This document shows, piece after piece, positions 1 through 64,000 of a stretch of DNA of 64,000 bases. The stretch lies in NCBI GenBank assembly GCA_010356995.1, contig ML996691.1, forward strand, positions 254,174 through 318,173, read 5' to 3'. The stretch comes from Trichodelitschia bisporula. Its lineage: Eukaryota. The number at the start of each line of letters is the position of its first letter. Positions within the stretch are counted from its first letter, which is position 1. The notes beneath the pieces are model-generated. The model saw only the letters and a list, made by a program, of their open reading frames with translations, did not search any database and had not been told where the DNA came from. Made by a program: the position numbers and the translations under genes.

Positions 1-500
1 CGGCGAGCTGCTGGCTTGATGTCGGGACAAACTCACGCTCCTATCCGAACTCATCCCGTTCTGGGGATATATACCCCGTCTCTCCTCCGCGCATTCAGCA
101 AAATATATACACCTCTCCTTCTCAGTATATACGCTCTTTGCTCGTTGATTAGCCCTCACGGCGTCCATCTCATCCTGATCCACCTATTATATCTTACATA
201 TCCTTCCCAAAGCATGGCAGCTTGCCGCCCCGGGTCGCAGTGTCTGGTCTCTACTATCACCACCAACCCTTTGCGCACCTTCCATTCCGCTCTCCTTCCT
301 ACATTTTCGATTCCTCTTCTCCCGGCCTGGGCATTTGATCCGGGACGTAGTTCGCAGTTCGCGTCCGCCGCGGAGAACTCCTCAGTTTGCAGCGATGGGC
401 GCTTCAGTCATACCGGAGGCACATCTCTCGTGCCGGGGTGAAGAGCCTCTGGAATCTTCCCCTTCGTCTTTCGTTGCCATGTGCCCTTGCATCGATACCT

Positions 501-705
501 CCAAGTTACGGGGTGTGAGCTATCTCATCGTTGATGAGAGGAGATGATTGGGAAACGACAGCTGGCGTGGATTGACCAGCGCCTTCGGCAAGTGTATCCT
601 CCCTCCTCCTCGCTCTTGGTGTAAAAAGCCGGAATGAACCCTTGGGTGGTGTGAATGTCATTCTGTGAGGTGATTTCTACCAACTACCTTCGGGGGCGGA
701 GAAGG
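501..705 (+). pseudogene. Decayed PIF1-family helicase fragment (Helitron-like)
   Basis: Joining frames gives KLRGVSYLIVDE-(frameshift)-MIGKRQLAWIDQRLRQVYP...RNEPLGGVNVIL*GDFYQLP, matching PIF1 motif II (IVDExSM) and motif III (GDFxQLP). It has two frameshifts and an in-frame TGA. Confidence 0.8.
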
Positions 706-3700
706 GCTGGCACAATACTGCCGAAGCAACTCTTGGAACAGATCACAGGGTTTCCGGTCCGTGGACGTGGGTATGTCACCCTCCTCCCCCTCAAGTGCGC
801 TGGACTAACACGGGCAGGAACCGAAGTCACTTGCCACACCCCTGGTTCATTCCCGTGGTTCTTCTCCGGCTGAACGCTGCATCTGGCGCGAAGCCATTCG
901 TCCAGCCACGTTGGGGGGGGGCATCGTGCCCGGGGCATCTCTGTCGTTCGGGCTCAGCCTGGCGGGACGGACCGATTGAGCGCAGGTCCTTGGTGTTGCT
1001 GTCAACTCGGACGTCAACATGCAAGTCAAGATGAATGAGCTAGCTCCTGTCGCTGCGCCCATCTCACCAACACTCTTGCTCTCCACTCTCGTGCTCCACT
1101 CTCGGACTCGACTCTAGTGCCACGCCGCGGCCGCTCCCAAGGCAGATGGGCAGTTAGCTTTCTCTCCATCCCTTGAATTCAACACCTTCTCAGAACCCGC
1201 TCGTAGTACGGCACCTCCCTTGCCTCACTGCAACCAGCAACAGACGGCTCATTTTGCTTCGGTACGAATGTGACTTTCTCTTTTGCTCGAAATTGACGCT
1301 CGCCCTCAATTCTCCAGCAAAATACTTCCAGGACTCCATCTCACGCCTCTATATCAAGGTGAAGGGCAGAATCTTCCTTGTTGAAGGTTTTGGGGATATG
1401 AGCAGCGTCCAAAAGCTATGCCACGAGGTGCTGCGCTGGATGAGGAACACTGGCGGGCCGTGGCGGCTATAGACTGCGATGACGGTGGTAAGATCCTAAA
1501 GGCAAAGATTCAACGCGAGGCTCGGCACCACATCGGCGAGTACGATGAGGAGCATCGTTTGTTTCCCGCGGTTGCCCCCCCGGAGGTCTTATGCATGCTA
1601 TCCTGCAAACGACCGTACGAAGATCTGGCCGGCCTCTGTTCGCGACTGCGCTGGACTCGGGGAGGGTAAGTCGCATAAGGCACGTTTTAATTCTGGTGGG
1701 AGCTAAGCGTTTACAGGCAACCTTCCACAATCTGTTGAACGTAACGAAAGAATGCGACGAAGGACCCTCAGCGCTTCGCCCGAGCTGCATCCGTCAGTAT
1801 CCTGCCTGGGGGACGTACCCCGCCCCCGGAATTGGGGGTTGGGTTTTGGTGACGGTCGACATGAAGAGGACGCCGGGTGAGGCGTCTGCTCAGCAGCCAT
1901 GATGATGTCGGAGCCATTGTGGCCGCGGACTCCTGCGGGTGAGCCCCTATGGCCCCAGCCGAGCTGGTGAAGTTCGGATGAGCCCCGGTATGCGGTTTGC
2001 GGGCTTCGTTGGTCTAGCGGAGGGCGCCGACCGAGAGCGCATACTGGTCTTCGTTCGGGTTGTCGTCGACTGACCTCTTTTCACCATCCACCACCGTCAA
2101 GAACAACTCGCCGCCTGCCTTCCGCTGCGTTTCTGCAGGACCACTCCGATCTCACGCCGTTCCTGGTGCGAACCAATCGGCCCCGGCCTCGCTCGGAGAG
2201 AGTGTCCTCCACTATCCATAGCACACCTGCATGATGCGGGTTGAGGCACTGGCTGCTCCGAGTTATTCTTGCGCTTTTTGGCGGGAGCAGCCGCGGTATC
2301 CATTGGGAGGACACGCTTTTGGAGCCATTGCAACTCAGATTCGAACTCTTCCTGGGCCTACTCATCTGTGGATCTCATGCAAATACCATTTTCCTGTGAT
2401 CATCTTCTTCTACTTCGATGATATCATTATGCTAGGCGTCCAACTGGATCACCTCTCACGTCTCCGGGATCAAATATCAGGGTTATCCAGGTCGCGAGGA
2501 GCAAAAGCGTCAGCTGTTCATCACTATTCCCCCTGCGTTCACGGACTTCGTCGACGCGAATGCCATCGTACGTTTTTGCCTCAGGATTGGATCTTGCCAG
2601 CTTCCGGCAAGCCTAGCTTACAAAGGGAAATACCAATACCCCTTGACTGGTAGGGAGTCATTCACGAACTCCTGAGCTTGCTGCGCATTGTCAACCTTCT
2701 GGATCTCAAGACGCCGCTTCATGACCGGGCCTTCCATACGCATGAGGAGAAGGATTTCCTTAAGGAGCAAGTGGATCTTGAGATCGAAGACGAGGACTTT
2801 GAGTGTTTCCCATCCGTTCTCTCATTACCGTTCTGCCATCGGAAGAAGCGATATGGCCGGGAGCTCCGTGTCGATGGTCTCGGCGTGGCCATTGTGCGAG
2901 ACTGAATTTGAGAGTACGATTTGCGGGATCGGAGTACCGAGCTGGACCACGGGGGTCCGACTCTGATGACTCTATCTGTTTCGCTCTCTTGCCCGGCTTC
3001 GACGCTCGACGACCCCTCCCCCCCCCTGGACTATCGCGTTCCGACCTGTTTAGCATCAACGCTGGGTCGACCGGCACGGCGCATGGAGAATGACAAACAA
3101 TAAAATTTTGATGTATCTTGCCCCTTCGATACCCCTTTTTCTATGAACATGGGGAGCTCGGCTGGACAGACAACTTCCCTAGGACTCGTGCTGCTGAGGT
3201 CCTGAAGAATACTCAGAAGTTCGACGGTTCCATTGCTCCGGCTGTCGTGCGTGCCTCGATCTTCGCCACCTGTTGATGACAGCTGGGCCGCTGAGTTGCC
3301 ATTTGATCAGCCCATCGACAGCTGGTTCGGAGACCGGGCCTACCGTGAGCACATGAAGAGTAATCTAGTGGTAAGCCAAAGGCCGCAAACATGAAGCCGC
3401 AGGCGTCGGCCTCTGTGGACCATTCCGGCATCCAGCATTGGCGAGAAGAGCTTACGATTCCGGCCATCGGCAGTCACTCGAGACACCATCCTACTCCTGT
3501 TTTTGGCTCCCTCGGCACCCCCAATGGCTCCGTAGCCCCGTCAGACACTGCGGTCGCGCCCGCTAAAAAGCGCAAGAACGGTTCGAACTAGCGAATGCCT
3601 CCCCCTTGCGTCATGCCATTGCGCGTTGCGAAGAGGCGGCTGGCGGAGACGGAGATCGACAACCAGGACCACTGGCGGGATGCTCGGAACAGCCGCATGC

Positions 3701-6700
3701 CGCGCGAGGGAGTGCTTCTGCCCGGGTACCGTACTGCGGAAGGGATTTGGTTCCGGTGGCATTGCGGTTTGGCGCACTTGTTCGTACTAGCGGGCCGCCT
3801 GGGTAGGGTGGGCATACGCAAGTTCATGATGCTGTCATTGACCGTTCGGCGTCACGCAGAGACGAACTACGAGATCTACGCGTTAGCTCTGGTTGTCGTT
3901 TCGTAGGCATGCACCATCACAATATAATTACGACGTAAGCTCACTCCCCAGCTTTCCGGGTGGCATGCTCGCTTCACTGTGGAGCTCAGTTCCCCAATGT
4001 TTCACTCAGTTCCCCGATGTTTCACTCTGTACCCATGAGTGCTTCAATCGCGGGCGCCATACAGTCTCCGACGAAGACGCGTTCGCGATGGGCTTCCATC
4101 TTTGAAGCTCAAGAGGCCGCGCTTTTGCCTCTCTCGTCTGTCCAACTGTTCTGATGGGTTCACCTGCCGCCATCAACCGTTCCCTGGGTTGAAAACCCAA
4201 TCACAGCGAGATCTAAGGGCCGACCCAAAGGGACTACAAACGCCGCACTCGCGAGCCAGCGAGCAGCCTCAGGCAGGGACCCCCGCCAGTTAGGTTGCAA
4301 GTTCAGCACCGCATGCGCCCCGAGCGCTTCTCCGCAGAAGAGCTGGAGCGTGAGACGGTCCTGCTCGAGGCAGACCCGGAGATTATCAGTGGGGATCGAG
4401 CGGTCATGACTGGGCGGAAGGTGATGCGGTACTGAGCGATGTCTTTGCCACCTCCCATGGCGTCGTTGGGCGTGCTGCGCGGAACAGTAAGGCCCTACGT
4501 TGAGGAGGGGCAGACGTGTCGGATGTCACATATCTGCCCGACGGACATTGGAGACGAAGAAGCCAAGGGTGGCGGCTGTATGGTGAGTTTCCGGCGTCAA
4601 TGCTAAGAGGGTTAGCTAACGGAAGCCAGTGCACCGGAAGTTTGAAGTGCTCGCAGCAGATATGATACCATGTATATAGGTCTTCTCAGCCGCCATCCAG
4701 CCAACGGCGTCACCCGCGCGGGCGGGCTGATATGGTAGGCCTGATACTCCCCGCGTCGCATGAAGCTGACCGCTCCCTGTCCACGCGGCACCGCCCGCAC
4801 CTTCTGAAAAGACATTTAAGAAACCCAATGTCATCCGTGGGACCGCCGTGCACGGCGAGGATGAAAGCTCGGATGAGGACGAGGATCACGATGACACCCA
4901 GCCTATTCGGAAGTGTGGACGTCCCTCCTACGGGTATTCCAGTGGCTATGTCTTGCAGCTTAGACTCAGATGTCGAACCTAACGAAGAAGTCGGCTAAAG
5001 CGCACGATCGCCTGCCGCATCACCTACGCATGTTTCGGTGGCTGTTACACTTAGGAACAAGTGCGGCCACTTCTTCAGGGAGATCTGTGGAGGAAACTCA
5101 GAATACGCGCGGTGGCATGGCGAGTGCCCATTATTGATGCTAGGAGTTTCGGCTAACGGGGAAGCAGTCAATCTCGCGGTTAGAGTTCTTGCGAGCAGAT
5201 CTGCCCCGATGGCGGCACCAACCAGGGCTCGCGATATTCGTCCGGGAAGCACAGGCTCGACGGCGACTCGGGATCCGATACCGATGATGACGCTGAAGCC
5301 AACCGGCGTAATCGAGACCGCTCCGTCGCCATTCCCGCCCGCAAGGCCGCCACCCAGCCAACATCCAGCGACCTTCCCGTCCGCAAAACTAGAGCCCCGT
5401 CTCAGCTTCTCGACAGTCTTCCCACAGCACCAATGACGCGCCCAAGGCCGACGTACCGGGGCCTGCTCTATGGCGACTTCCATGCCCATGACAGCAGGTG
5501 GGCTCGGTGTCTGCAACCCGTACAACGCCTGCAACATGCAGCTTGAGAAGGTCGCCTCACGGCAGAAGGTTTCGCTACCATTCTTTGCTCAGACCGGAGA
5601 GCCGCCTTCAGTCACGACAGCTATCAGAATATACAACGGCGCGCATCCTCAACTACTTCCCTGGGTACAATATAAAGACAGCGCTTGAGACCCCGACGAC
5701 CCCCGGGCCGTCGCCATGCAGCCCATCACCGCCCGTGATTCCCATGCCGTGGGATTCACCGTATCCCGGGAGAAATCATCAACATGGTCCTCTCCCAGCT
5801 CCCAGGCCACTCGCACCCCGCCCTCACCCTCGCCTCATGCACCCTCTGCCTCCGCCCCCACCCCCTCATCATCCTTCTCACCCTCTCACCTTCTGCGCCA
5901 TGAGCAAACGGTTCCAAGCCGGCCGCCTCGTCTCACCAGTCGCAGGAAGCCGCAAAGAAACGCCAGAAGCGTAACCAGGAGAGCGGAGCGCCATCGCAGG
6001 CTTCAGAAGAGAAGAAGTTGAAGGATCCCGCTGCACTTCGATTCCGGAAAGAGCGGCCGCATCGAGGAACGGATGAAGGACCAGGCTCGTACACCGAGAT
6101 ACAGGGTGTTAGAGGGGGTGCCGTACTTTCCAGTCTTTGCTTTCTTTTTTTTCCCGCCGGCCCGGGAGCAATCGTTCTTGCGGCTTGCGATATATACTTC
6201 CCCTATATACTCTCCGCTTGGCACGACCGCGTCTGGACGTCGTCGAGGCCGAAGTGCACAAGCGCACGCCGCCACCTCACTGATCCCGGTCATCACCGTC
6301 TCGAGCGTCACGCGCGGTAGGCGCAGTTCGCGAGGGACCTCCGCCCCGCAGCTCCACGGTGCTCTCCAAGCCGCGAGCAGATCCATAGCCACACCGACGC
6401 TCAATCAGTTATATCCCGACAGTCTTTTTGGACACTACCGCCTGACACACCTCCGCCGCCCGGTCTGATGAACTGCATTCGCGTTCAGCAGCGCATCCAC
6501 GTGCGGAAGATCTCGATTCGCGTTGGCATTTCAGCACTTTCAGCCGCTCGATCCAACTGCCATCGCCGGAAATTCCAAATATTCTTGTGAGTTCCCTCCC
6601 ATGCCCACCCCCAAGGCGCCGCCCACCTCGTCTGATAACGGAAAGGAACACGGATTTATCAAGTCACGAGGGAGCCCACGGCCCCGAGATCATACCGACA

Positions 6701-7283
6701 CGCCTGACCCATTTGCTGCTCGGACCGATGACTCCCGAGCACGCCATGGGCGAAGCCAAAGCCGTTGAAAAGCGACCGCGCGAGAGGCCACCTGGGACCG
6801 AGAAGAGCGCCGCTCCATCAATAGCCCTCAGCCGGGCTGAGCTCCGCCAGTAGATGGCAACGCCGTGCGCTACGAGTTACCGCGGCTCGGGATCGCCTGG
6901 TGTGGGGCAAGGAGGTGGATCAGATCTGCCACGCTGTCACAGAGAACTACGACTCCGGCGGGTCGTCTATAGGCAAACCTTCGCGTGAGTATTGGAGGGG
7001 GTCATCGGAAGAAGCTTGCGTGCATAAGAGACATGGTGCAGGTGAGCGGCGTTGATGAGGCCCTTAGGAGCACCCGGGACCCGGACAGCGCTGTGTGTAG
7101 CTCTATGTTGTGCACAGCGACCTGGGTTGCTGGCCGCCGCTGACGAGTATGGCGTTGGAGGAGGATGATGGAGGGTCAAATACTCGTGCGTGCGGCGGGG
7201 GCGACGGGGGGTTCAGTGTGACAACGATCCTCAGCCGTTCATACATGCATATCATCATCTACTCGCCCCCCCCCCCCACCCCC

Positions 7284-9090
7284 CTACCACGCGGTCCTAA
7301 CCAAATGCGCCTCCGTATTAAACACCCAATCCCCCACCCACCCATCCCCATTCGGATTAACCTGCCACTCCCCCTCCTCCACAAAAATCAAATACGCATA
7401 CTTCAACACCTCCGCAAAAAAAAAGCTCTCTTGGTTATTATACGCAAAAGATCCTCCTCCAACCTTATTCACATCCTTGATCATGGTGAACCCGCTCCCC
7501 ACCCGCGTCGTTTCGTTGATCGCGACTATCGCCTCCCACGCCCATTCTTGGTATTTGGGGTCTCCGGTCGCGCGGTACGCGTAGTAGTACGATTCTAGGA
7601 CTTCGGGCCGCAGGTCGTAGGTGGGGTTTTCGAGCCAGAATCCGTTCTTCGCATAGAAATCGGCTTGGGCGGCGGGGACTACGCAGCTCACTGCCGCCGC
7701 GGCCTCGTTGTGTGCGACTCGCACGTTGCCCGTGACTGTCGGTGCGGCGGGCGCGACGCGGTACGGCGACGTCGCGGCCGCTTTGAGGAGGGGGTCGTCG
7801 CGCTTGACCGGGCCTTTCGGCGGCAGCGGCGCTTTCGTCGTGATGTTCGTCCCGCAGGATGCAGGGAGCCAGTTGAACACCTCAGGCCCGATGTGCGAGG
7901 CGGTGGCGGCGTACGTCGCACGACAACCGTCCACAAGCTGCAAACCAAAATCACGATATCCCTCATTACGAAGGGCAAGCCCAGCGAGAATGAAGTTCCC
8001 CCCGTTGAAGCACGCCAGGTGCTCGGACTGGTACTGCAAATTCTTGCCATCCCAGGCCGCGAGGAAAGTCAGATCAGGCCGGCTGCTGGGATGCGAAGCG
8101 AGGAATGTTATTGAGGAATCGGCGGCCGCGATCCAGCGGTCACGGTACTTGCGGAAGCGCAGCGGGTCGTAGACGAACATCTTGATCAGGTACTCGTAGA
8201 AGGAGTCGTCGCCGCCGCCCCAGCCGCCGGACGCGTCTTGGAACTTCCCGTCTGCGAGGCTGACGTAGGTGCCTACGAGGCCCGGGAAGGGTTCTGAGCT
8301 TGGGGGCTGCGGGTCGAGGAGGAAGGACTCGGCATGTTGGGTCAGGCGGGCGTATTTTGGGTTGCGGAGGAGGTCGGAGAGGCGGGTCCATTCGAGGACG
8401 AGGGTACCGATTGTTGCGAGGCCGTTGGTGAGGTCGCCGGAGCGGGTCTTGTTGGGGGTGAAGAAGACGGTGTTGTCGGGGATGCGGGTTGGGGTGTCGA
8501 AGGCGATGAGGAGGTTGTCGGCCAGGGTTTTGGATTGTGTGAGGAGGGCGTCGATGTTGGAGCGATTGGATACTAGATGTGCGAAGGGGCCGTCGAGGAG
8601 GTCGTACCCTACGACGGTTAGGAAGATACGCTAGCGTAGGGCTGGCCTACCGGAGAGCATGCCGCCGAGGTAACGGATCGTTGTCTCGAACACGGATATT
8701 TCGTCCATTGGCCTTTTTGTGGCACTGAAATTGATGGTCGGAATGTAATTTGTGATGTTGGTGACGACCTCGGGAAGCTCCATCAGTATAGCTGTACTCA
8801 GAGCATCTACCGCACTTGCTCCCCAGCCGTTTCTAGGGATGTTAGCGTAGGAAGCAACCTTCAGCACTGACGTACCGTGAGTCCCCGAAGCCATTGTCAA
8901 CGGGATGAAGCTCGTCATGCGGAAAGGCGTATTGATAATAGCCTTTCCACGCATGGGTGAAGATCTCCTTGACCGCATCCTGGCGGAACTTGTTGGACTG
9001 GAAAGTGATTTTACTAGCAGTTGGCGGACCAGCCGGAAGCGGGGAAGCAACAGCGAGCGACAAAATCCACAGGAAAATGCCGGTATGCAT
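7284..9090 (-). CDS. Secreted class I alpha-1,2-mannosidase (GH47), 573 aa
   Basis: Exons 9090-8876, 8832-8651 and 8608-7284 have GT..AG borders and preserve frame. Signal-peptide-like [17 protein letters not shown]47 motifs [65 protein letters not shown] and [21 protein letters not shown]. Confidence 0.95.
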
Positions 9091-9709
9091 AGTCAACAGC
9101 TCGTGCAAGATAAATGCAAAAGGAGCGAATGAAAGGAGGCAAGGCGCAGTGCAACGAACGACACGGCTCCTCGATGCAGAAATGAACAGAAGGCGGAAAC
9201 GACTGAAGGCCTTCTGCAGATCAAAAGGTAGGGAAATCTCTACACTTATTAGGTCCGGGTGGAGATGGCCGCATGGATCATGGGCTGTCGTGTCGTCTGG
9301 TACGCGTACTACAAATGAAGCTCCTCTGACGTTATTAACCTATGCTAGGACAAGCATGGGGCGCACTAGCAAATGAGGTGCGCATGATTGGAGGTCGTGA
9401 CTTGGACATTGCCGTTTTAGGAGGTGCAGGAATGCTGTGTCTTTTAATGCTGCCAGATGCCGCGCTATGAAATCGCATGCCCAATCCCCTCACGCGACCC
9501 CGTCCACACGCCGACATGATGCCACGGAAATGGGAACAGCTGCTGCAATCTGCTGAGCCAGTCGATGGATCAAACGCGGGGCACAGGCTCGAGTGAGATT
9601 GCGGATCGACGCTTAGGTCCCCAAAACAGCATCGAATTAAGTGGGTGCGGGCGGGGTACACATTATTTGGCCTTGTGGCCTTCCGAGCCACGGGCCGACC
9701 CACTCAGCC

Positions 9710-11365
9710 TTACTTCCGGCCCTCGATCACCTTCAGTACATCTGCCACACTGTTCTTGTCCCCCTTGCGCTTCTTGGGCCCGCGCTTCCGCTTCTTTGCC
9801 CCTTTCTCTCTACCTTCCTCTTCGTCTTCATCTTCCGCGCCCAAGCCTTTCCACTTCGCCAGCTTGAACTTACCGCCCTCGGTCGCCATCTCCTCCGCAT
9901 CGTCGAACCGGCTCGATCCGAACCCGAGATCCATGTCCTCCAGATCGCGGTCCTGTCCGGAAAGTATTGCTGCTTTGCGCTTGAGCCGCGATTCCTCGCT
10001 CGTGCTAGCAGAGTTGTCGGTGAACTTGGAGGCATCGATCTTGCGCGACTGCGAGAGTGCCGCAAGGAGGTCGGCATCTTTGAGAGGATTGACGGCGTTG
10101 GCTAAAACAGAGAGAGTAGAAGGGTCGTCGTTGAAGTAGTTCCGGGGTAACGGCACAGGTTTTGCTTCGATGTCTGGTTTGATATCATCCTGTTCCGATG
10201 CAGGGGATGGGGATCCAGTGGCATCGCGCGCAAGTGACGGAGATTGTGATGTGTTCTTCGCAGGTAGTGGGTGGTCCTCGTTTAGGGCTAACTGCGGCGC
10301 TTTATCGTCCGTTTCACCCTCATCAGACGATGCGCTGTCATCCTCCTCCAGACCGGCGAGTGGGTCATATTCCGTTCCCACACCACCGAAGATGTCGTCT
10401 TCGTCACTATCCGGAGGCGGCGGCTTCACCGGCTCAGGCATAACAACGTCCGCATCCAGCGGCTTCGCTTCCGGGTCCACCTGGGGCAGCTCCGGTTCAG
10501 GTCTATTCTTGCGAACCTTCCGCTTGACGTTGCCTTCCGCGTCCGTGATGACCATTACTTCCCGTCCACGTGCGTCGCGCTCCATTGTGACTGATTCCTT
10601 CTTGTCCGTGATCTTGCGGAACTTGTCGTTGAGCTGTAGCGCCGCAACCTTGGCCTCTCGATCTCTTTGTCGTTGCGCCTTGAGATCTGCAAGTATCTGG
10701 TTTCGTGTGCGCTTGACGCCCGCAACGTCTCCAAGGGGTGGCGGTGCCATATCGCCCTTCTTGGCCTTCTCTTCGCGCGCGACGGCGACGACCTCCGCCT
10801 TCTCCAGCTGCTCGAATTCGTCATCCAGCTCCTCTTCCTTAGCCGGTTCCTCTTCCTTCTCCTCCTTCTCCTCCTCCTCCCTCCAAACATCCTCCCCCCT
10901 CTTCGCCCTCTCAAGCAACTTCCAATCTAGCCCTTTGACCAAATACGTACTCCCAACATCCCCCCCCGCAATCGCCTCCCTCGAAGCCACAAACTCCTCC
11001 TCTGTCATCTCCCCCTTCTTAAACCCCTCCTCCAACGCCTTAATCCGCCCCGCCTTTTCATCACCCTCAAGATCCACCCTCTCCCTCGTCCGATCCGTAT
11101 AACCCGACGCCAACCTCGAGCCCTTGGGCGCAGCAGACCGGAACCGGTTCGCAGGTTTGTCGGCAGCGGTGCCATCACGCTCGGCCAGCTGGCGCGCAAA
11201 GTCGACGCCGGGGCCGCCGCGTACCGAGCGCGGTGTCATAGGGATCGAGGATTTGAGGCGCGAGCCGAGGGCGGTGGGTTTGGGGGTTGCGCTGGTGGTG
11301 GATGGGGTGCCGGCCGGCTTGGGCGTGTTGGCGCCGAGTAGGCGCCGGAATTGCTCGTTGTTCAT
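9710..11365 (-). CDS. RED-like (RED_N domain) nuclear/spliceosomal protein, 551 aa
   Basis: Single ORF with N-terminal MNNEQFRRLL, GYTDRTRER and GGDVGSTYLVKGLDWKLLE typical of RED_N proteins. Acidic/basic low-complexity tail with an NLS-like KKRKRGPKKRKGDK. Confidence 0.8.
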   Translation of the reverse strand: MNNEQFRRLLGANTPKPAGTPSTTSATPKPTALGSRLKSSIPMTPRSVRGGPGVDFARQLAERDGTAADKPANRFRSAAPKGSRLASGYTDRTRERVDLEGDEKAGRIKALEEGFKKGEMTEEEFVASREAIAGGDVGSTYLVKGLDWKLLERAKRGEDVWREEEEKEEKEEEPAKEEELDDEFEQLEKAEVVAVAREEKAKKGDMAPPPLGDVAGVKRTRNQILADLKAQRQRDREAKVAALQLNDKFRKITDKKESVTMERDARGREVMVITDAEGNVKRKVRKNRPEPELPQVDPEAKPLDADVVMPEPVKPPPPDSDEDDIFGGVGTEYDPLAGLEEDDSASSDEGETDDKAPQLALNEDHPLPAKNTSQSPSLARDATGSPSPASEQDDIKPDIEAKPVPLPRNYFNDDPSTLSVLANAVNPLKDADLLAALSQSRKIDASKFTDNSASTSEESRLKRKAAILSGQDRDLEDMDLGFGSSRFDDAEEMATEGGKFKLAKWKGLGAEDEDEEEGREKGAKKRKRGPKKRKGDKNSVADVLKVIEGRK

Positions 11366-11993
11366 CGTGAGGTGTGGAGGGGGGAGGTGGGAAGGTGAAG
11401 GGTTGGATGGGTTGGTGGACTTGTCGCGGTTTGGGAAGGCGATGAGGTCGCGGTGGCTTGGGGGTGTGGCGTTTTTGGACTGTGCGCCAACTTTTGCCTA
11501 AGGCACGAATTACAAATTCACGTGATAAGGCTGGAGATGACGAACGTCCGATCGTAGACAGCCAAATGGGAAGATTGAAGGACAAACGGATGAGACTTCT
11601 GGAGAGTCAATTACACTTTTTCCGTTTGCTGCGTTTGTGGGCTCACCGGAGGGTTGACGTGTCTTTCACCCACATGTGTTCACAGAAGAGTATATAACTG
11701 AACAGTCTCAGCCTCTTCACCATTCGTAGAGACGTTCACAGACACCTAGTGACGAGCTATAATGTAACGTATAGCAATGGCTGTGACAAGCAGGTCTCTT
11801 CACAGCCAGGGAGGGGTATATATTCCAAGAAACCGCCGGTAAACGAAACCCCCTCATCAGCATCGTCTACATCCACAAAACAGCCGACCATATCAGCATT
11901 GCAGCCTTTTCTATCTTCCAGTACGACGGCCATTTGGCTCACCTTTTCATCAGTACTATCTTCCCAATTCATACATCTCGAATTATAGTCAGG

Positions 11994-13079
11994 ATGTGTG
12001 TTCAAAACCGGGTCAAGTACGACTGCGGGCACGTCCTCGGGATCGCCATAACCAAGTGTCCGGACGCACATGCTCGCGATGTCGAGCATTGCGACAACCT
12101 AATTCAAGAGGCGCCTCTCGACGGCGACGGCCCCTGTCACAATTGCATGGAGCCGGTGGACAACGACGACGACTTGCAGCGCGCCTTGGTCGAGTCGCGC
12201 CAATCCCACGCGGCCTGGTCAAAGGAGCACACCATTCCAACCTCAGCCGAAGAGGAAGAGGCCCAGCTCCGCGCGGTGATGGAGAACTCCACCGTCGGCA
12301 TGAACATCTGGCAAGACGTGCCACAGGATGACCTGAACAAAGCCATCGGGCTAAGCATCAACGACCTCGCCGCGCGCGAGGCAGCCGAGGACGATAACGG
12401 CTGCACTGCCGCCGCACCGATGGCAAACTGGGTTCAGCGCGGTTCCGCTGGCGAAGGTCCCTCGGGCCCACGCCGCCCGCGTGTGCCGCCCGGTGCTCCG
12501 GATGACGATGCCGATGCGCGAGACCGGTCCAACGTCCCTGCTGAGCACCCCTTGCCCCTTGATCGTGCTAGTGCTAACCGCCCCCACGGTCACCCTGATC
12601 TGGCAGTTCACGGTGGCGTAGGCCGTCCCGGGCCCGGCGCCCGTGGTCGGGGCGGGATTGCGCGCGGGCGCGGGCGCGGTCGCGGTCGTGGTGGGCCGCT
12701 TGCAATGCTGCCTAAACCCGCTGGGAATGGTCCTGCGCTCCCACCGGCGCCGGGCATTGGGCCGAATGGGGAGAAGCTCAAGATGCGGCGCAATAGGTTT
12801 GTTGGTTGTGGTCATGTTGTTGATGGTGGCATGTCGAAGCTGCCGGTGACGGATGCTGATGATCCCGGTTTCTTTGAGGTTCCGCAGCAGGGGAATTGTC
12901 CGGCTTGTGGGCCGGGGAATGCTAAGGGTAAGTGCCCGGTTCAGGATGACGATGATAGCGATGAGGATGATGCTCCTCGTCATTCGGATGGCGACGAGCC
13001 TCCGAAGGATGCTGATGAGATGCGGCGTCGGCGTCTGGCGCGTCTTGAGGCCATGGCTGAGCGCGGCTATGGCGACTAA
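11994..13079 (+). CDS. Hypothetical protein, 361 aa: Cys/His module, three UIM-like helices, RGG tract, second Cys/His module, C-terminal VBM-like motif
   Basis: First ATG at 11994 (MCVQNRVKYDCGH...CHNC). UIM-like DDDLQRALVESRQ, EEEAQLRAVMENS, DDLNKAIGLSIND. RGRGGIARGRGRGRGRGG. GCGH...CPAC. DEMRRRRLARLE. Confidence 0.8.
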   Translation: MCVQNRVKYDCGHVLGIAITKCPDAHARDVEHCDNLIQEAPLDGDGPCHNCMEPVDNDDDLQRALVESRQSHAAWSKEHTIPTSAEEEEAQLRAVMENSTVGMNIWQDVPQDDLNKAIGLSINDLAAREAAEDDNGCTAAAPMANWVQRGSAGEGPSGPRRPRVPPGAPDDDADARDRSNVPAEHPLPLDRASANRPHGHPDLAVHGGVGRPGPGARGRGGIARGRGRGRGRGGPLAMLPKPAGNGPALPPAPGIGPNGEKLKMRRNRFVGCGHVVDGGMSKLPVTDADDPGFFEVPQQGNCPACGPGNAKGKCPVQDDDDSDEDDAPRHSDGDEPPKDADEMRRRRLARLEAMAERGYGD

Positions 13080-14064
13080 AATGGCTTGGTCCGTTGAGAC
13101 CTGCTGCGCGACTTTCCCAACTCAAAAAAATAGGAAACCATTGAAAAGCCATTTTATAAAAGGTGTAACTAGATAATAGAAAATGCTGTGGACAAACATA
13201 GGTGCACTTAAGTGTTCTGCTTTCAGTGAATGATCAGCGTCTAATTGTCCTCTGGCTTACTCCTAGACTATCCATAGCAGCCAGTCGGCCGAGAGTCCGG
13301 TGTCGCAGAATAAGATGTCTCACCGCCGCTCCTAGGCATAGACATGACTTCAGGGTGCTTATTGGGGGCTGCGAGGATGGACTATATAGGAGAGTTCAAC
13401 TTTAGAAAGAGTCAGCAACCAGAAGCCCAGATCTACGGAGGCATGAACATAGACTCACCGCGACCCATTCAAGAGCAATGTGCATAACAACGATACAGCC
13501 TCTCCATCACCAGAAAACCTCAAGTGTGAATCTGCTGTTTTTTCGCTTTTCTATTCTAATGATGGTGCCACGTTCCAACTCACCAAGTCCCAGATCCCCA
13601 ATCACCCTCAATAGGCCAGCGCGAGCCAGCCCAAAGCAAGCCCAGGTTCAATAGTGCCTGGCTCATTATGGAGTGGCACTTGTCGGTAGGAATTCCGCAA
13701 TTCAAGCCCTCGTACCGATGAGCCCTAGCGACACGAGCAGCATCAAATCTATCAACTGCCCACACTTCTGAATGATCCGCCACACCTCAGATACTTAGGT
13801 CCACTTCTGCTCAGAGATGTCTCTTACCAACTAGCGTTAGCCAGTCAAATGATTGCTCCAAGTCCAGTTCAGATTCCATAGGGATAGGGGTGCCATGCAC
13901 TGATGTCGGTAAATGTGAAGACTGAAATCGAACCACCTCAAGCCATGGAGGCGTAGTAACGCCGTAACTCCTCTCTGCAGAATTCTCCACGCCTTGTCAC
14001 ACCCTTATCGGTCTGTAGTGACGAAGCACCCAAGCCGTTGAGTTCTGACAACACCTTAGCGTAG

Positions 14065-16120
14065 CTAAACAGCCACTTTAATCTCTGACCAGTCGTCCCC
14101 CGCGTCAGAGTCTGCAGACTCCGAGTAGACACTGTCAGCTTGGGCACGAGTACGCTTCTTGGCCTTGGTACGGACGGCCTTGACCGCACCAGCAGAAGTG
14201 TTGACAGCTGTGTTGTTAGAGGAGTTACCAGCAGACGACGGGCCAAACTTACACAACTCCTCCTTGCTGTGCGAATTCCGAAGGTGCTCAATCAGGAACT
14301 TGAGGATGGAAATGTCATCGCCGCCCTGCTCTTTCCAGAATTCCGCTCTCATAGTATCGTAGAGAACACGGCAGTCCACGAGTTCATAGGGCATATCGCG
14401 AAGTCGATGGGTCACCTCTTCCCATACGGCGTCGGACTCCGTCGAGTCCCCGACATTCGCCTTCCTCAGAACCCTAAGAATCGTTCTCAGGATGAGGTAT
14501 TTGTCGCCGGCGCTCATCCGGTTGACATTCGTTTTGGCTTGGGCCTGACGATTAATGGCGTCGTTGGATTTGTTGGCTGCTTGCTCGCCGTCGGTACCTT
14601 CGGAAGCCTCATGGGAAGCCTGAGCAGCTTTCCCTGCCTTGCTCAGCTTCTTCCACTTGTTGGAGCACTGGAGACGGCTGCGCCGGTTGCCCATGCGCTC
14701 GCTGATGATGTTCCAGTCCAGCTCGCGCACCGGATCGTAGGGTTCAGTCTCATCAGGATGATCCTCTTGGTGCTTGACGCGAAGCTTTCCCAGAATTTCG
14801 TGCACGATACCTCGGAACAACTCCACTTCCTCGGCCGTCCAGGCACCCTGATTTCTGCTTTCGCCACACTTCAGATAGTTCCGCCAACGGTCGCGACAGT
14901 CCTCAGGATGACGCTTGAGAAGTTCGCTAATGTCCTTCCACCTCCTGCCGTGCCGATCAAAGGCTTCGAGCAGCGCCTGGTCCTCCTCTTTAGTCCACTG
15001 ACCCCGCTTCCCGTAGTTATGGAACCGACGCCGGATGACACGCGTGGTCTGGACCTTGTTGCGGTTTGGAAGAACATTGACCGTCAGCTCATCGAACATG
15101 ATTTTCGCCGCTGCCGTGCGAGCGACGTCCTGGATCTTCGCGTTGAGTTCTTCCGTCGTAAGGTTGTGGGCAATCCGATAAGCCCGATATGCGTCATCCA
15201 GCTTAGCAAGCTCCTCGTCGGTGAAGCCGCCCTCTTTCGCAGTTTTGCCTCTACCTTCGCCAAGTCCCTTGGAGAAATTTCCACGGCCGCGCTTCCCGCT
15301 TTTGCTAGACGAAGCTGGGACCGTGCGATCTACGATCCCATCACTATCCACAGAGTCGCCGGAGGGAGAGCCGGGGGTGGTGGGAAGATCGGCGGTCGAA
15401 GGGTGCAAAACGGAATCAGCGGCGGGCTCATCAGGAGTCGCCGAGGCTGTAGCCGGCGCGGTAACAGGCGGAGATTGCACAACATTCTGTAGTGGTTGAT
15501 CCTCGACTTCAGGCTCGAACCGAGCCCGTTCGTCGTCGTGGTCCGCGGTGAGACGCTGGCGCTTGTTGGCACCGTCGCCGGAAGTAGGAGGGGAAGGAGC
15601 ACGAGTGCCGGTCCCCACGATGCTCGAAGTCTTGCTCCGCTTGCGCTTCTTCTTGGATTTCTTTGCTGCTGACTGGCCCTCACTGGTGCCAGAGCCGGAT
15701 AACGCGGCCTGTCCAGGCGCAGTGTGGTCCACACCATTCATGGCAGGCTCGATAGCATTTACGACGGTTTCGAGAGAATCGCACCCAGCATGTTGCTGAA
15801 AGGACTGGGGGCACATTTCGATTGGAGGGCCGCTCAAGGCGTTGCGCAGAACCGTGTCCCTCCTTTTCAGTTCAGGACTCATTGGGCTTGCCAAATCGGA
15901 AGTTAAAGGCTGCACACCCTCTTGGTAGTCATCGGCCGTCCGAGATGAGTGAGAAGGCCGCTCAGGCGCATTGCTGCCGTTCTTGAGGCTCTTATACCGA
16001 GTCGGCGTTGCATCTAGGAATTCGTTAGCGATGTTCGAAATGCTCGCATGCGACGGAGGATAAATCACCAGGAGACAGCATGCGAGACGGGCCCTCGGGT
16101 CTCGAAGGTGAGTTCCCCAT
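14065..16120 (-). CDS. Myb/SANT-repeat DNA-binding protein, Reb1/Nsi1/TTF-1-like, 666 aa
   Basis: Myb repeats GQWTKEEDQALL...WKDISELLKRHPEDCRDRWRNY and GAWTAEE...LDWNIISERMGNRRSRLQCSNKWKKL. The 5' exon 16120-16069 (MGNSPSRP...) is inferred from intron 16068-16014 (GTGATT...GCTAAC...CTAG), which keeps frame. Confidence 0.85.
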
Positions 16121-16552
16121 CCTCCAGGTATTCACGATTGTGGGGGAGAAGAGTTCGTGGGGCAATGGGCTGGGGGAGACATGCGCGACAGTTAGCGGGG
16201 AACGCGTAGGCAGAGTGTGGCGGCCTCAGCGCCACGTGCTATCTACCGCCAAGACGGCCCGAGTCCGGGTCTTCGGCCGTCAGGCTTCCGACCTTCTGCT
16301 TGTCACTTGCCAGTACTCCATTTATCTCTGTAACATTCGGTCGTTACATACCCTATGCGATATCGCACTACGAGTACGCACTGCTACATAGTAATTTAAT
16401 CTACACAGAGCCGAGAAGCCTCGCTAGCCTCGCACACCCAAACCAACAATCCAAAAATCCATCGCAACCCGCTAAAGCCACAACCGCGCCATGCACCCAA
16501 AATCGTAACCTATAAATCCCAGCATATACAGTATCCAAACCTCCCAGCCAAC

Positions 16553-19500
16553 CTACGACCCATAATCCGCGTCCTGTGTCCATCCCCTCCCCTTCCGCGT
16601 AACACTGGGAGCTTCTTCCTCAAGCCCATCTCCCTGCTCCTGCCCAAAAACATCATCGGGAAACTCCTCGTCAAACCAGCTCGGTCCAGCGACGCTCATA
16701 TCGACATCGCAATCCCCATCCCCTACGTTAGCCGACCACCCCCCATCCGCCTCTTCGCCAAACAACGATGCCCCACTGCCATCAACTCGGTCGACTTCGC
16801 CACTTACCCCGCTCCCGCTGCCTCCGCTGACATTCCGAACGGATACCGGACCCACCGTAGGCCCGCTGAATGGTGTAGCGTAGGCAAAGGGCGTGGTCCC
16901 GCGTTTCATCATGCCGCCGCGAGAGGCAGCGAAGGCGGCGCTGCCGACGCCTGTGCTCTGGCTTCCGACGGGGACGAAAAACGGACTCACCGGGCGACCC
17001 TGCTCTTCATCCTCAGGCTCAGCATCAGGTTCGGCATCGCCGCCCGCCTCCGCGTCCACTTCGCGACTCATCGATCTACGCGGAGTAAACGCTCCGAACC
17101 TCCGCCGCGCCGCAAGATAGGCCTCCTCAGCCCCCTCCTCAGCATCAATATCCTCAACCTCCTTCTCCTCTCCCCAAACTTGCTCCTTAGGCTCGCGCCT
17201 CTCGCCCTCGTCCCCGCTTTCGTCGTCACTTCGCGAGATTCGACGTCGCTTGCTTTTCCGACCAGCCTTGGCGCGCACAGACCCTACATCCACGTCACGC
17301 ACTCGAGCTTTGCCCTTCCCCCGTGCAGCAGCCATGTTACACTGCGCGGAGAGTGACTCAATGACCACGACGTCCTCGCTCGGACGCACTTTTGCGCGTG
17401 ACCGTGTGCGTGACGCAGGGCCAGGTGACGAAGCAGGCGCCTGCGCGGCGGGTGTGTGGGGAGGCAGCTCCGAGGTCGGGGTTATGGGATGCAGCTTAGG
17501 AGCTGAGTTATGCTTGTTCGGTGCGGGTACAGAATCCGGCTCTTTCGACCGGACGCTGAGACGCGAGTGAGTTGACTGCACCGATGTGAACGAGCTGAAT
17601 AGGCTTGAGGGCGGGGAGTCAAGGGAGGGAAAGTATGCCCAGCAGGGCTCCTTGGCATCCGCTTCTGGAACACCGGAGGGTGTGCCTATCTCTTGCGTGG
17701 CGGGAGTGAACCGTGGCAGTTCCCGCAGGCGCTGCCATGTCCAGCCGGGATGTTGCTTAGGTGGGCGATGGCAGGTCGCAGGCTGAATGTACGCCTCGGG
17801 GTGTGTGACGAAGAGGCGTTTCTTGCCACCAGGAGCACGCATCATGACGCCTGAGGCGAGAAAATCAGCGTTCCAGAGTGCGGGAGAGACCATTTCGGCA
17901 GGGGAGAGGAAGCGGAGGCGCGAGGACTTGTGTATTTTGCGGAGGGGGGCGAAGGGTCCATCGAGCGCAAGGAAGACGGAGGCTTTCATTTGGCTCTCGC
18001 GCAAAGAGGGTTGCGAGCTCTTGTGGAGGTCGAGGACGTCGATGAAGGCGCGGCGGACGGCATCTCGTACAGTCTTTGCACCGCCGCCGCGGAGAGTGAC
18101 TGTTCGCACGAAGCCGCGGCTTTGCAGACGGTGGTACACTGCGCCCTTAGGGCCGCAGGCCTTGGGCACAAGCCATGTGTTTCCCAGCGCGTGGTCTCCG
18201 GCCTCGGCCCACTCCTGGATTGCGCGTTCACTCCACACGCTCTCGTCATCCAACCGAAGAGGCGAAGGCCGCAGGGAGCTCTTGCTGGTCTTTTGTGGGC
18301 TCGCGTTCAACTGCAGTGCCGTGCGGGTCCAGTCATCGTCATCACGATCAGCCTCCTCGCCAGCGTCGCTGTCACTAGGTAGAGTAAAGACGCTTTCGTC
18401 ACCCATGCTGTTACGCGACCGGCGGAAAGGCAGATCTTCGGGCTTAAACCAGATGCCGCGCAGATCGCGCCCCCATGGGAGGAGAACGACTTCGATTTCC
18501 CAAGGCGCAGAGATTGACGGTCCAGCAACACTGTCGAGGTGTTCCACGCGTTCTTCAACACTTCGCAGGCGCGCTTCGTAGCCGGTGCGTTCAAGGAGGG
18601 TGAGGAAAGTGCCTTCGGTCCTGTCATCAGAGTCCGAAAGCCCTGGAAAGGAGTCATTGAGCAAGAGCGAGTCCTCCGTATCACGAGTCCACTTCCGGCC
18701 CTTTCTCCTTCGTCTCTTGCCGTCCTCAAGCAGCCCACCCACCAGCGTACGACCGTGATCATCAACTTTCTCCTCCAACTCCAGCACCTTCCCGTCCAGC
18801 ATGTCGATGCGCTCATTTATCTCCTCAACTGTAGCAGCGCTTACGATGACACTGCTAGTGAACGAGGTCGATTCCAACCCGTCCACCCGCGACGCCAAGG
18901 TTCGGACGACATCCGCCAGATCCGTCGAGCGTATATGTGCTGAAATCGTATTCAGAGCGCCGTGTAGCTTCTCAAGTATGCGAGGCAAATTCTGCGCAAC
19001 AGCAGGAGGAACCGTAACCGTAGTCTTATCGTCTGCATGGCCCAGTGCATTCACGAGTCCACCGACCTCGTGCACTAACGCCTCCAAACCACGAAACTCA
19101 GGCGTCGCACCCGCCAAGCTCGGCGTGGCCAGCTCAGTTGCACTCTGTGCGCAGTCTTCAATGACAATTGGCGCGTGTATTGAAGCACCCTCCGGAAGTG
19201 GATTGACTGTTTCGGTGGAAGGTACGGGCACAGGAAGTGCACGGCGGGCCTCCATCACACGCTGCATGAAGCCCTGGTCAGGACTCACTCGCCCAACGGG
19301 GATATAAGAGCTTCCGGTAGATGTATGCCGCGTAGATGGCATCTGAGAGTCGCGGTTTGCCTGTGCGATGAGATTGGCAAGATAGACATCGTCTGGAACC
19401 GTGGATGTCGTGCTTCCAGGACCAGGAGCCTTGGGAATTGATATGGTGAGGCCCAAGCCGTTATGTTCTTCAGATCGTGGAAGTTGCAGGTCCGTAGAGT

Positions 19501-20130
19501 TGAGAAGACACATGGAAGGGATAGGAGGGAGGTAGTCGGCTGTGTTGACTTCGGCTGTGGAGGTGGAACGGGCCGACTTTGCGAGGCTATCTGCGCGAGC
19601 GGATTTGGCTGGACGACCGTAAGCTCCATCCCAGCCAAACATCTCTCAAGGAGCATGCGATGTTGGAGTTTAAACGGGGAAAACTAACCTTGCGGATCGT
19701 TTCCGATGTTGTGTGATGTATCCTTCTCCGCCTGACTCACAATGCTGCGAGCTAGTGATTCGCGCGTAGAGATCGAATATCGACCACCCAGCAAGCTTGC
19801 ACCGATTGACGACGTCCGCTCGACCATATCATGATAGCACGCATGATGGCCACAGACACACCACGGGTTGCTGTCGCTGCTCGCTGCAGGTTTTACCCCA
19901 CTCGCCGACGCACTCCCACGTTGAGTGTACACTTCTGCGCTCCACCAGAAGCGTCTGCAACCACATGAAGGCGGCTTCGGGCCAGCATTCAAGTCGCGGA
20001 AGTTGCAGGCCCCACTGGGAAGCCCTCGCGCGATGTCATGGTTTCTTGAGGTTGCGGGAAGGGCGGTTGTGTTCCGTCTGTCGTTGCCGTTGCCATTTCC
20101 CAACCGCGTGGGGCGAGAATACGCTGCCAT
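16553..20130 (-). CDS. Conserved-looking hypothetical fungal protein, 1165 aa (N-terminal Cys/His cluster, coiled coil)
   Basis: Exon 1 is 20130-19689 (GACNF...CGCRRFW...CVCGHHACYH), followed by intron GTTAGT..GCTTAC..CAG and exon 2 at 19608-16553 in a matching phase. Globular blocks WEIEVVLLPWGRDLRGIW and PLRKIHKSSRLRFLSPAEM. Function unknown. Confidence 0.8.
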
Positions 20131-21568
20131 TGATGGCTAGTGCGCATGCCACCACTCGTGGAAGACAGACGATGGTTTACTGAGCCATGGGCGGTTCGGA
20201 TCTGAAGTCCAAGGCAAGAAGTCAGTCTCTGGACTCGAGATGGGAGGGGCATGTAGATGCAGACACGGACACAGATGGCCAGCGGACAGAGCTTACAAAA
20301 GAAAGTGCTGAAAGTTCGTCTTCGACGGGCGCTTAAGCTCGGTCACACAGTGCCAGCGCTGAACAAGTACAGACTGCGACAACCATACAACGTCGAGCGA
20401 TAGCGGGGTGCGCAACGTCAGGACGGTCGAAGCGTCAAGTCAATTGTTGTCGCAAGTGGCACTGGATCAAGCGCCCGTCGATAGGACACGGCAAGAAATA
20501 CCCAAATTCGAACGCACCAAGTCCAAAGCAATAAATATGCAAGGAAGAGAAGAAGCAGCAAAAAAAATGATGTTCGTATCTCAGTCGCTGCGGCCTCAGC
20601 GACAAGTCGACAACGACCGACCCCAGTTGGCGTCGGCGTGACTCCTCTCAAGTCGTACCCCTGCACACAGCAACCCGAGCTGGGCACGCTAACCCCAAGG
20701 GCGCAACGCACAGATCGTAGAATGACGCAGCGGCTCTGAATGGCATGGGTCTATGGATAGTAATTGGCTGAGCTTGGGGTTACCGGCTAACGGGAACGCA
20801 TCCGTCGGTGGGTTAGCCGTACGATCTGGCGGGGGGACGTGGGTTGTCGGGGGCGACCCCCGCGCGCTTGGGCGGTAGGCCGGGTCGCCCTACGATGCCT
20901 CGTTGCTGCTAACAACACCTTGGGACTGCGGTAGGACGCAAGAGATGCAACACGATAGAACAGAGGTGGAATTGCAAGTGACGGTGAGGCTAGACGGCGT
21001 GCCAGGCTGCCGCTACCTCTTTGCCTGCTTCTGTGAGAAGCAACAATGTCGAGGGTTGCTGCCTGTTGCTCCCCTTGTGGTTTTCAAGAGACTTGATTGG
21101 GGTCTCGGTTTGCGTTGGAACTTGCATCGTCAAGGAGAAGAGAGTGAAAAAGGGAGCGAAGTGGAAGATTATATGGCCTTTGTACAGAGGTGAGTATGTA
21201 CTGCATTGCTTGAACTGGGGGCATTCATTCTTCCATTATTGATATGGAGGACGCTAGGTCGTGTTCGTCTACGCTTCAGATACTCGAACAAGAGCAGCAA
21301 GCATAGGGATATTCAAGAAATTATAACCCATTTTCCCACACAATGCTCCGGCGGGACAGGTACAACTTTTAATATGCCCTTCAACCACTGTGAGGTGCTG
21401 CGGAGGTTAGCCTGGCTGGCGCTGGAGGTTGAGGCTTGAAAGCTTGAAACTCGGCCCCCAAGCAGTACACGTGAACCATTAAGGCCACCAGCCTGCGCGG
21501 GGTCGAACCTCAACGCAAATACGACTTCCGATGACGACGACACTGAAAGGAAGCTCCAACCACCAAAG

Positions 21569-23632
21569 ATGAGCAAAGAAGCAAGAGAGCGTTTGGCTAC
21601 CAAGTCTGTGCAGTTCCATTTGGACCATGTCATGCCGACATTTGACCGTCTGGGGAGTGCGATCAGAGCTCAAGCTCCAGCGTAAGACTTACTATCTATC
21701 CAGTAATAGGCGCTGATGAATATGCAACCCGCAGATCATGGAAGGCCGGCTTTTTGGACCAGAATTTCAAGCACAAGCGCTATCGAGATCGCCTTGGCAC
21801 AAACGAAAAGAACGTGAAGAAAATCAGCATCAAGTAACATTTCTAAGTTAATCTTTGCTTTCCCCTGTGCTAACACTCGCAGGGATGACTTGGCCTACAA
21901 GTACTCAGCTCTGCCAGAGAACAGTATCAGAGTTCTGACTGTCCTGCCCGGTTCTGGGAACTCTTCGATCGAGACCACATTGACCCCCCACTCGATCAAG
22001 GAGCTGCACGAGTTCGATGCACTGTCCTACACATGGGGGCTTGCTCCGCCTTCTCAAACGATCACCATCGATGGCAAGCTTCTCGCAGTTACCCTGAATC
22101 TAGGCAACGCACTTCGACAAATGCGGCAGGCAGAAAATCCGCGTCGCTTGTGGATAGATGCGATATGTATCAACCAGATGGACATGGATGAACGATCATA
22201 CCAAGTGACATTGATGAGAGAAGTATATATGGCCGCCTCTCTCGTTGTTGTGTGGATCGGCACTGAGACAGCGGACACCGTGCCAGCCTTCGATCTCATG
22301 CGGAAACTTGCCGAAGCAAAGGCAAGTCCAAATCTGCCTCAAAGACCCATTCTACCGCAAGATTTGGCGGCTTTGAACCTTCCTCCCAGCGATGACCCTT
22401 CCTGGGAATCGCTAGATACCATATACTGGCGGCCATGGTATACACGCGTCTGGATAGTACAGGAAATATCTTTGGCAAAGAAGGCAGTCGTGCTCTGCGG
22501 GTCTCAATCCATCGGATGGGCCGAATTCGGGGACCTTGCCGTTTTCCAAAGCCGACATCTAATGGGAAGATTCACCGGTGTGGACCCGGCCCGCCTCGAA
22601 TCCCTGGTGCGTATTTCGAACGAAATCAATCGAGAAGTCAAAGTCGAGCTCGGCAGACTCCTTTTCTACACCCGAAGCTTTCTGGCCACGAATCCCCGAG
22701 ATCATATCTATGCGCTCCTAGGCTTGAGCGAACTCCAGATTGTGCCGAACTACAAAGCCCCCGTGCGTGATGTTCTCGTGGAAGCGACTTCGGAGTTGCT
22801 GCGCGCAGCCGGGAATATTCATTTGCTGACAGGCGTCTCCGATTCTTTCTGGTCAGCCGTCGAAGGACTGCCAACTTGGGTCCCGGACTGGACCACTCCC
22901 GTCCGGGCACCAGAGTTGCTCACGGTCCTGACCAATCCGTATCCCAGGGCCACTGGAGAAACAACAGCGCAGTTCTCCATTGCGGGTGACGTACTGTCGA
23001 TGGAGGGGGCTGTCATCGACACGGTTGAAGACATAGCGTCTGCTCTCCACATTGTACACAACAAGGGCGGAATCGGTGCAAAACTGCTGGGCAAAGCAAC
23101 TTCGCAAGAGATCCTCGATATGGATAAGGCCAAGCGTCTGCTGAGCTGGGAGCGTGTAGCTCTTCGGTTAGCAACGTATCCAACCGGGGACACAGTCGAG
23201 ACAGTGTTGCATCAGACCTTGACTGCGGGACAGCGTCTAGGAGAACCCGACTATGACACTCCCGACGCGAGAAGTCAATGGTACGCCGCCTTTCGTTCTC
23301 GTTGGGTCCAGCCCTTTGAGAAATTCAAGTTTGAAGATATGTCGAGCGGTACATCGGACGACAACGCTGCGGTCGCCGCAGGATTTGACCAGGCATTGTG
23401 GAATTCATGTCTAGGACGACGGCTTTTTGTCACAAAGAAAGGGTACATGGGAATTGCGCCGTCATCGACAACACGTGGCGACCAGGTGGCATTATTTGCA
23501 GGAGGCGTGACGCCATACATCATCCGGAAGGTCAAGACTAGGTTTCGCTTCGTTGGAGACTGTTACGTGCATGGAATCATGCATGGGGAAGCACTTGATG
23601 CTAGCTCATTCGGAACTTTGGACCTTGTCTGA
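21569..23632 (+). CDS. HET-domain (HET-6-like) heterokaryon-incompatibility protein, 653 aa
   Basis: Exons 21569-21681, 21735-21833 and 21883-23632 are phase-consistent. HET motifs FDALSYTWG, LWIDAICINQ, ERSYQVTLMREVY, WYTRVWIVQE, ATNPRDHIYALLGL and LPTWVPDW. HET-6-type C-terminus GRRLFVTKKGYMG...GDCYVHGIMHGEA. Confidence 0.95.
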
Positions 23633-24964
23633 GCGAGCTGCCTCCTATCGCGCCAAACTATGCTGAAATCAGCAGCAGCAACTTCTCTGGCTTGCATTTC
23701 TCGTGCACCCAGATCACGTGACACGATTATGTAATGGTGAATTGTGGGATGAGCCGAGACGTCAAATCCAGGCATGCTACGCGCCTTAACTTTTTTCGAC
23801 CATGGCAGTCCTCCGTCGGCTTCTTGCGTTTCATGAATTGCAGCCTTTTGCCGAAGTACCCAGAAAGTGACCTCCTAGAATGCTTCTGGCATAATCTTGG
23901 TTAGCTATCAGCAAGCTGGCCAGCCAGCTACAGAGCTCACCCACTTCGCAACGCGCAAGAAGGATTGGATCAAACATACACCGACCGGCTCAATGATGAA
24001 CAGTACCCGAGAGTCTAGGATGCAAGCACATCATGTACGGATACCGAAAGATGCAACGGGAACGCACAAGTCCATTTCCGGACTTTGGCCAATGACTTGG
24101 ACATCTCGACATTGGCCATCCTCTTAAAGCACTTGAAACCTGCGTGTACGGGTGGAACAAGCAAATAGATGATCGCGGAATCTCTGGATACACCCACTAA
24201 ACGGGAGAACCAGGACCAGGCCTTCTCGCTTTGCAAACGCGCAGTTCTTGGAGCACGAGCGGCGGCACTCTGCATGGATCACTCCCTTTCGGTGGGCTAC
24301 TAAGCAACAGTTCCGCCGGTCGATTGAAGTATCTACCTCATTATCTCTCTTCTCTCCGTCAATGAAGCAACCGGGTGTGCTTGAAAGATCGGACCGGAAC
24401 GGCAGTCTGATGCCAAGATATATCAACCCGTGACCGCGCTTTACCCGATATGGCTTGTTTTACTCCGGGGGAGGCGAAGCCGTTACGGGTACCGCCGCAA
24501 AGCTCCAGGAACTGACTGGGCCGCTACCAGGCGTCCGTTTGGCGGCGACGGCTAGCCGCCCACGGCCAGATGAAGCACTGGGCGGCTAACGAAAAGTGAG
24601 CGTACCATATCGATGCTAAATGGCCGGTTGCATTTTTTTGTATCAGACAAGGCTGCCCTTGAGCCACGTCAGTCTGATATGGCCCTGCCGTCCGAGGCGT
24701 GGTCTAACTGGTCTCCTCAGTCGGGATGCGACATCGACGTCTGTCAACATACCCGTCTCCACCCTGCAAGTACTCGTAGATCTCAGGAGGGGAGTCATCG
24801 AGCTGCCTCCTAGCTGAGGCTAGCCGTACACCAGCCGGAATCCATTCACATCATCTTCGCCTTATCCCCTTCGATGTTTCTGTTCGGCTTCAGCCTTTGT
24901 CTTCTCATCCCTGGAAATATCTCGGCTTCATTGCAAACCCCTATCGAAGCGTCAAGTTACGGCC

Positions 24965-27900
24965 ATGGAGGCGTTGCAGTACCAAATCAACCACATCTTC
25001 TTGCCACCGAGGCTTCCTCAGCGAGCTGATGAGGATTCGGGTGAGGAGCATGAACTGGCTAAAACCGTTCGGGACGCCCTGCGGCGTTTTAACGACGAAT
25101 TTGAACTCTCCGCGGAACAACGGCCAAGAGTTCAGCGATGCCTCGACATGCTCAGTGCATTTGTCGAAACTTCTGCTGGATCAGGGCATATGGATGAGGG
25201 CATCCTCGAGAGGAAGCTTCTGGATCTGACCGATCATGGTTGGCATCACCCTCCAAGATCGATGAGCTATCACTAAAACACCTCACAGGTTCCCTTGTCC
25301 TTCACATCAAACACCAGAATGCAGGTCTTCTCCTGACTCGCATCGATAATGAACTCTTATTTGAAAGCTTCGAGCTTCTTGCTCAAAACAAAGATGTCAT
25401 GGCTTGCTTGGGGAGACTTCGTCGTCACTTCCCTGGACCTGCAGTGGCAATAAGCTATGACCGGCTTTTCGATGCTCCCTTTCGCAAGCATCTTATCAAC
25501 GTCCTCGTCGAACTGGATCAGAGAACTGTCTCTCACATGGTCCCTATCGTCAGGAAAGCGGGCAAGGACGTCAGCGAAATTCGCGATACAACGAAACCCA
25601 CCCTGGTGACCGAAATGATCATGGGCCTTTTACGGGGTTTGGGCCGCGTTGCGACGGTTGATCGAATTATCAAACATTCCCGGGAGCAAGTTTTGTGGGA
25701 CAATGTCAAAGTACCTTGGCACAGGTCTGCTGTATGGTTGTTGATTCGAGTTGCCCTGCAACTCTCTCTTGACCGTCACAGACTCGACTTGGTGGAGCAG
25801 AGCACATTGTACAAGGATTTTATCCTAGTCCTGCTTGCCTGCGTCTTGGAGAAGGCTTTCTTAAGCAAGAACCGTCCTCATGATGAAACCCTTTTTGTCA
25901 TGACAGAGAAGATATCCCGTCGTCTTACCAAACGGGAAAAGGCTGAAGGTGCCCCCGGGTTCAGTTTTGTGGCCAGCACGATGGACCGTGTTCAGTCTTT
26001 GCTCCACGGCCGATGGGACGAACAACAAAAGAAGGGTGCTTGCAACTTCGACCTGGCTAGTTCTACAGTCCAAGCCCTGGACTTTAGCGCGGACGCTCTG
26101 CTGTCAACAAACGACATGAAGCTCGGAAAGTACTTGGAGAAAATTACCTCCTGTGGCAAGTCATCGAACAGCAGTACTAGCGGAGATCGAGGCTTCCCGT
26201 TCCAGTCGAACGTCAGCGACCCAAATACCCTACCCTCTTGCAACTTCGGCGGTTCCGGTGAAGTTGTCCTGTTCCAACTGGCCGACTTCGAAGAGTGGGT
26301 TCGGCAGCATCTTGACGACTGGCTCTCAGGCAGACTGAACGACACAGCCACGTGTGAGCAGCTTGCGGACTGCATTTTCTCCTATCGGACGGCTGCTTCT
26401 CAGGCATACACTGGAAACCCCGAGTCATTGTCCATCATGTTTCTCACGATGATGTCACTTTGGGTTGCGTGCGACAAATCTGCCATCAGTATCCATCCCC
26501 TCATGCTTAATTATGGTACAGGCTTCCCCCAAGAGGCCTTCAACTCGCTTGTGCTTCCCAAAAAGTGCCAACTGAGGCAGTTGGGTTACGTTGAAGACCA
26601 TCTCTCCCGGCGCACGTCGCGCAAGTCGCGCAAGTCGCCACCATGGGTGATGCGGGACGGTGGCAGCATTGATAAGAGGGCCTTTCCAGTCGCTCACTTT
26701 GATGCTTTTCCTTTCTACCAGGGTCTTCGAACTAGGATCATGTGTGCTGCAGAGCGCGAGAAGCAAGCGAAAATCAAACAATTTTGGCGTGAGAAGCGCA
26801 AGCATTCCGATCTCCTTCAAGATTACAGCGCGGCCGATCACGAGTATTACTACGATCCGTGGGGGGACGAACGTGATTCCGGCAACTGCCGGAAGTGCTC
26901 TCTGAAAAAGTCGACTGATGAAATGCACATTGATGTGTTCGAACACCCGCTCCCAATGTGTCCAATCGAGGCAAAGGTCGTCATCTTTGAGCTTTGCCCT
27001 CCGCCCGCCTTCGTTGCATGGAGACATGTCACGCTTTCACTATTGTTTGAAAATTTCACTCTTGAGCAAACACCTTCAGATGATAAGTTGTACGGCATCG
27101 AGTATTTTCCACTTCTCGCAAAATTCCGTGCCGAGCATTGTACCTCAAAACTGGACACGACGTTCATCATCAAGTCACAGACCAAACCCTTCAAAATTTC
27201 CCATTACGCAAATATAGCTGTCAGTGAGGCAACGGAGCTCAACATTTGTGTCAATCACGGATGCCGCTATGACTTTTACGATACCGATTCGGGAACGGTC
27301 GTCCCGCAGTCATTTTCAGATCAATTTTGTTTGAGACCCATGTGCTCGTACGCACCCGACGCCGTCCCAGCCGCTCTGCGAAAATGGATCGAGGGCACTG
27401 GCCACAGTATGAATGACGTTGTTGCTGGGCAGTGTGACTGTCCAGATGCGATGTCATTGCGCGAATTTAAGGACTTCGGCCAGCTGCGTGCAGGTCTTCT
27501 GCTTCAGTGGCAGAACATTGCTGCCCAGCTCATGATCCCAGTCTTGAATATCAACAAGCAGGAGTCTGCATTCTTGTTTCTGCAAGCTGCAAACGAGGCA
27601 GGTCCAAGGAAGGTCGGAAGAAAAGGGAGCTCATATTTGCGGGATTCTCCCAAGTTACTGAACGAAGAACGCTTCGCCCAGGTTCTGCGCGAAGGCTTGA
27701 GCAAATCTCTGGCCAGGATCGAAGAGAACTGGGAAAACGACGTCGCCCTCTACCTTCTGCTCGGCATCACAACGAAATTGATTTCCTGTGGTCCAGCCGG
27801 TATTCAAGGGGATTGCTTGACTCTGCTTGCTCGAATTCGGGACATGTCGACAGCTTGGACGCAGAAGCTCCTGGAAAAGATGGGAGAAGAGAAGTCAAAC

Positions 27901-30900
27901 GAAGAAGTACACGCCTTGGGCCGGCGCGCCCTTATGATGGCTCTGATATGTCATGGGACCTTTGACATAGGGCCTGACCATCTCGAAGCTGTACTGGAAG
28001 ACCCGAGGCAAGCGGCTCTACTTCTCAGGTCAGCTATCATCATCTCGGACTATTCTTCGGCCCAAACCCTTCAAACCAGTAACCCGATTTTGACTATCCT
28101 CATCCATCGCTTCCACCGGCTTTCATACCAGGTGGTGTGTGCACTCAGCTCGAGAATCCGAGACATTCCCGATTCCGGTCTCCACCGAGCCGTCAAGAGC
28201 CAGTGGGAGGACTTCCCTTCTGAGGTGCTCTGGTCGGCCGAAGAGCCGCCATATTCCCATGTCTTGCTGGCAACGTCATATCTGGGCGACAATCCCCGCC
28301 ATCTCCAGTTCAATTTGCTCACAGGCAGCCTGCTAATCAATGGATCACCACTTTGTACGCTGCCCAACGATTTCCAGGCCCATGAAACCTATCAGAGGAT
28401 TTTTCCACATCAAATCATGAGAGTCGGGCCTTCGGGTATGACCGGGATGATTTTTTCGGCTACTACCCTTCACAGTGGACACGAAGTCCACTTTGGGATG
28501 TCCGAAGGCGAATTGATCGTCCGATCGCGAAAAGGATCAAAGACATATGAACTGGTTCCACACCAATATCTCCGAGGCGACTTTCCTAAGCTTCTGGTTT
28601 CGGAATACGCTCATTGGTTCGTCGAAGGGGAAAACTTATTAGAGTTTCGACCGTTGGAAAGAGTCTGGATCACGTCAGATGCATGCGAGTGGGACAAATC
28701 CAAAGGTTGGCTCTTCACGTACAACCTTCAAGGAGAGGCACGACTTGTGAACGGGTTTGAGCGGCCCTGCCTCGGCGTCGGCAGCGATACCTCTCAGCTC
28801 ATCTCGAAGATTTTGCGGCCGTTGGAAGAGGGTGCATTCATTCATCTTATTTTGGACGAAGCAAAGGGGAGTCTCAACATTGACCTTCCCCGGTTTCGGA
28901 TCTCCTTCGTGCTGGACTCTAAGAAAGACACAATCATGTCAACGAACTATCGGGGATACGCCATCGACCCGAACCAGGATGTTGGAACAGTCAACGGGCT
29001 TTCCAATAAGCTGATACTTTATGAAGCGTCAACTTCCAGTAGGCGGCCGTCAAGGGCAGTCTTGGTACCAGATGGATCCATCAAGTTTACCAAAGGGACT
29101 GTCGGGGATACTGCCACGATTGATTATGGCGATGAGCGACGTATTCAGCATCATTTTTTCCAGGTTGACACTCTTCTTGGTCAACTAAAGAGCGGTGGCG
29201 CCTTGCTGAGCAAGCTTTTCCTGATTCATCTGCATGCTGTCACATCCCACTGCCTCCCAGACAGGTTGACTCGCCGTACTGGCACGCAGGAAGCGCTCCG
29301 CTTATTAGACTCAGCGGCCATACGCTCCTTCCAGAGACTGCGAGAGGATGAAATCAAACTCCTCAACGAGATTGCAAAAATCAGCCCGCGTCGACGGTTT
29401 TACCCTAAAAATCTCCAGGACATGCAACGAACTCACTGGTCGAATCTTTCCTCCTTATCTCAGGACGATGCATTTGCGCGATTGGTTGGAAGTATCCTTA
29501 ACCACGCCAAAACCTGTGAGATGTTCTTCCCGGAGGACGAGCGGAAGAAGATTGATATTGAACATGAGTCGATTGAAGCACTGGTTGATCGCGAAATTAT
29601 CAGGATAGCAGGCTTCCGGGCACCTCAGTTCGGTGCGGAGCAATTCAGCACGAACAAAGATGAAGTCTATAATAGTCGGGAGCTCACATCATCTGACGAA
29701 GAGTTGCGGGTATATAGGTTGAGTCATTTTCTGGATGCTCAACAGTCCGCTGCGCTCCTGGAGACTCCTTCTCTGAACATCCGTCAAGTTCTTGTCGGCC
29801 TCTTCGGAAAATGTTCAGTTGTAGGACCATTGTCCAACTCAAGCATCCCCGAACTTGTCTTTGGCGTTGACTGGCTCGTGGCATCGCAAAGAAATGAGAG
29901 GCTTAGCAAATTCTGGTGCTTGATCCAAACAACGCTCTCCAACACCGATCCTTGGACGGACAGGTACAAGTTCATGACATTTTTTGCGGGGTTGATATTC
30001 TCGGAGAACGCCGATTTCCAGGTCATCCAGTTTCTCCTCGCCTTCTTACTCTTTCCAGATATGCACGTCTTTCGACCCCCGGCCAGTCGCTTGTTTTCCC
30101 TTCAGGAAGGTGACAAACCCGTAAAGTGGAAGATCGTCGATGTTATAAAGAAGCACAAACTCCCCTTTGAAGGTTCAGACAGCTCCGAGGCACATCTCAA
30201 CTCTTTACCCCATGAATCGTACCAGGCACTTCAGCGAAGGAGGAGACGAGTCTACAATGACAAGGTTGACGAAGTCTCTGGAGAGTTTGCTGACCACCTG
30301 ATCAGTCAGTGGCCGTGTCCTTCTCCCGATTCGCCTCCAAGTCAGTGGAATGGATACCTGAATGTTGGAGATTGCATGAATGACATTCGCCCACTATTCA
30401 TTGCATGGCATGACAACAGGGGGTTTTACGCCTACCTGAAGAGAGCAGTCAGGGTGCTCCTAGACTTGCCGGTTTTCGACGGCAACAGGATTAACTACGT
30501 TATGTCCTTCGAGCCGACATTTCACACGCCGGCGAGGCGATATATTGGCGTTGCCGATATCTTTTCTCAGGATGCCCCGGACGTAAAGGATGTCAAAGAG
30601 AACAGGTTCCATGACCTCTGGGACAGCAAGAACACTGTCGAAATCCAGCCTTCTATGTTGGCCCTCCTGGGAAAGCTCGAGCTCCTCAGCCAAGTTGAGC
30701 ATGAGCGAGACTACACGAAGGAGCTGAAAGAGAGTCTACGGGAGCTGCAAACCAGTTTCAGTGACCCAGTTCTGACCAGTGAAGACGAAAGACCCGCATT
30801 CGGTACTATGGAGGAGATGTTTGTCCAGTATCGCCACAGCTGCCTGACAGAAGTGAACCGGATCGACAGCACTTTACGCCGCGTTTTGACTCGAGGACCG

Positions 30901-33900
30901 CTCGACCTGTGTCCGGGAATCGCAGCATGCTCAACAGTGTGGCCAATGGTAACCCCTATTTTGCTGCTGGAGCAACTTTCCAGGTCCAGATGGCACAAGC
31001 TCAGCGAAGGGTGGAAGCGCTGCATTGTCAACTATGCCCTCGCCATCACCCACTTCCAGCGAGCTGAGCGATTGCTCAAAGCTTGCGGCAACGTCAACGA
31101 GTTGATTAAGGAGATTGTCAATGTTGGGCACATGAACTGGGAGCCTATTGAATTCCCGGAATACCTGATCCTGGAAGTCGAAAACGCAATCACCATCCGC
31201 GCCGTGCAGGAGGATATTGCATTGCAGATGCGGAGACCTGATACCAGCAACGCTGTGATGCAACTCAACATGGGCCAGGGCAAGTCGACGGTGATTGTGC
31301 CTATGGTTGCTGCAGCTCTTGCAGACGATGGGAAGCTCGTCAGAATCATCGTTGCAAAACCACAGTCGAAGCAAATGCTTCACATGCTGATTAGCAAGTT
31401 GGGCGGCTTGATGAACCGGCGCGTGTACCATTTACCATTCTCTCGGTCTCTCAAGCTCCGGAAGAGTGATGCAGAACGAATCCGCAAGCTTTGTGAGGAG
31501 TGCAAAAGCGAAGGTGGCGTTCTACTCGTGCAGCCCGAGCACATCCTTTCGTTCAGGTTGATGGCCTTGGAATCCACCATTGCCGGAAGGCGAGAGTTAG
31601 GAGAAATGCTTTTGCAAACGCAGCACTTCTTTGACACCGATTCAAGAGATATCGTGGACGAGAGCGACGAAAATTTCAGTGTCAAGTTCGAGCTCATCTA
31701 CACCATGGGCACTCAAACAGCCATTGGCTTCAGCCCCAATCGCTGGGTGCTGATCCAAAGGGTACTCGACGTGATGTTGAAAGTCGCTCCCGCCGTGGAT
31801 GAACAATATCCGGACTCCATAGAGTTCGGCCAGCCACAGGTCGGAGGCTTTCCACGAACACGGCTTCTCAAATATGATGCCGGCCCGGCCCTCATGGATG
31901 CAATATCTCATACGATATGCGAAAAGGGAATGCAAGGCTTTTCCGTTGTCTGCCACAGGGAGCCAGGTTTTCGCCAGGCCATCAAGGAGTATATTTCAAA
32001 GCATGCTCCCTCCCCCGAGACACTTGCGATGGTTGAAGATCCCACTCACGGCTTCTATAACGAAAGCTCGAGCCAAACCTTGCTCCTCCTCAGAGGCTTG
32101 ATCGCATGCGGAGTATTGACCTTTGCTTTTCAGCAGAAGAGGTGGAGGGTCAATTATGGCCTCGATGGCAGTCGCAAACCCGCGACCCGGCTAGCCGTTC
32201 CATACCGCGCAAAAGACTCTCCAGCACCCAGGGCTGAGTTCAGTCATCCCGATGTGGTCATCGTGTTGACTTGTTTGAGTTACTACTATGGGGGGTTACA
32301 AGACGAAGAGCTGTTCACCGCATTTGAGTACCTGTTGATATCGGACCAAGCAGATGATGAATATGGCCTCTGGGTAAAGGCAGCTGGAGATCTCCCAGCC
32401 AACTTTTGCCATCTAACTGGAATCAATCTCAAGGACCGCACCCAATGCGTGGACAAAATATTCCCCTCACTGCGATTTGTCAAGCCCGTAATTGACTTTT
32501 ACTTGTCAAACATGGTGTTCTCCAAGGAGATGAGGGAGTTCCCTCACAAGCTCTCTGCATCGGGTTGGGATATTGCAGCAGTCAAGACACACCCTACAAC
32601 GGCATTCAGCGGCACCAACGACTCAAAATACCACCTGCCTCTCACAATATCGCACCTTGATCTTCAAGACCAAAAGCACACGAATGCGTTGGTCCTGAAC
32701 CATTTACACCAACCAGAGAATTCAGTCAAGGAACTCCATCCCTGCGCCTACTCGGATACGTCCAAATCCGTGGCCAACGTACTTCTGCACACCGTGGTCG
32801 AATCAAACCCTGAAATTCAGGTCATTCTTGATGTCGGAGCTCAGATTCTGGAACTTGGAAACGAAGATGTCGCGCGGACCTGGCTCAGCATGGTCTCGCC
32901 GGATAAGGCTGACGCTGCCATATTCTTCAATGACAACGACGAGATGTGCGCTCTGAGCCGGAACGGAATGTCCGAGTCATTTTTCAGCTCGCCGTACTCG
33001 AGGCATATCACATCGTGCCTCATCTTCCTGGACCAGGCTCACACCCGCGGGACCGACCTTCGACTACCGGACCACTACCGGGCCGCCGTGACTTTGGGGC
33101 CAAATCTCCCGAAAGACCAACTGGTTCAAGCATGCATGCGAATGAGGAAGCTTGGGCACGGTCAGTCTGTCGTATTCCTTGTATCTCCGGAGATAAGAGC
33201 CAAAATTCTCAAAGTGGGGGAGCTCCCGCCGGACCATGCGATCCAGGTGGTAGATGTGATGCTCTGGGCGGTTAGCGAGACATGGCAAGAGTGCCACAAG
33301 AATATGCCACTTTGGGCTACCCAAGGTATCCGGTATCAGAAGCAAGATGTTGGGTGGTCCCGTCTCAGCGATCCGGACTTAGACAAGGCCGAGGAAATCG
33401 AGGCATACTTCCTCGAGCCGGAGTGCCAGACTCTGGACGAACGGTACCGGCCATCTAGCGAAAAGCGGCAAGGCCTTCTCCACGACGAGTTGTGCGATGA
33501 GAGCCTAGGCGCGAAAAGGGTCGAGTTGGAGAGCATTTTGAAGAGATGTGAGGATTTTGGCGTTACTTCTTTCCAGTCCGCGACGTTGCAGGAAGAGCAG
33601 GAGCGTGAGCTCTCTCCTGAGAAAGAGATGGAACGGCAGATTGAGAAGCCAATGCGTCTTGAGCCATCTGTTCCGAGCCTACATCCGGATGTCATCGAGT
33701 TTGTTCGAACTGGCATACTGAATAGGGTTGGCTTTGGATTCGTCAATGCCTTTACCAGTGAAGCGTTCGCTCACGCAAGCTTTGAGTCACTACCCGCCAT
33801 CGAGCAGTTTCCGCCCAACTTGAAAGTCACTCGCGACTTTCTCACAACTGTGAATCCTCCGGCGGTGTCCTTCATTTCGGACCAGTACCAAAAGCCCGTG

Positions 33901-34485
33901 CAATGGATTCTCACCAGCTGTCAGCGTGATCGCTGGGGCATTGATGAGGTGGAAAATGTGGTCATCATCAGTTCCTGGGAGGCCAACGAGCTGATACCAG
34001 ACATCAAGACCTACGGAAAGGTGCATATTCATATGTACACCCCGCGTCCGAGTCTCGCCTTTCAATCCCTCGAGGATTTAACGCTCTATGCCATCCCCGC
34101 TCTACCACTGACCTGGTATCTTCCGCGCTACTTTGTGGTACTTCTCAACCTCTTCGCCGGGCAGTGTTACCTGAGGTCATATCTGGAGTACGTTAAGCTG
34201 TGCAAGTTTTTGGGGCTGATGCATCAACCACCTGATGATAGTATCACGATGAATGTGGGCGCCGATGGGTTCGCCGGGCAGACTGCAGAGAACCCACGGT
34301 GTGTGTTCACGGAAAGCCCTGTGCCGTTTTTGAAGAAGCTTCTGTTGATGAGAAGGGATTATCAGGGGATGGAGAGGACGGATTTGGGAAGAATTTTGGA
34401 GGGGGATTTGCTGCGGCCCGAAGATTTTGAGGGAAGGGATGGGGCTGACTGGACGGCTGGCTTAACGTTGCGTTCTCGGGTTTGA
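24965..34485 (+). CDS. Giant P-loop ATPase of the fungal DUF6606-DUF3638-DUF3645 type, 3156 aa (a family often auto-annotated 'ubiquitinyl hydrolase 1')
   Basis: Exon 1 is 24965-25238 (NHIFLPPRLPQ), then intron GTTGGC..CTAAA..CAG, then exon 2 at 25289-34485 with no stop. Family motifs HIKHQNAGLLL, PWHRSAVWLLIRVALQ, TSHCLPDRLTRRTGTQEAL, QLNMGQGKST, DIVDESDENF, LAVPYRAKDSPAPRAEFSHPDV, LDQAHTRGTDL and QACMRMRKLG. Confidence 0.9.
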
Positions 34486-34557
34486 TGAAGTTTTTGCTCC
34501 ATAGACGAATTGTACGAGGGCCCGGCGGGTGGGAGTTGGAATGGAACGGTAAGTTAC

Positions 34558-34639
34558 TCATGGTATTTGGTCATGATGTTTTGGTCATGAGGTTCTGGTC
34601 ATGGTGTTTTGGTCATGGTGTTTGGTCGTGGTGTTTTGG
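34558..34639. repeat. Minisatellite, 6 imperfect copies of a 13-14 bp unit (TCATGGTGTTTTGG)
   Basis: Read directly: tcatggtatttgg tcatgatgttttgg tcatgaggttctgg tcatggtgttttgg tcatggtgtttgg tcgtggtgttttgg. Confidence 0.9.
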
Positions 34640-34925
34640 GGTTATTGTTTAGAAATGCTTGTTCAATCCACTGCTAGAAGGCATCATGTGTTCGAGAGAG
34701 TAATCACAAATAAGAATCTGCGTTCGGATTCAATCCCGCAAAGAACCAACTGCTATCGTGAGCTGCATGTTCTTCGAGACGAGAAGACCATGTCACAACC
34801 GCAAACCCGCTGGCCTAGACAAGGGGCAACAAGCCTCAAGCACAACACACCAACAGACACAGGAGCCGTAAATGAGATGCATTAACCGCCGTCTAAGATA
34901 CGATGCCACTATCCCATGCCCAAGC

Positions 34926-36247
34926 CTACTCAAGTAACGACGCCTGGTTGGTGTACAGCACATCGACAACATTACTCAGCTTCTCAATCGTCTCCAGCGC
35001 AGCATCATACCCGCGGTCCCGCTCCGCCTCATCATACACAATCAGACACCCAGCACCCTGGTCCAGTACGCCAATGATCACCTTATCCAGAATCATCTGG
35101 CTCAGCTTGCGCTCCACCTGCTGCGTATCCAGTCCAACCATCTTGGCAATGTGTGCAATCTCCACGCGGCTGAAGGGCTCGATCACCTTGATCAGATTCT
35201 GTTCCAGCATGGCGTCGTACAGCCGCCGCAGGTGGTTGGCAATGAAGCGATCGCTCCCGAGCTCGTAGCGGAAGTCGCCGAGCGCCTTTTCGTACTCCTC
35301 CAGACTGCGGTTTGAGTGTGCGCGCGCGACTGCCTTGATCGCTTCCAGTCCCTTGCCCGCGTACCGCAGCGCGTGTTTGGAGCCCAGCAGGTTCGCCACG
35401 TCGTCGCCCAGGTTCAGCATCACTTTACACAGCAGCATGTACTGCAGCGCTGACGTGGCCTTGCTCACCTCGTCCAGAGAGTGGTATCCTTCCAGCGCCT
35501 CGATGAAGTACGAGAATGCCGTGCTGAAGTCTTGGTCCTCGGCGTGTAGCATTCCACTCTGCATGTCCAGCCCCGCCTGCAACATAGGGGGCGTGTAGAC
35601 AGAGGCGGCGGACGTGCGGGCAGATGTGAGCGCGGCGCGGCCTTTGGGAATGTTGCCGAGAGCATGGTAGACGCGGGATTCTAGGAGTTGCACTTCCACG
35701 AGCCGCATCTTGTCGTCCAGTCGCTTGAGCTCGGAGAGCAGCCCGTTGATCAGCGTCAGCGCATCGTAATATGACTGCTTGCCCATGTAAAGCACCACCA
35801 GGCGGGTCTCGAGCTCCTGCCGCAGGAAGCCACGGCGCTCCTTGATGGCCCATTCGATGCAGGATTTTGTGACGGCGATGTGGGTCTCTGTGGTGCCGGG
35901 GATGGTGTGGAAGAGGTCAAGCAGCTGGCGAACTGGCCGTGTAAGTGACGCACTCTACACCCTTCCAGAAGTAATAGCCTACCTAGCTTCGCCGTCTTTG
36001 CTTTCGCAAATGTTGACAGCGCAGTGCGCGACTGGCGTATCAAATCGGCGAGGTCATCGACGCGCTTCTGGTCGCGGAACAGCTCGCCGAGTCCACCAAG
36101 CGCAGCCTCAAAGACCTTCATCGCAGCATCGCTCTGACCTGGCGAAGCGGTCAAGACATCTTTGTAGATGGCTTCCGCCTTCGCGGGCTCCTTCTTCGCC
36201 AGCTTCTGGGCCTGTTCTATCCGCTGTGCATCCTCGGGAACGGCCAT
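34926..36247 (-). CDS. RPN6: 26S proteasome lid subunit Rpn6 (PCI domain), 423 aa
   Basis: Exons 36247-35983 and 35932-34926. Motifs FAKAKTAKLVRQLLD, ELKRLDDK, LVEVQLLESRVYHAL, LDMQSG and NLIKVIEPFSRVEIAHIAKMVGLDTQQVERKLSQMILDK. Confidence 0.97.
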
Positions 36248-36576
36248 GTTTGTGTGAAAGAAAGAAAGGAGACAGACGCTGTTCGTGTACAAGATAGTAG
36301 GGCGTCGATGTCGTGGGTCGCGAGATGGAAAAGTCGTGTGGTTGCTGATTCCGATACCGTGCTGCGTGAAGCTCCAGGTACCCCAGGGTGCCAAGGTGGA
36401 TGGGGCCAGAGCGCATAGCCGCGCGGGCGATGCGGGTGCGTCTAGCGCCACAAAGAGACTAGCGCGGCTCGGGAGCCGGGCCCTTGATTTTCCTCGCACA
36501 ACCAGTTCAATTTCCAACCGACGGCATCACCAAGCACTCGCACTCCCACAGTTTTCGCCAACCACACGCCGTCAAG

Positions 36577-37267
36577 ATGAAGTGTATGTTCAGCCGCTAT
36601 ATTGAAGTTGGGCGTGATTTTCTAATGGGCTTGCAGTCATGAAGGTTGGCCGCGTTGCCATTGTGACCCGGGGCCGTAAGTTTATCCTAATCTTCGCTGG
36701 ATGAAGCATCGCTAACAGGTTCATAGGCTTCGCCGGCAAGAAGGTGTGTTCCTCTCCTTAAAATCCCCCGATACAAGTCATGCCCTGCAACAAGTACTGG
36801 ATCAGTCGCAAGAGGAGGATGCTATGGATGCATAGGGAATGCAGATGCAAATCAGAACACCACTGACGGAACCAAGGTCGTGATCATTGAGCCAAAAGAG
36901 ACCGGCGTTAAGTCGCATCCCTTCCCGCACGCCCTGGTCGCTGGGTAAATTCACCTTGCCCCAATACAACAACTGGTCTAACGTCCGCAGTGTCGAGCGT
37001 TATCCTTCCAAGGTCACCCGCCGCATGGGAAAGGCCCGCGTCGCGAAGCGCTCCAAGGTCAAGCCCTTCATTAAGGTCGTCAACTACAACCACCTGATGC
37101 CGACGCGGTACACGGTTGAGCTGGAGGGCCTGAAGGGCGTCGTCAGCCACGACACCTTCAAGGAAGTGTCGCAGCGCGAGGACGCGAAGAAGAACATCAA
37201 GAAGGCATTGGAGGAGCGCTACACGTCGGGCAAGAACCGGTGGTTCTTCACACCTCTCCGCTTTTGA
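36577..37267 (+). CDS. RPL27: 60S ribosomal protein L27 (eL27), 135 aa
   Basis: Exons 36577-36583, 36637-36675, 36727-36743, 36877-36944 and 36991-37267 give [25 protein letters not shown]...[13 protein letters not shown]...[11 protein letters not shown]...[12 protein letters not shown]. Confidence 0.97.
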
Positions 37268-37540
37268 GCTACTCGCTCTGGTGGGGAAAGTGAGGGGAAC
37301 GGCACGGTGCTCATGGACTTCCGATTGCGATGGGGCGTCTTCACTTTTTCGTGGGTTCAGGCGAGGCATCCGGGTACTTTTTTTTTTCCGGCGAAGGGTC
37401 ATGGGTGTGTAGAACGCCTTAGTCCCTAGCACGAGGCGAATGAGCATCGGTCCGGAGATTGTTGTGTTCTTTGCTGTGCTGTGACCTGTGGAGATATTCT
37501 CACTATTATCGGCAGTACCAATGACCCGGTAGCCATCGAT

Positions 37541-37782
37541 GGCAACACAAGTGCGTCCAACTGCCAATGGCAACCATAGGACTCCCGGTATCAACTTGTG
37601 CTCCAACATCCGATTCTCGCCGCTTGAGCCTTGACCAGATCTATCTTACGCTCCAACATGGACGGCAACACAAGTGCGTCCAACTATCAATTGCAACCAT
37701 AGGACTCTCGCTATCAACTTGTGCTCGACTACCCGATTCTTGCCACTTGAGCCTTGACCAGCTGTATTTTACTGTCTGACAT
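37541..37782. repeat. Diverged tandem duplication, 123-bp unit, 2 copies
   Basis: Copies start at 37541 and 37664, both with ggcaacacaagtgcgtccaact...caaccataggact...tatcaacttgtgctc...cttgagccttgaccag. Confidence 0.9.
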
Positions 37783-38675
37783 CAATCTCTCATACCTCCC
37801 TTCCACTTCTCATTCCCCATCTCTGACAGTCATGCCGTACCCTCCCGCACTCTGCCCCTGTGTCCCCATCACCCGTGATAAAGCCGCCATTCTCGGACCC
37901 GCGGGCGGATCCCGTCGGCTCAGCCGGATGACACCATGCCGTTTGACAAGTGACGGGTGTACCTGCAGTAGGGAATGACGTTGCACATGCTACACTCAAA
38001 ATGAAGGATCGAGGTCAAGTCCCACAGCACCAACACCAGCGACACACCCAAATAGGACACACGATAATTTCTAACCCTACGCTACATACACCCGGCGCAC
38101 CCACCAACAGGGCGCAACTAGACATTTGAGTTACTCGTACCCGGTAAAAAAGGGCCAGACGGAAAAAGCACGCCCGCTCCGCTGCCGTCCTGCCACAAAA
38201 ATCTTCTAAACCATCCAGCTGGAAGACAAATACCACACGCCCTATCCCTTCATCCCCTACCCCTACCTCTACAAGCGCAGAATGCACCTACTTCCCGTCC
38301 GATAACCGTCATGTACAACAAGGACCCCCCCCCGCTTCTCGGCCGCAACCCCAAGTCGAGATCAGAAAACGAAAAAAAAGACTAGAACCGAACCCCCAAG
38401 TCTATGAGTAATTACACGAGTGTAGAAAGTAACAGCCCAAAAAGACCAAGGAACAAGTAGAACAAACTTGCCAAAGCAAAAAGAAGGGGCGACGCGTGAG
38501 ACGCGGGAGAACAATCATTTCTTCTTAGCACCGCCAGCAGGCCAGCGTGTTGTGTTACGCGCACTCCCATCCAGCCCAGAAAGAGCCCGGGCTCGTCTTT
38601 ATCGTAGTATATCAGTATCTGTAATTTGCAGCAGCTCCTCAACCCGAGTCAAAAACATGTGGCGCTCAAAGATGC

Positions 38676-40123
38676 TCAGGCGCCCTTCTCGCCCAACAGC
38701 GTCGAGATCTTCGTCTTGGCATAATCGTTGTACTCCTGAGGGATGGACGGCGCCAGCGGGCCCATGATCACAATGATCAGGAGGAGGATGCTACCCACCA
38801 CAATCAGCTTGCGCATAATCGGGTGCCGCACACCGTAGTCGCCCCACGTGCGTTGGCCATCGGCAACCACGCCCTTAAGCTTATCGCCGCCAAGCTTGTA
38901 GTAAACCAGTCCGCAGAGCGCAATGCTGTAGCCGAAGGCCTGAAGACCGGAGACGGGGTCAAGGAAGACAACCATGGAGGCAATAACAAGGAGAATATCC
39001 TTCAGTACCCCAGAGAGAGTAAGGACGAGCGACGAAGTGCGACCAATCTAGAGGTATTAGCCATAGCCGTTAATCAGCGGGATCCAACTCACCAGGAAAA
39101 CAACGGCCACGTTGAGCATGAAAGCAATAGTAGCGTTGGCGAGCAATGTGAACAGACCAAGGTCAAAGATCTTGTCCATCGACATCTTGTGCATTTCGAG
39201 GAAGAGCCACACCACGAAGTTCATAGTCGCGCAGGCAGGCGCAAAGTAGTAGAGCGAGACCAACGGGTCCATCTTAAACTCGGAAGAGCTGAGCAGACGC
39301 TCAACCATGGCTAGACGCGTGGCCTCGCAGGTGAGACCCAGGATCTGAACGACAAAGCCGACCATAACGAACTTGATCTCGCCAATTGAGGCAATGATGA
39401 CACCAAAGACGATGACCGAGACGTTTGCGAGAGTACGCATGTTGTAGGGACTGATGCCAAGGGTCCAGGAAACCAAGAGGACAGCAACGGGCGTAGTAGC
39501 CTGAGCGGTTAGCCTTGCCTATTTTGACAGCAATTTTCGTACCTTGAGCATCTGAATGAAAGCCACCGAGAGATACAGGTACGCCGCGTTGCCGAAGATC
39601 AAGCTCAAGCTGAAGAAGGCACCGATGGGGACAATGGCGCGCAGGTAGACCCTACCCGTCATGGGCACCTTCTTGCGCGAATCGAGCAGTGTGGTAAAAC
39701 GAGCGAGGAACTGCGTCATCGCGGTCGCGAAAATGAGATGCCATGTTGTCAGAAAAATCGCTACAAATGTTAGGTTCGGAGTCTATGGGGGTGCTTGTGT
39801 GGATGCAGGAAAAAACGTACGATATCCTAGGCGCGTTAGTACGACGTCTGCGTGGGTGGATTGAGGACTCACTGAAGTTTCTCCTGTCAAGAATCCACTT
39901 ATTGAAGACAATAACCGCTGAAGAGAGAGCAATCCAGACACTGTGTCGTCAGTATAGATCCTATCGCTGCGCGTTCTGGCACTCACGCAATGTAGACCCA
40001 GGCGGGGATGAGGTGCTTGGGTGGTTCCGACTTGACGGCAGCGGGATTGACGGTGGGCAAGACAGGCGCATCAACCTCGGTGCGCTCGCGCTCACCAGAG
40101 CTGCGTGCTTTGTCTTCGGACAT
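38676..40123 (-). CDS. glfB: Nucleotide-sugar transporter (TPT/DMT family), likely UDP-galactofuranose transporter, 402 aa
   Basis: Exons 40123-39987, 39940-39873, 39826-39821 (6 nt), 39760-39543, 39500-39093 and 39047-38676. Motifs [38 protein letters not shown] and [13 protein letters not shown]. It is divergent from the UDP-galactopyranose mutase gene; glfA and glfB are also adjacent in Aspergillus. Confidence 0.88.
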
Positions 40124-42807
40124 GGTGATGTGATGTTCGTCGGTATCTGGGAGGTGATGGCTGTTTGAGTTGCGAGACTCAGGAGGCAAAGGTCGCGGCG
40201 ACTTAAGGAGGGAGGGAGAGCCTCTTGTCGGCAGAGGGTGGAATTGTTGTCGTCAAACGAATGGAATGGAGTTGCTTTCAAGTTGACAACAGACTCGCGG
40301 GTGAGGTTGTTTAAACAGTGCGAAAATTTGCAGGTTGCAGGTTTGCAGAAGGTCTGGGGGATGGAGACGGAGGTCTGGTTTTTGGTGGTCTTCTTTGCGG
40401 AAAGGGATGAGGAAGGTGCAGGCTCGGGGAACGGACCGGGGTGGTGGGATGGGGTGGAGCGGGAGCGGACTGGGATTGGACAGAGGGAGGGGCGACGGAG
40501 AAAGGTGGGAAGTGGAGGAGAGCAGGGACTTTTTGGAGGTGATGGAGCCGGGCAAAAAAAGGTGTCGGATTGATAGTTCCAAGGAACCCCAAAAATGAAC
40601 CAGATGGATGCGTAGGAGCGTGCGGGAGGCCGAGCTTGCGTAATTAGGCGGGTCGGTGTTTAGGATGCTATGTATTCTGTTATGGAACAGAAGTCCTAAA
40701 TGTCTGAATGTATCTGAGGATGTGGAAGGTCTCATCGGCGACTTTTTGCGACTCCCTTCCGTCTTTCCGCACACTTCAGCTGCAGAGGGACATTTAACGG
40801 CAGCGTTTGGGTTGCACGAGTGGCTGCTCACTGGCTGCATCGAAAGGCTAGATAACAGTTTGCCCACGAGTCCAGCCAATTGACGTGCCATCTCAGACAC
40901 CACGCTCCCCTCGAACACAGACTACGGTGCTCCCGCAAGGCGCAGTACGCAGCATCGCAGAAGGCCTAGCCGCAAACCTACAGGGAGCCCAGTGGGGAGG
41001 GAGGGGCATGAAGGCCGAAAAGGAATGGATCGTGACTATTCGACGAGTGCGCTTTTCAGCCGCAAGCTATCGTGAATCTTACCAGCCACGTTGCTGAACT
41101 TCCTTCAAGCCTTGCCAGTATCTACTAAGTAGTCACAAGGCTGTCATCGGACCCCGCGATGGTTTATAAGGCGTGTGCTCCCTTCAGTGAAACCGGCCAA
41201 GCTTTACCGGCAGCCGTTTGACTTGTGCTATGTTGCTGCCGATTCTTTGCATTACCCATTCGGGCCCGCGGCAGCGCCGACGGGTGCGAGGTTGATACCA
41301 AGTGCGAGGCTGGAGACACGGTGACATCTTAGGGAATACTCGGCAGGCCTTGCGTCATGCGATTTCCATGGGTGGATGCGTCGACGGTTCACATTATCAT
41401 TTGTGCAGTCGCATGCTGTACAGGCAGCACGTTGAGGTGGCACGCACTGATGCTTGTCTGCTGTCAAAGTGTCAAAATTCAAAAACCACGGCTCCCCCAC
41501 CCCGCACAAGCTTCCCTATCCTTCTACTACTGAATCCATAGGCGCAATAGAGGCCAGTTCGCCACAGAAACTAGTGTTTAGCGATGCAGTATTAGCGCAG
41601 AAGGCTGCGACTTTTCAGTTCCACTGGCTCCCGTATCAGATGTGGCCAGGCCATGGGAGATGAGGCTCCATGGCAGCGTGTAGCGTGCTAAGTGCTACGG
41701 CGTTTGCGGAGCGCACGTTGCACTGAAACGTTGACCCGCTGCCGTAGCCGTTGGCCATGGCTGCTGCGCCGTTGATCTTGATATTCCTTTCGATTGCGGG
41801 CAATCTAGGACTCAATTTGCGCTCCGCCGGCCAATCTCGGAGAGCATTAGGACAAGCAATCATTACAAGGACCGGACCTGAGTCTTGTAGTGTAGAAGAT
41901 ACAGACGGTTAAACATGAGAGGGCCGCCGTCCTCGCCGCTCTCTTCTTCGGTCATATTGAATAACTTCCGAGATGGCCGAATTGGGCAAAATATCCTGGC
42001 TCCCAGAAGGAAACATGCGGTGCAGGCAACGGCCATGATTTGCTGGCTGCATGGCGGGAGATGCGCCACAGCACGGAATTTTCACCACCGGGGGCCCCCT
42101 TTTTGATGCCCCTCGTGCCCCTCTCTTCCTACCATCCACCATCTCGTTCGAATCTGGCCGACGGCGGGAGACCGGGGTAGAGTCGGACAAAGCTGAGGGA
42201 CCCTGAGATGCGAAACCACGGTGAGGGAAAGATCCGGGACAGCGACAGATGAACGGAGGGCATATGGAGAGCGGTCCGGTTGCTGAATATTGTCGAGTAG
42301 CCTTTCTGACCCGTAGAGTTGCAACGGAGGAGATTGAACCGACAGGGTCAGGTAGAGAGATAAATCCTCATTTGATGGAGCGACACCCAAAAAAACCCTT
42401 TCACCGATCCGCAGGGTTGATTGACCAGGTCAAATTCCCTAATGCCGTGAAGAGAACCGAGTTATCAACTACTTTCATTTTATTCTGTTGCTGTGTTGTC
42501 CAACGTTGTTATAGGATAGCTGCATAATCAGTGCTGCACTCCCAGAAAACCGTCTTGAAGTTCTGTCGGCGTCGCGCTACCATACATATCCACAATCTCT
42601 TAGCCTCTCTTAGCCTTGACAGCGACTCCTCCACAAACTGTCGGTGACTGTCGACTGCACGTCAAAAAGTTGTGTTTATACCCCGCCCCTCCATATCAAG
42701 CCTCGAGTCGGCCTTCACCATTTTCCGATTGACAACTGCACCTGCTTCCTGCACTCCCGATCATTCCCCATCGTCACTTTGCCTTTCAATCTCCAAGCTC
42801 CCAAGCT

Positions 42808-44560
<1,753 letters not shown>

Positions 44561-45057
44561 GTGTTCGGGATTGCCTGGGATGGCCGGTTGGGATGGAGCG
44601 TCTTTCGAGCATGCACAGAAGTTCTAATGGGAGCGTATTTGACATGGCCCACGGGCAAAAGCGATAACAGGTAGAGATAGAGCTCTAGATGAATATCAAG
44701 TGGATGTAAGGCGTATATCACTTGTGGAATATGCTCGAATTTGGTGATATCGAACATGAATTCTACTGCACGTCGTCTTGGCATGAGGCGCAAAGGCGCG
44801 CCAAGCGCTACCACCTCCACAACGGGAAAAGTCGCCTGCCGTTGGACCTCAAAGAAGCCATCTGGCCAGGATATTATCCGCACCATAAACACCAACGTAC
44901 GCTTCACCCACTCTCCAGTTTTTCCCCAATCGTCTGCTGTGCGCTTGTCGCGATATGTTTGGTGTCGCACGCAACGCTCCTCTCAAAGCTCTCCGCTAGA
45001 AATCGTGAGCTTCGTCCAGCACGAACCGCGGGCGATCTCAATTCACTCCTCAGCAAA

Positions 45058-48000
45058 ATGTCCGACTACCAAATGTACCACTCCCTCGGCGGGGAGCCGG
45101 AGGAGAATCAACGACTTACTCCTGCCGCGCCCGGTTTTCGACCTCCCGTTGCTCCCCCTCCATCTGGATACCATCAATCAGGCTCGAATCTTCCCCCACC
45201 GGGGCCGCCTTACGCGACTTCTCCATACCCGCCGCAAGATGCGCAGCAATCGGGCTATTTCCCATCACAACCGCCGCAGGGGAATACGCAAGGGCTTGAA
45301 CGACAGATGAGCAATATGGCACTCGGAGATACTGGAGCCGTGCGCCACAAGAAGCGCGACCGTCACGCTTACCACGAGCTCCAGTCCACGGGTTCGTCGC
45401 AGCCGTTCAATGGCATCCCACAGACCCCACACGCGGCGCAGGGCGGCATAGCTTCCTATGGCACACCGGGGGCGCTTACACCGTCGGGATCATTCGGGCC
45501 GCCGTCGGGTTATGGCCCACAAGGAACTCCTGGAGCACAGTTCCCCGTCCCAGCGAATCCGGCATTCGAATCCGATCGGCTCGTTTCTCAGGCTGAGTAC
45601 GCGGCTCGGCCTTCCTCGTCCGGCGCAATTGCCTCGAATCAGCTCGATCCTGAACAGCTCCCGTCAGTGCCGCGCTCGCGCGATGTCCCCGCAACGTACT
45701 ACCTCGAGAACCTGTTCCCGACCATGGAGAGCATGGTGCCGCCGCCTGCCTCGGTTCCCTTCGCCGTCTTCGATCAGGGCAACTCGTCCCCGAAGTTCGC
45801 TCGTCTCTCGATGACCCACATACCGGTATCGGCAGAGGCGCTGGCAGCAGTCGGGCTACCGCTGGGTATGACGGTCCAGCCGCTGGCGCCGCTGCAGGAG
45901 GGAGAGCAAGAGGTTCCTGTGCTGGACTATGGTGACGTCGGACCGCCTCGCTGCCGCCGGTGTCGTGCTTACATCAACCCGTTCATGACGTTTCGTAGTG
46001 GTGGCAACAAGTTCGTATGCAACCTGTGCACTTTCCCAAATGAGACGCCGATGGAGTACTTTGCGCCGACGGACCCGACGGGCGTGCGCGTGGATCGTCT
46101 TGAGCGTCCGGAGCTGATGCTCGGCACGGTCGAGTTCATTGTCCCGAAAGAGTATTACACGCGCGAACCGGTGCCTCTGCATTGGCTCTTTATGATTGAC
46201 GTTACGGAGGAGTCAGTCAACAAGCACTACCTGGAAGGGTTCTGCGACGGCATCTTGAAGGCCCTGTACGGCGACTCGAGCAAGGAGGATGCACCGCGAA
46301 AGCTGGCACCTGGTGTGAAAGTCGGCATCGTGACTTTTGACAAGCAGATGCACTTCTACAACTTAAGTTCGAACCTGCATCAGGCTCAGATGATGGTCAT
46401 GCCCGATATCGACGATCCCTTCGTGCCGCTCAGCGAAGGCTTGTTTGTCGATCCAGAGGACTCTCGCGCTGTCATCACTTCGCTGCTCACTCAGCTTCCG
46501 CAGATGTTCTCCCCGGAAATCACGGCGGGTCTCAAGAATCCGGAGCCGGCGCTGCTTCCTGCCCTTGACGTAGCGGTGCAGGCACTTACGGCCACGGGCG
46601 GCAAGATTGTCTGCTCGCTTGCGGCACTTCCGACGTGGGGTCCTGGACGTCTCTTCCTGCGTGATGAGAACGCAGCGACGGCGGGGACGGATGCGGAGAA
46701 GAAGCTGCTGACGACTGAGCACCCTGGGTACACGAAGCTTGCGGCTAGGATGGTCGAGGCGGGCGTTGGGGCGGATTTCTTCCTGGCATCCCCTAGTGGT
46801 GGCTACCTGGACATTGCGACGATTGGTAAGTCCTCTGAGGTCATATTTTCAGCAGGTTTCTGACAGCTCAGGTTTTGTGTCGGCCAAAACCGGCGGTGAA
46901 GTCTACTACTACCCCAACTTCCAGGCGCAGCGCGACACCCTGCGTTTAGCAAAGGAGATCGACCACACAGTTTCGCGTGCGACAGGCTACCAGGCGCTAA
47001 TGAAGGTGCGCTGTAGCAACGGACTGCAAGTGTCAGCGTATCATGGCAACTTCACGCACCACACCTTCGGAGCTGATCTGGAGTTTGGCGTCATCGATGC
47101 CGACAAGGCCATCGGCATTATGTTCAGCTACGACGGCAAGCTAGACCCCAAGCTCGACGCACATTTCCAGTGTGCGACGCTGTACACGACCGAGAGCGGC
47201 CAGCGCCGTGTCCGCTGCCACAATCTAGTGGCCAGCGTGGCCGACTCCGGCGCCGAGGCGATCAAGTTCGTGGACCAAGACGCCATCGTGTCGCTGATCG
47301 CAAAGGAAGCGGCGTCGCGTGTTCCCGAGCGCAGCCTGAAAGATGTGCGAAACGCCATCACGGAAAAGACAGTCGACATCCTCGCCGGCTACCGCAAGAA
47401 CTTCAGCTCCTCGAACCCGGTGGGCCAACTCGTGATTCCCGAGAACTTGAAGGAGCTTAGCATGTACATGCTTGCGCTGATTAAGTGTCGCGCCTTCAAG
47501 GGCGGTCGCGAGCCGTCCGATCGTCGTATTCACGATGTGCGCCTCGTGCGTGCTATGGGTCCGGGAGAGCTCTCGCTCTACTTGTATCCGCGCATCATTG
47601 CACTGCATGATCTGGCCGAGGGTGACGGTTTTGCGAACGAGAACGGCCACCTGCGCATGCCCGCCACGCAGCGCGCGAGCTTTGCCCGGATCAACGACGG
47701 AGGCGCGTATATCGTCGACAACGGGCAGACGTGTCTGCTGTGGTTGCACACGCACGTCGCGCCCGCGCTGCTCGAAGACCTCTTCGGGCCAGGCCACAAT
47801 ACACTCGCGTCGATTGATCCCTTCTCTTCGGCACTGCCCGTCCTAGACACGCATCTCAACGCCCAGGTGCGGAATATCCTCGCCTACCTCGCTCTCTCCC
47901 GCGGGGGCAAGGTGCCAGCGTTGCAAATTGCGCGGCAGGGACTCGATGGCGCGGAGTTTGAGTTCGCGAGACTGTTGGTTGAGGATAGGAACAATGAGGC

Positions 48001-48203
48001 GCAGAGTTATGTGGATTGGTTGGTGCATTTGCATCGCTTGATTCAGCTGGAGGTATGTTAATGGTACTGTGTTATTTTTCTCGTATATGCTTGGGGCTAA
48101 CGGGCTTTTTTTCGTAAAGATGGCCGGCCAGCGCAAGAAGAAGGACGAAGCGAAATCCGACGAGAGCCTGTTCGTCGGTCTCCGCACGCCGTACTGGGGA
48201 TAA
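45058..48203 (+). CDS. COPII Sec24-family protein (Sfb3/Lst1, Sec24C/D-like), 1010 aa
   Basis: Exons 45058-46825, 46872-48052 and 48120-48203. Pro/Gln-rich N-terminus, DQGNSSPKFAR, zinc finger PPRCRRCRAYINPF...FVCNLC, RPELMLGTVEF, GYQALMKVRCSNGL, gelsolin-like end LLVEDRNNEAQSYVDWL. Confidence 0.93.
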
Positions 48204-48726
48204 CAGGCGTCGACCGCCGCCATCTCGGCACCGGCCGGGCCCTGCCCGCGTTGACGATTCTACGAAGTCATTAAGGAGTGGTCACGACTGACATGATGTA
48301 AGCACAATCGACAGCACGGCGATAACGAGGTCTTGACAGGTGAGGTGCGGTTTCGGAGGGATCAGAAGCCGCGTGGACCAGGAAGAGTTGCGAAGGCGAT
48401 TGTCTGGGTCGAGGAGAAGGTTGAGGACTTTGTTGAGGGGCCGATGAATGGGTAGATGGGGCATTTGAGGGGGGTATATGTACTGGCGTTTTTTGTGAGC
48501 GTTAAGGTGGATGTCATGGCATGGATGATGGCTGAGCGCGAGGATGAGATGCATTGAAGCGTTAAACCCCTATTCCGTATTGCACCCGAAAGACCCGACC
48601 CCGAAACCCCAAAGTGGAAGATACACCACCCACCCACCGTGTAGTTATGCACAGCATTACCGATATCCACATCTCCCCCCCATCTATCCCTCTATCCATC
48701 CCTCTATCCGCACAGCAGCCTAGAAC

Positions 48727-50397
48727 CTAAACCCCAAACCCAATCTCCCCACTCCCACTGCCCCCAATATCCCAATAATTCCGACTACTCCCCGTCCTCT
48801 TACTAAGCCGACTACTCTGACTCGCACAGCTCTCGCTCCTCGCCCGCGCCGCGAACGCCCTCCCCACCACGGGTCCCGTCGGCGCGGCTGTGGCCAGTGG
48901 ATGCACCCGCCTCACCCACGCCATGCGCCCCTCGCGGCCTTCACGTGCGGCGCGGCCCGAGCCCAGGCCCTCCTCCCGGCCCGACGCAGGAGGGCTCGAA
49001 GGGGACACCGCCGAAGGACCCGCCGCCGCGCCCGAGCCCGCGGGGAGCGAGGATGGCAAAGGCAATTCACCCCCCTGAAACCTAGCCTTGAGATACGCAA
49101 ACACAGTCCCGAGTGCGAGGTCGCGCTCCCAGAACTCGCGCTCTGCGATGTCAATGGGTGTGTCCCCGGCCGTGGCCGCGCCTGCGGCTTCGGCGTCGGC
49201 GCCGGGTGAGGGCTCCTCTTCGATGCCCCACAGCGTGGCGTCGGGGGGGTTGAAGGCTAGGGTGGGGGCGAAGATGGGTTCTTGATCCGAGGTTGAGGTG
49301 TCGAGGGATGAAGGTTGGGGGGTAGGGCGGATTGTGCTGGCTTGCGGGAGGGGAGGGGCGGAGGGGGGGTACGTGGTGAACGCGCCTGGATGCGCTGCGC
49401 TCTCTGAGGCGCGCAGGTGATGCACCAGCAGCCCGAGCTCCCTCGCGATTCGGTCGAGCAACCGCGCCTGCCAACTCCCCTCCATATCCTCCCCCACCTC
49501 CTCCTCCTCCCTCATCTCCGCCACATCAGGCAACGCTTCCCCCAATATAACCTCCAAAAGCTCCTCATCAATCCCCATCAAATCGCGAATCACCCTCCTC
49601 GTAACTCTAGCCCAGAATCCCTCCCCCTCTCCCTCCCCCTCCTTCCCTCCCTCCGCCTTACCCACGTCCACGCGCGCCCCCGATCCGGTCCGCCGCCGTT
49701 TGGAGCGGCGTGCCTCGCGCTCCATTTCTTCGAGTACGGCCCGGGACTGGCCTAGGCGCCACGCCTCGATCCGCCGCACGCGCTCCGCTTCGTCGTCGCG
49801 CGCGGCCGTGGCTAGGGCGCTGGCGTCTAACTCATCGAGCCTGCGCAGCGCGCGGGCTACGGACTCGGCGCGGGCGCGGCGGCGGGCTGTCGGACTTTGG
49901 GGAGTGGGAGGAGCCAGAACCGCATGCAGGGAGGCCTCGGGCTCAGCGTCGGCCTCTAGCGAGGCCTCCGGGAGCCAGACTTGCCTCTGTAGATCGGCGG
50001 CTTCGGCAGCGAAGGACCCGAGCCCGTCATGCGCGGGCAGAATGGGCGGGAGGCCGAGGCGCCCCGCGCTCGTGGAGTGCAGGTGTGCGGCGAGGGTAGG
50101 CTCGTGGAAGGAGTGCAGGTTGTCGTCCAGGGAGTCTAGGTCTTCATCCCGGATGGGTGCGGAGGGGAGCTCGGCTTCGGTGAGGGCGGCGAGGGTGCGC
50201 GGGGTGCGGTCTGTTGCCGTCGATGTGCTGTGGAGGGAGGCGGTTTGCGTGGCGGTGGTGGTGGGGTGGGGGGAGAAGAGGATCCATTCTTCGCTAAGGG
50301 GGGCGGTGTGCGGGGTGCTGAGAGTTGTGGTTGTTGTTTGGTGGGAGAGGAGGCGTGGGGGGGCAGGGCGGGTGAGGGGTAAGGGACGGAAGGCCAT
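48727..50397 (-). CDS. Conserved-looking hypothetical fungal protein, 556 aa
   Basis: Single long ORF with short ordered blocks (EEWILFSP, PAHDGLGSF, RIEAWRL..SRAVLEEMERE, FWARVTRRVIRDLMGID, WQARLLDRIARELG, SRNYWDIG) in low-complexity sequence. Confidence 0.75.
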   Translation of the reverse strand: MAFRPLPLTRPAPPRLLSHQTTTTTLSTPHTAPLSEEWILFSPHPTTTATQTASLHSTSTATDRTPRTLAALTEAELPSAPIRDEDLDSLDDNLHSFHEPTLAAHLHSTSAGRLGLPPILPAHDGLGSFAAEAADLQRQVWLPEASLEADAEPEASLHAVLAPPTPQSPTARRRARAESVARALRRLDELDASALATAARDDEAERVRRIEAWRLGQSRAVLEEMEREARRSKRRRTGSGARVDVGKAEGGKEGEGEGEGFWARVTRRVIRDLMGIDEELLEVILGEALPDVAEMREEEEVGEDMEGSWQARLLDRIARELGLLVHHLRASESAAHPGAFTTYPPSAPPLPQASTIRPTPQPSSLDTSTSDQEPIFAPTLAFNPPDATLWGIEEEPSPGADAEAAGAATAGDTPIDIAEREFWERDLALGTVFAYLKARFQGGELPLPSSLPAGSGAAAGPSAVSPSSPPASGREEGLGSGRAAREGREGRMAWVRRVHPLATAAPTGPVVGRAFAARARSESCASQSSRLSKRTGSSRNYWDIGGSGSGEIGFGV

Positions 50398-51288
50398 GAT
50401 TGCGGTTGATTGTAGTTCTGTGGGCGTTAGTTGAGGTATACAGGATGAGGGAGGCGGGGGATGTTACATGTCGTGTGCTAGATGAAGCGGTGCGGGGTGC
50501 ACGGTAGCGTCTCGTAGTGACGCGATTGGGCTGGGATGTATGCGATAGCGTACTCCAGCAGATCCGACGAAGAACTCAAGACGCTCCGGGCGCGCGAGCT
50601 CAGTTGTTGTTTACGATGGAGTTGTATGAGACGAGCAGCGAGATGAGGGGTAGAAAAGGCGGTGGATGGGAGTCGAGTCGAGTCAATAGGGGCACGCGGT
50701 GCCGGGAAGGGCAGGAGGAATGAGTGGAGGTTATCGTTGGGGCGGGACGCGGGCGCGGGTTGCGCGGTGATTGACGGGTGCTAGTGGTGGGGTGTGCGTG
50801 GGGATGACGACACGGATAAACAAAGGGAGGAGACTGGCGGGGAGGGACGGGGACTGGCGAAGCGATGCGTCGTTAATAGGTGAAAGCGAGATGCAGTTGA
50901 AGAAGAGAAGAGGTTGTAGATTGTTACAACACATCTCCAACAGTCCTTTCCCTTGTTCGCCAGTTCAGCCAACATTCAGCCACGTCTGCCGCGCCTGTCA
51001 CGCTCGTCTCAGCCTCTCGACTGGCCCCCCCTTCACTGCCTCATCCTGCATGCATCCCGGTCTGGCCACTTGGCGGTGCCTCAAGTACTGGCCTTGATCA
51101 CGATATGCCTCGAGACGGGGCCTCTCAAGGTTCCGATTACCATTCCGCTCCATCATCGTGCATCTCTGCTCCATAATCCGTATCCTCATCCACATGCCGT
51201 AGTCCTCCAACAAGACCATCACCACCAAACCCAATCCACCCCATCCAACCCCACCCCAACCCACGATAAGACCCACTAGAACCACCCC

Positions 51289-51321
51289 ACCAACACCAAC
51301 ACCAACACCAACACCAACACC
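51289..51321. repeat. (ACCAAC)n microsatellite
   Basis: About five tandem ACCAAC units, read directly. Confidence 0.9.
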
Positions 51322-52437
51322 AGCACTAACATCACAACAAGCAAGCGCGCACCTCACCGATACATTCTCCCTTCCCCATCCGTCCTCCCGCAGTACAGTA
51401 CACCCACGCCCCCAACAATACCCCAGAATCTATTTCCAATCCCTTCCCACCAAACCTCCCACACCCCGTCGTTTCACCCCCATACCCTCCCGTGTCATCC
51501 GCAGCTGCACATGTCTGCAGCCCTAATCGCGCCTTTCCCGCCTTCCCTTCCAGCAGGAGCACGCAACCACACACCAATGTTTCGTTTCACAGCCTCAACA
51601 TCCGCCCTGGATGCCTTATCTCCCACCTCACTCGTATCTCACATCTCCCTCACTCCTCCCATCGTAGACGCGCAGAGCCGCGATATTCCCACTCCCCGTC
51701 CAATCCCGAACCCACTCCCCTCCAGCTTCACCCCTACGTCACAGCTTACCGCACATCATAACCCTGACGCGCTCGTTACTCACCCACCTTACTCACAGCT
51801 CGGCGACCGCGAACCTAGCCAAAATACCTTGGCCCCAATGACCCCTTCCTCGCCTTGATTTCAGATCCCCGATGACTAACCCCACCGTCGGTAACTGGGC
51901 AGCTGGTCTTTGCCGAGCGGTGGGGATCGGATTGCCCGGGGTCGGGGGTAGGGGGGGGTAATATCGAGAGGCATAAGTTTAGACGTGCCACGCGGAAGTG
52001 GCGGGGGACGGTGGATCCGGATCTTAGGCTTTTGTATCAGAGGACGTGACTGCACATGGGAGTTTGCGGTTTTGGGGGTTGGTGGTCTATCAAGTGGACT
52101 GCTTTCAGTGATCGTGAAGCCCTCAGGTCACAGTAGTCACAAGCCAGGGTACAGACGAGACTGATAGAGTACCAGCAGTCATCATTGTCACTATCTACAG
52201 TCTTCATACATCGTAACTGACGGGATATGGCCTCCTCTTCTATGGCCTCCTCTTCTCTGGCCGATCATACCACGTGGAGAAGCGGCCTGGTGTCCTCGAT
52301 TCCCCTTCTTGCCAGTCGATGGATTGCCTTCCCCATTTCGTCCTCTTGCAGGCCGTGCCTAACGAGCCAGAAAAGGTATATGGCTCTAGGGCGGTTGTCA
52401 TTCTTGAACAACAGCGGCCGACCGTTCAGGTCTCGAA

Positions 52438-52530
52438 CAGTCATTCCCCGAGCGCCATATGGACAAGCCGGTGCATGTCGAAGAGCTCTTCGCCCTCGCG
52501 CACGGAAAGAAAGTTGTATCCGCGGAGCCC
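52438..52530 (-). pseudogene. Fragment of a fungal NLR (NB-ARC-type) winged-helix region
   Basis: GLRGYNFLSVREGEELFDMHRLVHMALGE*L resembles the L..YSF.....FDMHRLVH.A...WL motif of fungal NB-ARC-TPR proteins. TGA sits where W is expected. Confidence 0.65.
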
Positions 52531-52806
52531 GCTAATGGCCTCCACTATTTGTCATTCGAGCAGTAGTAGTTTGAAGGGGGGTAGCAATGACCGTAGCATT
52601 AAACGCTTTGATGACGTATCCCTAAGTACTTATACGTCCTGGATTGTCTCCGAATACTGCATCGGTCCATACCTAGATGACGCCTTAGCCGTCTTCAATG
52701 GCGGTAAATCGCCTTTAGCTCGATGCTGTAAGGGCACTACAGAGGCACGGGGGCACGATAAACAGGTAGTTCAACATTGGATTGTTGGTGCATAGAGAAG
52801 GGAAGT

Positions 52807-53006
52807 CTATGAAAGCTCCCACATCGGTTTACCCTTTTCTTCGTAACCAGTCCACTTGAAGACGTACTCCAAGCAGCCTTTCTTGCCTGTAGTAGGGTCT
52901 TTCTTGCGTTGGTCAATGCGGCTGTCGACGATAGCTTCGACCTCCCAGCCTTCGTCCCCATCCTCGTAGGTGACAGCAGGCGGAGGTGGTAGAATGGGTC
53001 GTCCAT
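52807..53006 (-). mobile_element. Ty3/Gypsy (chromovirus) integrase C-terminal chromodomain remnant
   Basis: DDP-/-ILPPPPAVTYEDGDEGWEVEAIVDSR...CLEYVFKWTGYE...MWE: a poly-Pro linker followed by the WEVE.I.DSR / Y..KW.GY / WE chromodomain signature. Confidence 0.85.
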
Positions 53007-53289
53007 GAACAGCGAATTGTGCCCAATCTCCTCCGCTAGAGCACGCAGAAGACCTTTGTTAAGGTATCGTCCCCGCGTGGCTCAACCCCCCTTTCCCAGT
53101 TGGGAGATGTTTCTCTTTCGTCGCGAGTTGGCCCCTCTCGCCCTCGACCCTCGCAATCGTTTGGAGGCGGCGAAGCCCAGTTCCGCTTCATTGAATAAGT
53201 AAAAAAACTAGACCAGCTTGCTGATGGGAATTGTTGCGCGGTCGCTGTCTGTTCGCAGACCTCATCAAGGTGCTCTGGATCCTCTCGGC

Positions 53290-53440
53290 TATCAAACCTC
53301 TGCCTATCTCAGTGCCAGCAGAGTCAAACCTCTCCTTTAAGTCGTCCCAGATGTCTTTGATCGTTTTGAAGCGTCTCGCATCTTTTTGCAGTTGGTCGCT
53401 CATGGATTGTCCATATCGTTCCCATGGCACTGAGCCTTCC
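53290..53440 (-). mobile_element. Probable Ty1/Copia-like Gag remnant
   Basis: AMGTIW-(frameshift)-QSMSDQLQKDARRFKTIKDIWDDLKERFDS resembles the A...I...S......T.K.IWD.LK..F pattern of Copia Gag (UBN2-type). Confidence 0.55.
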
Positions 53441-53954
53441 GGCACTCCTTGTGAGGTCTGCCTGGGGTGACTCCTCAGCTGTAACAAAAGGAATCCCCAG
53501 GGCCGTCGGGGGATCTTCTAGCCAGTTGAGACACTGGGTAGTGAAGCTGATATCCACCACCGACAGCGCGAACTGACGTACAGTTATGCAGTATACCCGG
53601 AGCTGGTCGGGGGTAGGAGTGTCATGTCCAGCGGAAACACGCAGCCCGGAGGCATGTTGTGGGTAGCCATTTCTGGCATCTCAATCTCGAACAGAGTAAG
53701 TTCCATTGCTTGTGCAAGCCGATCAAAATCAGTGAGGGTTTCTTGCAAACCCGCAAGATGCCCAGGTGGGCATCCGCCCATGCGGATGTTGATGTGAGGA
53801 ATAGTTCGCTGAGGTCTTTTTTCTTGAGAACAGCCTGGAGTTCCAGCGTGTCCGAGAGCCTGGCGCTCTCGGACTTTGACTTGCGGGGTATCGATATGGA
53901 CAGCAGACTCCTAAAGGGTGAGCGCGACGCCATGGCCGAGGCCGAGGTCATCCG

Positions 53955-54170
53955 GCTTTGGACGCAGCTCAATGCTTCTCCAAATACCTGTGCCTTTGTA
54001 CAGGCATTACGGTCAGCGACGGTGTTGAAGGAGTAACAGAAAATAGATGGAAGCCGATGGTGAGAAGTGATTTGCGGTGACGGGCAGGTCCTGAATGTGG
54101 GTGTACATACCAGCTGTTCCAGCGTGTCTCGTTATCGATGCTTAGCGTTCTGCCGCCGCTAAGCTGCGCT
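53955..54170 (-). mobile_element. hAT-family transposase remnant
   Basis: GGRTLSIDNETRWNSW (hAT D..TRWNS motif) is followed by an intron-like GTATGT..GCTGAC..AAG and then HRYLEK/AL(E)LRPK-like sequence with frameshifts. Confidence 0.65.
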
Positions 54171-55198
54171 GGGTCGGCGGACATGTCATGTGTGAGGATG
54201 ATGGCGTTGGACGTTGGCAGCGGATGAGAGTGATGGATGATGGCACTGGATGCCGGCAATGGATGACGGCTATGCGTCTTTGGCCCGCTTGCTGACCTTG
54301 GCAGCCGCTGCCTCCTTCGTGTTCTTCGTCGCCTTCTTGCAGATTGAACAGAGACCGGAGGGGTCAAAAGATCGCGGGTTCTGATCGTTGGGATGGGCGG
54401 TTTGGGTTGTCCTGCTTCTGCGTACTTGGCCGGTGCGGGAGTGAGAGCGCTGGAATTCGTGGACTGGTACACATGATGTGTGGTTGTGGGAGAAGACAAC
54501 TCTGCAATAGAACTCAACTTCCTCAACCTACAAGCTCTTTGACCCCTACTCAACAAGGCTCCTCCCTGACGATAGCAAGGTGAAGTTGCCGTGAGCGATG
54601 GCCGGGAAAGACGATCAAACAATGTGGACCAAGGCCGTAAGAGACCAAATGAGCGGCAATGATGACTTCCTTCCGCATATCCTGGCCCGTGGCGGTGTCG
54701 TATAGCAAATGTCCGGCCTTTGCCTTTTTCGGGTGTGTCGTAGCAGCGTCGTAAAATTCAATCAAGTCCTTTCGTAGGTCCAGCTCGCTGGACTCGAGGT
54801 ATAAAGAACGGAAGCGACGAACGTAGGCATCAATATCTACCTGGGAAACAATATGTTCCCTATTAGATAAGAAAATCTGTGCCTGTCTGCCTTGATGGCA
54901 TGGTGTTCCCCTTGTGGGTGAAACAGCGTCGCCAATGTCTGCACGAAAGTGGCGAAAAGGACCGTGAGGGGGGGCGGCGGCGCGAAGGACACGGCCTCGT
55001 CTGAGGTAATGCTGATGGGCGTCATAAGAAAAACCATCGCCGCTTCGGTCGGGGGAGGTTCGGAAGCGAGAAGAGAGAGGGGAGCAAGAATGAAATTGAG
55101 CTTTGAGGTTCGTGGATGGAGCTGATGGGTGGAGGTTGGGTGGGGAAAGGATGCTCGCAAATAGAGGTCGTCGCCCGAGGAGAGTTTAGAGATGGAGC

Positions 55199-55354
55199 TG
55201 ATGGATGAAGTTGATGGATGAAGTTTATGGACGATGTTGATGGATGAAGTTGATGGATGAAGTTGATGGATGAAGTTGATGGATGAAGTTGATGGATGAA
55301 GTTGATGGATGAAGTTGATGGATGAAGCTGATGGATGAAGTTGATGGATGAAGT
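55199..55354. repeat. Minisatellite, 12 copies of 13-bp TGATGGATGAAGT
   Basis: 12 consecutive units counted; copies 3 and 10 are variant. Confidence 0.95.
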
Positions 55355-55837
55355 CGAGTGATGAAGAGGACAAAGATGGGTCGAAAGAAAAGAGCGAGGT
55401 CGTCCCGCATATATACCCAGTCCCCAGCCGAGACAGCAAGAGCGAACATCCCCAGCATAATCGCAGGAAGGAGCCCACCACGTACGGAAGGAAACCAACG
55501 AACGGACCCCCCTGCCAGATCTCGACGACATCGGAAGCCCCCGTCGTCATATCCACCTCAGCATCAGCAACCTCGTATCGCAAGATCCATCTCACAGCCA
55601 TCAATTCGTTCATACCTACGCCTATACACAATTTACCCTCATCATCCAACCAGTCGATCTGGAAAACGCCTATCCAACGGAATCAGCGATGAAAAGGGTA
55701 TCTCCCCCCCAGCACCCAAAAACACCACCCTCTATAATGCGCCGGAAAACGACAGAACAAGAATAGCAAACCAACCCGAAAATAAGCACCATCATAGGTA
55801 TCATCACACGTCCCGGCGCCACCCTTGTGCATCCCCC

Positions 55838-57602
55838 TCAAGCCCCTCCAGGCGTCTTCTTCTGCGGCCTCTTCCCCTTCCCATCCCTCCCCTTCCCCTC
55901 CCCCCCCTTCCCCTTATCAGCCTCCCCATGCAGCACCTCCTCCCCATCCCTAACCCCAAACCTCCTCAAATCCTNNNNNNNNNNNNNNNNNNNNNNNNNN
56001 NNNNNNNNNNNNNNNNNNNATCCTCACCCCCCCCCCATCAACCCAATGCTTAAGCCGACAATGATCCTCGTCCCTCCCCTGACACACTTTCTTCCGTCCC
56101 AGGCGCTTGAACCGCGGGCCCAGCGGGCCGTTGACGTAGTGATACTGGCCTGCGAAGCGGTACTGCCGCGCGTCGTTCAGTGCGTAGAACTTGTCGCCCC
56201 AGTGGCCCCAGAAGTAGAACCAGCTGGTGGGGGCGCGGGGGTTGGCGGTGGACGCGCGCAGTTTGTCGGATGTGGCGTTGTAGGTGTAGCTCCGCAGGTT
56301 GAGCGCCGGATCCCACAGCGGGCCGCGGTCCGTCGCGTCGTGCAGCAGGCCGAAGGGGAGCACATAGGTATGTATGCCAGGCGTGGCATACATAGCGTGA
56401 GTCCCAGTAGCAGAGTACGAAACCGGCTGCAGTGATCAGCTCCCAAAACTCAACCGATCAAAAAAGTACGAGAAACCTACCCGTTCCCCAATCTTCTCCA
56501 CCGCCTCCCAGCTATACGCCTCCCCATCATCATGCTCGCTAAAAAACACCGCCTTCGGCTTCCCCTTGTAGAACCGAATCACCGTGTGCTCCCAGTCGCC
56601 CACGTGATTGCCGAACCGCACGTTGAACACCTTGTTCCCCAGGTTGTAGCTGTAGAAATAGAACCAGAATGCGTCTACCACGCCCCCGCCCTTGTCCACC
56701 ACAATCAATGTCACGGGTGCGTCGCTCCGACCGCCAGCACTCTCCTTCTTTGCAGTCTCCTCGCTACGCCGCCGCAGGTCGGTTTTCGGCTTCGGCTTCA
56801 CCTGCCCCTTCACCACGGCCGTCTTGTTCCCATTTCCCATCTTATCGTCATCCAGACTGAGCCCGTCCTCAGGCGCATACCACCACTCATCAAACTCCGG
56901 GTCGTCTTTGTCAGGCGGATCCGTCTCAGGACGCCAACTCCAGCGGCCATGCCGCGCCGGCACATAATCAGGGCGCTTACGCGGATCCGCCTCACCAGGC
57001 GGCAAATCGGGGATATTCTTCTCCCCACCTAGCCAATCCGGGCGCTGCTCCACATTGTCGTTGCTCGTCAGGAACACGTTTTTGCCGAAACGATTCAATT
57101 CGCCGAGATTGGACAGATTGGGATGGCGCCATGGGTTGAAGATAGGGGTGTAGTTTAGGAATGGGGTCGTGTGGATTAGATGCTCTGCGATGTCGCCGGG
57201 CCAGAATTCTTCTTGGCTGAAGAGGTGCACGTACGGTGCGTGCTTCAGCACATACTCGGGCACCTCGCGCAACTTGAGCTCGCGCTCATCCCACGAGTCG
57301 AAGTCGTCGGGACCCGATTCCCAGAACGATGTGGAATTGGGACGCTTCTCGCCCGAGCCGACCGAACGCGGAACCGGGTAATCAAAGTCCCAAGCACTGG
57401 GATGCAGCGCATGCGACAGGCCACAGATCCCGAGCCAACGACACGCCGTCCGATCAGCCCATGACTTCGAGCTCGCGATCCAGTCCTTGTCCTCGAGCGC
57501 CTCCGCAGTCGTAGGTATAGTAGCAAAGTGACCCACCACCACGGTGATGGTGATGAAGGAGGCGAGGACGGAGAGGATGGCGACCTTGGAGAGGAGAAGC
57601 AT
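55838..57602 (-). CDS. Vps62-like protein with N-terminal signal anchor; 3' end uncertain because of the gap
   Basis: Exon 1 is 57602-56481 and exon 2 starts at 56426. Motifs YVLKHAPYVHLFSQEEFWP, VDAFWFYFYSYNLG, FGNHVGDWEH, PKAVFFSEH, YSATGTHAMYA, TDRGPLWDP, GHWGDK and GPLGP. The stop at 55838 is a guess beyond the N run. Confidence 0.85.
55975..56019. other. Assembly gap (45 N)
   Basis: Run of N in the sequence. Confidence 1.
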
Positions 57603-58714
57603 GGAGGGCACGAGGAGGGCGTCGAGGGGGTTGTTCTGCAGATCCGCTCGTAGGGCGGCGGGAGGGGGGGCGGCTAGCGATACGGACGAGGCGGAGAGGT
57701 GGTTGTTATAAAGGGCATGGGGGCGCGTGAGCGGAGAGTGCGGAATGGTTAAGGCGGCGGAGGTGGGGAAGGCAGGTTGGGCCAGCTGGGCATGTTGGGG
57801 GAGGACAGCGGGCACTGCGGCGGTAAATGTTATGGTTAGCCAGTAACCAGGGAACTGGGAAGGTCCGTGAGAGGCTGAATAAGGTGTATGAGGATTGGGT
57901 GGTCTATGACTAGTAGAACCAGTCTGCGGATGTTGGCGGATGATTTGTGTGCTTGCTCTGCGTGAGATGCGCAGCGCCAAGCGGCCGGACTTCGGATGAT
58001 TTGAAAGATTTTCGGAGTTTGGAGCAATAGGACAATGGAGAAGGAGATCTTACTTGGCCTTGATTGCTTACTGAATGGATGCGTCCTGGGATATTCAGCA
58101 GGAGGAGCACTTGGCTTCTGAAGCAGAGGACATGGAATGTCGACTTTGACAAGGGCAGCGACAGGCGATGTTCCTGTAGAGTAGCGGGAGGCGATGAGGG
58201 GTTGGGCTATCTAACAAGGATCGTTTCAACCAGAGAGCGGGCCCTGCATATAGCACGCAGGAGGTGAATGATAGCTAGTGGCAGAGGTGGGTAGTGAATA
58301 GGCGGATAACCTTAGGTGGAGGTTGAAGATTGAGGATGAAAGAGGTTTGCGACAAAAGCTGAGATAAGAGGGAACAGGAATTGTCTCCGTCCAACCCTCA
58401 CACGCATTCTTACTAACCCTCTCCTGCTCTCTCACCCAAGGGGAGGACAAGGCCTGGCCACGTCTTCCAACTTGTGACGTTCCCTGCGTCAGAAACTAAT
58501 CACCAGCCCCCCTCCCACACACACTCCCACCATCCCCACGTGATACTCCTACGCCAGCGGCGCTTTGAGAGGCTGAGATGCAAAAGCTTAGCTCCATCTT
58601 CTTTCCCATACCCAGAATAGCGCCCTAATCGGGTAATCCGGCCGTTAGTGATCGAAGCAACTATTGGCGCAAAAGCTTGCTGTGACATCCCTTGCTGTGA
58701 CCATCTTTGTCACC

Positions 58715-59756
58715 ATGGCCGACTCCGACAGTGAGTGGGAGTACGAGTATTCTACCACAGAGACAGAAGTAGCAACTCCGGCCTTTTTTTTAAGATTTCG
58801 ACTAACAGGAACCACAGGATCACTATGTCCTCCTCACCCTCCCCCCCGACGAACCCGCCCGCCACCGCAAACCCGGCGAACACGACATCTTCCAACCCGT
58901 CGTCCCCTTCGTCCCGCGCAAACGCAAGAAACGTCCCCGCCGTGTCCCCCACGCCGTTCTCAACCTCGACGACGATGGCACCGAAGCGTCCACTCCCCAA
59001 AACACCACAGGCTCTTCCACCAGCCGACTCGAAGAGCAAGTAAGCGACCCCGACGCTTCCTCTGATAATGCTTCCGAGGGAGCGGGCTCGGACGACGACG
59101 AGAACGATAACGCCTCAGACGCGTCCTCGGCACCCAGCTTCGTCGCCACCGACCCAGTGCCCGAAACCTCCCCCCCCGCTCTGCAACTCCTGGACCTCGC
59201 CTCCAACCAACCGCTCATCTCCTTCCGCGGCCGCCTATACGCCGGCACCTGGGCGCAGGCCCTCGGCACAGACCTCCTCTTCTCCCGAAGGCACATCGCA
59301 GCCACAGCCACGGAGGAAGAGCGCCGCGTGACGCGCGCATTCGACGAGTGGGACCTGCTAGCAGTGGGCGTGGCAAGACTCGTTGGGCGTAGGGCGCGGG
59401 TTGTGCCCAAACGGGCGGAGGGGGAGGAAGTACCGGATCTGGGGGGGAGGAAGAGGGGACGGAGGGGGAAGGGCGAGTTGGAACGCGCGCAGAGGGTGAA
59501 GCAGGAGAGGTTTTTGGTGGATTTGGAGAGGGTGAGGGCGGAGATGGGGGAGGTTACGATGCCGGCTGTGCTGGTGCAGTATCCGGATGAGGAGGTTATG
59601 GTGGTGGATGGGGGTGGGGGTGGGGAAGTTCAGGCTGGTGCTGTCGAAGGTGAGGGTGCTCAGGGAGGCGTGGAAGGCGTGGAAGGCGTGGAAGGCGTGG
59701 AAGGCGTGGAAGGCGACGTTGTCATGGCGGATGCGGGAAGTGGTGCTGCGTCGTGA
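58715..59756 (+). CDS. TFIIIC triple-barrel (subunit 6-like) domain protein, 330 aa
   Basis: Exons 58715-58768 and 58818-59756. EWEYEYSTTETE|DHYVLLTL and LQLLDLASNQPLISFRGRLYAGTWAQALGTDLLF match the split domain. The tail has a (GVE)n coding repeat. Confidence 0.75.
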
Positions 59757-61830
59757 GGGCCTGCTTGAGAGAAAGGACAGCAGTTACGGTTCGGCGTTAG
59801 GACTACATATACCCAGCAGAGAATCCTCTGCAAACCTCAATTCGAACATCGAAGCTCATCCACCGCAAATCTGCAGTTTCAACTTGATCTTCCCCACACC
59901 AGGCGCCACCATCAAGAAACTCCTACCATCTCACTGCCGCAATGGACGGCGAATATGGCCCTGGCATGCGTCGCGTGAAGATCCACCCTCCCATCAAGGA
60001 GAGGCCGCTTAAGTTCGAGACGATTGGGTATCCTCTGTGAGTCTTACATTCTACTGAAGACAACTGACCTTTCTGACACCCAGGCAGCATGTTCACCGTA
60101 TTCGTCGTCACGACGGCAAAGTACTGCTTCATGCTCGGCAACTACAAGCCGAACTACAAAAAGAATCCGGATGGGACGCGCAAGATTTGACGAGCGCTAG
60201 TGCACGTCGGGTGCATTATCGCGGTTAGAATAACGGAGCGAGGATGATGAGCGTTGCTTCAGAGCCAATTTGGATTTACATGTCTGCTTCAATTTGTCCG
60301 CATACTTCCGGGAGCAGGATATAAGCGGGCAGGACCCCGCCGGCTGGTCTGCTCCTTCGCAGGCGAGGCACCAGGCACACAGAGTTACCCGTACCCAGCC
60401 GGGTTGGCATGTACGCTAGTTCGCATCACAGGTGTACATTCGCTGGCAACAGCCATATATACACACACTTAAGCATGTCCATCACTTCTGCTTAAACCCC
60501 TGCTCGTCATCCCTCACGCTCAATTCCTTCGTGTCCACTTTCTCAACCCGCGCGGCGCGGGGCCCTTGGTGCAGATACTCGACGAAGGCATCGAGCTTGG
60601 GGGGTGGGCCTTGGGCTTCGCCTGCGACCTGGACGGGTTAGATTGATGGGAGGGCATTTTTTGTTTTGGGGGGGGGGGGGAGTGTACGCTGCCGTCGGAC
60701 TCGTTGCGCACCCAGCCGGTTAGACCGTTGGTTTGGGCGTTGCGGACGGTGGTGTCGCTGCGCTGTTACTTGGGTGATGGGAGTGGTGGGGGGCATGAGG
60801 TACCGGAAGAAGACGCCTTGGACGCGGCCTTCGACTTTGAAGGAGATCTGGAGGGGGGGGATGGGTTAGCTGTTGATTAGGGAGCGGGGGGACGGACTCG
60901 TTTGAGCATTGCGGTGGTTGGGGGGGTTTATGGTCTATCTTGAAGCTATGGAGATGAGGCCGTCGCCGCTTTATTGTTGCGCGTCACCCCCACGGCATCG
61001 ATGACGCAGGGACGACAGGTACGAAGCACGTGTTCACGCGCGAAGCCTGTACATCCGGAAGGGGAGATTTGTGCATCTATTCTTTTCTTTCCTTCTTCGT
61101 CTCGTATCTTCGTCTTTCGTACACGCGATGATAATCCTGCGGGAAGCGAAGCGTGATGCTTCATTATTCTTCAGCTGCAAGACATATGCTCCTCGTTAAT
61201 TAGCCCAGGAACAGCGGCCACGACATTTCTCCGTCCACCTTGTAAATAACCGCCCGAGGTGTTCCGCCGCCGCATCCCGGCCCTTTGAGTGCATGCAATT
61301 GCCCTTCCCCATCCCACACCGTGACTCGTTAACTGCCCCGCGTCGACGATCTTCCACATCTCCAAAACCCTCTCCACTCCTCGATCGTGGTAGTATTCCC
61401 TCCATCAAACTCTGCCTTCCTCCTCTTCCAGCATCCTATCCAACGCAGCATCTCATCCCCAGCGATCCAGTGCACCCAAGCCCCACCCGAACAATTCAAC
61501 GGGATTGGGGATATTGCATGTGGCCCCTGCGCCCTGCCACGCCTGCGAACATTGAGATTATTGGCGTCGGCTTGCCCCCCTATCCTTTCGCCAGACAAAC
61601 CGCGATCCTCGCCTTCACTACCAACTCGTAATTCGACTACCGCTCCCTTTACGCTCCCTACCTCTCCGCGTCCAGCCTGACAAACACATCTCGCCGCACC
61701 CTCGGAAACGCAGGAACGCCGTTCGCCGCACCGCGTGATTGGCAGCTAGCCGACACCCATCGTCACCCGTCTCACCATACGTAGCAATCTACATAACCCT
61801 CTCCGCACCACGCTCCGCATACCACTCAAC

Positions 61831-63551
61831 ATGCCCGACTCCTTCACCACCGACACCTCCTCACGCACCGCAGCGTCCTCCACCATGCCCCCCCCAGGCC
61901 CCTCCACCGCCCCAGACACCCCAACCTCCCCCCCCACCCTCCCCAGCCTAACCCTCGACTATATCCCGACGCTCGACCGCAGCGTCAGCACCGCCTCCAG
62001 CACAGTCTCCAGCCTAAGCCGGCGCAGCTCCTCCTCCCGCCTCTCCGACAGCGCCTCCTCCACCCACCCCATCGCCACAAAACGGCGCGGGTACATGCGT
62101 CCCCAAGCAACCAGCTTCGCCGAGAGCGCGAAAGCGCGCGAAAGCGTCATGAGTCTAGGCTCCATTGCGCATTTGCAGTATTACTTCGCGAGAACCGGGT
62201 TGTTGGATGGGAAAGGGGCGCAGTTGGCGCAGGAGAGTGAGAAGAGTTTGAAGAGGAAGAAGAGTGGGGTGTTTGGGGAGGCGGATGGGCAGGAGCCGGC
62301 GGCAACGGGGTTGCGGACGCCGAGGATGAATGTGAGGGCGGCGAGCATGCCGCTCCCGAGCCAGTCGCCCAGTTTCCTGTCTGCGGATGGGGCGGAGTCA
62401 TGTGCGCTGTCCGACGGCGGGCTTGCGGATAGTCCCGTCGATGGCGAGGACGCGGACTGGGACGAGATGATGCTCCCGCCGACGGTGAGCACGTACAACC
62501 AGCGGCCGGCGTACGTGGCCCCGCCGCCGGATCTGACGATGCTGCGGAGGGAACTGACGGAGGGGTTGGAGGATGCGCTTAAGGTGCTTAAGGAGACGGA
62601 TAAGAGCCCGGATGGTGAGGGAATATCTTTTCGGGTGGTTGGAGCTAAGCTAATGGTGGAGCAGACGGCCAGGGCTGGTATGAAATTCAGGGCTTGCATC
62701 TGCTTGATATTACGACGCTGGCGATCCGCGCGGCTAAGAATTACTACACCGCGCACACGCAGCCTGCGCGTCTCTACGCCATCAAGCCCGAGCGCCAGAT
62801 TCGCGGTGACCTGTACCAGGTACTCGAGATACTCAAGAGAATGGCGGCGCGCAATTTCGCCGGCGGGATAAGGCAACAGGAGAAAGTGGGGATACTGACG
62901 TGGATCGTCGGCATTAGCGAGCTTATCCAAGCGGAGATTGATGGGGAGAAGAGGGAGGTTGAGGAGAGGGGGCGGTGGGTGTGGCGGACGGGGGATTGGA
63001 CGGGCAGGGAGAGGGAGAGGGAACGGGCGTTTGTGAAGAGTTTCCTCCCGCCGCTGAGCGAGGCGGTGATCCAGGCGGCGCGCACGCCGACGGGGAAGAC
63101 GCCGGTTGTGCTGGAGGGGAATGTCCCGACTGAGGAACTGCCGACGGACGAGGTGCCGGAGTGGATCGACCCGTCTACGCTGCCCGACGAAGACCTGCCG
63201 ACGGACTGGATGCGCTATTTCGCGTCCGGCCTGCGGCTGATTCAACTACATAACGCGCTTGTCCGCGCCAGTCGGCGTTCCTTCGAAGAGATAGGCAAGT
63301 TCCACATCGACACCGCGAAGCCATATCGCCGGGCTGAGAATCTGCGTTTCTGGCTCAAGGCCGCGGAGCTCAGATGGGAGGTTGGGCTTAGGGTGGATGT
63401 AGGCGGGGTGGTTGCCGGGGACAAGGGCGCGTTGAGGGGGTTTGATGAGGCCGTGCTGAAGTGGTGTCGGGCGGTGAGGGAGGAGATGGAGGGGGAGTGG
63501 GGGGAACGGGTGGGGAGGAGGGCACCGATGGTGAGGGTGCAGACGGAGTGA
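61831..63551 (+). CDS. Conserved fungal protein with probable C-terminal calponin-homology-like domain, 556 aa
   Basis: Exons 61831-62614 and 62665-63551. Blocks RESVMSLGSIAHLQYYFARTGLL, GWYEIQGLHLLDITTLAIRAAKNYY and FASGLRLIQLHNALV...YRRAENLRFWLKAAELRW (CH-like G..L..L.N / EN...F). Confidence 0.8.
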
Positions 63552-63755
63552 TTGCGGGGGTTCTGAGAGGGTTCTGAGAGGGTTGTACATATCGTGGGGG
63601 GATTCGGAGCGGGCGTTGGGTTTTTACATATTACGGAGGGTAGGCCATTTGTACAGGCCCGGCATTTTTGCGGTTACAGAGGCGATCAACAGAGGCGATC
63701 CACAGCGAGCAGTTATGGATTGAGGCATTGGAGGTACGGGTACATATCATGCTGT

Positions 63756-63842
63756 CTGTATGTCCGTAGACGTATGGGCTCTTTGTTAATGGTGATGGCC
63801 TGTATGTCCGTAGACGTATGGGCTCTTTGTTAATGGTGATGG
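63756..63842. repeat. Perfect 43-bp direct repeat with 44-bp period
   Basis: ctgtatgtccgtagacgtatgggctctttgttaatggtgatgg occurs at 63756 and 63800. Confidence 0.95.
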
Positions 63843-64000
63843 GTGTGCTGTGGTGATTGCATTTTGAAAGTGGTATCTGATGTGACGCTGTGGCTTGTGG
63901 TACGGGATGGTACAGCGCACAAGGGATGAGGTGCATATGCGCGTCGCCGCGGATGGCAGGATGGCAGCCTGGGGCGCACCGAGATATGTGGGGTGGGGGG

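What the first reader, a model, noticed from the sequence alone, without database searches (positions are those of the whole stretch)
21569..34485. Candidate two-gene fungal immunity/allorecognition module: HET effector next to a 3156-aa ATPase
Seen: two intact co-oriented genes about 1.3 kb apart, among housekeeping and conserved-looking genes. By eye their codons are less G/C-ending than those of Rpn6, glfA or Sec24, which suggests an accessory island. Established: HET domains are cell-death effectors distantly related to TIR domains and often act with a linked partner (het-6/un-24, het-c/pin-c, vic6/pix6). The DUF3638/DUF3645 giants have no demonstrated function that I know of. Inference: the giant ATPase could be the sensor or guardee and the HET protein the executioner, an NLR-independent NTPase-plus-effector system.
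Basis: partly seen in the sequence, partly recalled or inferred. Interest (0 to 1): 0.8.

Follow-up and report, generated by a model that had tools for sequence, protein, structure and literature searches.

The report
HET gene paired with giant ATPase
A fungal cell-death (HET) gene lies beside a gene for a 3,156-residue motor protein and appears on the same RNA contig, and in related fungi the front part of that giant is fused directly to HET proteins, so the two probably act as one undescribed defence-type module.

Summary
The window is from Trichodelitschia bisporula. A HET-6-like gene (21569-23632) lies 1,332 bp upstream of, and co-oriented with, an intact 3,156-codon gene (24965-34485) for a DUF6606-DUF3638-DUF3645 giant. 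Spliced RNA contigs confirm all three introns. In both runs (one sample) a single contig covers both genes and the spacer.

The giant has three recognisable parts. Its 440-residue N-module folds like the cysteine-protease-like part of Legionella AnkD/AnkH. A long helical body follows. The motor is SecA/SF2-type.

The main new result concerns that N-module. In Sordariomycetes, Leotiomycetes and Dothideomycetes it occurs detached from the giant and fused to HET proteins of two different subfamilies. One of these has the whole-protein architecture of the window's HET gene. The cognate giants then start at residue 437-446, exactly where the fused piece ends. In both trees the window's giant lies with these split systems.

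This supports a functional HET-giant link. It does not show immunity, allorecognition, or which protein senses. HET enrichment next to giants is modest (5 of 59 loci). The GC3 dip is mild.

The scan had met the giant family before in protists, a giant virus and a chlamydia, but not the HET link.

The parts
21525..34802 (+). Stretch covered by one spliced RNA-derived contig in each of two runs (one sample): HET gene, spacer and giant gene together
   Evidence: X1 record 5 covers 21525-35500 and X2 record 8 covers 21585-34802. Both have joints at the three introns. Only short, low-depth contigs lie upstream of 21500.
21569..23632 (+). HET-6-like gene, 653 aa; exons 21569-21681, 21735-21833, 21883-23632
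   Evidence: P0123, 100% identity. Introns 21682-21734 and 21834-21882 are skipped by RNA contigs.
22013..22465 (+). HET domain (P0123 residues 115-265)
   Evidence: Pfam PF06985, 110 bits, cut-off 22.5. It carries all 16 columns invariant in 53 aligned HET proteins. The collection's precomputed list also gives PF26639.
23633..24964 (+). 1,332-bp spacer, transcribed, with no spliced gene of its own
   Evidence: contig runs through it with no joint; no long ORF.
24965..34485 (+). Giant gene, 3,156 aa; exon 1 24965-25238, intron 25239-25288, exon 2 25289-34485
   Evidence: intron skipped by RNA contigs.
24965..26334 (+). N-module (residues 1-440): DUF6606 plus a helical extension; the piece that is fused to HET proteins in relatives
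   Evidence: Pfam DUF6606. Fusion proteins align to residues 2-448 and deltaN giants start at 437-446. The proxy model matches AnkD at Z 13.5 and AnkH at Z 12.3.
30916..33558 (+). ATPase motor region modelled (residues 1968-2848 of the full protein)
   Evidence: model pLDDT 81.4, pTM 0.73. Foldseek best hit is SecA at E 2e-8, followed by Dicer-2, DinG/XPD and MDA5/RIG-I helicases.
31129..31794 (+). DUF3638 (first RecA-like lobe)
   Evidence: Pfam 319 bits.
31267..31290 (+). Walker A, NMGQGKST
   Evidence: sequence. G, G, K and S are invariant in 19 giants.
31648..31671 (+). Walker B / DExD-type box, DIVDESDE
   Evidence: sequence; invariant in 19 giants.
32170..32271 (+). DUF3645
   Evidence: Pfam 64 bits.

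Best explanation
The two genes form one functional unit. One is a HET-6-like protein; HET is a TIR-related domain that is sufficient to kill fungal cells. The other is a giant ATP-driven protein that controls it or works with it. The giant has three parts. Its 440-residue N-module has the fold of the cysteine-protease-like plus cap domains of Legionella AnkD/AnkH. A body of about 1,500 residues is not characterised here beyond its first, helical part. Its motor is SecA/SF2-helicase-type, with intact Walker A and DExD motifs. My proposed mechanism is as follows. The N-module is the adaptor between the motor and HET. In T. bisporula it sits on the giant and HET is a separate protein made from the same transcribed stretch. 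In sister lineages it has been moved onto the HET protein, and the rest of the giant is encoded separately. A trigger sensed by the giant would change its nucleotide state. That change would release or cluster HET, and HET would then execute cell death. Shown here: gene structures, expression, folds, the complementary split and fusion, and the clade relations. Inferred: physical contact, the trigger, the direction of control, and cell death as the output.
For: (1) Domain transfer. L061:6505-8997(-) and L054:2394-4841(-) are single ORFs that carry DUF6606 and then HET. They are 41% identical to each other over 828 columns and 36% identical to the window's giant. They cover the giant's residues 94-434 or 94-436. 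The neighbouring divergent giant ORF starts at residue 437 or 446. No other DUF6606 lies in those loci.
(2) The same complementary split is seen in named genomes. In Acephala macrosclerotiorum, P0253 aligns to residues 2-448 and then carries HET. P0044 aligns to residues 440-3142. Both are on contigs of 376,724 bp. In Lepidopterella palustris, the deltaN giant P0014 coexists with the partial N-module protein P0338. P0338 is identical over 370 aa to the 1,025-aa DUF6606+HET protein P0431.
(3) Breadth. 9 of 30 hits carry both domains. 12 of the 150 best of 1.84 billion representatives do so as well, confirmed by Pfam. Named hosts are Cercophora, Gaeumannomyces (two paralogues per genome), Magnaporthiopsis, Diaporthe (annotated there as two separate models), Acephala and Aaosphaeria.
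(4) Two HET subfamilies are involved. The C-part of type A is 40-42% identical over about 390 aa to kinase-HET proteins. The C-part of type B is a whole HET-6-like protein. It aligns over 402-421 aa with the window's HET protein (E 1e-20 to 1e-26) and shows only 36-42-aa matches to type A.
(5) The window's giant belongs to this group. Its six nearest relatives all start at residue 440-446. An IQ-TREE clade with support 100/99 holds it together with 8 of 9 deltaN giants. In the N-module tree all 15 detached N-modules (14 fused to HET, plus the stand-alone P0308) form one clade (support 88) whose sister is the window's N-module (support 86). The highest N-module identity is 42%, to P0431.
(6) One spliced RNA contig covers both genes and the spacer in each of two runs.
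(7) HET genes lie within 10 kb of giants in 5 of 59 non-redundant loci, which together have 465 kb of flank.
Against: The window's HET protein has no DUF6606. It is only about 25% identical to the HET parts of type B fusions, so it is not their orthologue, and its best public relative is 38% identical. Its orientation (co-oriented, upstream) differs from the divergent pairs in L054 and L061. 54 of 59 giant loci show no HET in the flank available, and most neighbours are ordinary genes. The enrichment estimate rests on HET densities borrowed from two other species, and HET genes are known to cluster. The motor is 55-63% identical across fungal classes, which is unlike a fast-evolving receptor. 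Contigs cannot prove a single mRNA, and the two runs come from one sample. Relationships inside the ATPase clade are unresolved, and the key N-module branches have only 86-88 support. No functional, population or interaction data exist.
Confidence: 0.6

Rival explanations
1. The two genes are unrelated neighbours. HET genes are numerous and giants are a multi-copy family, so some will lie side by side. The shared RNA contig reflects read-through or overlapping UTRs. The fusions in other fungi say nothing about this unfused pair.
For: 54 of 59 giant loci have no HET nearby, and their flanks hold mostly housekeeping genes. The window's HET is not orthologous to the fused HET parts, at about 25% identity. 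HET genes number 69-125 per genome and cluster. A contig across two genes does not show one transcript.
Against: The window's giant is the nearest unsplit relative of exactly those giants whose N-module moved onto HET proteins, in two independent trees. Type B fusions carry a HET-6-like protein of the same architecture as the window's gene. L020, another unsplit giant of the same clade, also has HET genes 1.6 and 8.9 kb away.
Confidence: 0.3
2. The pair is linked, but as guard and guardee. The giant is a conserved cellular machine, and HET proteins monitor it. The N-module-HET fusions would then be integrated decoys of the giant's N-module, as in plant NLR-ID receptors. This is a special case of the linkage and does not exclude it.
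For: The giant is highly conserved across classes (55-63% in the motor; 1,795 relatives) and many giants have housekeeping-like neighbourhoods. The N-module has a protease-like fold also used by bacterial effectors.
Against: Where the N-module is on HET, the cognate giant has lost it. That is what a split protein does. A decoy copy would coexist with an intact target.
Confidence: 0.15
3. The locus is a classical heterokaryon-incompatibility (allorecognition) locus of the het-6/un-24 or het-c/pin-c type. It would have co-adapted, highly polymorphic alleles of the two linked genes.
For: The architecture, a HET gene tightly linked to a partner gene, matches known het loci (passages of PMC10197012). 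The HET protein has no close orthologue; the next best is 38% identical.
Against: Only a small fraction of HET genes act in allorecognition, 5 of 125 in P. anserina. No second T. bisporula genome was available. The giant is well conserved, not hypervariable.
Confidence: 0.08

Closest known systems
Two-gene HET incompatibility loci (N. crassa het-6/un-24, het-c/pin-c; C. parasitica vic6/pix6)
   Same: A HET-domain gene is tightly linked to a partner gene, and HET is the presumed death effector (for tol, pin-c, het-6 and het-e; the vic6/pix6 and un-24 pairings are recalled).
   Different: The partner here is a 3,156-aa SecA/SF2-type ATPase of an unstudied family. Polymorphism and incompatibility are untested. 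The link rests on domain transfer and a shared RNA contig, not on genetics.
[quoted passage not shown]
   Same: A death effector is coupled to a large NTPase, either in one chain or as neighbouring genes. An adaptor element is shared between receptor and effector.
   Different: There are no NACHT or NB-ARC domains and no WD/ANK/TPR repeats. The NTPase is a two-lobed SF2/SecA-type motor. The shared element is a 440-residue folded module, not a short amyloid motif.
Legionella effectors AnkD/LegA15 and AnkH (PDB 7ew8, 7kj6, 7xql, 6mca)
   Same: Residues 9-344 of the N-module model superpose on their cysteine-protease-like plus cap domains: Z 13.5 with 247 aligned residues and Z 12.3 with 254, against 7.2 for the next hit. 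Foldseek probability is about 1.
   Different: Sequence identity is 4-10% and there are no ankyrin repeats. The His-Asp-Cys triad of AnkH (passages of PMC6712400) has no clear counterpart. The best candidate Cys column is Cys in 16, Thr in 15, Ala in 5 and Ser in 3 of 41 sequences. The window's protein has Cys there.
SecA and SF2 helicases (Dicer-2, DinG/XPD, RIG-I/MDA5)
   Same: Two RecA-like lobes with Walker A (GQGKS) and DESDE motifs. Foldseek E is 2e-8 to SecA and 1e-5 to 1e-4 to the helicases.
   Different: No sequence-level match to any PDB chain was found. The motor is embedded in a 3,156-aa protein. Substrate (polypeptide or nucleic acid) is unknown.
DUF6606-DUF3638-DUF3645 giants (Pfam PF20255, PF12340, PF12359)
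   Same: The window's protein is a full member, 36-48% identical overall to giants of four Pezizomycotina classes.
   Different: Nothing functional is in print in the library searched. The HET association and the detachable N-module are described here.
Kinase-HET proteins (Pkinase + Cys-rich linker + HET, about 1,100-1,760 aa)
   Same: Type A fusions share their linker plus HET part with this family at 40-42% identity. The giant's N-module occupies the place of the kinase domain.
   Different: The window's HET protein is of the HET-6-like kind, not this subfamily.

Membership tests
HET domain proteins (PF06985) | Match to the Pfam HET profile above the gathering score | tested here: met
   110 bits against 22.5, full profile 1-146.
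HET domain proteins (PF06985) | Conserved HET motif residues | tested here: met
   All 16 invariant columns of 53 aligned HET proteins are present in P0123, for example S119, Y120, W161, D163, Q169, R259, W261, Q264 and E265. P0123 is itself a row of that alignment.
HET domain proteins (PF06985) | Induces cell death when active | not testable with these tools
   Known for other HET domains (passages of PMC10197012).
HET-6-like architecture (HET + C-terminal PF26639 region) | Second family PF26639 behind the HET domain | tested here: met
   The precomputed domains of P0123 list PF26639.1 and PF06985.18. The Pfam copy I scanned did not report PF26639.
DUF6606-DUF3638-DUF3645 giants | All three Pfam families in order, length about 3,100 aa | tested here: met
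   3,156 aa; aligns end to end with 18 giants.
SF2 / SecA-type ATPases | Walker A and DExD-type Walker B | tested here: met
   NMGQGKST and DIVDESDE, invariant in 19 giants.
SF2 / SecA-type ATPases | Two RecA-like lobes | tested here: met
   Model pLDDT 81. SecA E 2e-8, TM 0.36-0.49. 106 PDB chains reach E<=0.001, mostly SecA and SF2 helicases among the 50 rows shown.
SF2 / SecA-type ATPases | ATP hydrolysis coupled to translocation or unwinding | not testable with these tools
   -
Clan CE-like cysteine-protease-like domain (AnkH/AnkD type) | Shared fold | tested here: met
   Z 13.5 and 12.3, against 7.2 for the next hit. The model is of a 34%-identical relative (L009), not of the window's own protein.
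Clan CE-like cysteine-protease-like domain (AnkH/AnkD type) | Conserved His-Asp/Asn-Cys catalytic triad | tested here: inconclusive
   N is 40 of 40, Q 36 of 40 and H 26 of 40, but the candidate Cys column is C16/T15/A5/S3 of 41. No coordinates were available to check geometry.
Fungal NLR (STAND NTPase receptors) | NACHT or NB-ARC domain plus WD/ANK/TPR repeats | tested here: not met
   No such Pfam family is found in either protein.
het (allorecognition) locus | Divergent haplotypes kept by balancing selection; incompatible allele pairs kill | not testable with these tools
   No genome is held for the window and no second isolate.

The most novel reading that the evidence does not exclude
DUF3638 giants of this clade are a new, non-STAND class of fungal immune-type receptors or switches. 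A SecA/SF2-type motor would control TIR-related HET effectors through a transferable 440-residue protease-like adaptor. That adaptor can sit on either partner. The T. bisporula locus would be the unsplit, co-transcribed form.
Probability: 0.35. Interest if true: 0.85.

Novelty: new variant of a known kind. Interest (0 to 1): 0.72.

Why it matters
HET genes are among the most numerous and least understood genes of filamentous fungi. The review read here calls them 'mysterious players' and notes that only a handful have known partners. The DUF3638 giants are a family of about 3,000-residue proteins, with 1,795 relatives found in one search, and no function in print. A recurrent, complementary exchange of one domain between the two families links them. 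It also names the likely interface, residues 1-440 of the giant. This yields simple tests: co-expression, a Walker A mutant, and pull-down of the N-module. If the link holds, fungi have an effector-plus-NTPase architecture built on a helicase/SecA-type motor instead of a STAND NTPase. That would widen the catalogue of eukaryotic cell-death control systems and give both families a first functional context.

Tried and rejected
- Whole-genome tests (copy numbers, distances, synteny): no genome is held for this window. Synteny and presence/absence in relatives could therefore not be done.
- Sequence search of PDB with the giant alone and with a 19-sequence profile: nothing usable. There was one hit at E 0.89, then none.
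- Idea that the 75-residue N-terminal extension of the HET protein mimics the giant's N-terminal 'HhFLPP' motif: the DUF6606 profile scores -2.6 bits. Rejected.
- Apparent DUF6606 hit in the N-terminus of P0003: a low-complexity artefact that appears with filters off. Rejected.
- L066:15802-17745 as a sixth HET neighbour: 21.7 bits, below the 22.5 cut-off. Not counted.
- Complex prediction, N-module (residues 93-440) against HET protein (76-653): no verdict, score 0.00, controls not run. This is neither for nor against binding.
- The look-up of sequencing runs: no listed holder is on record as RNA. The two runs found are labelled 'RNA?'. I treat them as RNA only because their contigs skip three GT..AG introns.
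- Depth was not used to rank the genes.
- Earlier notes of this scan hold nothing for 'DUF6606 HET fusion' or for this genome.
- Literature: 'DUF3638' occurs in 6 papers. 'DUF6606/DUF3645/PF20255/PF12340' occur in 2 papers, and DUF6606 itself in none. All are lists of domains, with no functional study. Supplements were not opened.
- In-clade against out-of-clade HET frequency: the numbers are too small to claim a difference, so none is claimed.
Full report
**What is there**

The window comes from Trichodelitschia bisporula. Its HET protein is 100% identical to a public protein of that name, P0123. No whole genome is held for it.

The HET gene has three exons: 21569-21681, 21735-21833 and 21883-23632. 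It encodes 653 aa with a full HET domain, scoring 110 bits against a cut-off of 22.5. The collection's precomputed list gives a second family, PF26639, behind it.

The giant gene starts 1,332 bp downstream on the same strand. Exon 1 is 24965-25238, the 50-nt GT..AG intron is 25239-25288, and exon 2 is 25289-34485. Pfam finds DUF6606 at the N-terminus, DUF3638 and DUF3645.

The neighbours are ordinary genes. On one side are a GH47 mannosidase, a RED-like protein, a Myb factor and a 1,030-codon ORF. On the other are Rpn6 and Sec24.

**Expression and gene models**

Two public runs from one sample hold 97% of the sampled words of the locus. Their contigs skip exactly 21682-21734, 21834-21882 and 25239-25288, all GT..AG. 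They are therefore RNA-derived, and all three introns are confirmed.

In each run a single contig runs from about 21525-21585 to 34802 or beyond. It passes through the HET gene, the unspliced spacer and the whole giant gene. Upstream of 21500 only short, low-depth contigs are seen.

A contig cannot prove one mRNA, and the two runs are not independent. Even so, the spacer is transcribed and both genes are expressed.

**Composition**

GC falls to 0.505-0.535 over about 20-35 kb, against 0.55-0.61 in most of the flanks. GC3 values are:

| Gene or ORF | GC3 |
|---|---|
| HET | 0.565 |
| Giant | 0.599 |
| Rpn6 (larger reading frame) | 0.77 |
| GH47 | 0.76 |
| Sec24 | 0.66-0.73 |
| Myb gene and 1,030-codon ORF | 0.62-0.63 |

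It does not define an island.

**What the giant is**

The family is large and conserved. One search gave 1,795 relatives. The best is 63% identical in the motor, and hits at 55-63% come from Leotiomycetes, Eurotiomycetes, Dothideomycetes and Sordariomycetes. None of the 120 listed carries a HET domain. There was no 100% match, so the gene seems unmodelled or split in the public annotation. Overall identity to 18 full-length giants is 36-47%, with many invariant columns. No PDB chain matches by sequence.

A model of residues 1968-2848 has pLDDT 81. It is closest to SecA at E 2e-8, and then to the Dicer-2, DinG/XPD, MDA5/RIG-I and UvrB helicases. Walker A (NMGQGKST) and DIVDESDE are intact and invariant in the family.

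A model of the first 598 residues was made from a 34%-identical relative with an intron-free N-terminus (L009); its pLDDT is 87. Residues 9-344 superpose on the cysteine-protease-like plus cap domains of Legionella AnkD (Z 13.5, 247 aligned residues) and AnkH (Z 12.3). The next hit scores 7.2. AnkH has a clan-CE-like His-Asp-Cys site (passages of PMC6712400). LegA15/AnkD has also been called an atypical GTPase (passages of PMC9757750).

In the fungal module N is invariant (40 of 40), Q is 36 of 40 and H is 26 of 40. The candidate Cys column is Cys in 16, Thr in 15, Ala in 5 and Ser in 3 of 41 sequences. Catalysis is therefore open. The window's protein has H97, Q101, N102 and C131.

These fold results agree with earlier notes of this scan on members from a protist, a giant virus and a chlamydia. 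I tested them here independently.

**The key result: the N-module moves between the giant and HET**

I fetched 80 metagenome loci around giants. They collapse to 59 non-redundant clusters with 465 kb of non-giant flank. I scanned all 341 flank ORFs of 150 aa or more against Pfam.

Two loci hold a single ORF with DUF6606 followed by HET: L061:6505-8997(-) and L054:2394-4841(-). Each has an upstream exon that carries the giant's N-terminal motif. The two proteins are 41% identical to each other and 36% identical to the window's giant.

They cover the giant's residues 94-434 or 94-436. The divergent neighbour gene, about 730 bp away in L061, is a giant that begins at residue 437 (L061) or 446 (L054). 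No other DUF6606 exists in those loci. This is a clean split: the N-module now sits on a HET protein.

**The same pattern in named genomes**

- 9 of 30 relatives of the fusion carry both domains. They include proteins of Cercophora, Gaeumannomyces, Magnaporthiopsis and Acephala.
- A profile search of 1.84 billion representatives lists 12 Pfam-confirmed fusions among the best 150. One is from Aaosphaeria arxii, a Dothideomycete. Gaeumannomyces has two paralogues per genome.
- In Acephala, P0253 aligns to giant residues 2-448 and P0044 to 440-3142, at 46% identity to the window's giant. Both are on contigs of 376,724 bp.
- In Lepidopterella palustris the deltaN giant P0014 coexists with a partial N-module protein. 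Its full form, P0431, is identical over 370 aa and is DUF6606 plus HET.

**Two kinds of fusion**

Type A is found in Sordariomycetes and in L054 and L061. It joins the N-module to a Cys-rich linker plus HET. That part is 40-42% identical to a large kinase-HET family.

Type B is found in Acephala, Aaosphaeria, Lepidopterella/P0431 and P0377. It joins the N-module to a whole HET-6-like protein. That part aligns over 402-421 aa with the window's HET protein, at E 1e-20 to 1e-26. It shares only 36-42-aa matches with type A. So two HET subfamilies have been coupled to this module, and one has the architecture of the window's HET gene.

**Where the window's giant sits**

Its six nearest relatives are P0003, P0044, P0014, P0033, P0010 and P0062. 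All begin to align at residue 440-446. In place of the N-module they have low-complexity extensions (P0044 only 26 residues).

An IQ-TREE of the motor places the window's giant in a clade with support 100/99, together with 8 of 9 deltaN giants. The order inside that clade is unresolved.

In a tree of N-modules, all 15 detached N-modules (14 of them fused to HET, plus the stand-alone P0308) form one clade (support 88). The window's N-module is its sister (support 86). The next group out is L015/L020/L022 (support 95). The best N-module identity, 42%, is to P0431.

L020, another unsplit giant of this group, has HET genes 1.6 kb (25.7 bits) and 8.9 kb downstream.

**How general the adjacency is**

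The adjacency is only modest. HET occurs in the flanks of 5 of 59 clusters: L019, L020, L053, L054 and L061. Protein kinases occur in 4 clusters, and the rest are mostly housekeeping genes or transposon remains.

N. crassa has 69 HET loci and P. anserina 125. The excess is suggestive. However, it rests on borrowed densities, and HET genes are known to cluster.

**Reading**

The complementary exchange of one folded module between giants and HET proteins has been kept for a long time; fusion proteins are 38-45% identical across classes. This is classical evidence that the three parts work together. The window holds the unsplit form, with a HET-6-like gene directly upstream on the same RNA contig.

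I therefore put 0.6 on a functional HET-giant module. In this reading the N-module is the coupling element and the SecA/SF2 motor is the switch.

The weak points are:

- the window's HET is not an orthologue of the fused HET parts (about 25% identity);
- the orientation differs from the divergent split pairs;
- the giants are conserved rather than fast-evolving;
- there are no data on polymorphism, interaction or phenotype.

A complex prediction of the N-module with HET gave no verdict. Chance adjacency keeps 0.3. Immunity or allorecognition as the biological role, and the assignment of sensor and executioner, remain inference.

**Novelty**

No paper in the library searched mentions DUF6606. 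Those that mention DUF3638 or DUF3645 only list the domain. The kind of system, a HET effector coupled to an NTPase partner, is known from NLRs and two-gene het loci. The SF2/SecA-type giant and the transferable protease-like adaptor are new.

Noticed in passing
L035:2582-8578 (-) and L035:23292-25382 (-): A 1,999-codon ORF with AAA_11/AAA_12 helicase domains and an RZ-type zinc finger (ZNFX1-like) lies about 1 kb upstream of a giant. A Pkinase_fungal gene lies downstream.
   Followed up: no
L076:559-10036 (+) and L076:10825-16279 (-): Two DUF3638 giants lie tail to tail on one contig.
   Followed up: no
L019:1-786 (-) and L019:1708-2700 (+): LpxA-like hexapeptide acyltransferase and LpxC genes occur on a contig that also carries a fungal-type giant and HET genes.
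   Followed up: no
P0283, P0284, P0289, P0292, P0349 (not in the window): There is a large family of 1,100-1,760-aa proteins with a protein kinase domain, a Cys-rich linker and a HET domain. All 5 proteins tested have this layout. They dominate the profile hits behind the fusions.
   Followed up: partly
window 20916-21395: Low-depth RNA contigs lie upstream of the HET gene. One has a 68-nt GT..AG intron (21188-21255) and a variant joint. This is a small unannotated transcript.
   Followed up: no
window 24965-34485: The giant has no 100% match among public proteins of 1,665-5,299 aa, although its HET neighbour has one. The gene is probably missing or split in the public annotation.
   Followed up: partly
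P0308 (Mytilinidion resinicola, not in the window): This is a 458-aa stand-alone protein that consists of the N-module alone, with no HET. It groups with the type B fusions.
   Followed up: partly
window 55975-56019: A run of 45 N, an assembly gap.
   Followed up: no
window 16556-19645 (-): A 1,030-codon ORF directly upstream of the HET gene has no Pfam family.
   Followed up: no
L057:9518-19087 (+): This giant is one of the two loci with the highest best-segment identity to the window's giant (54%, with L002). It is broken into five ORFs of 400 or more codons, with an in-frame stop at 11447-11449, and has no ATG before its N-terminal motif. It may be a pseudogene or intron-rich.
   Followed up: no
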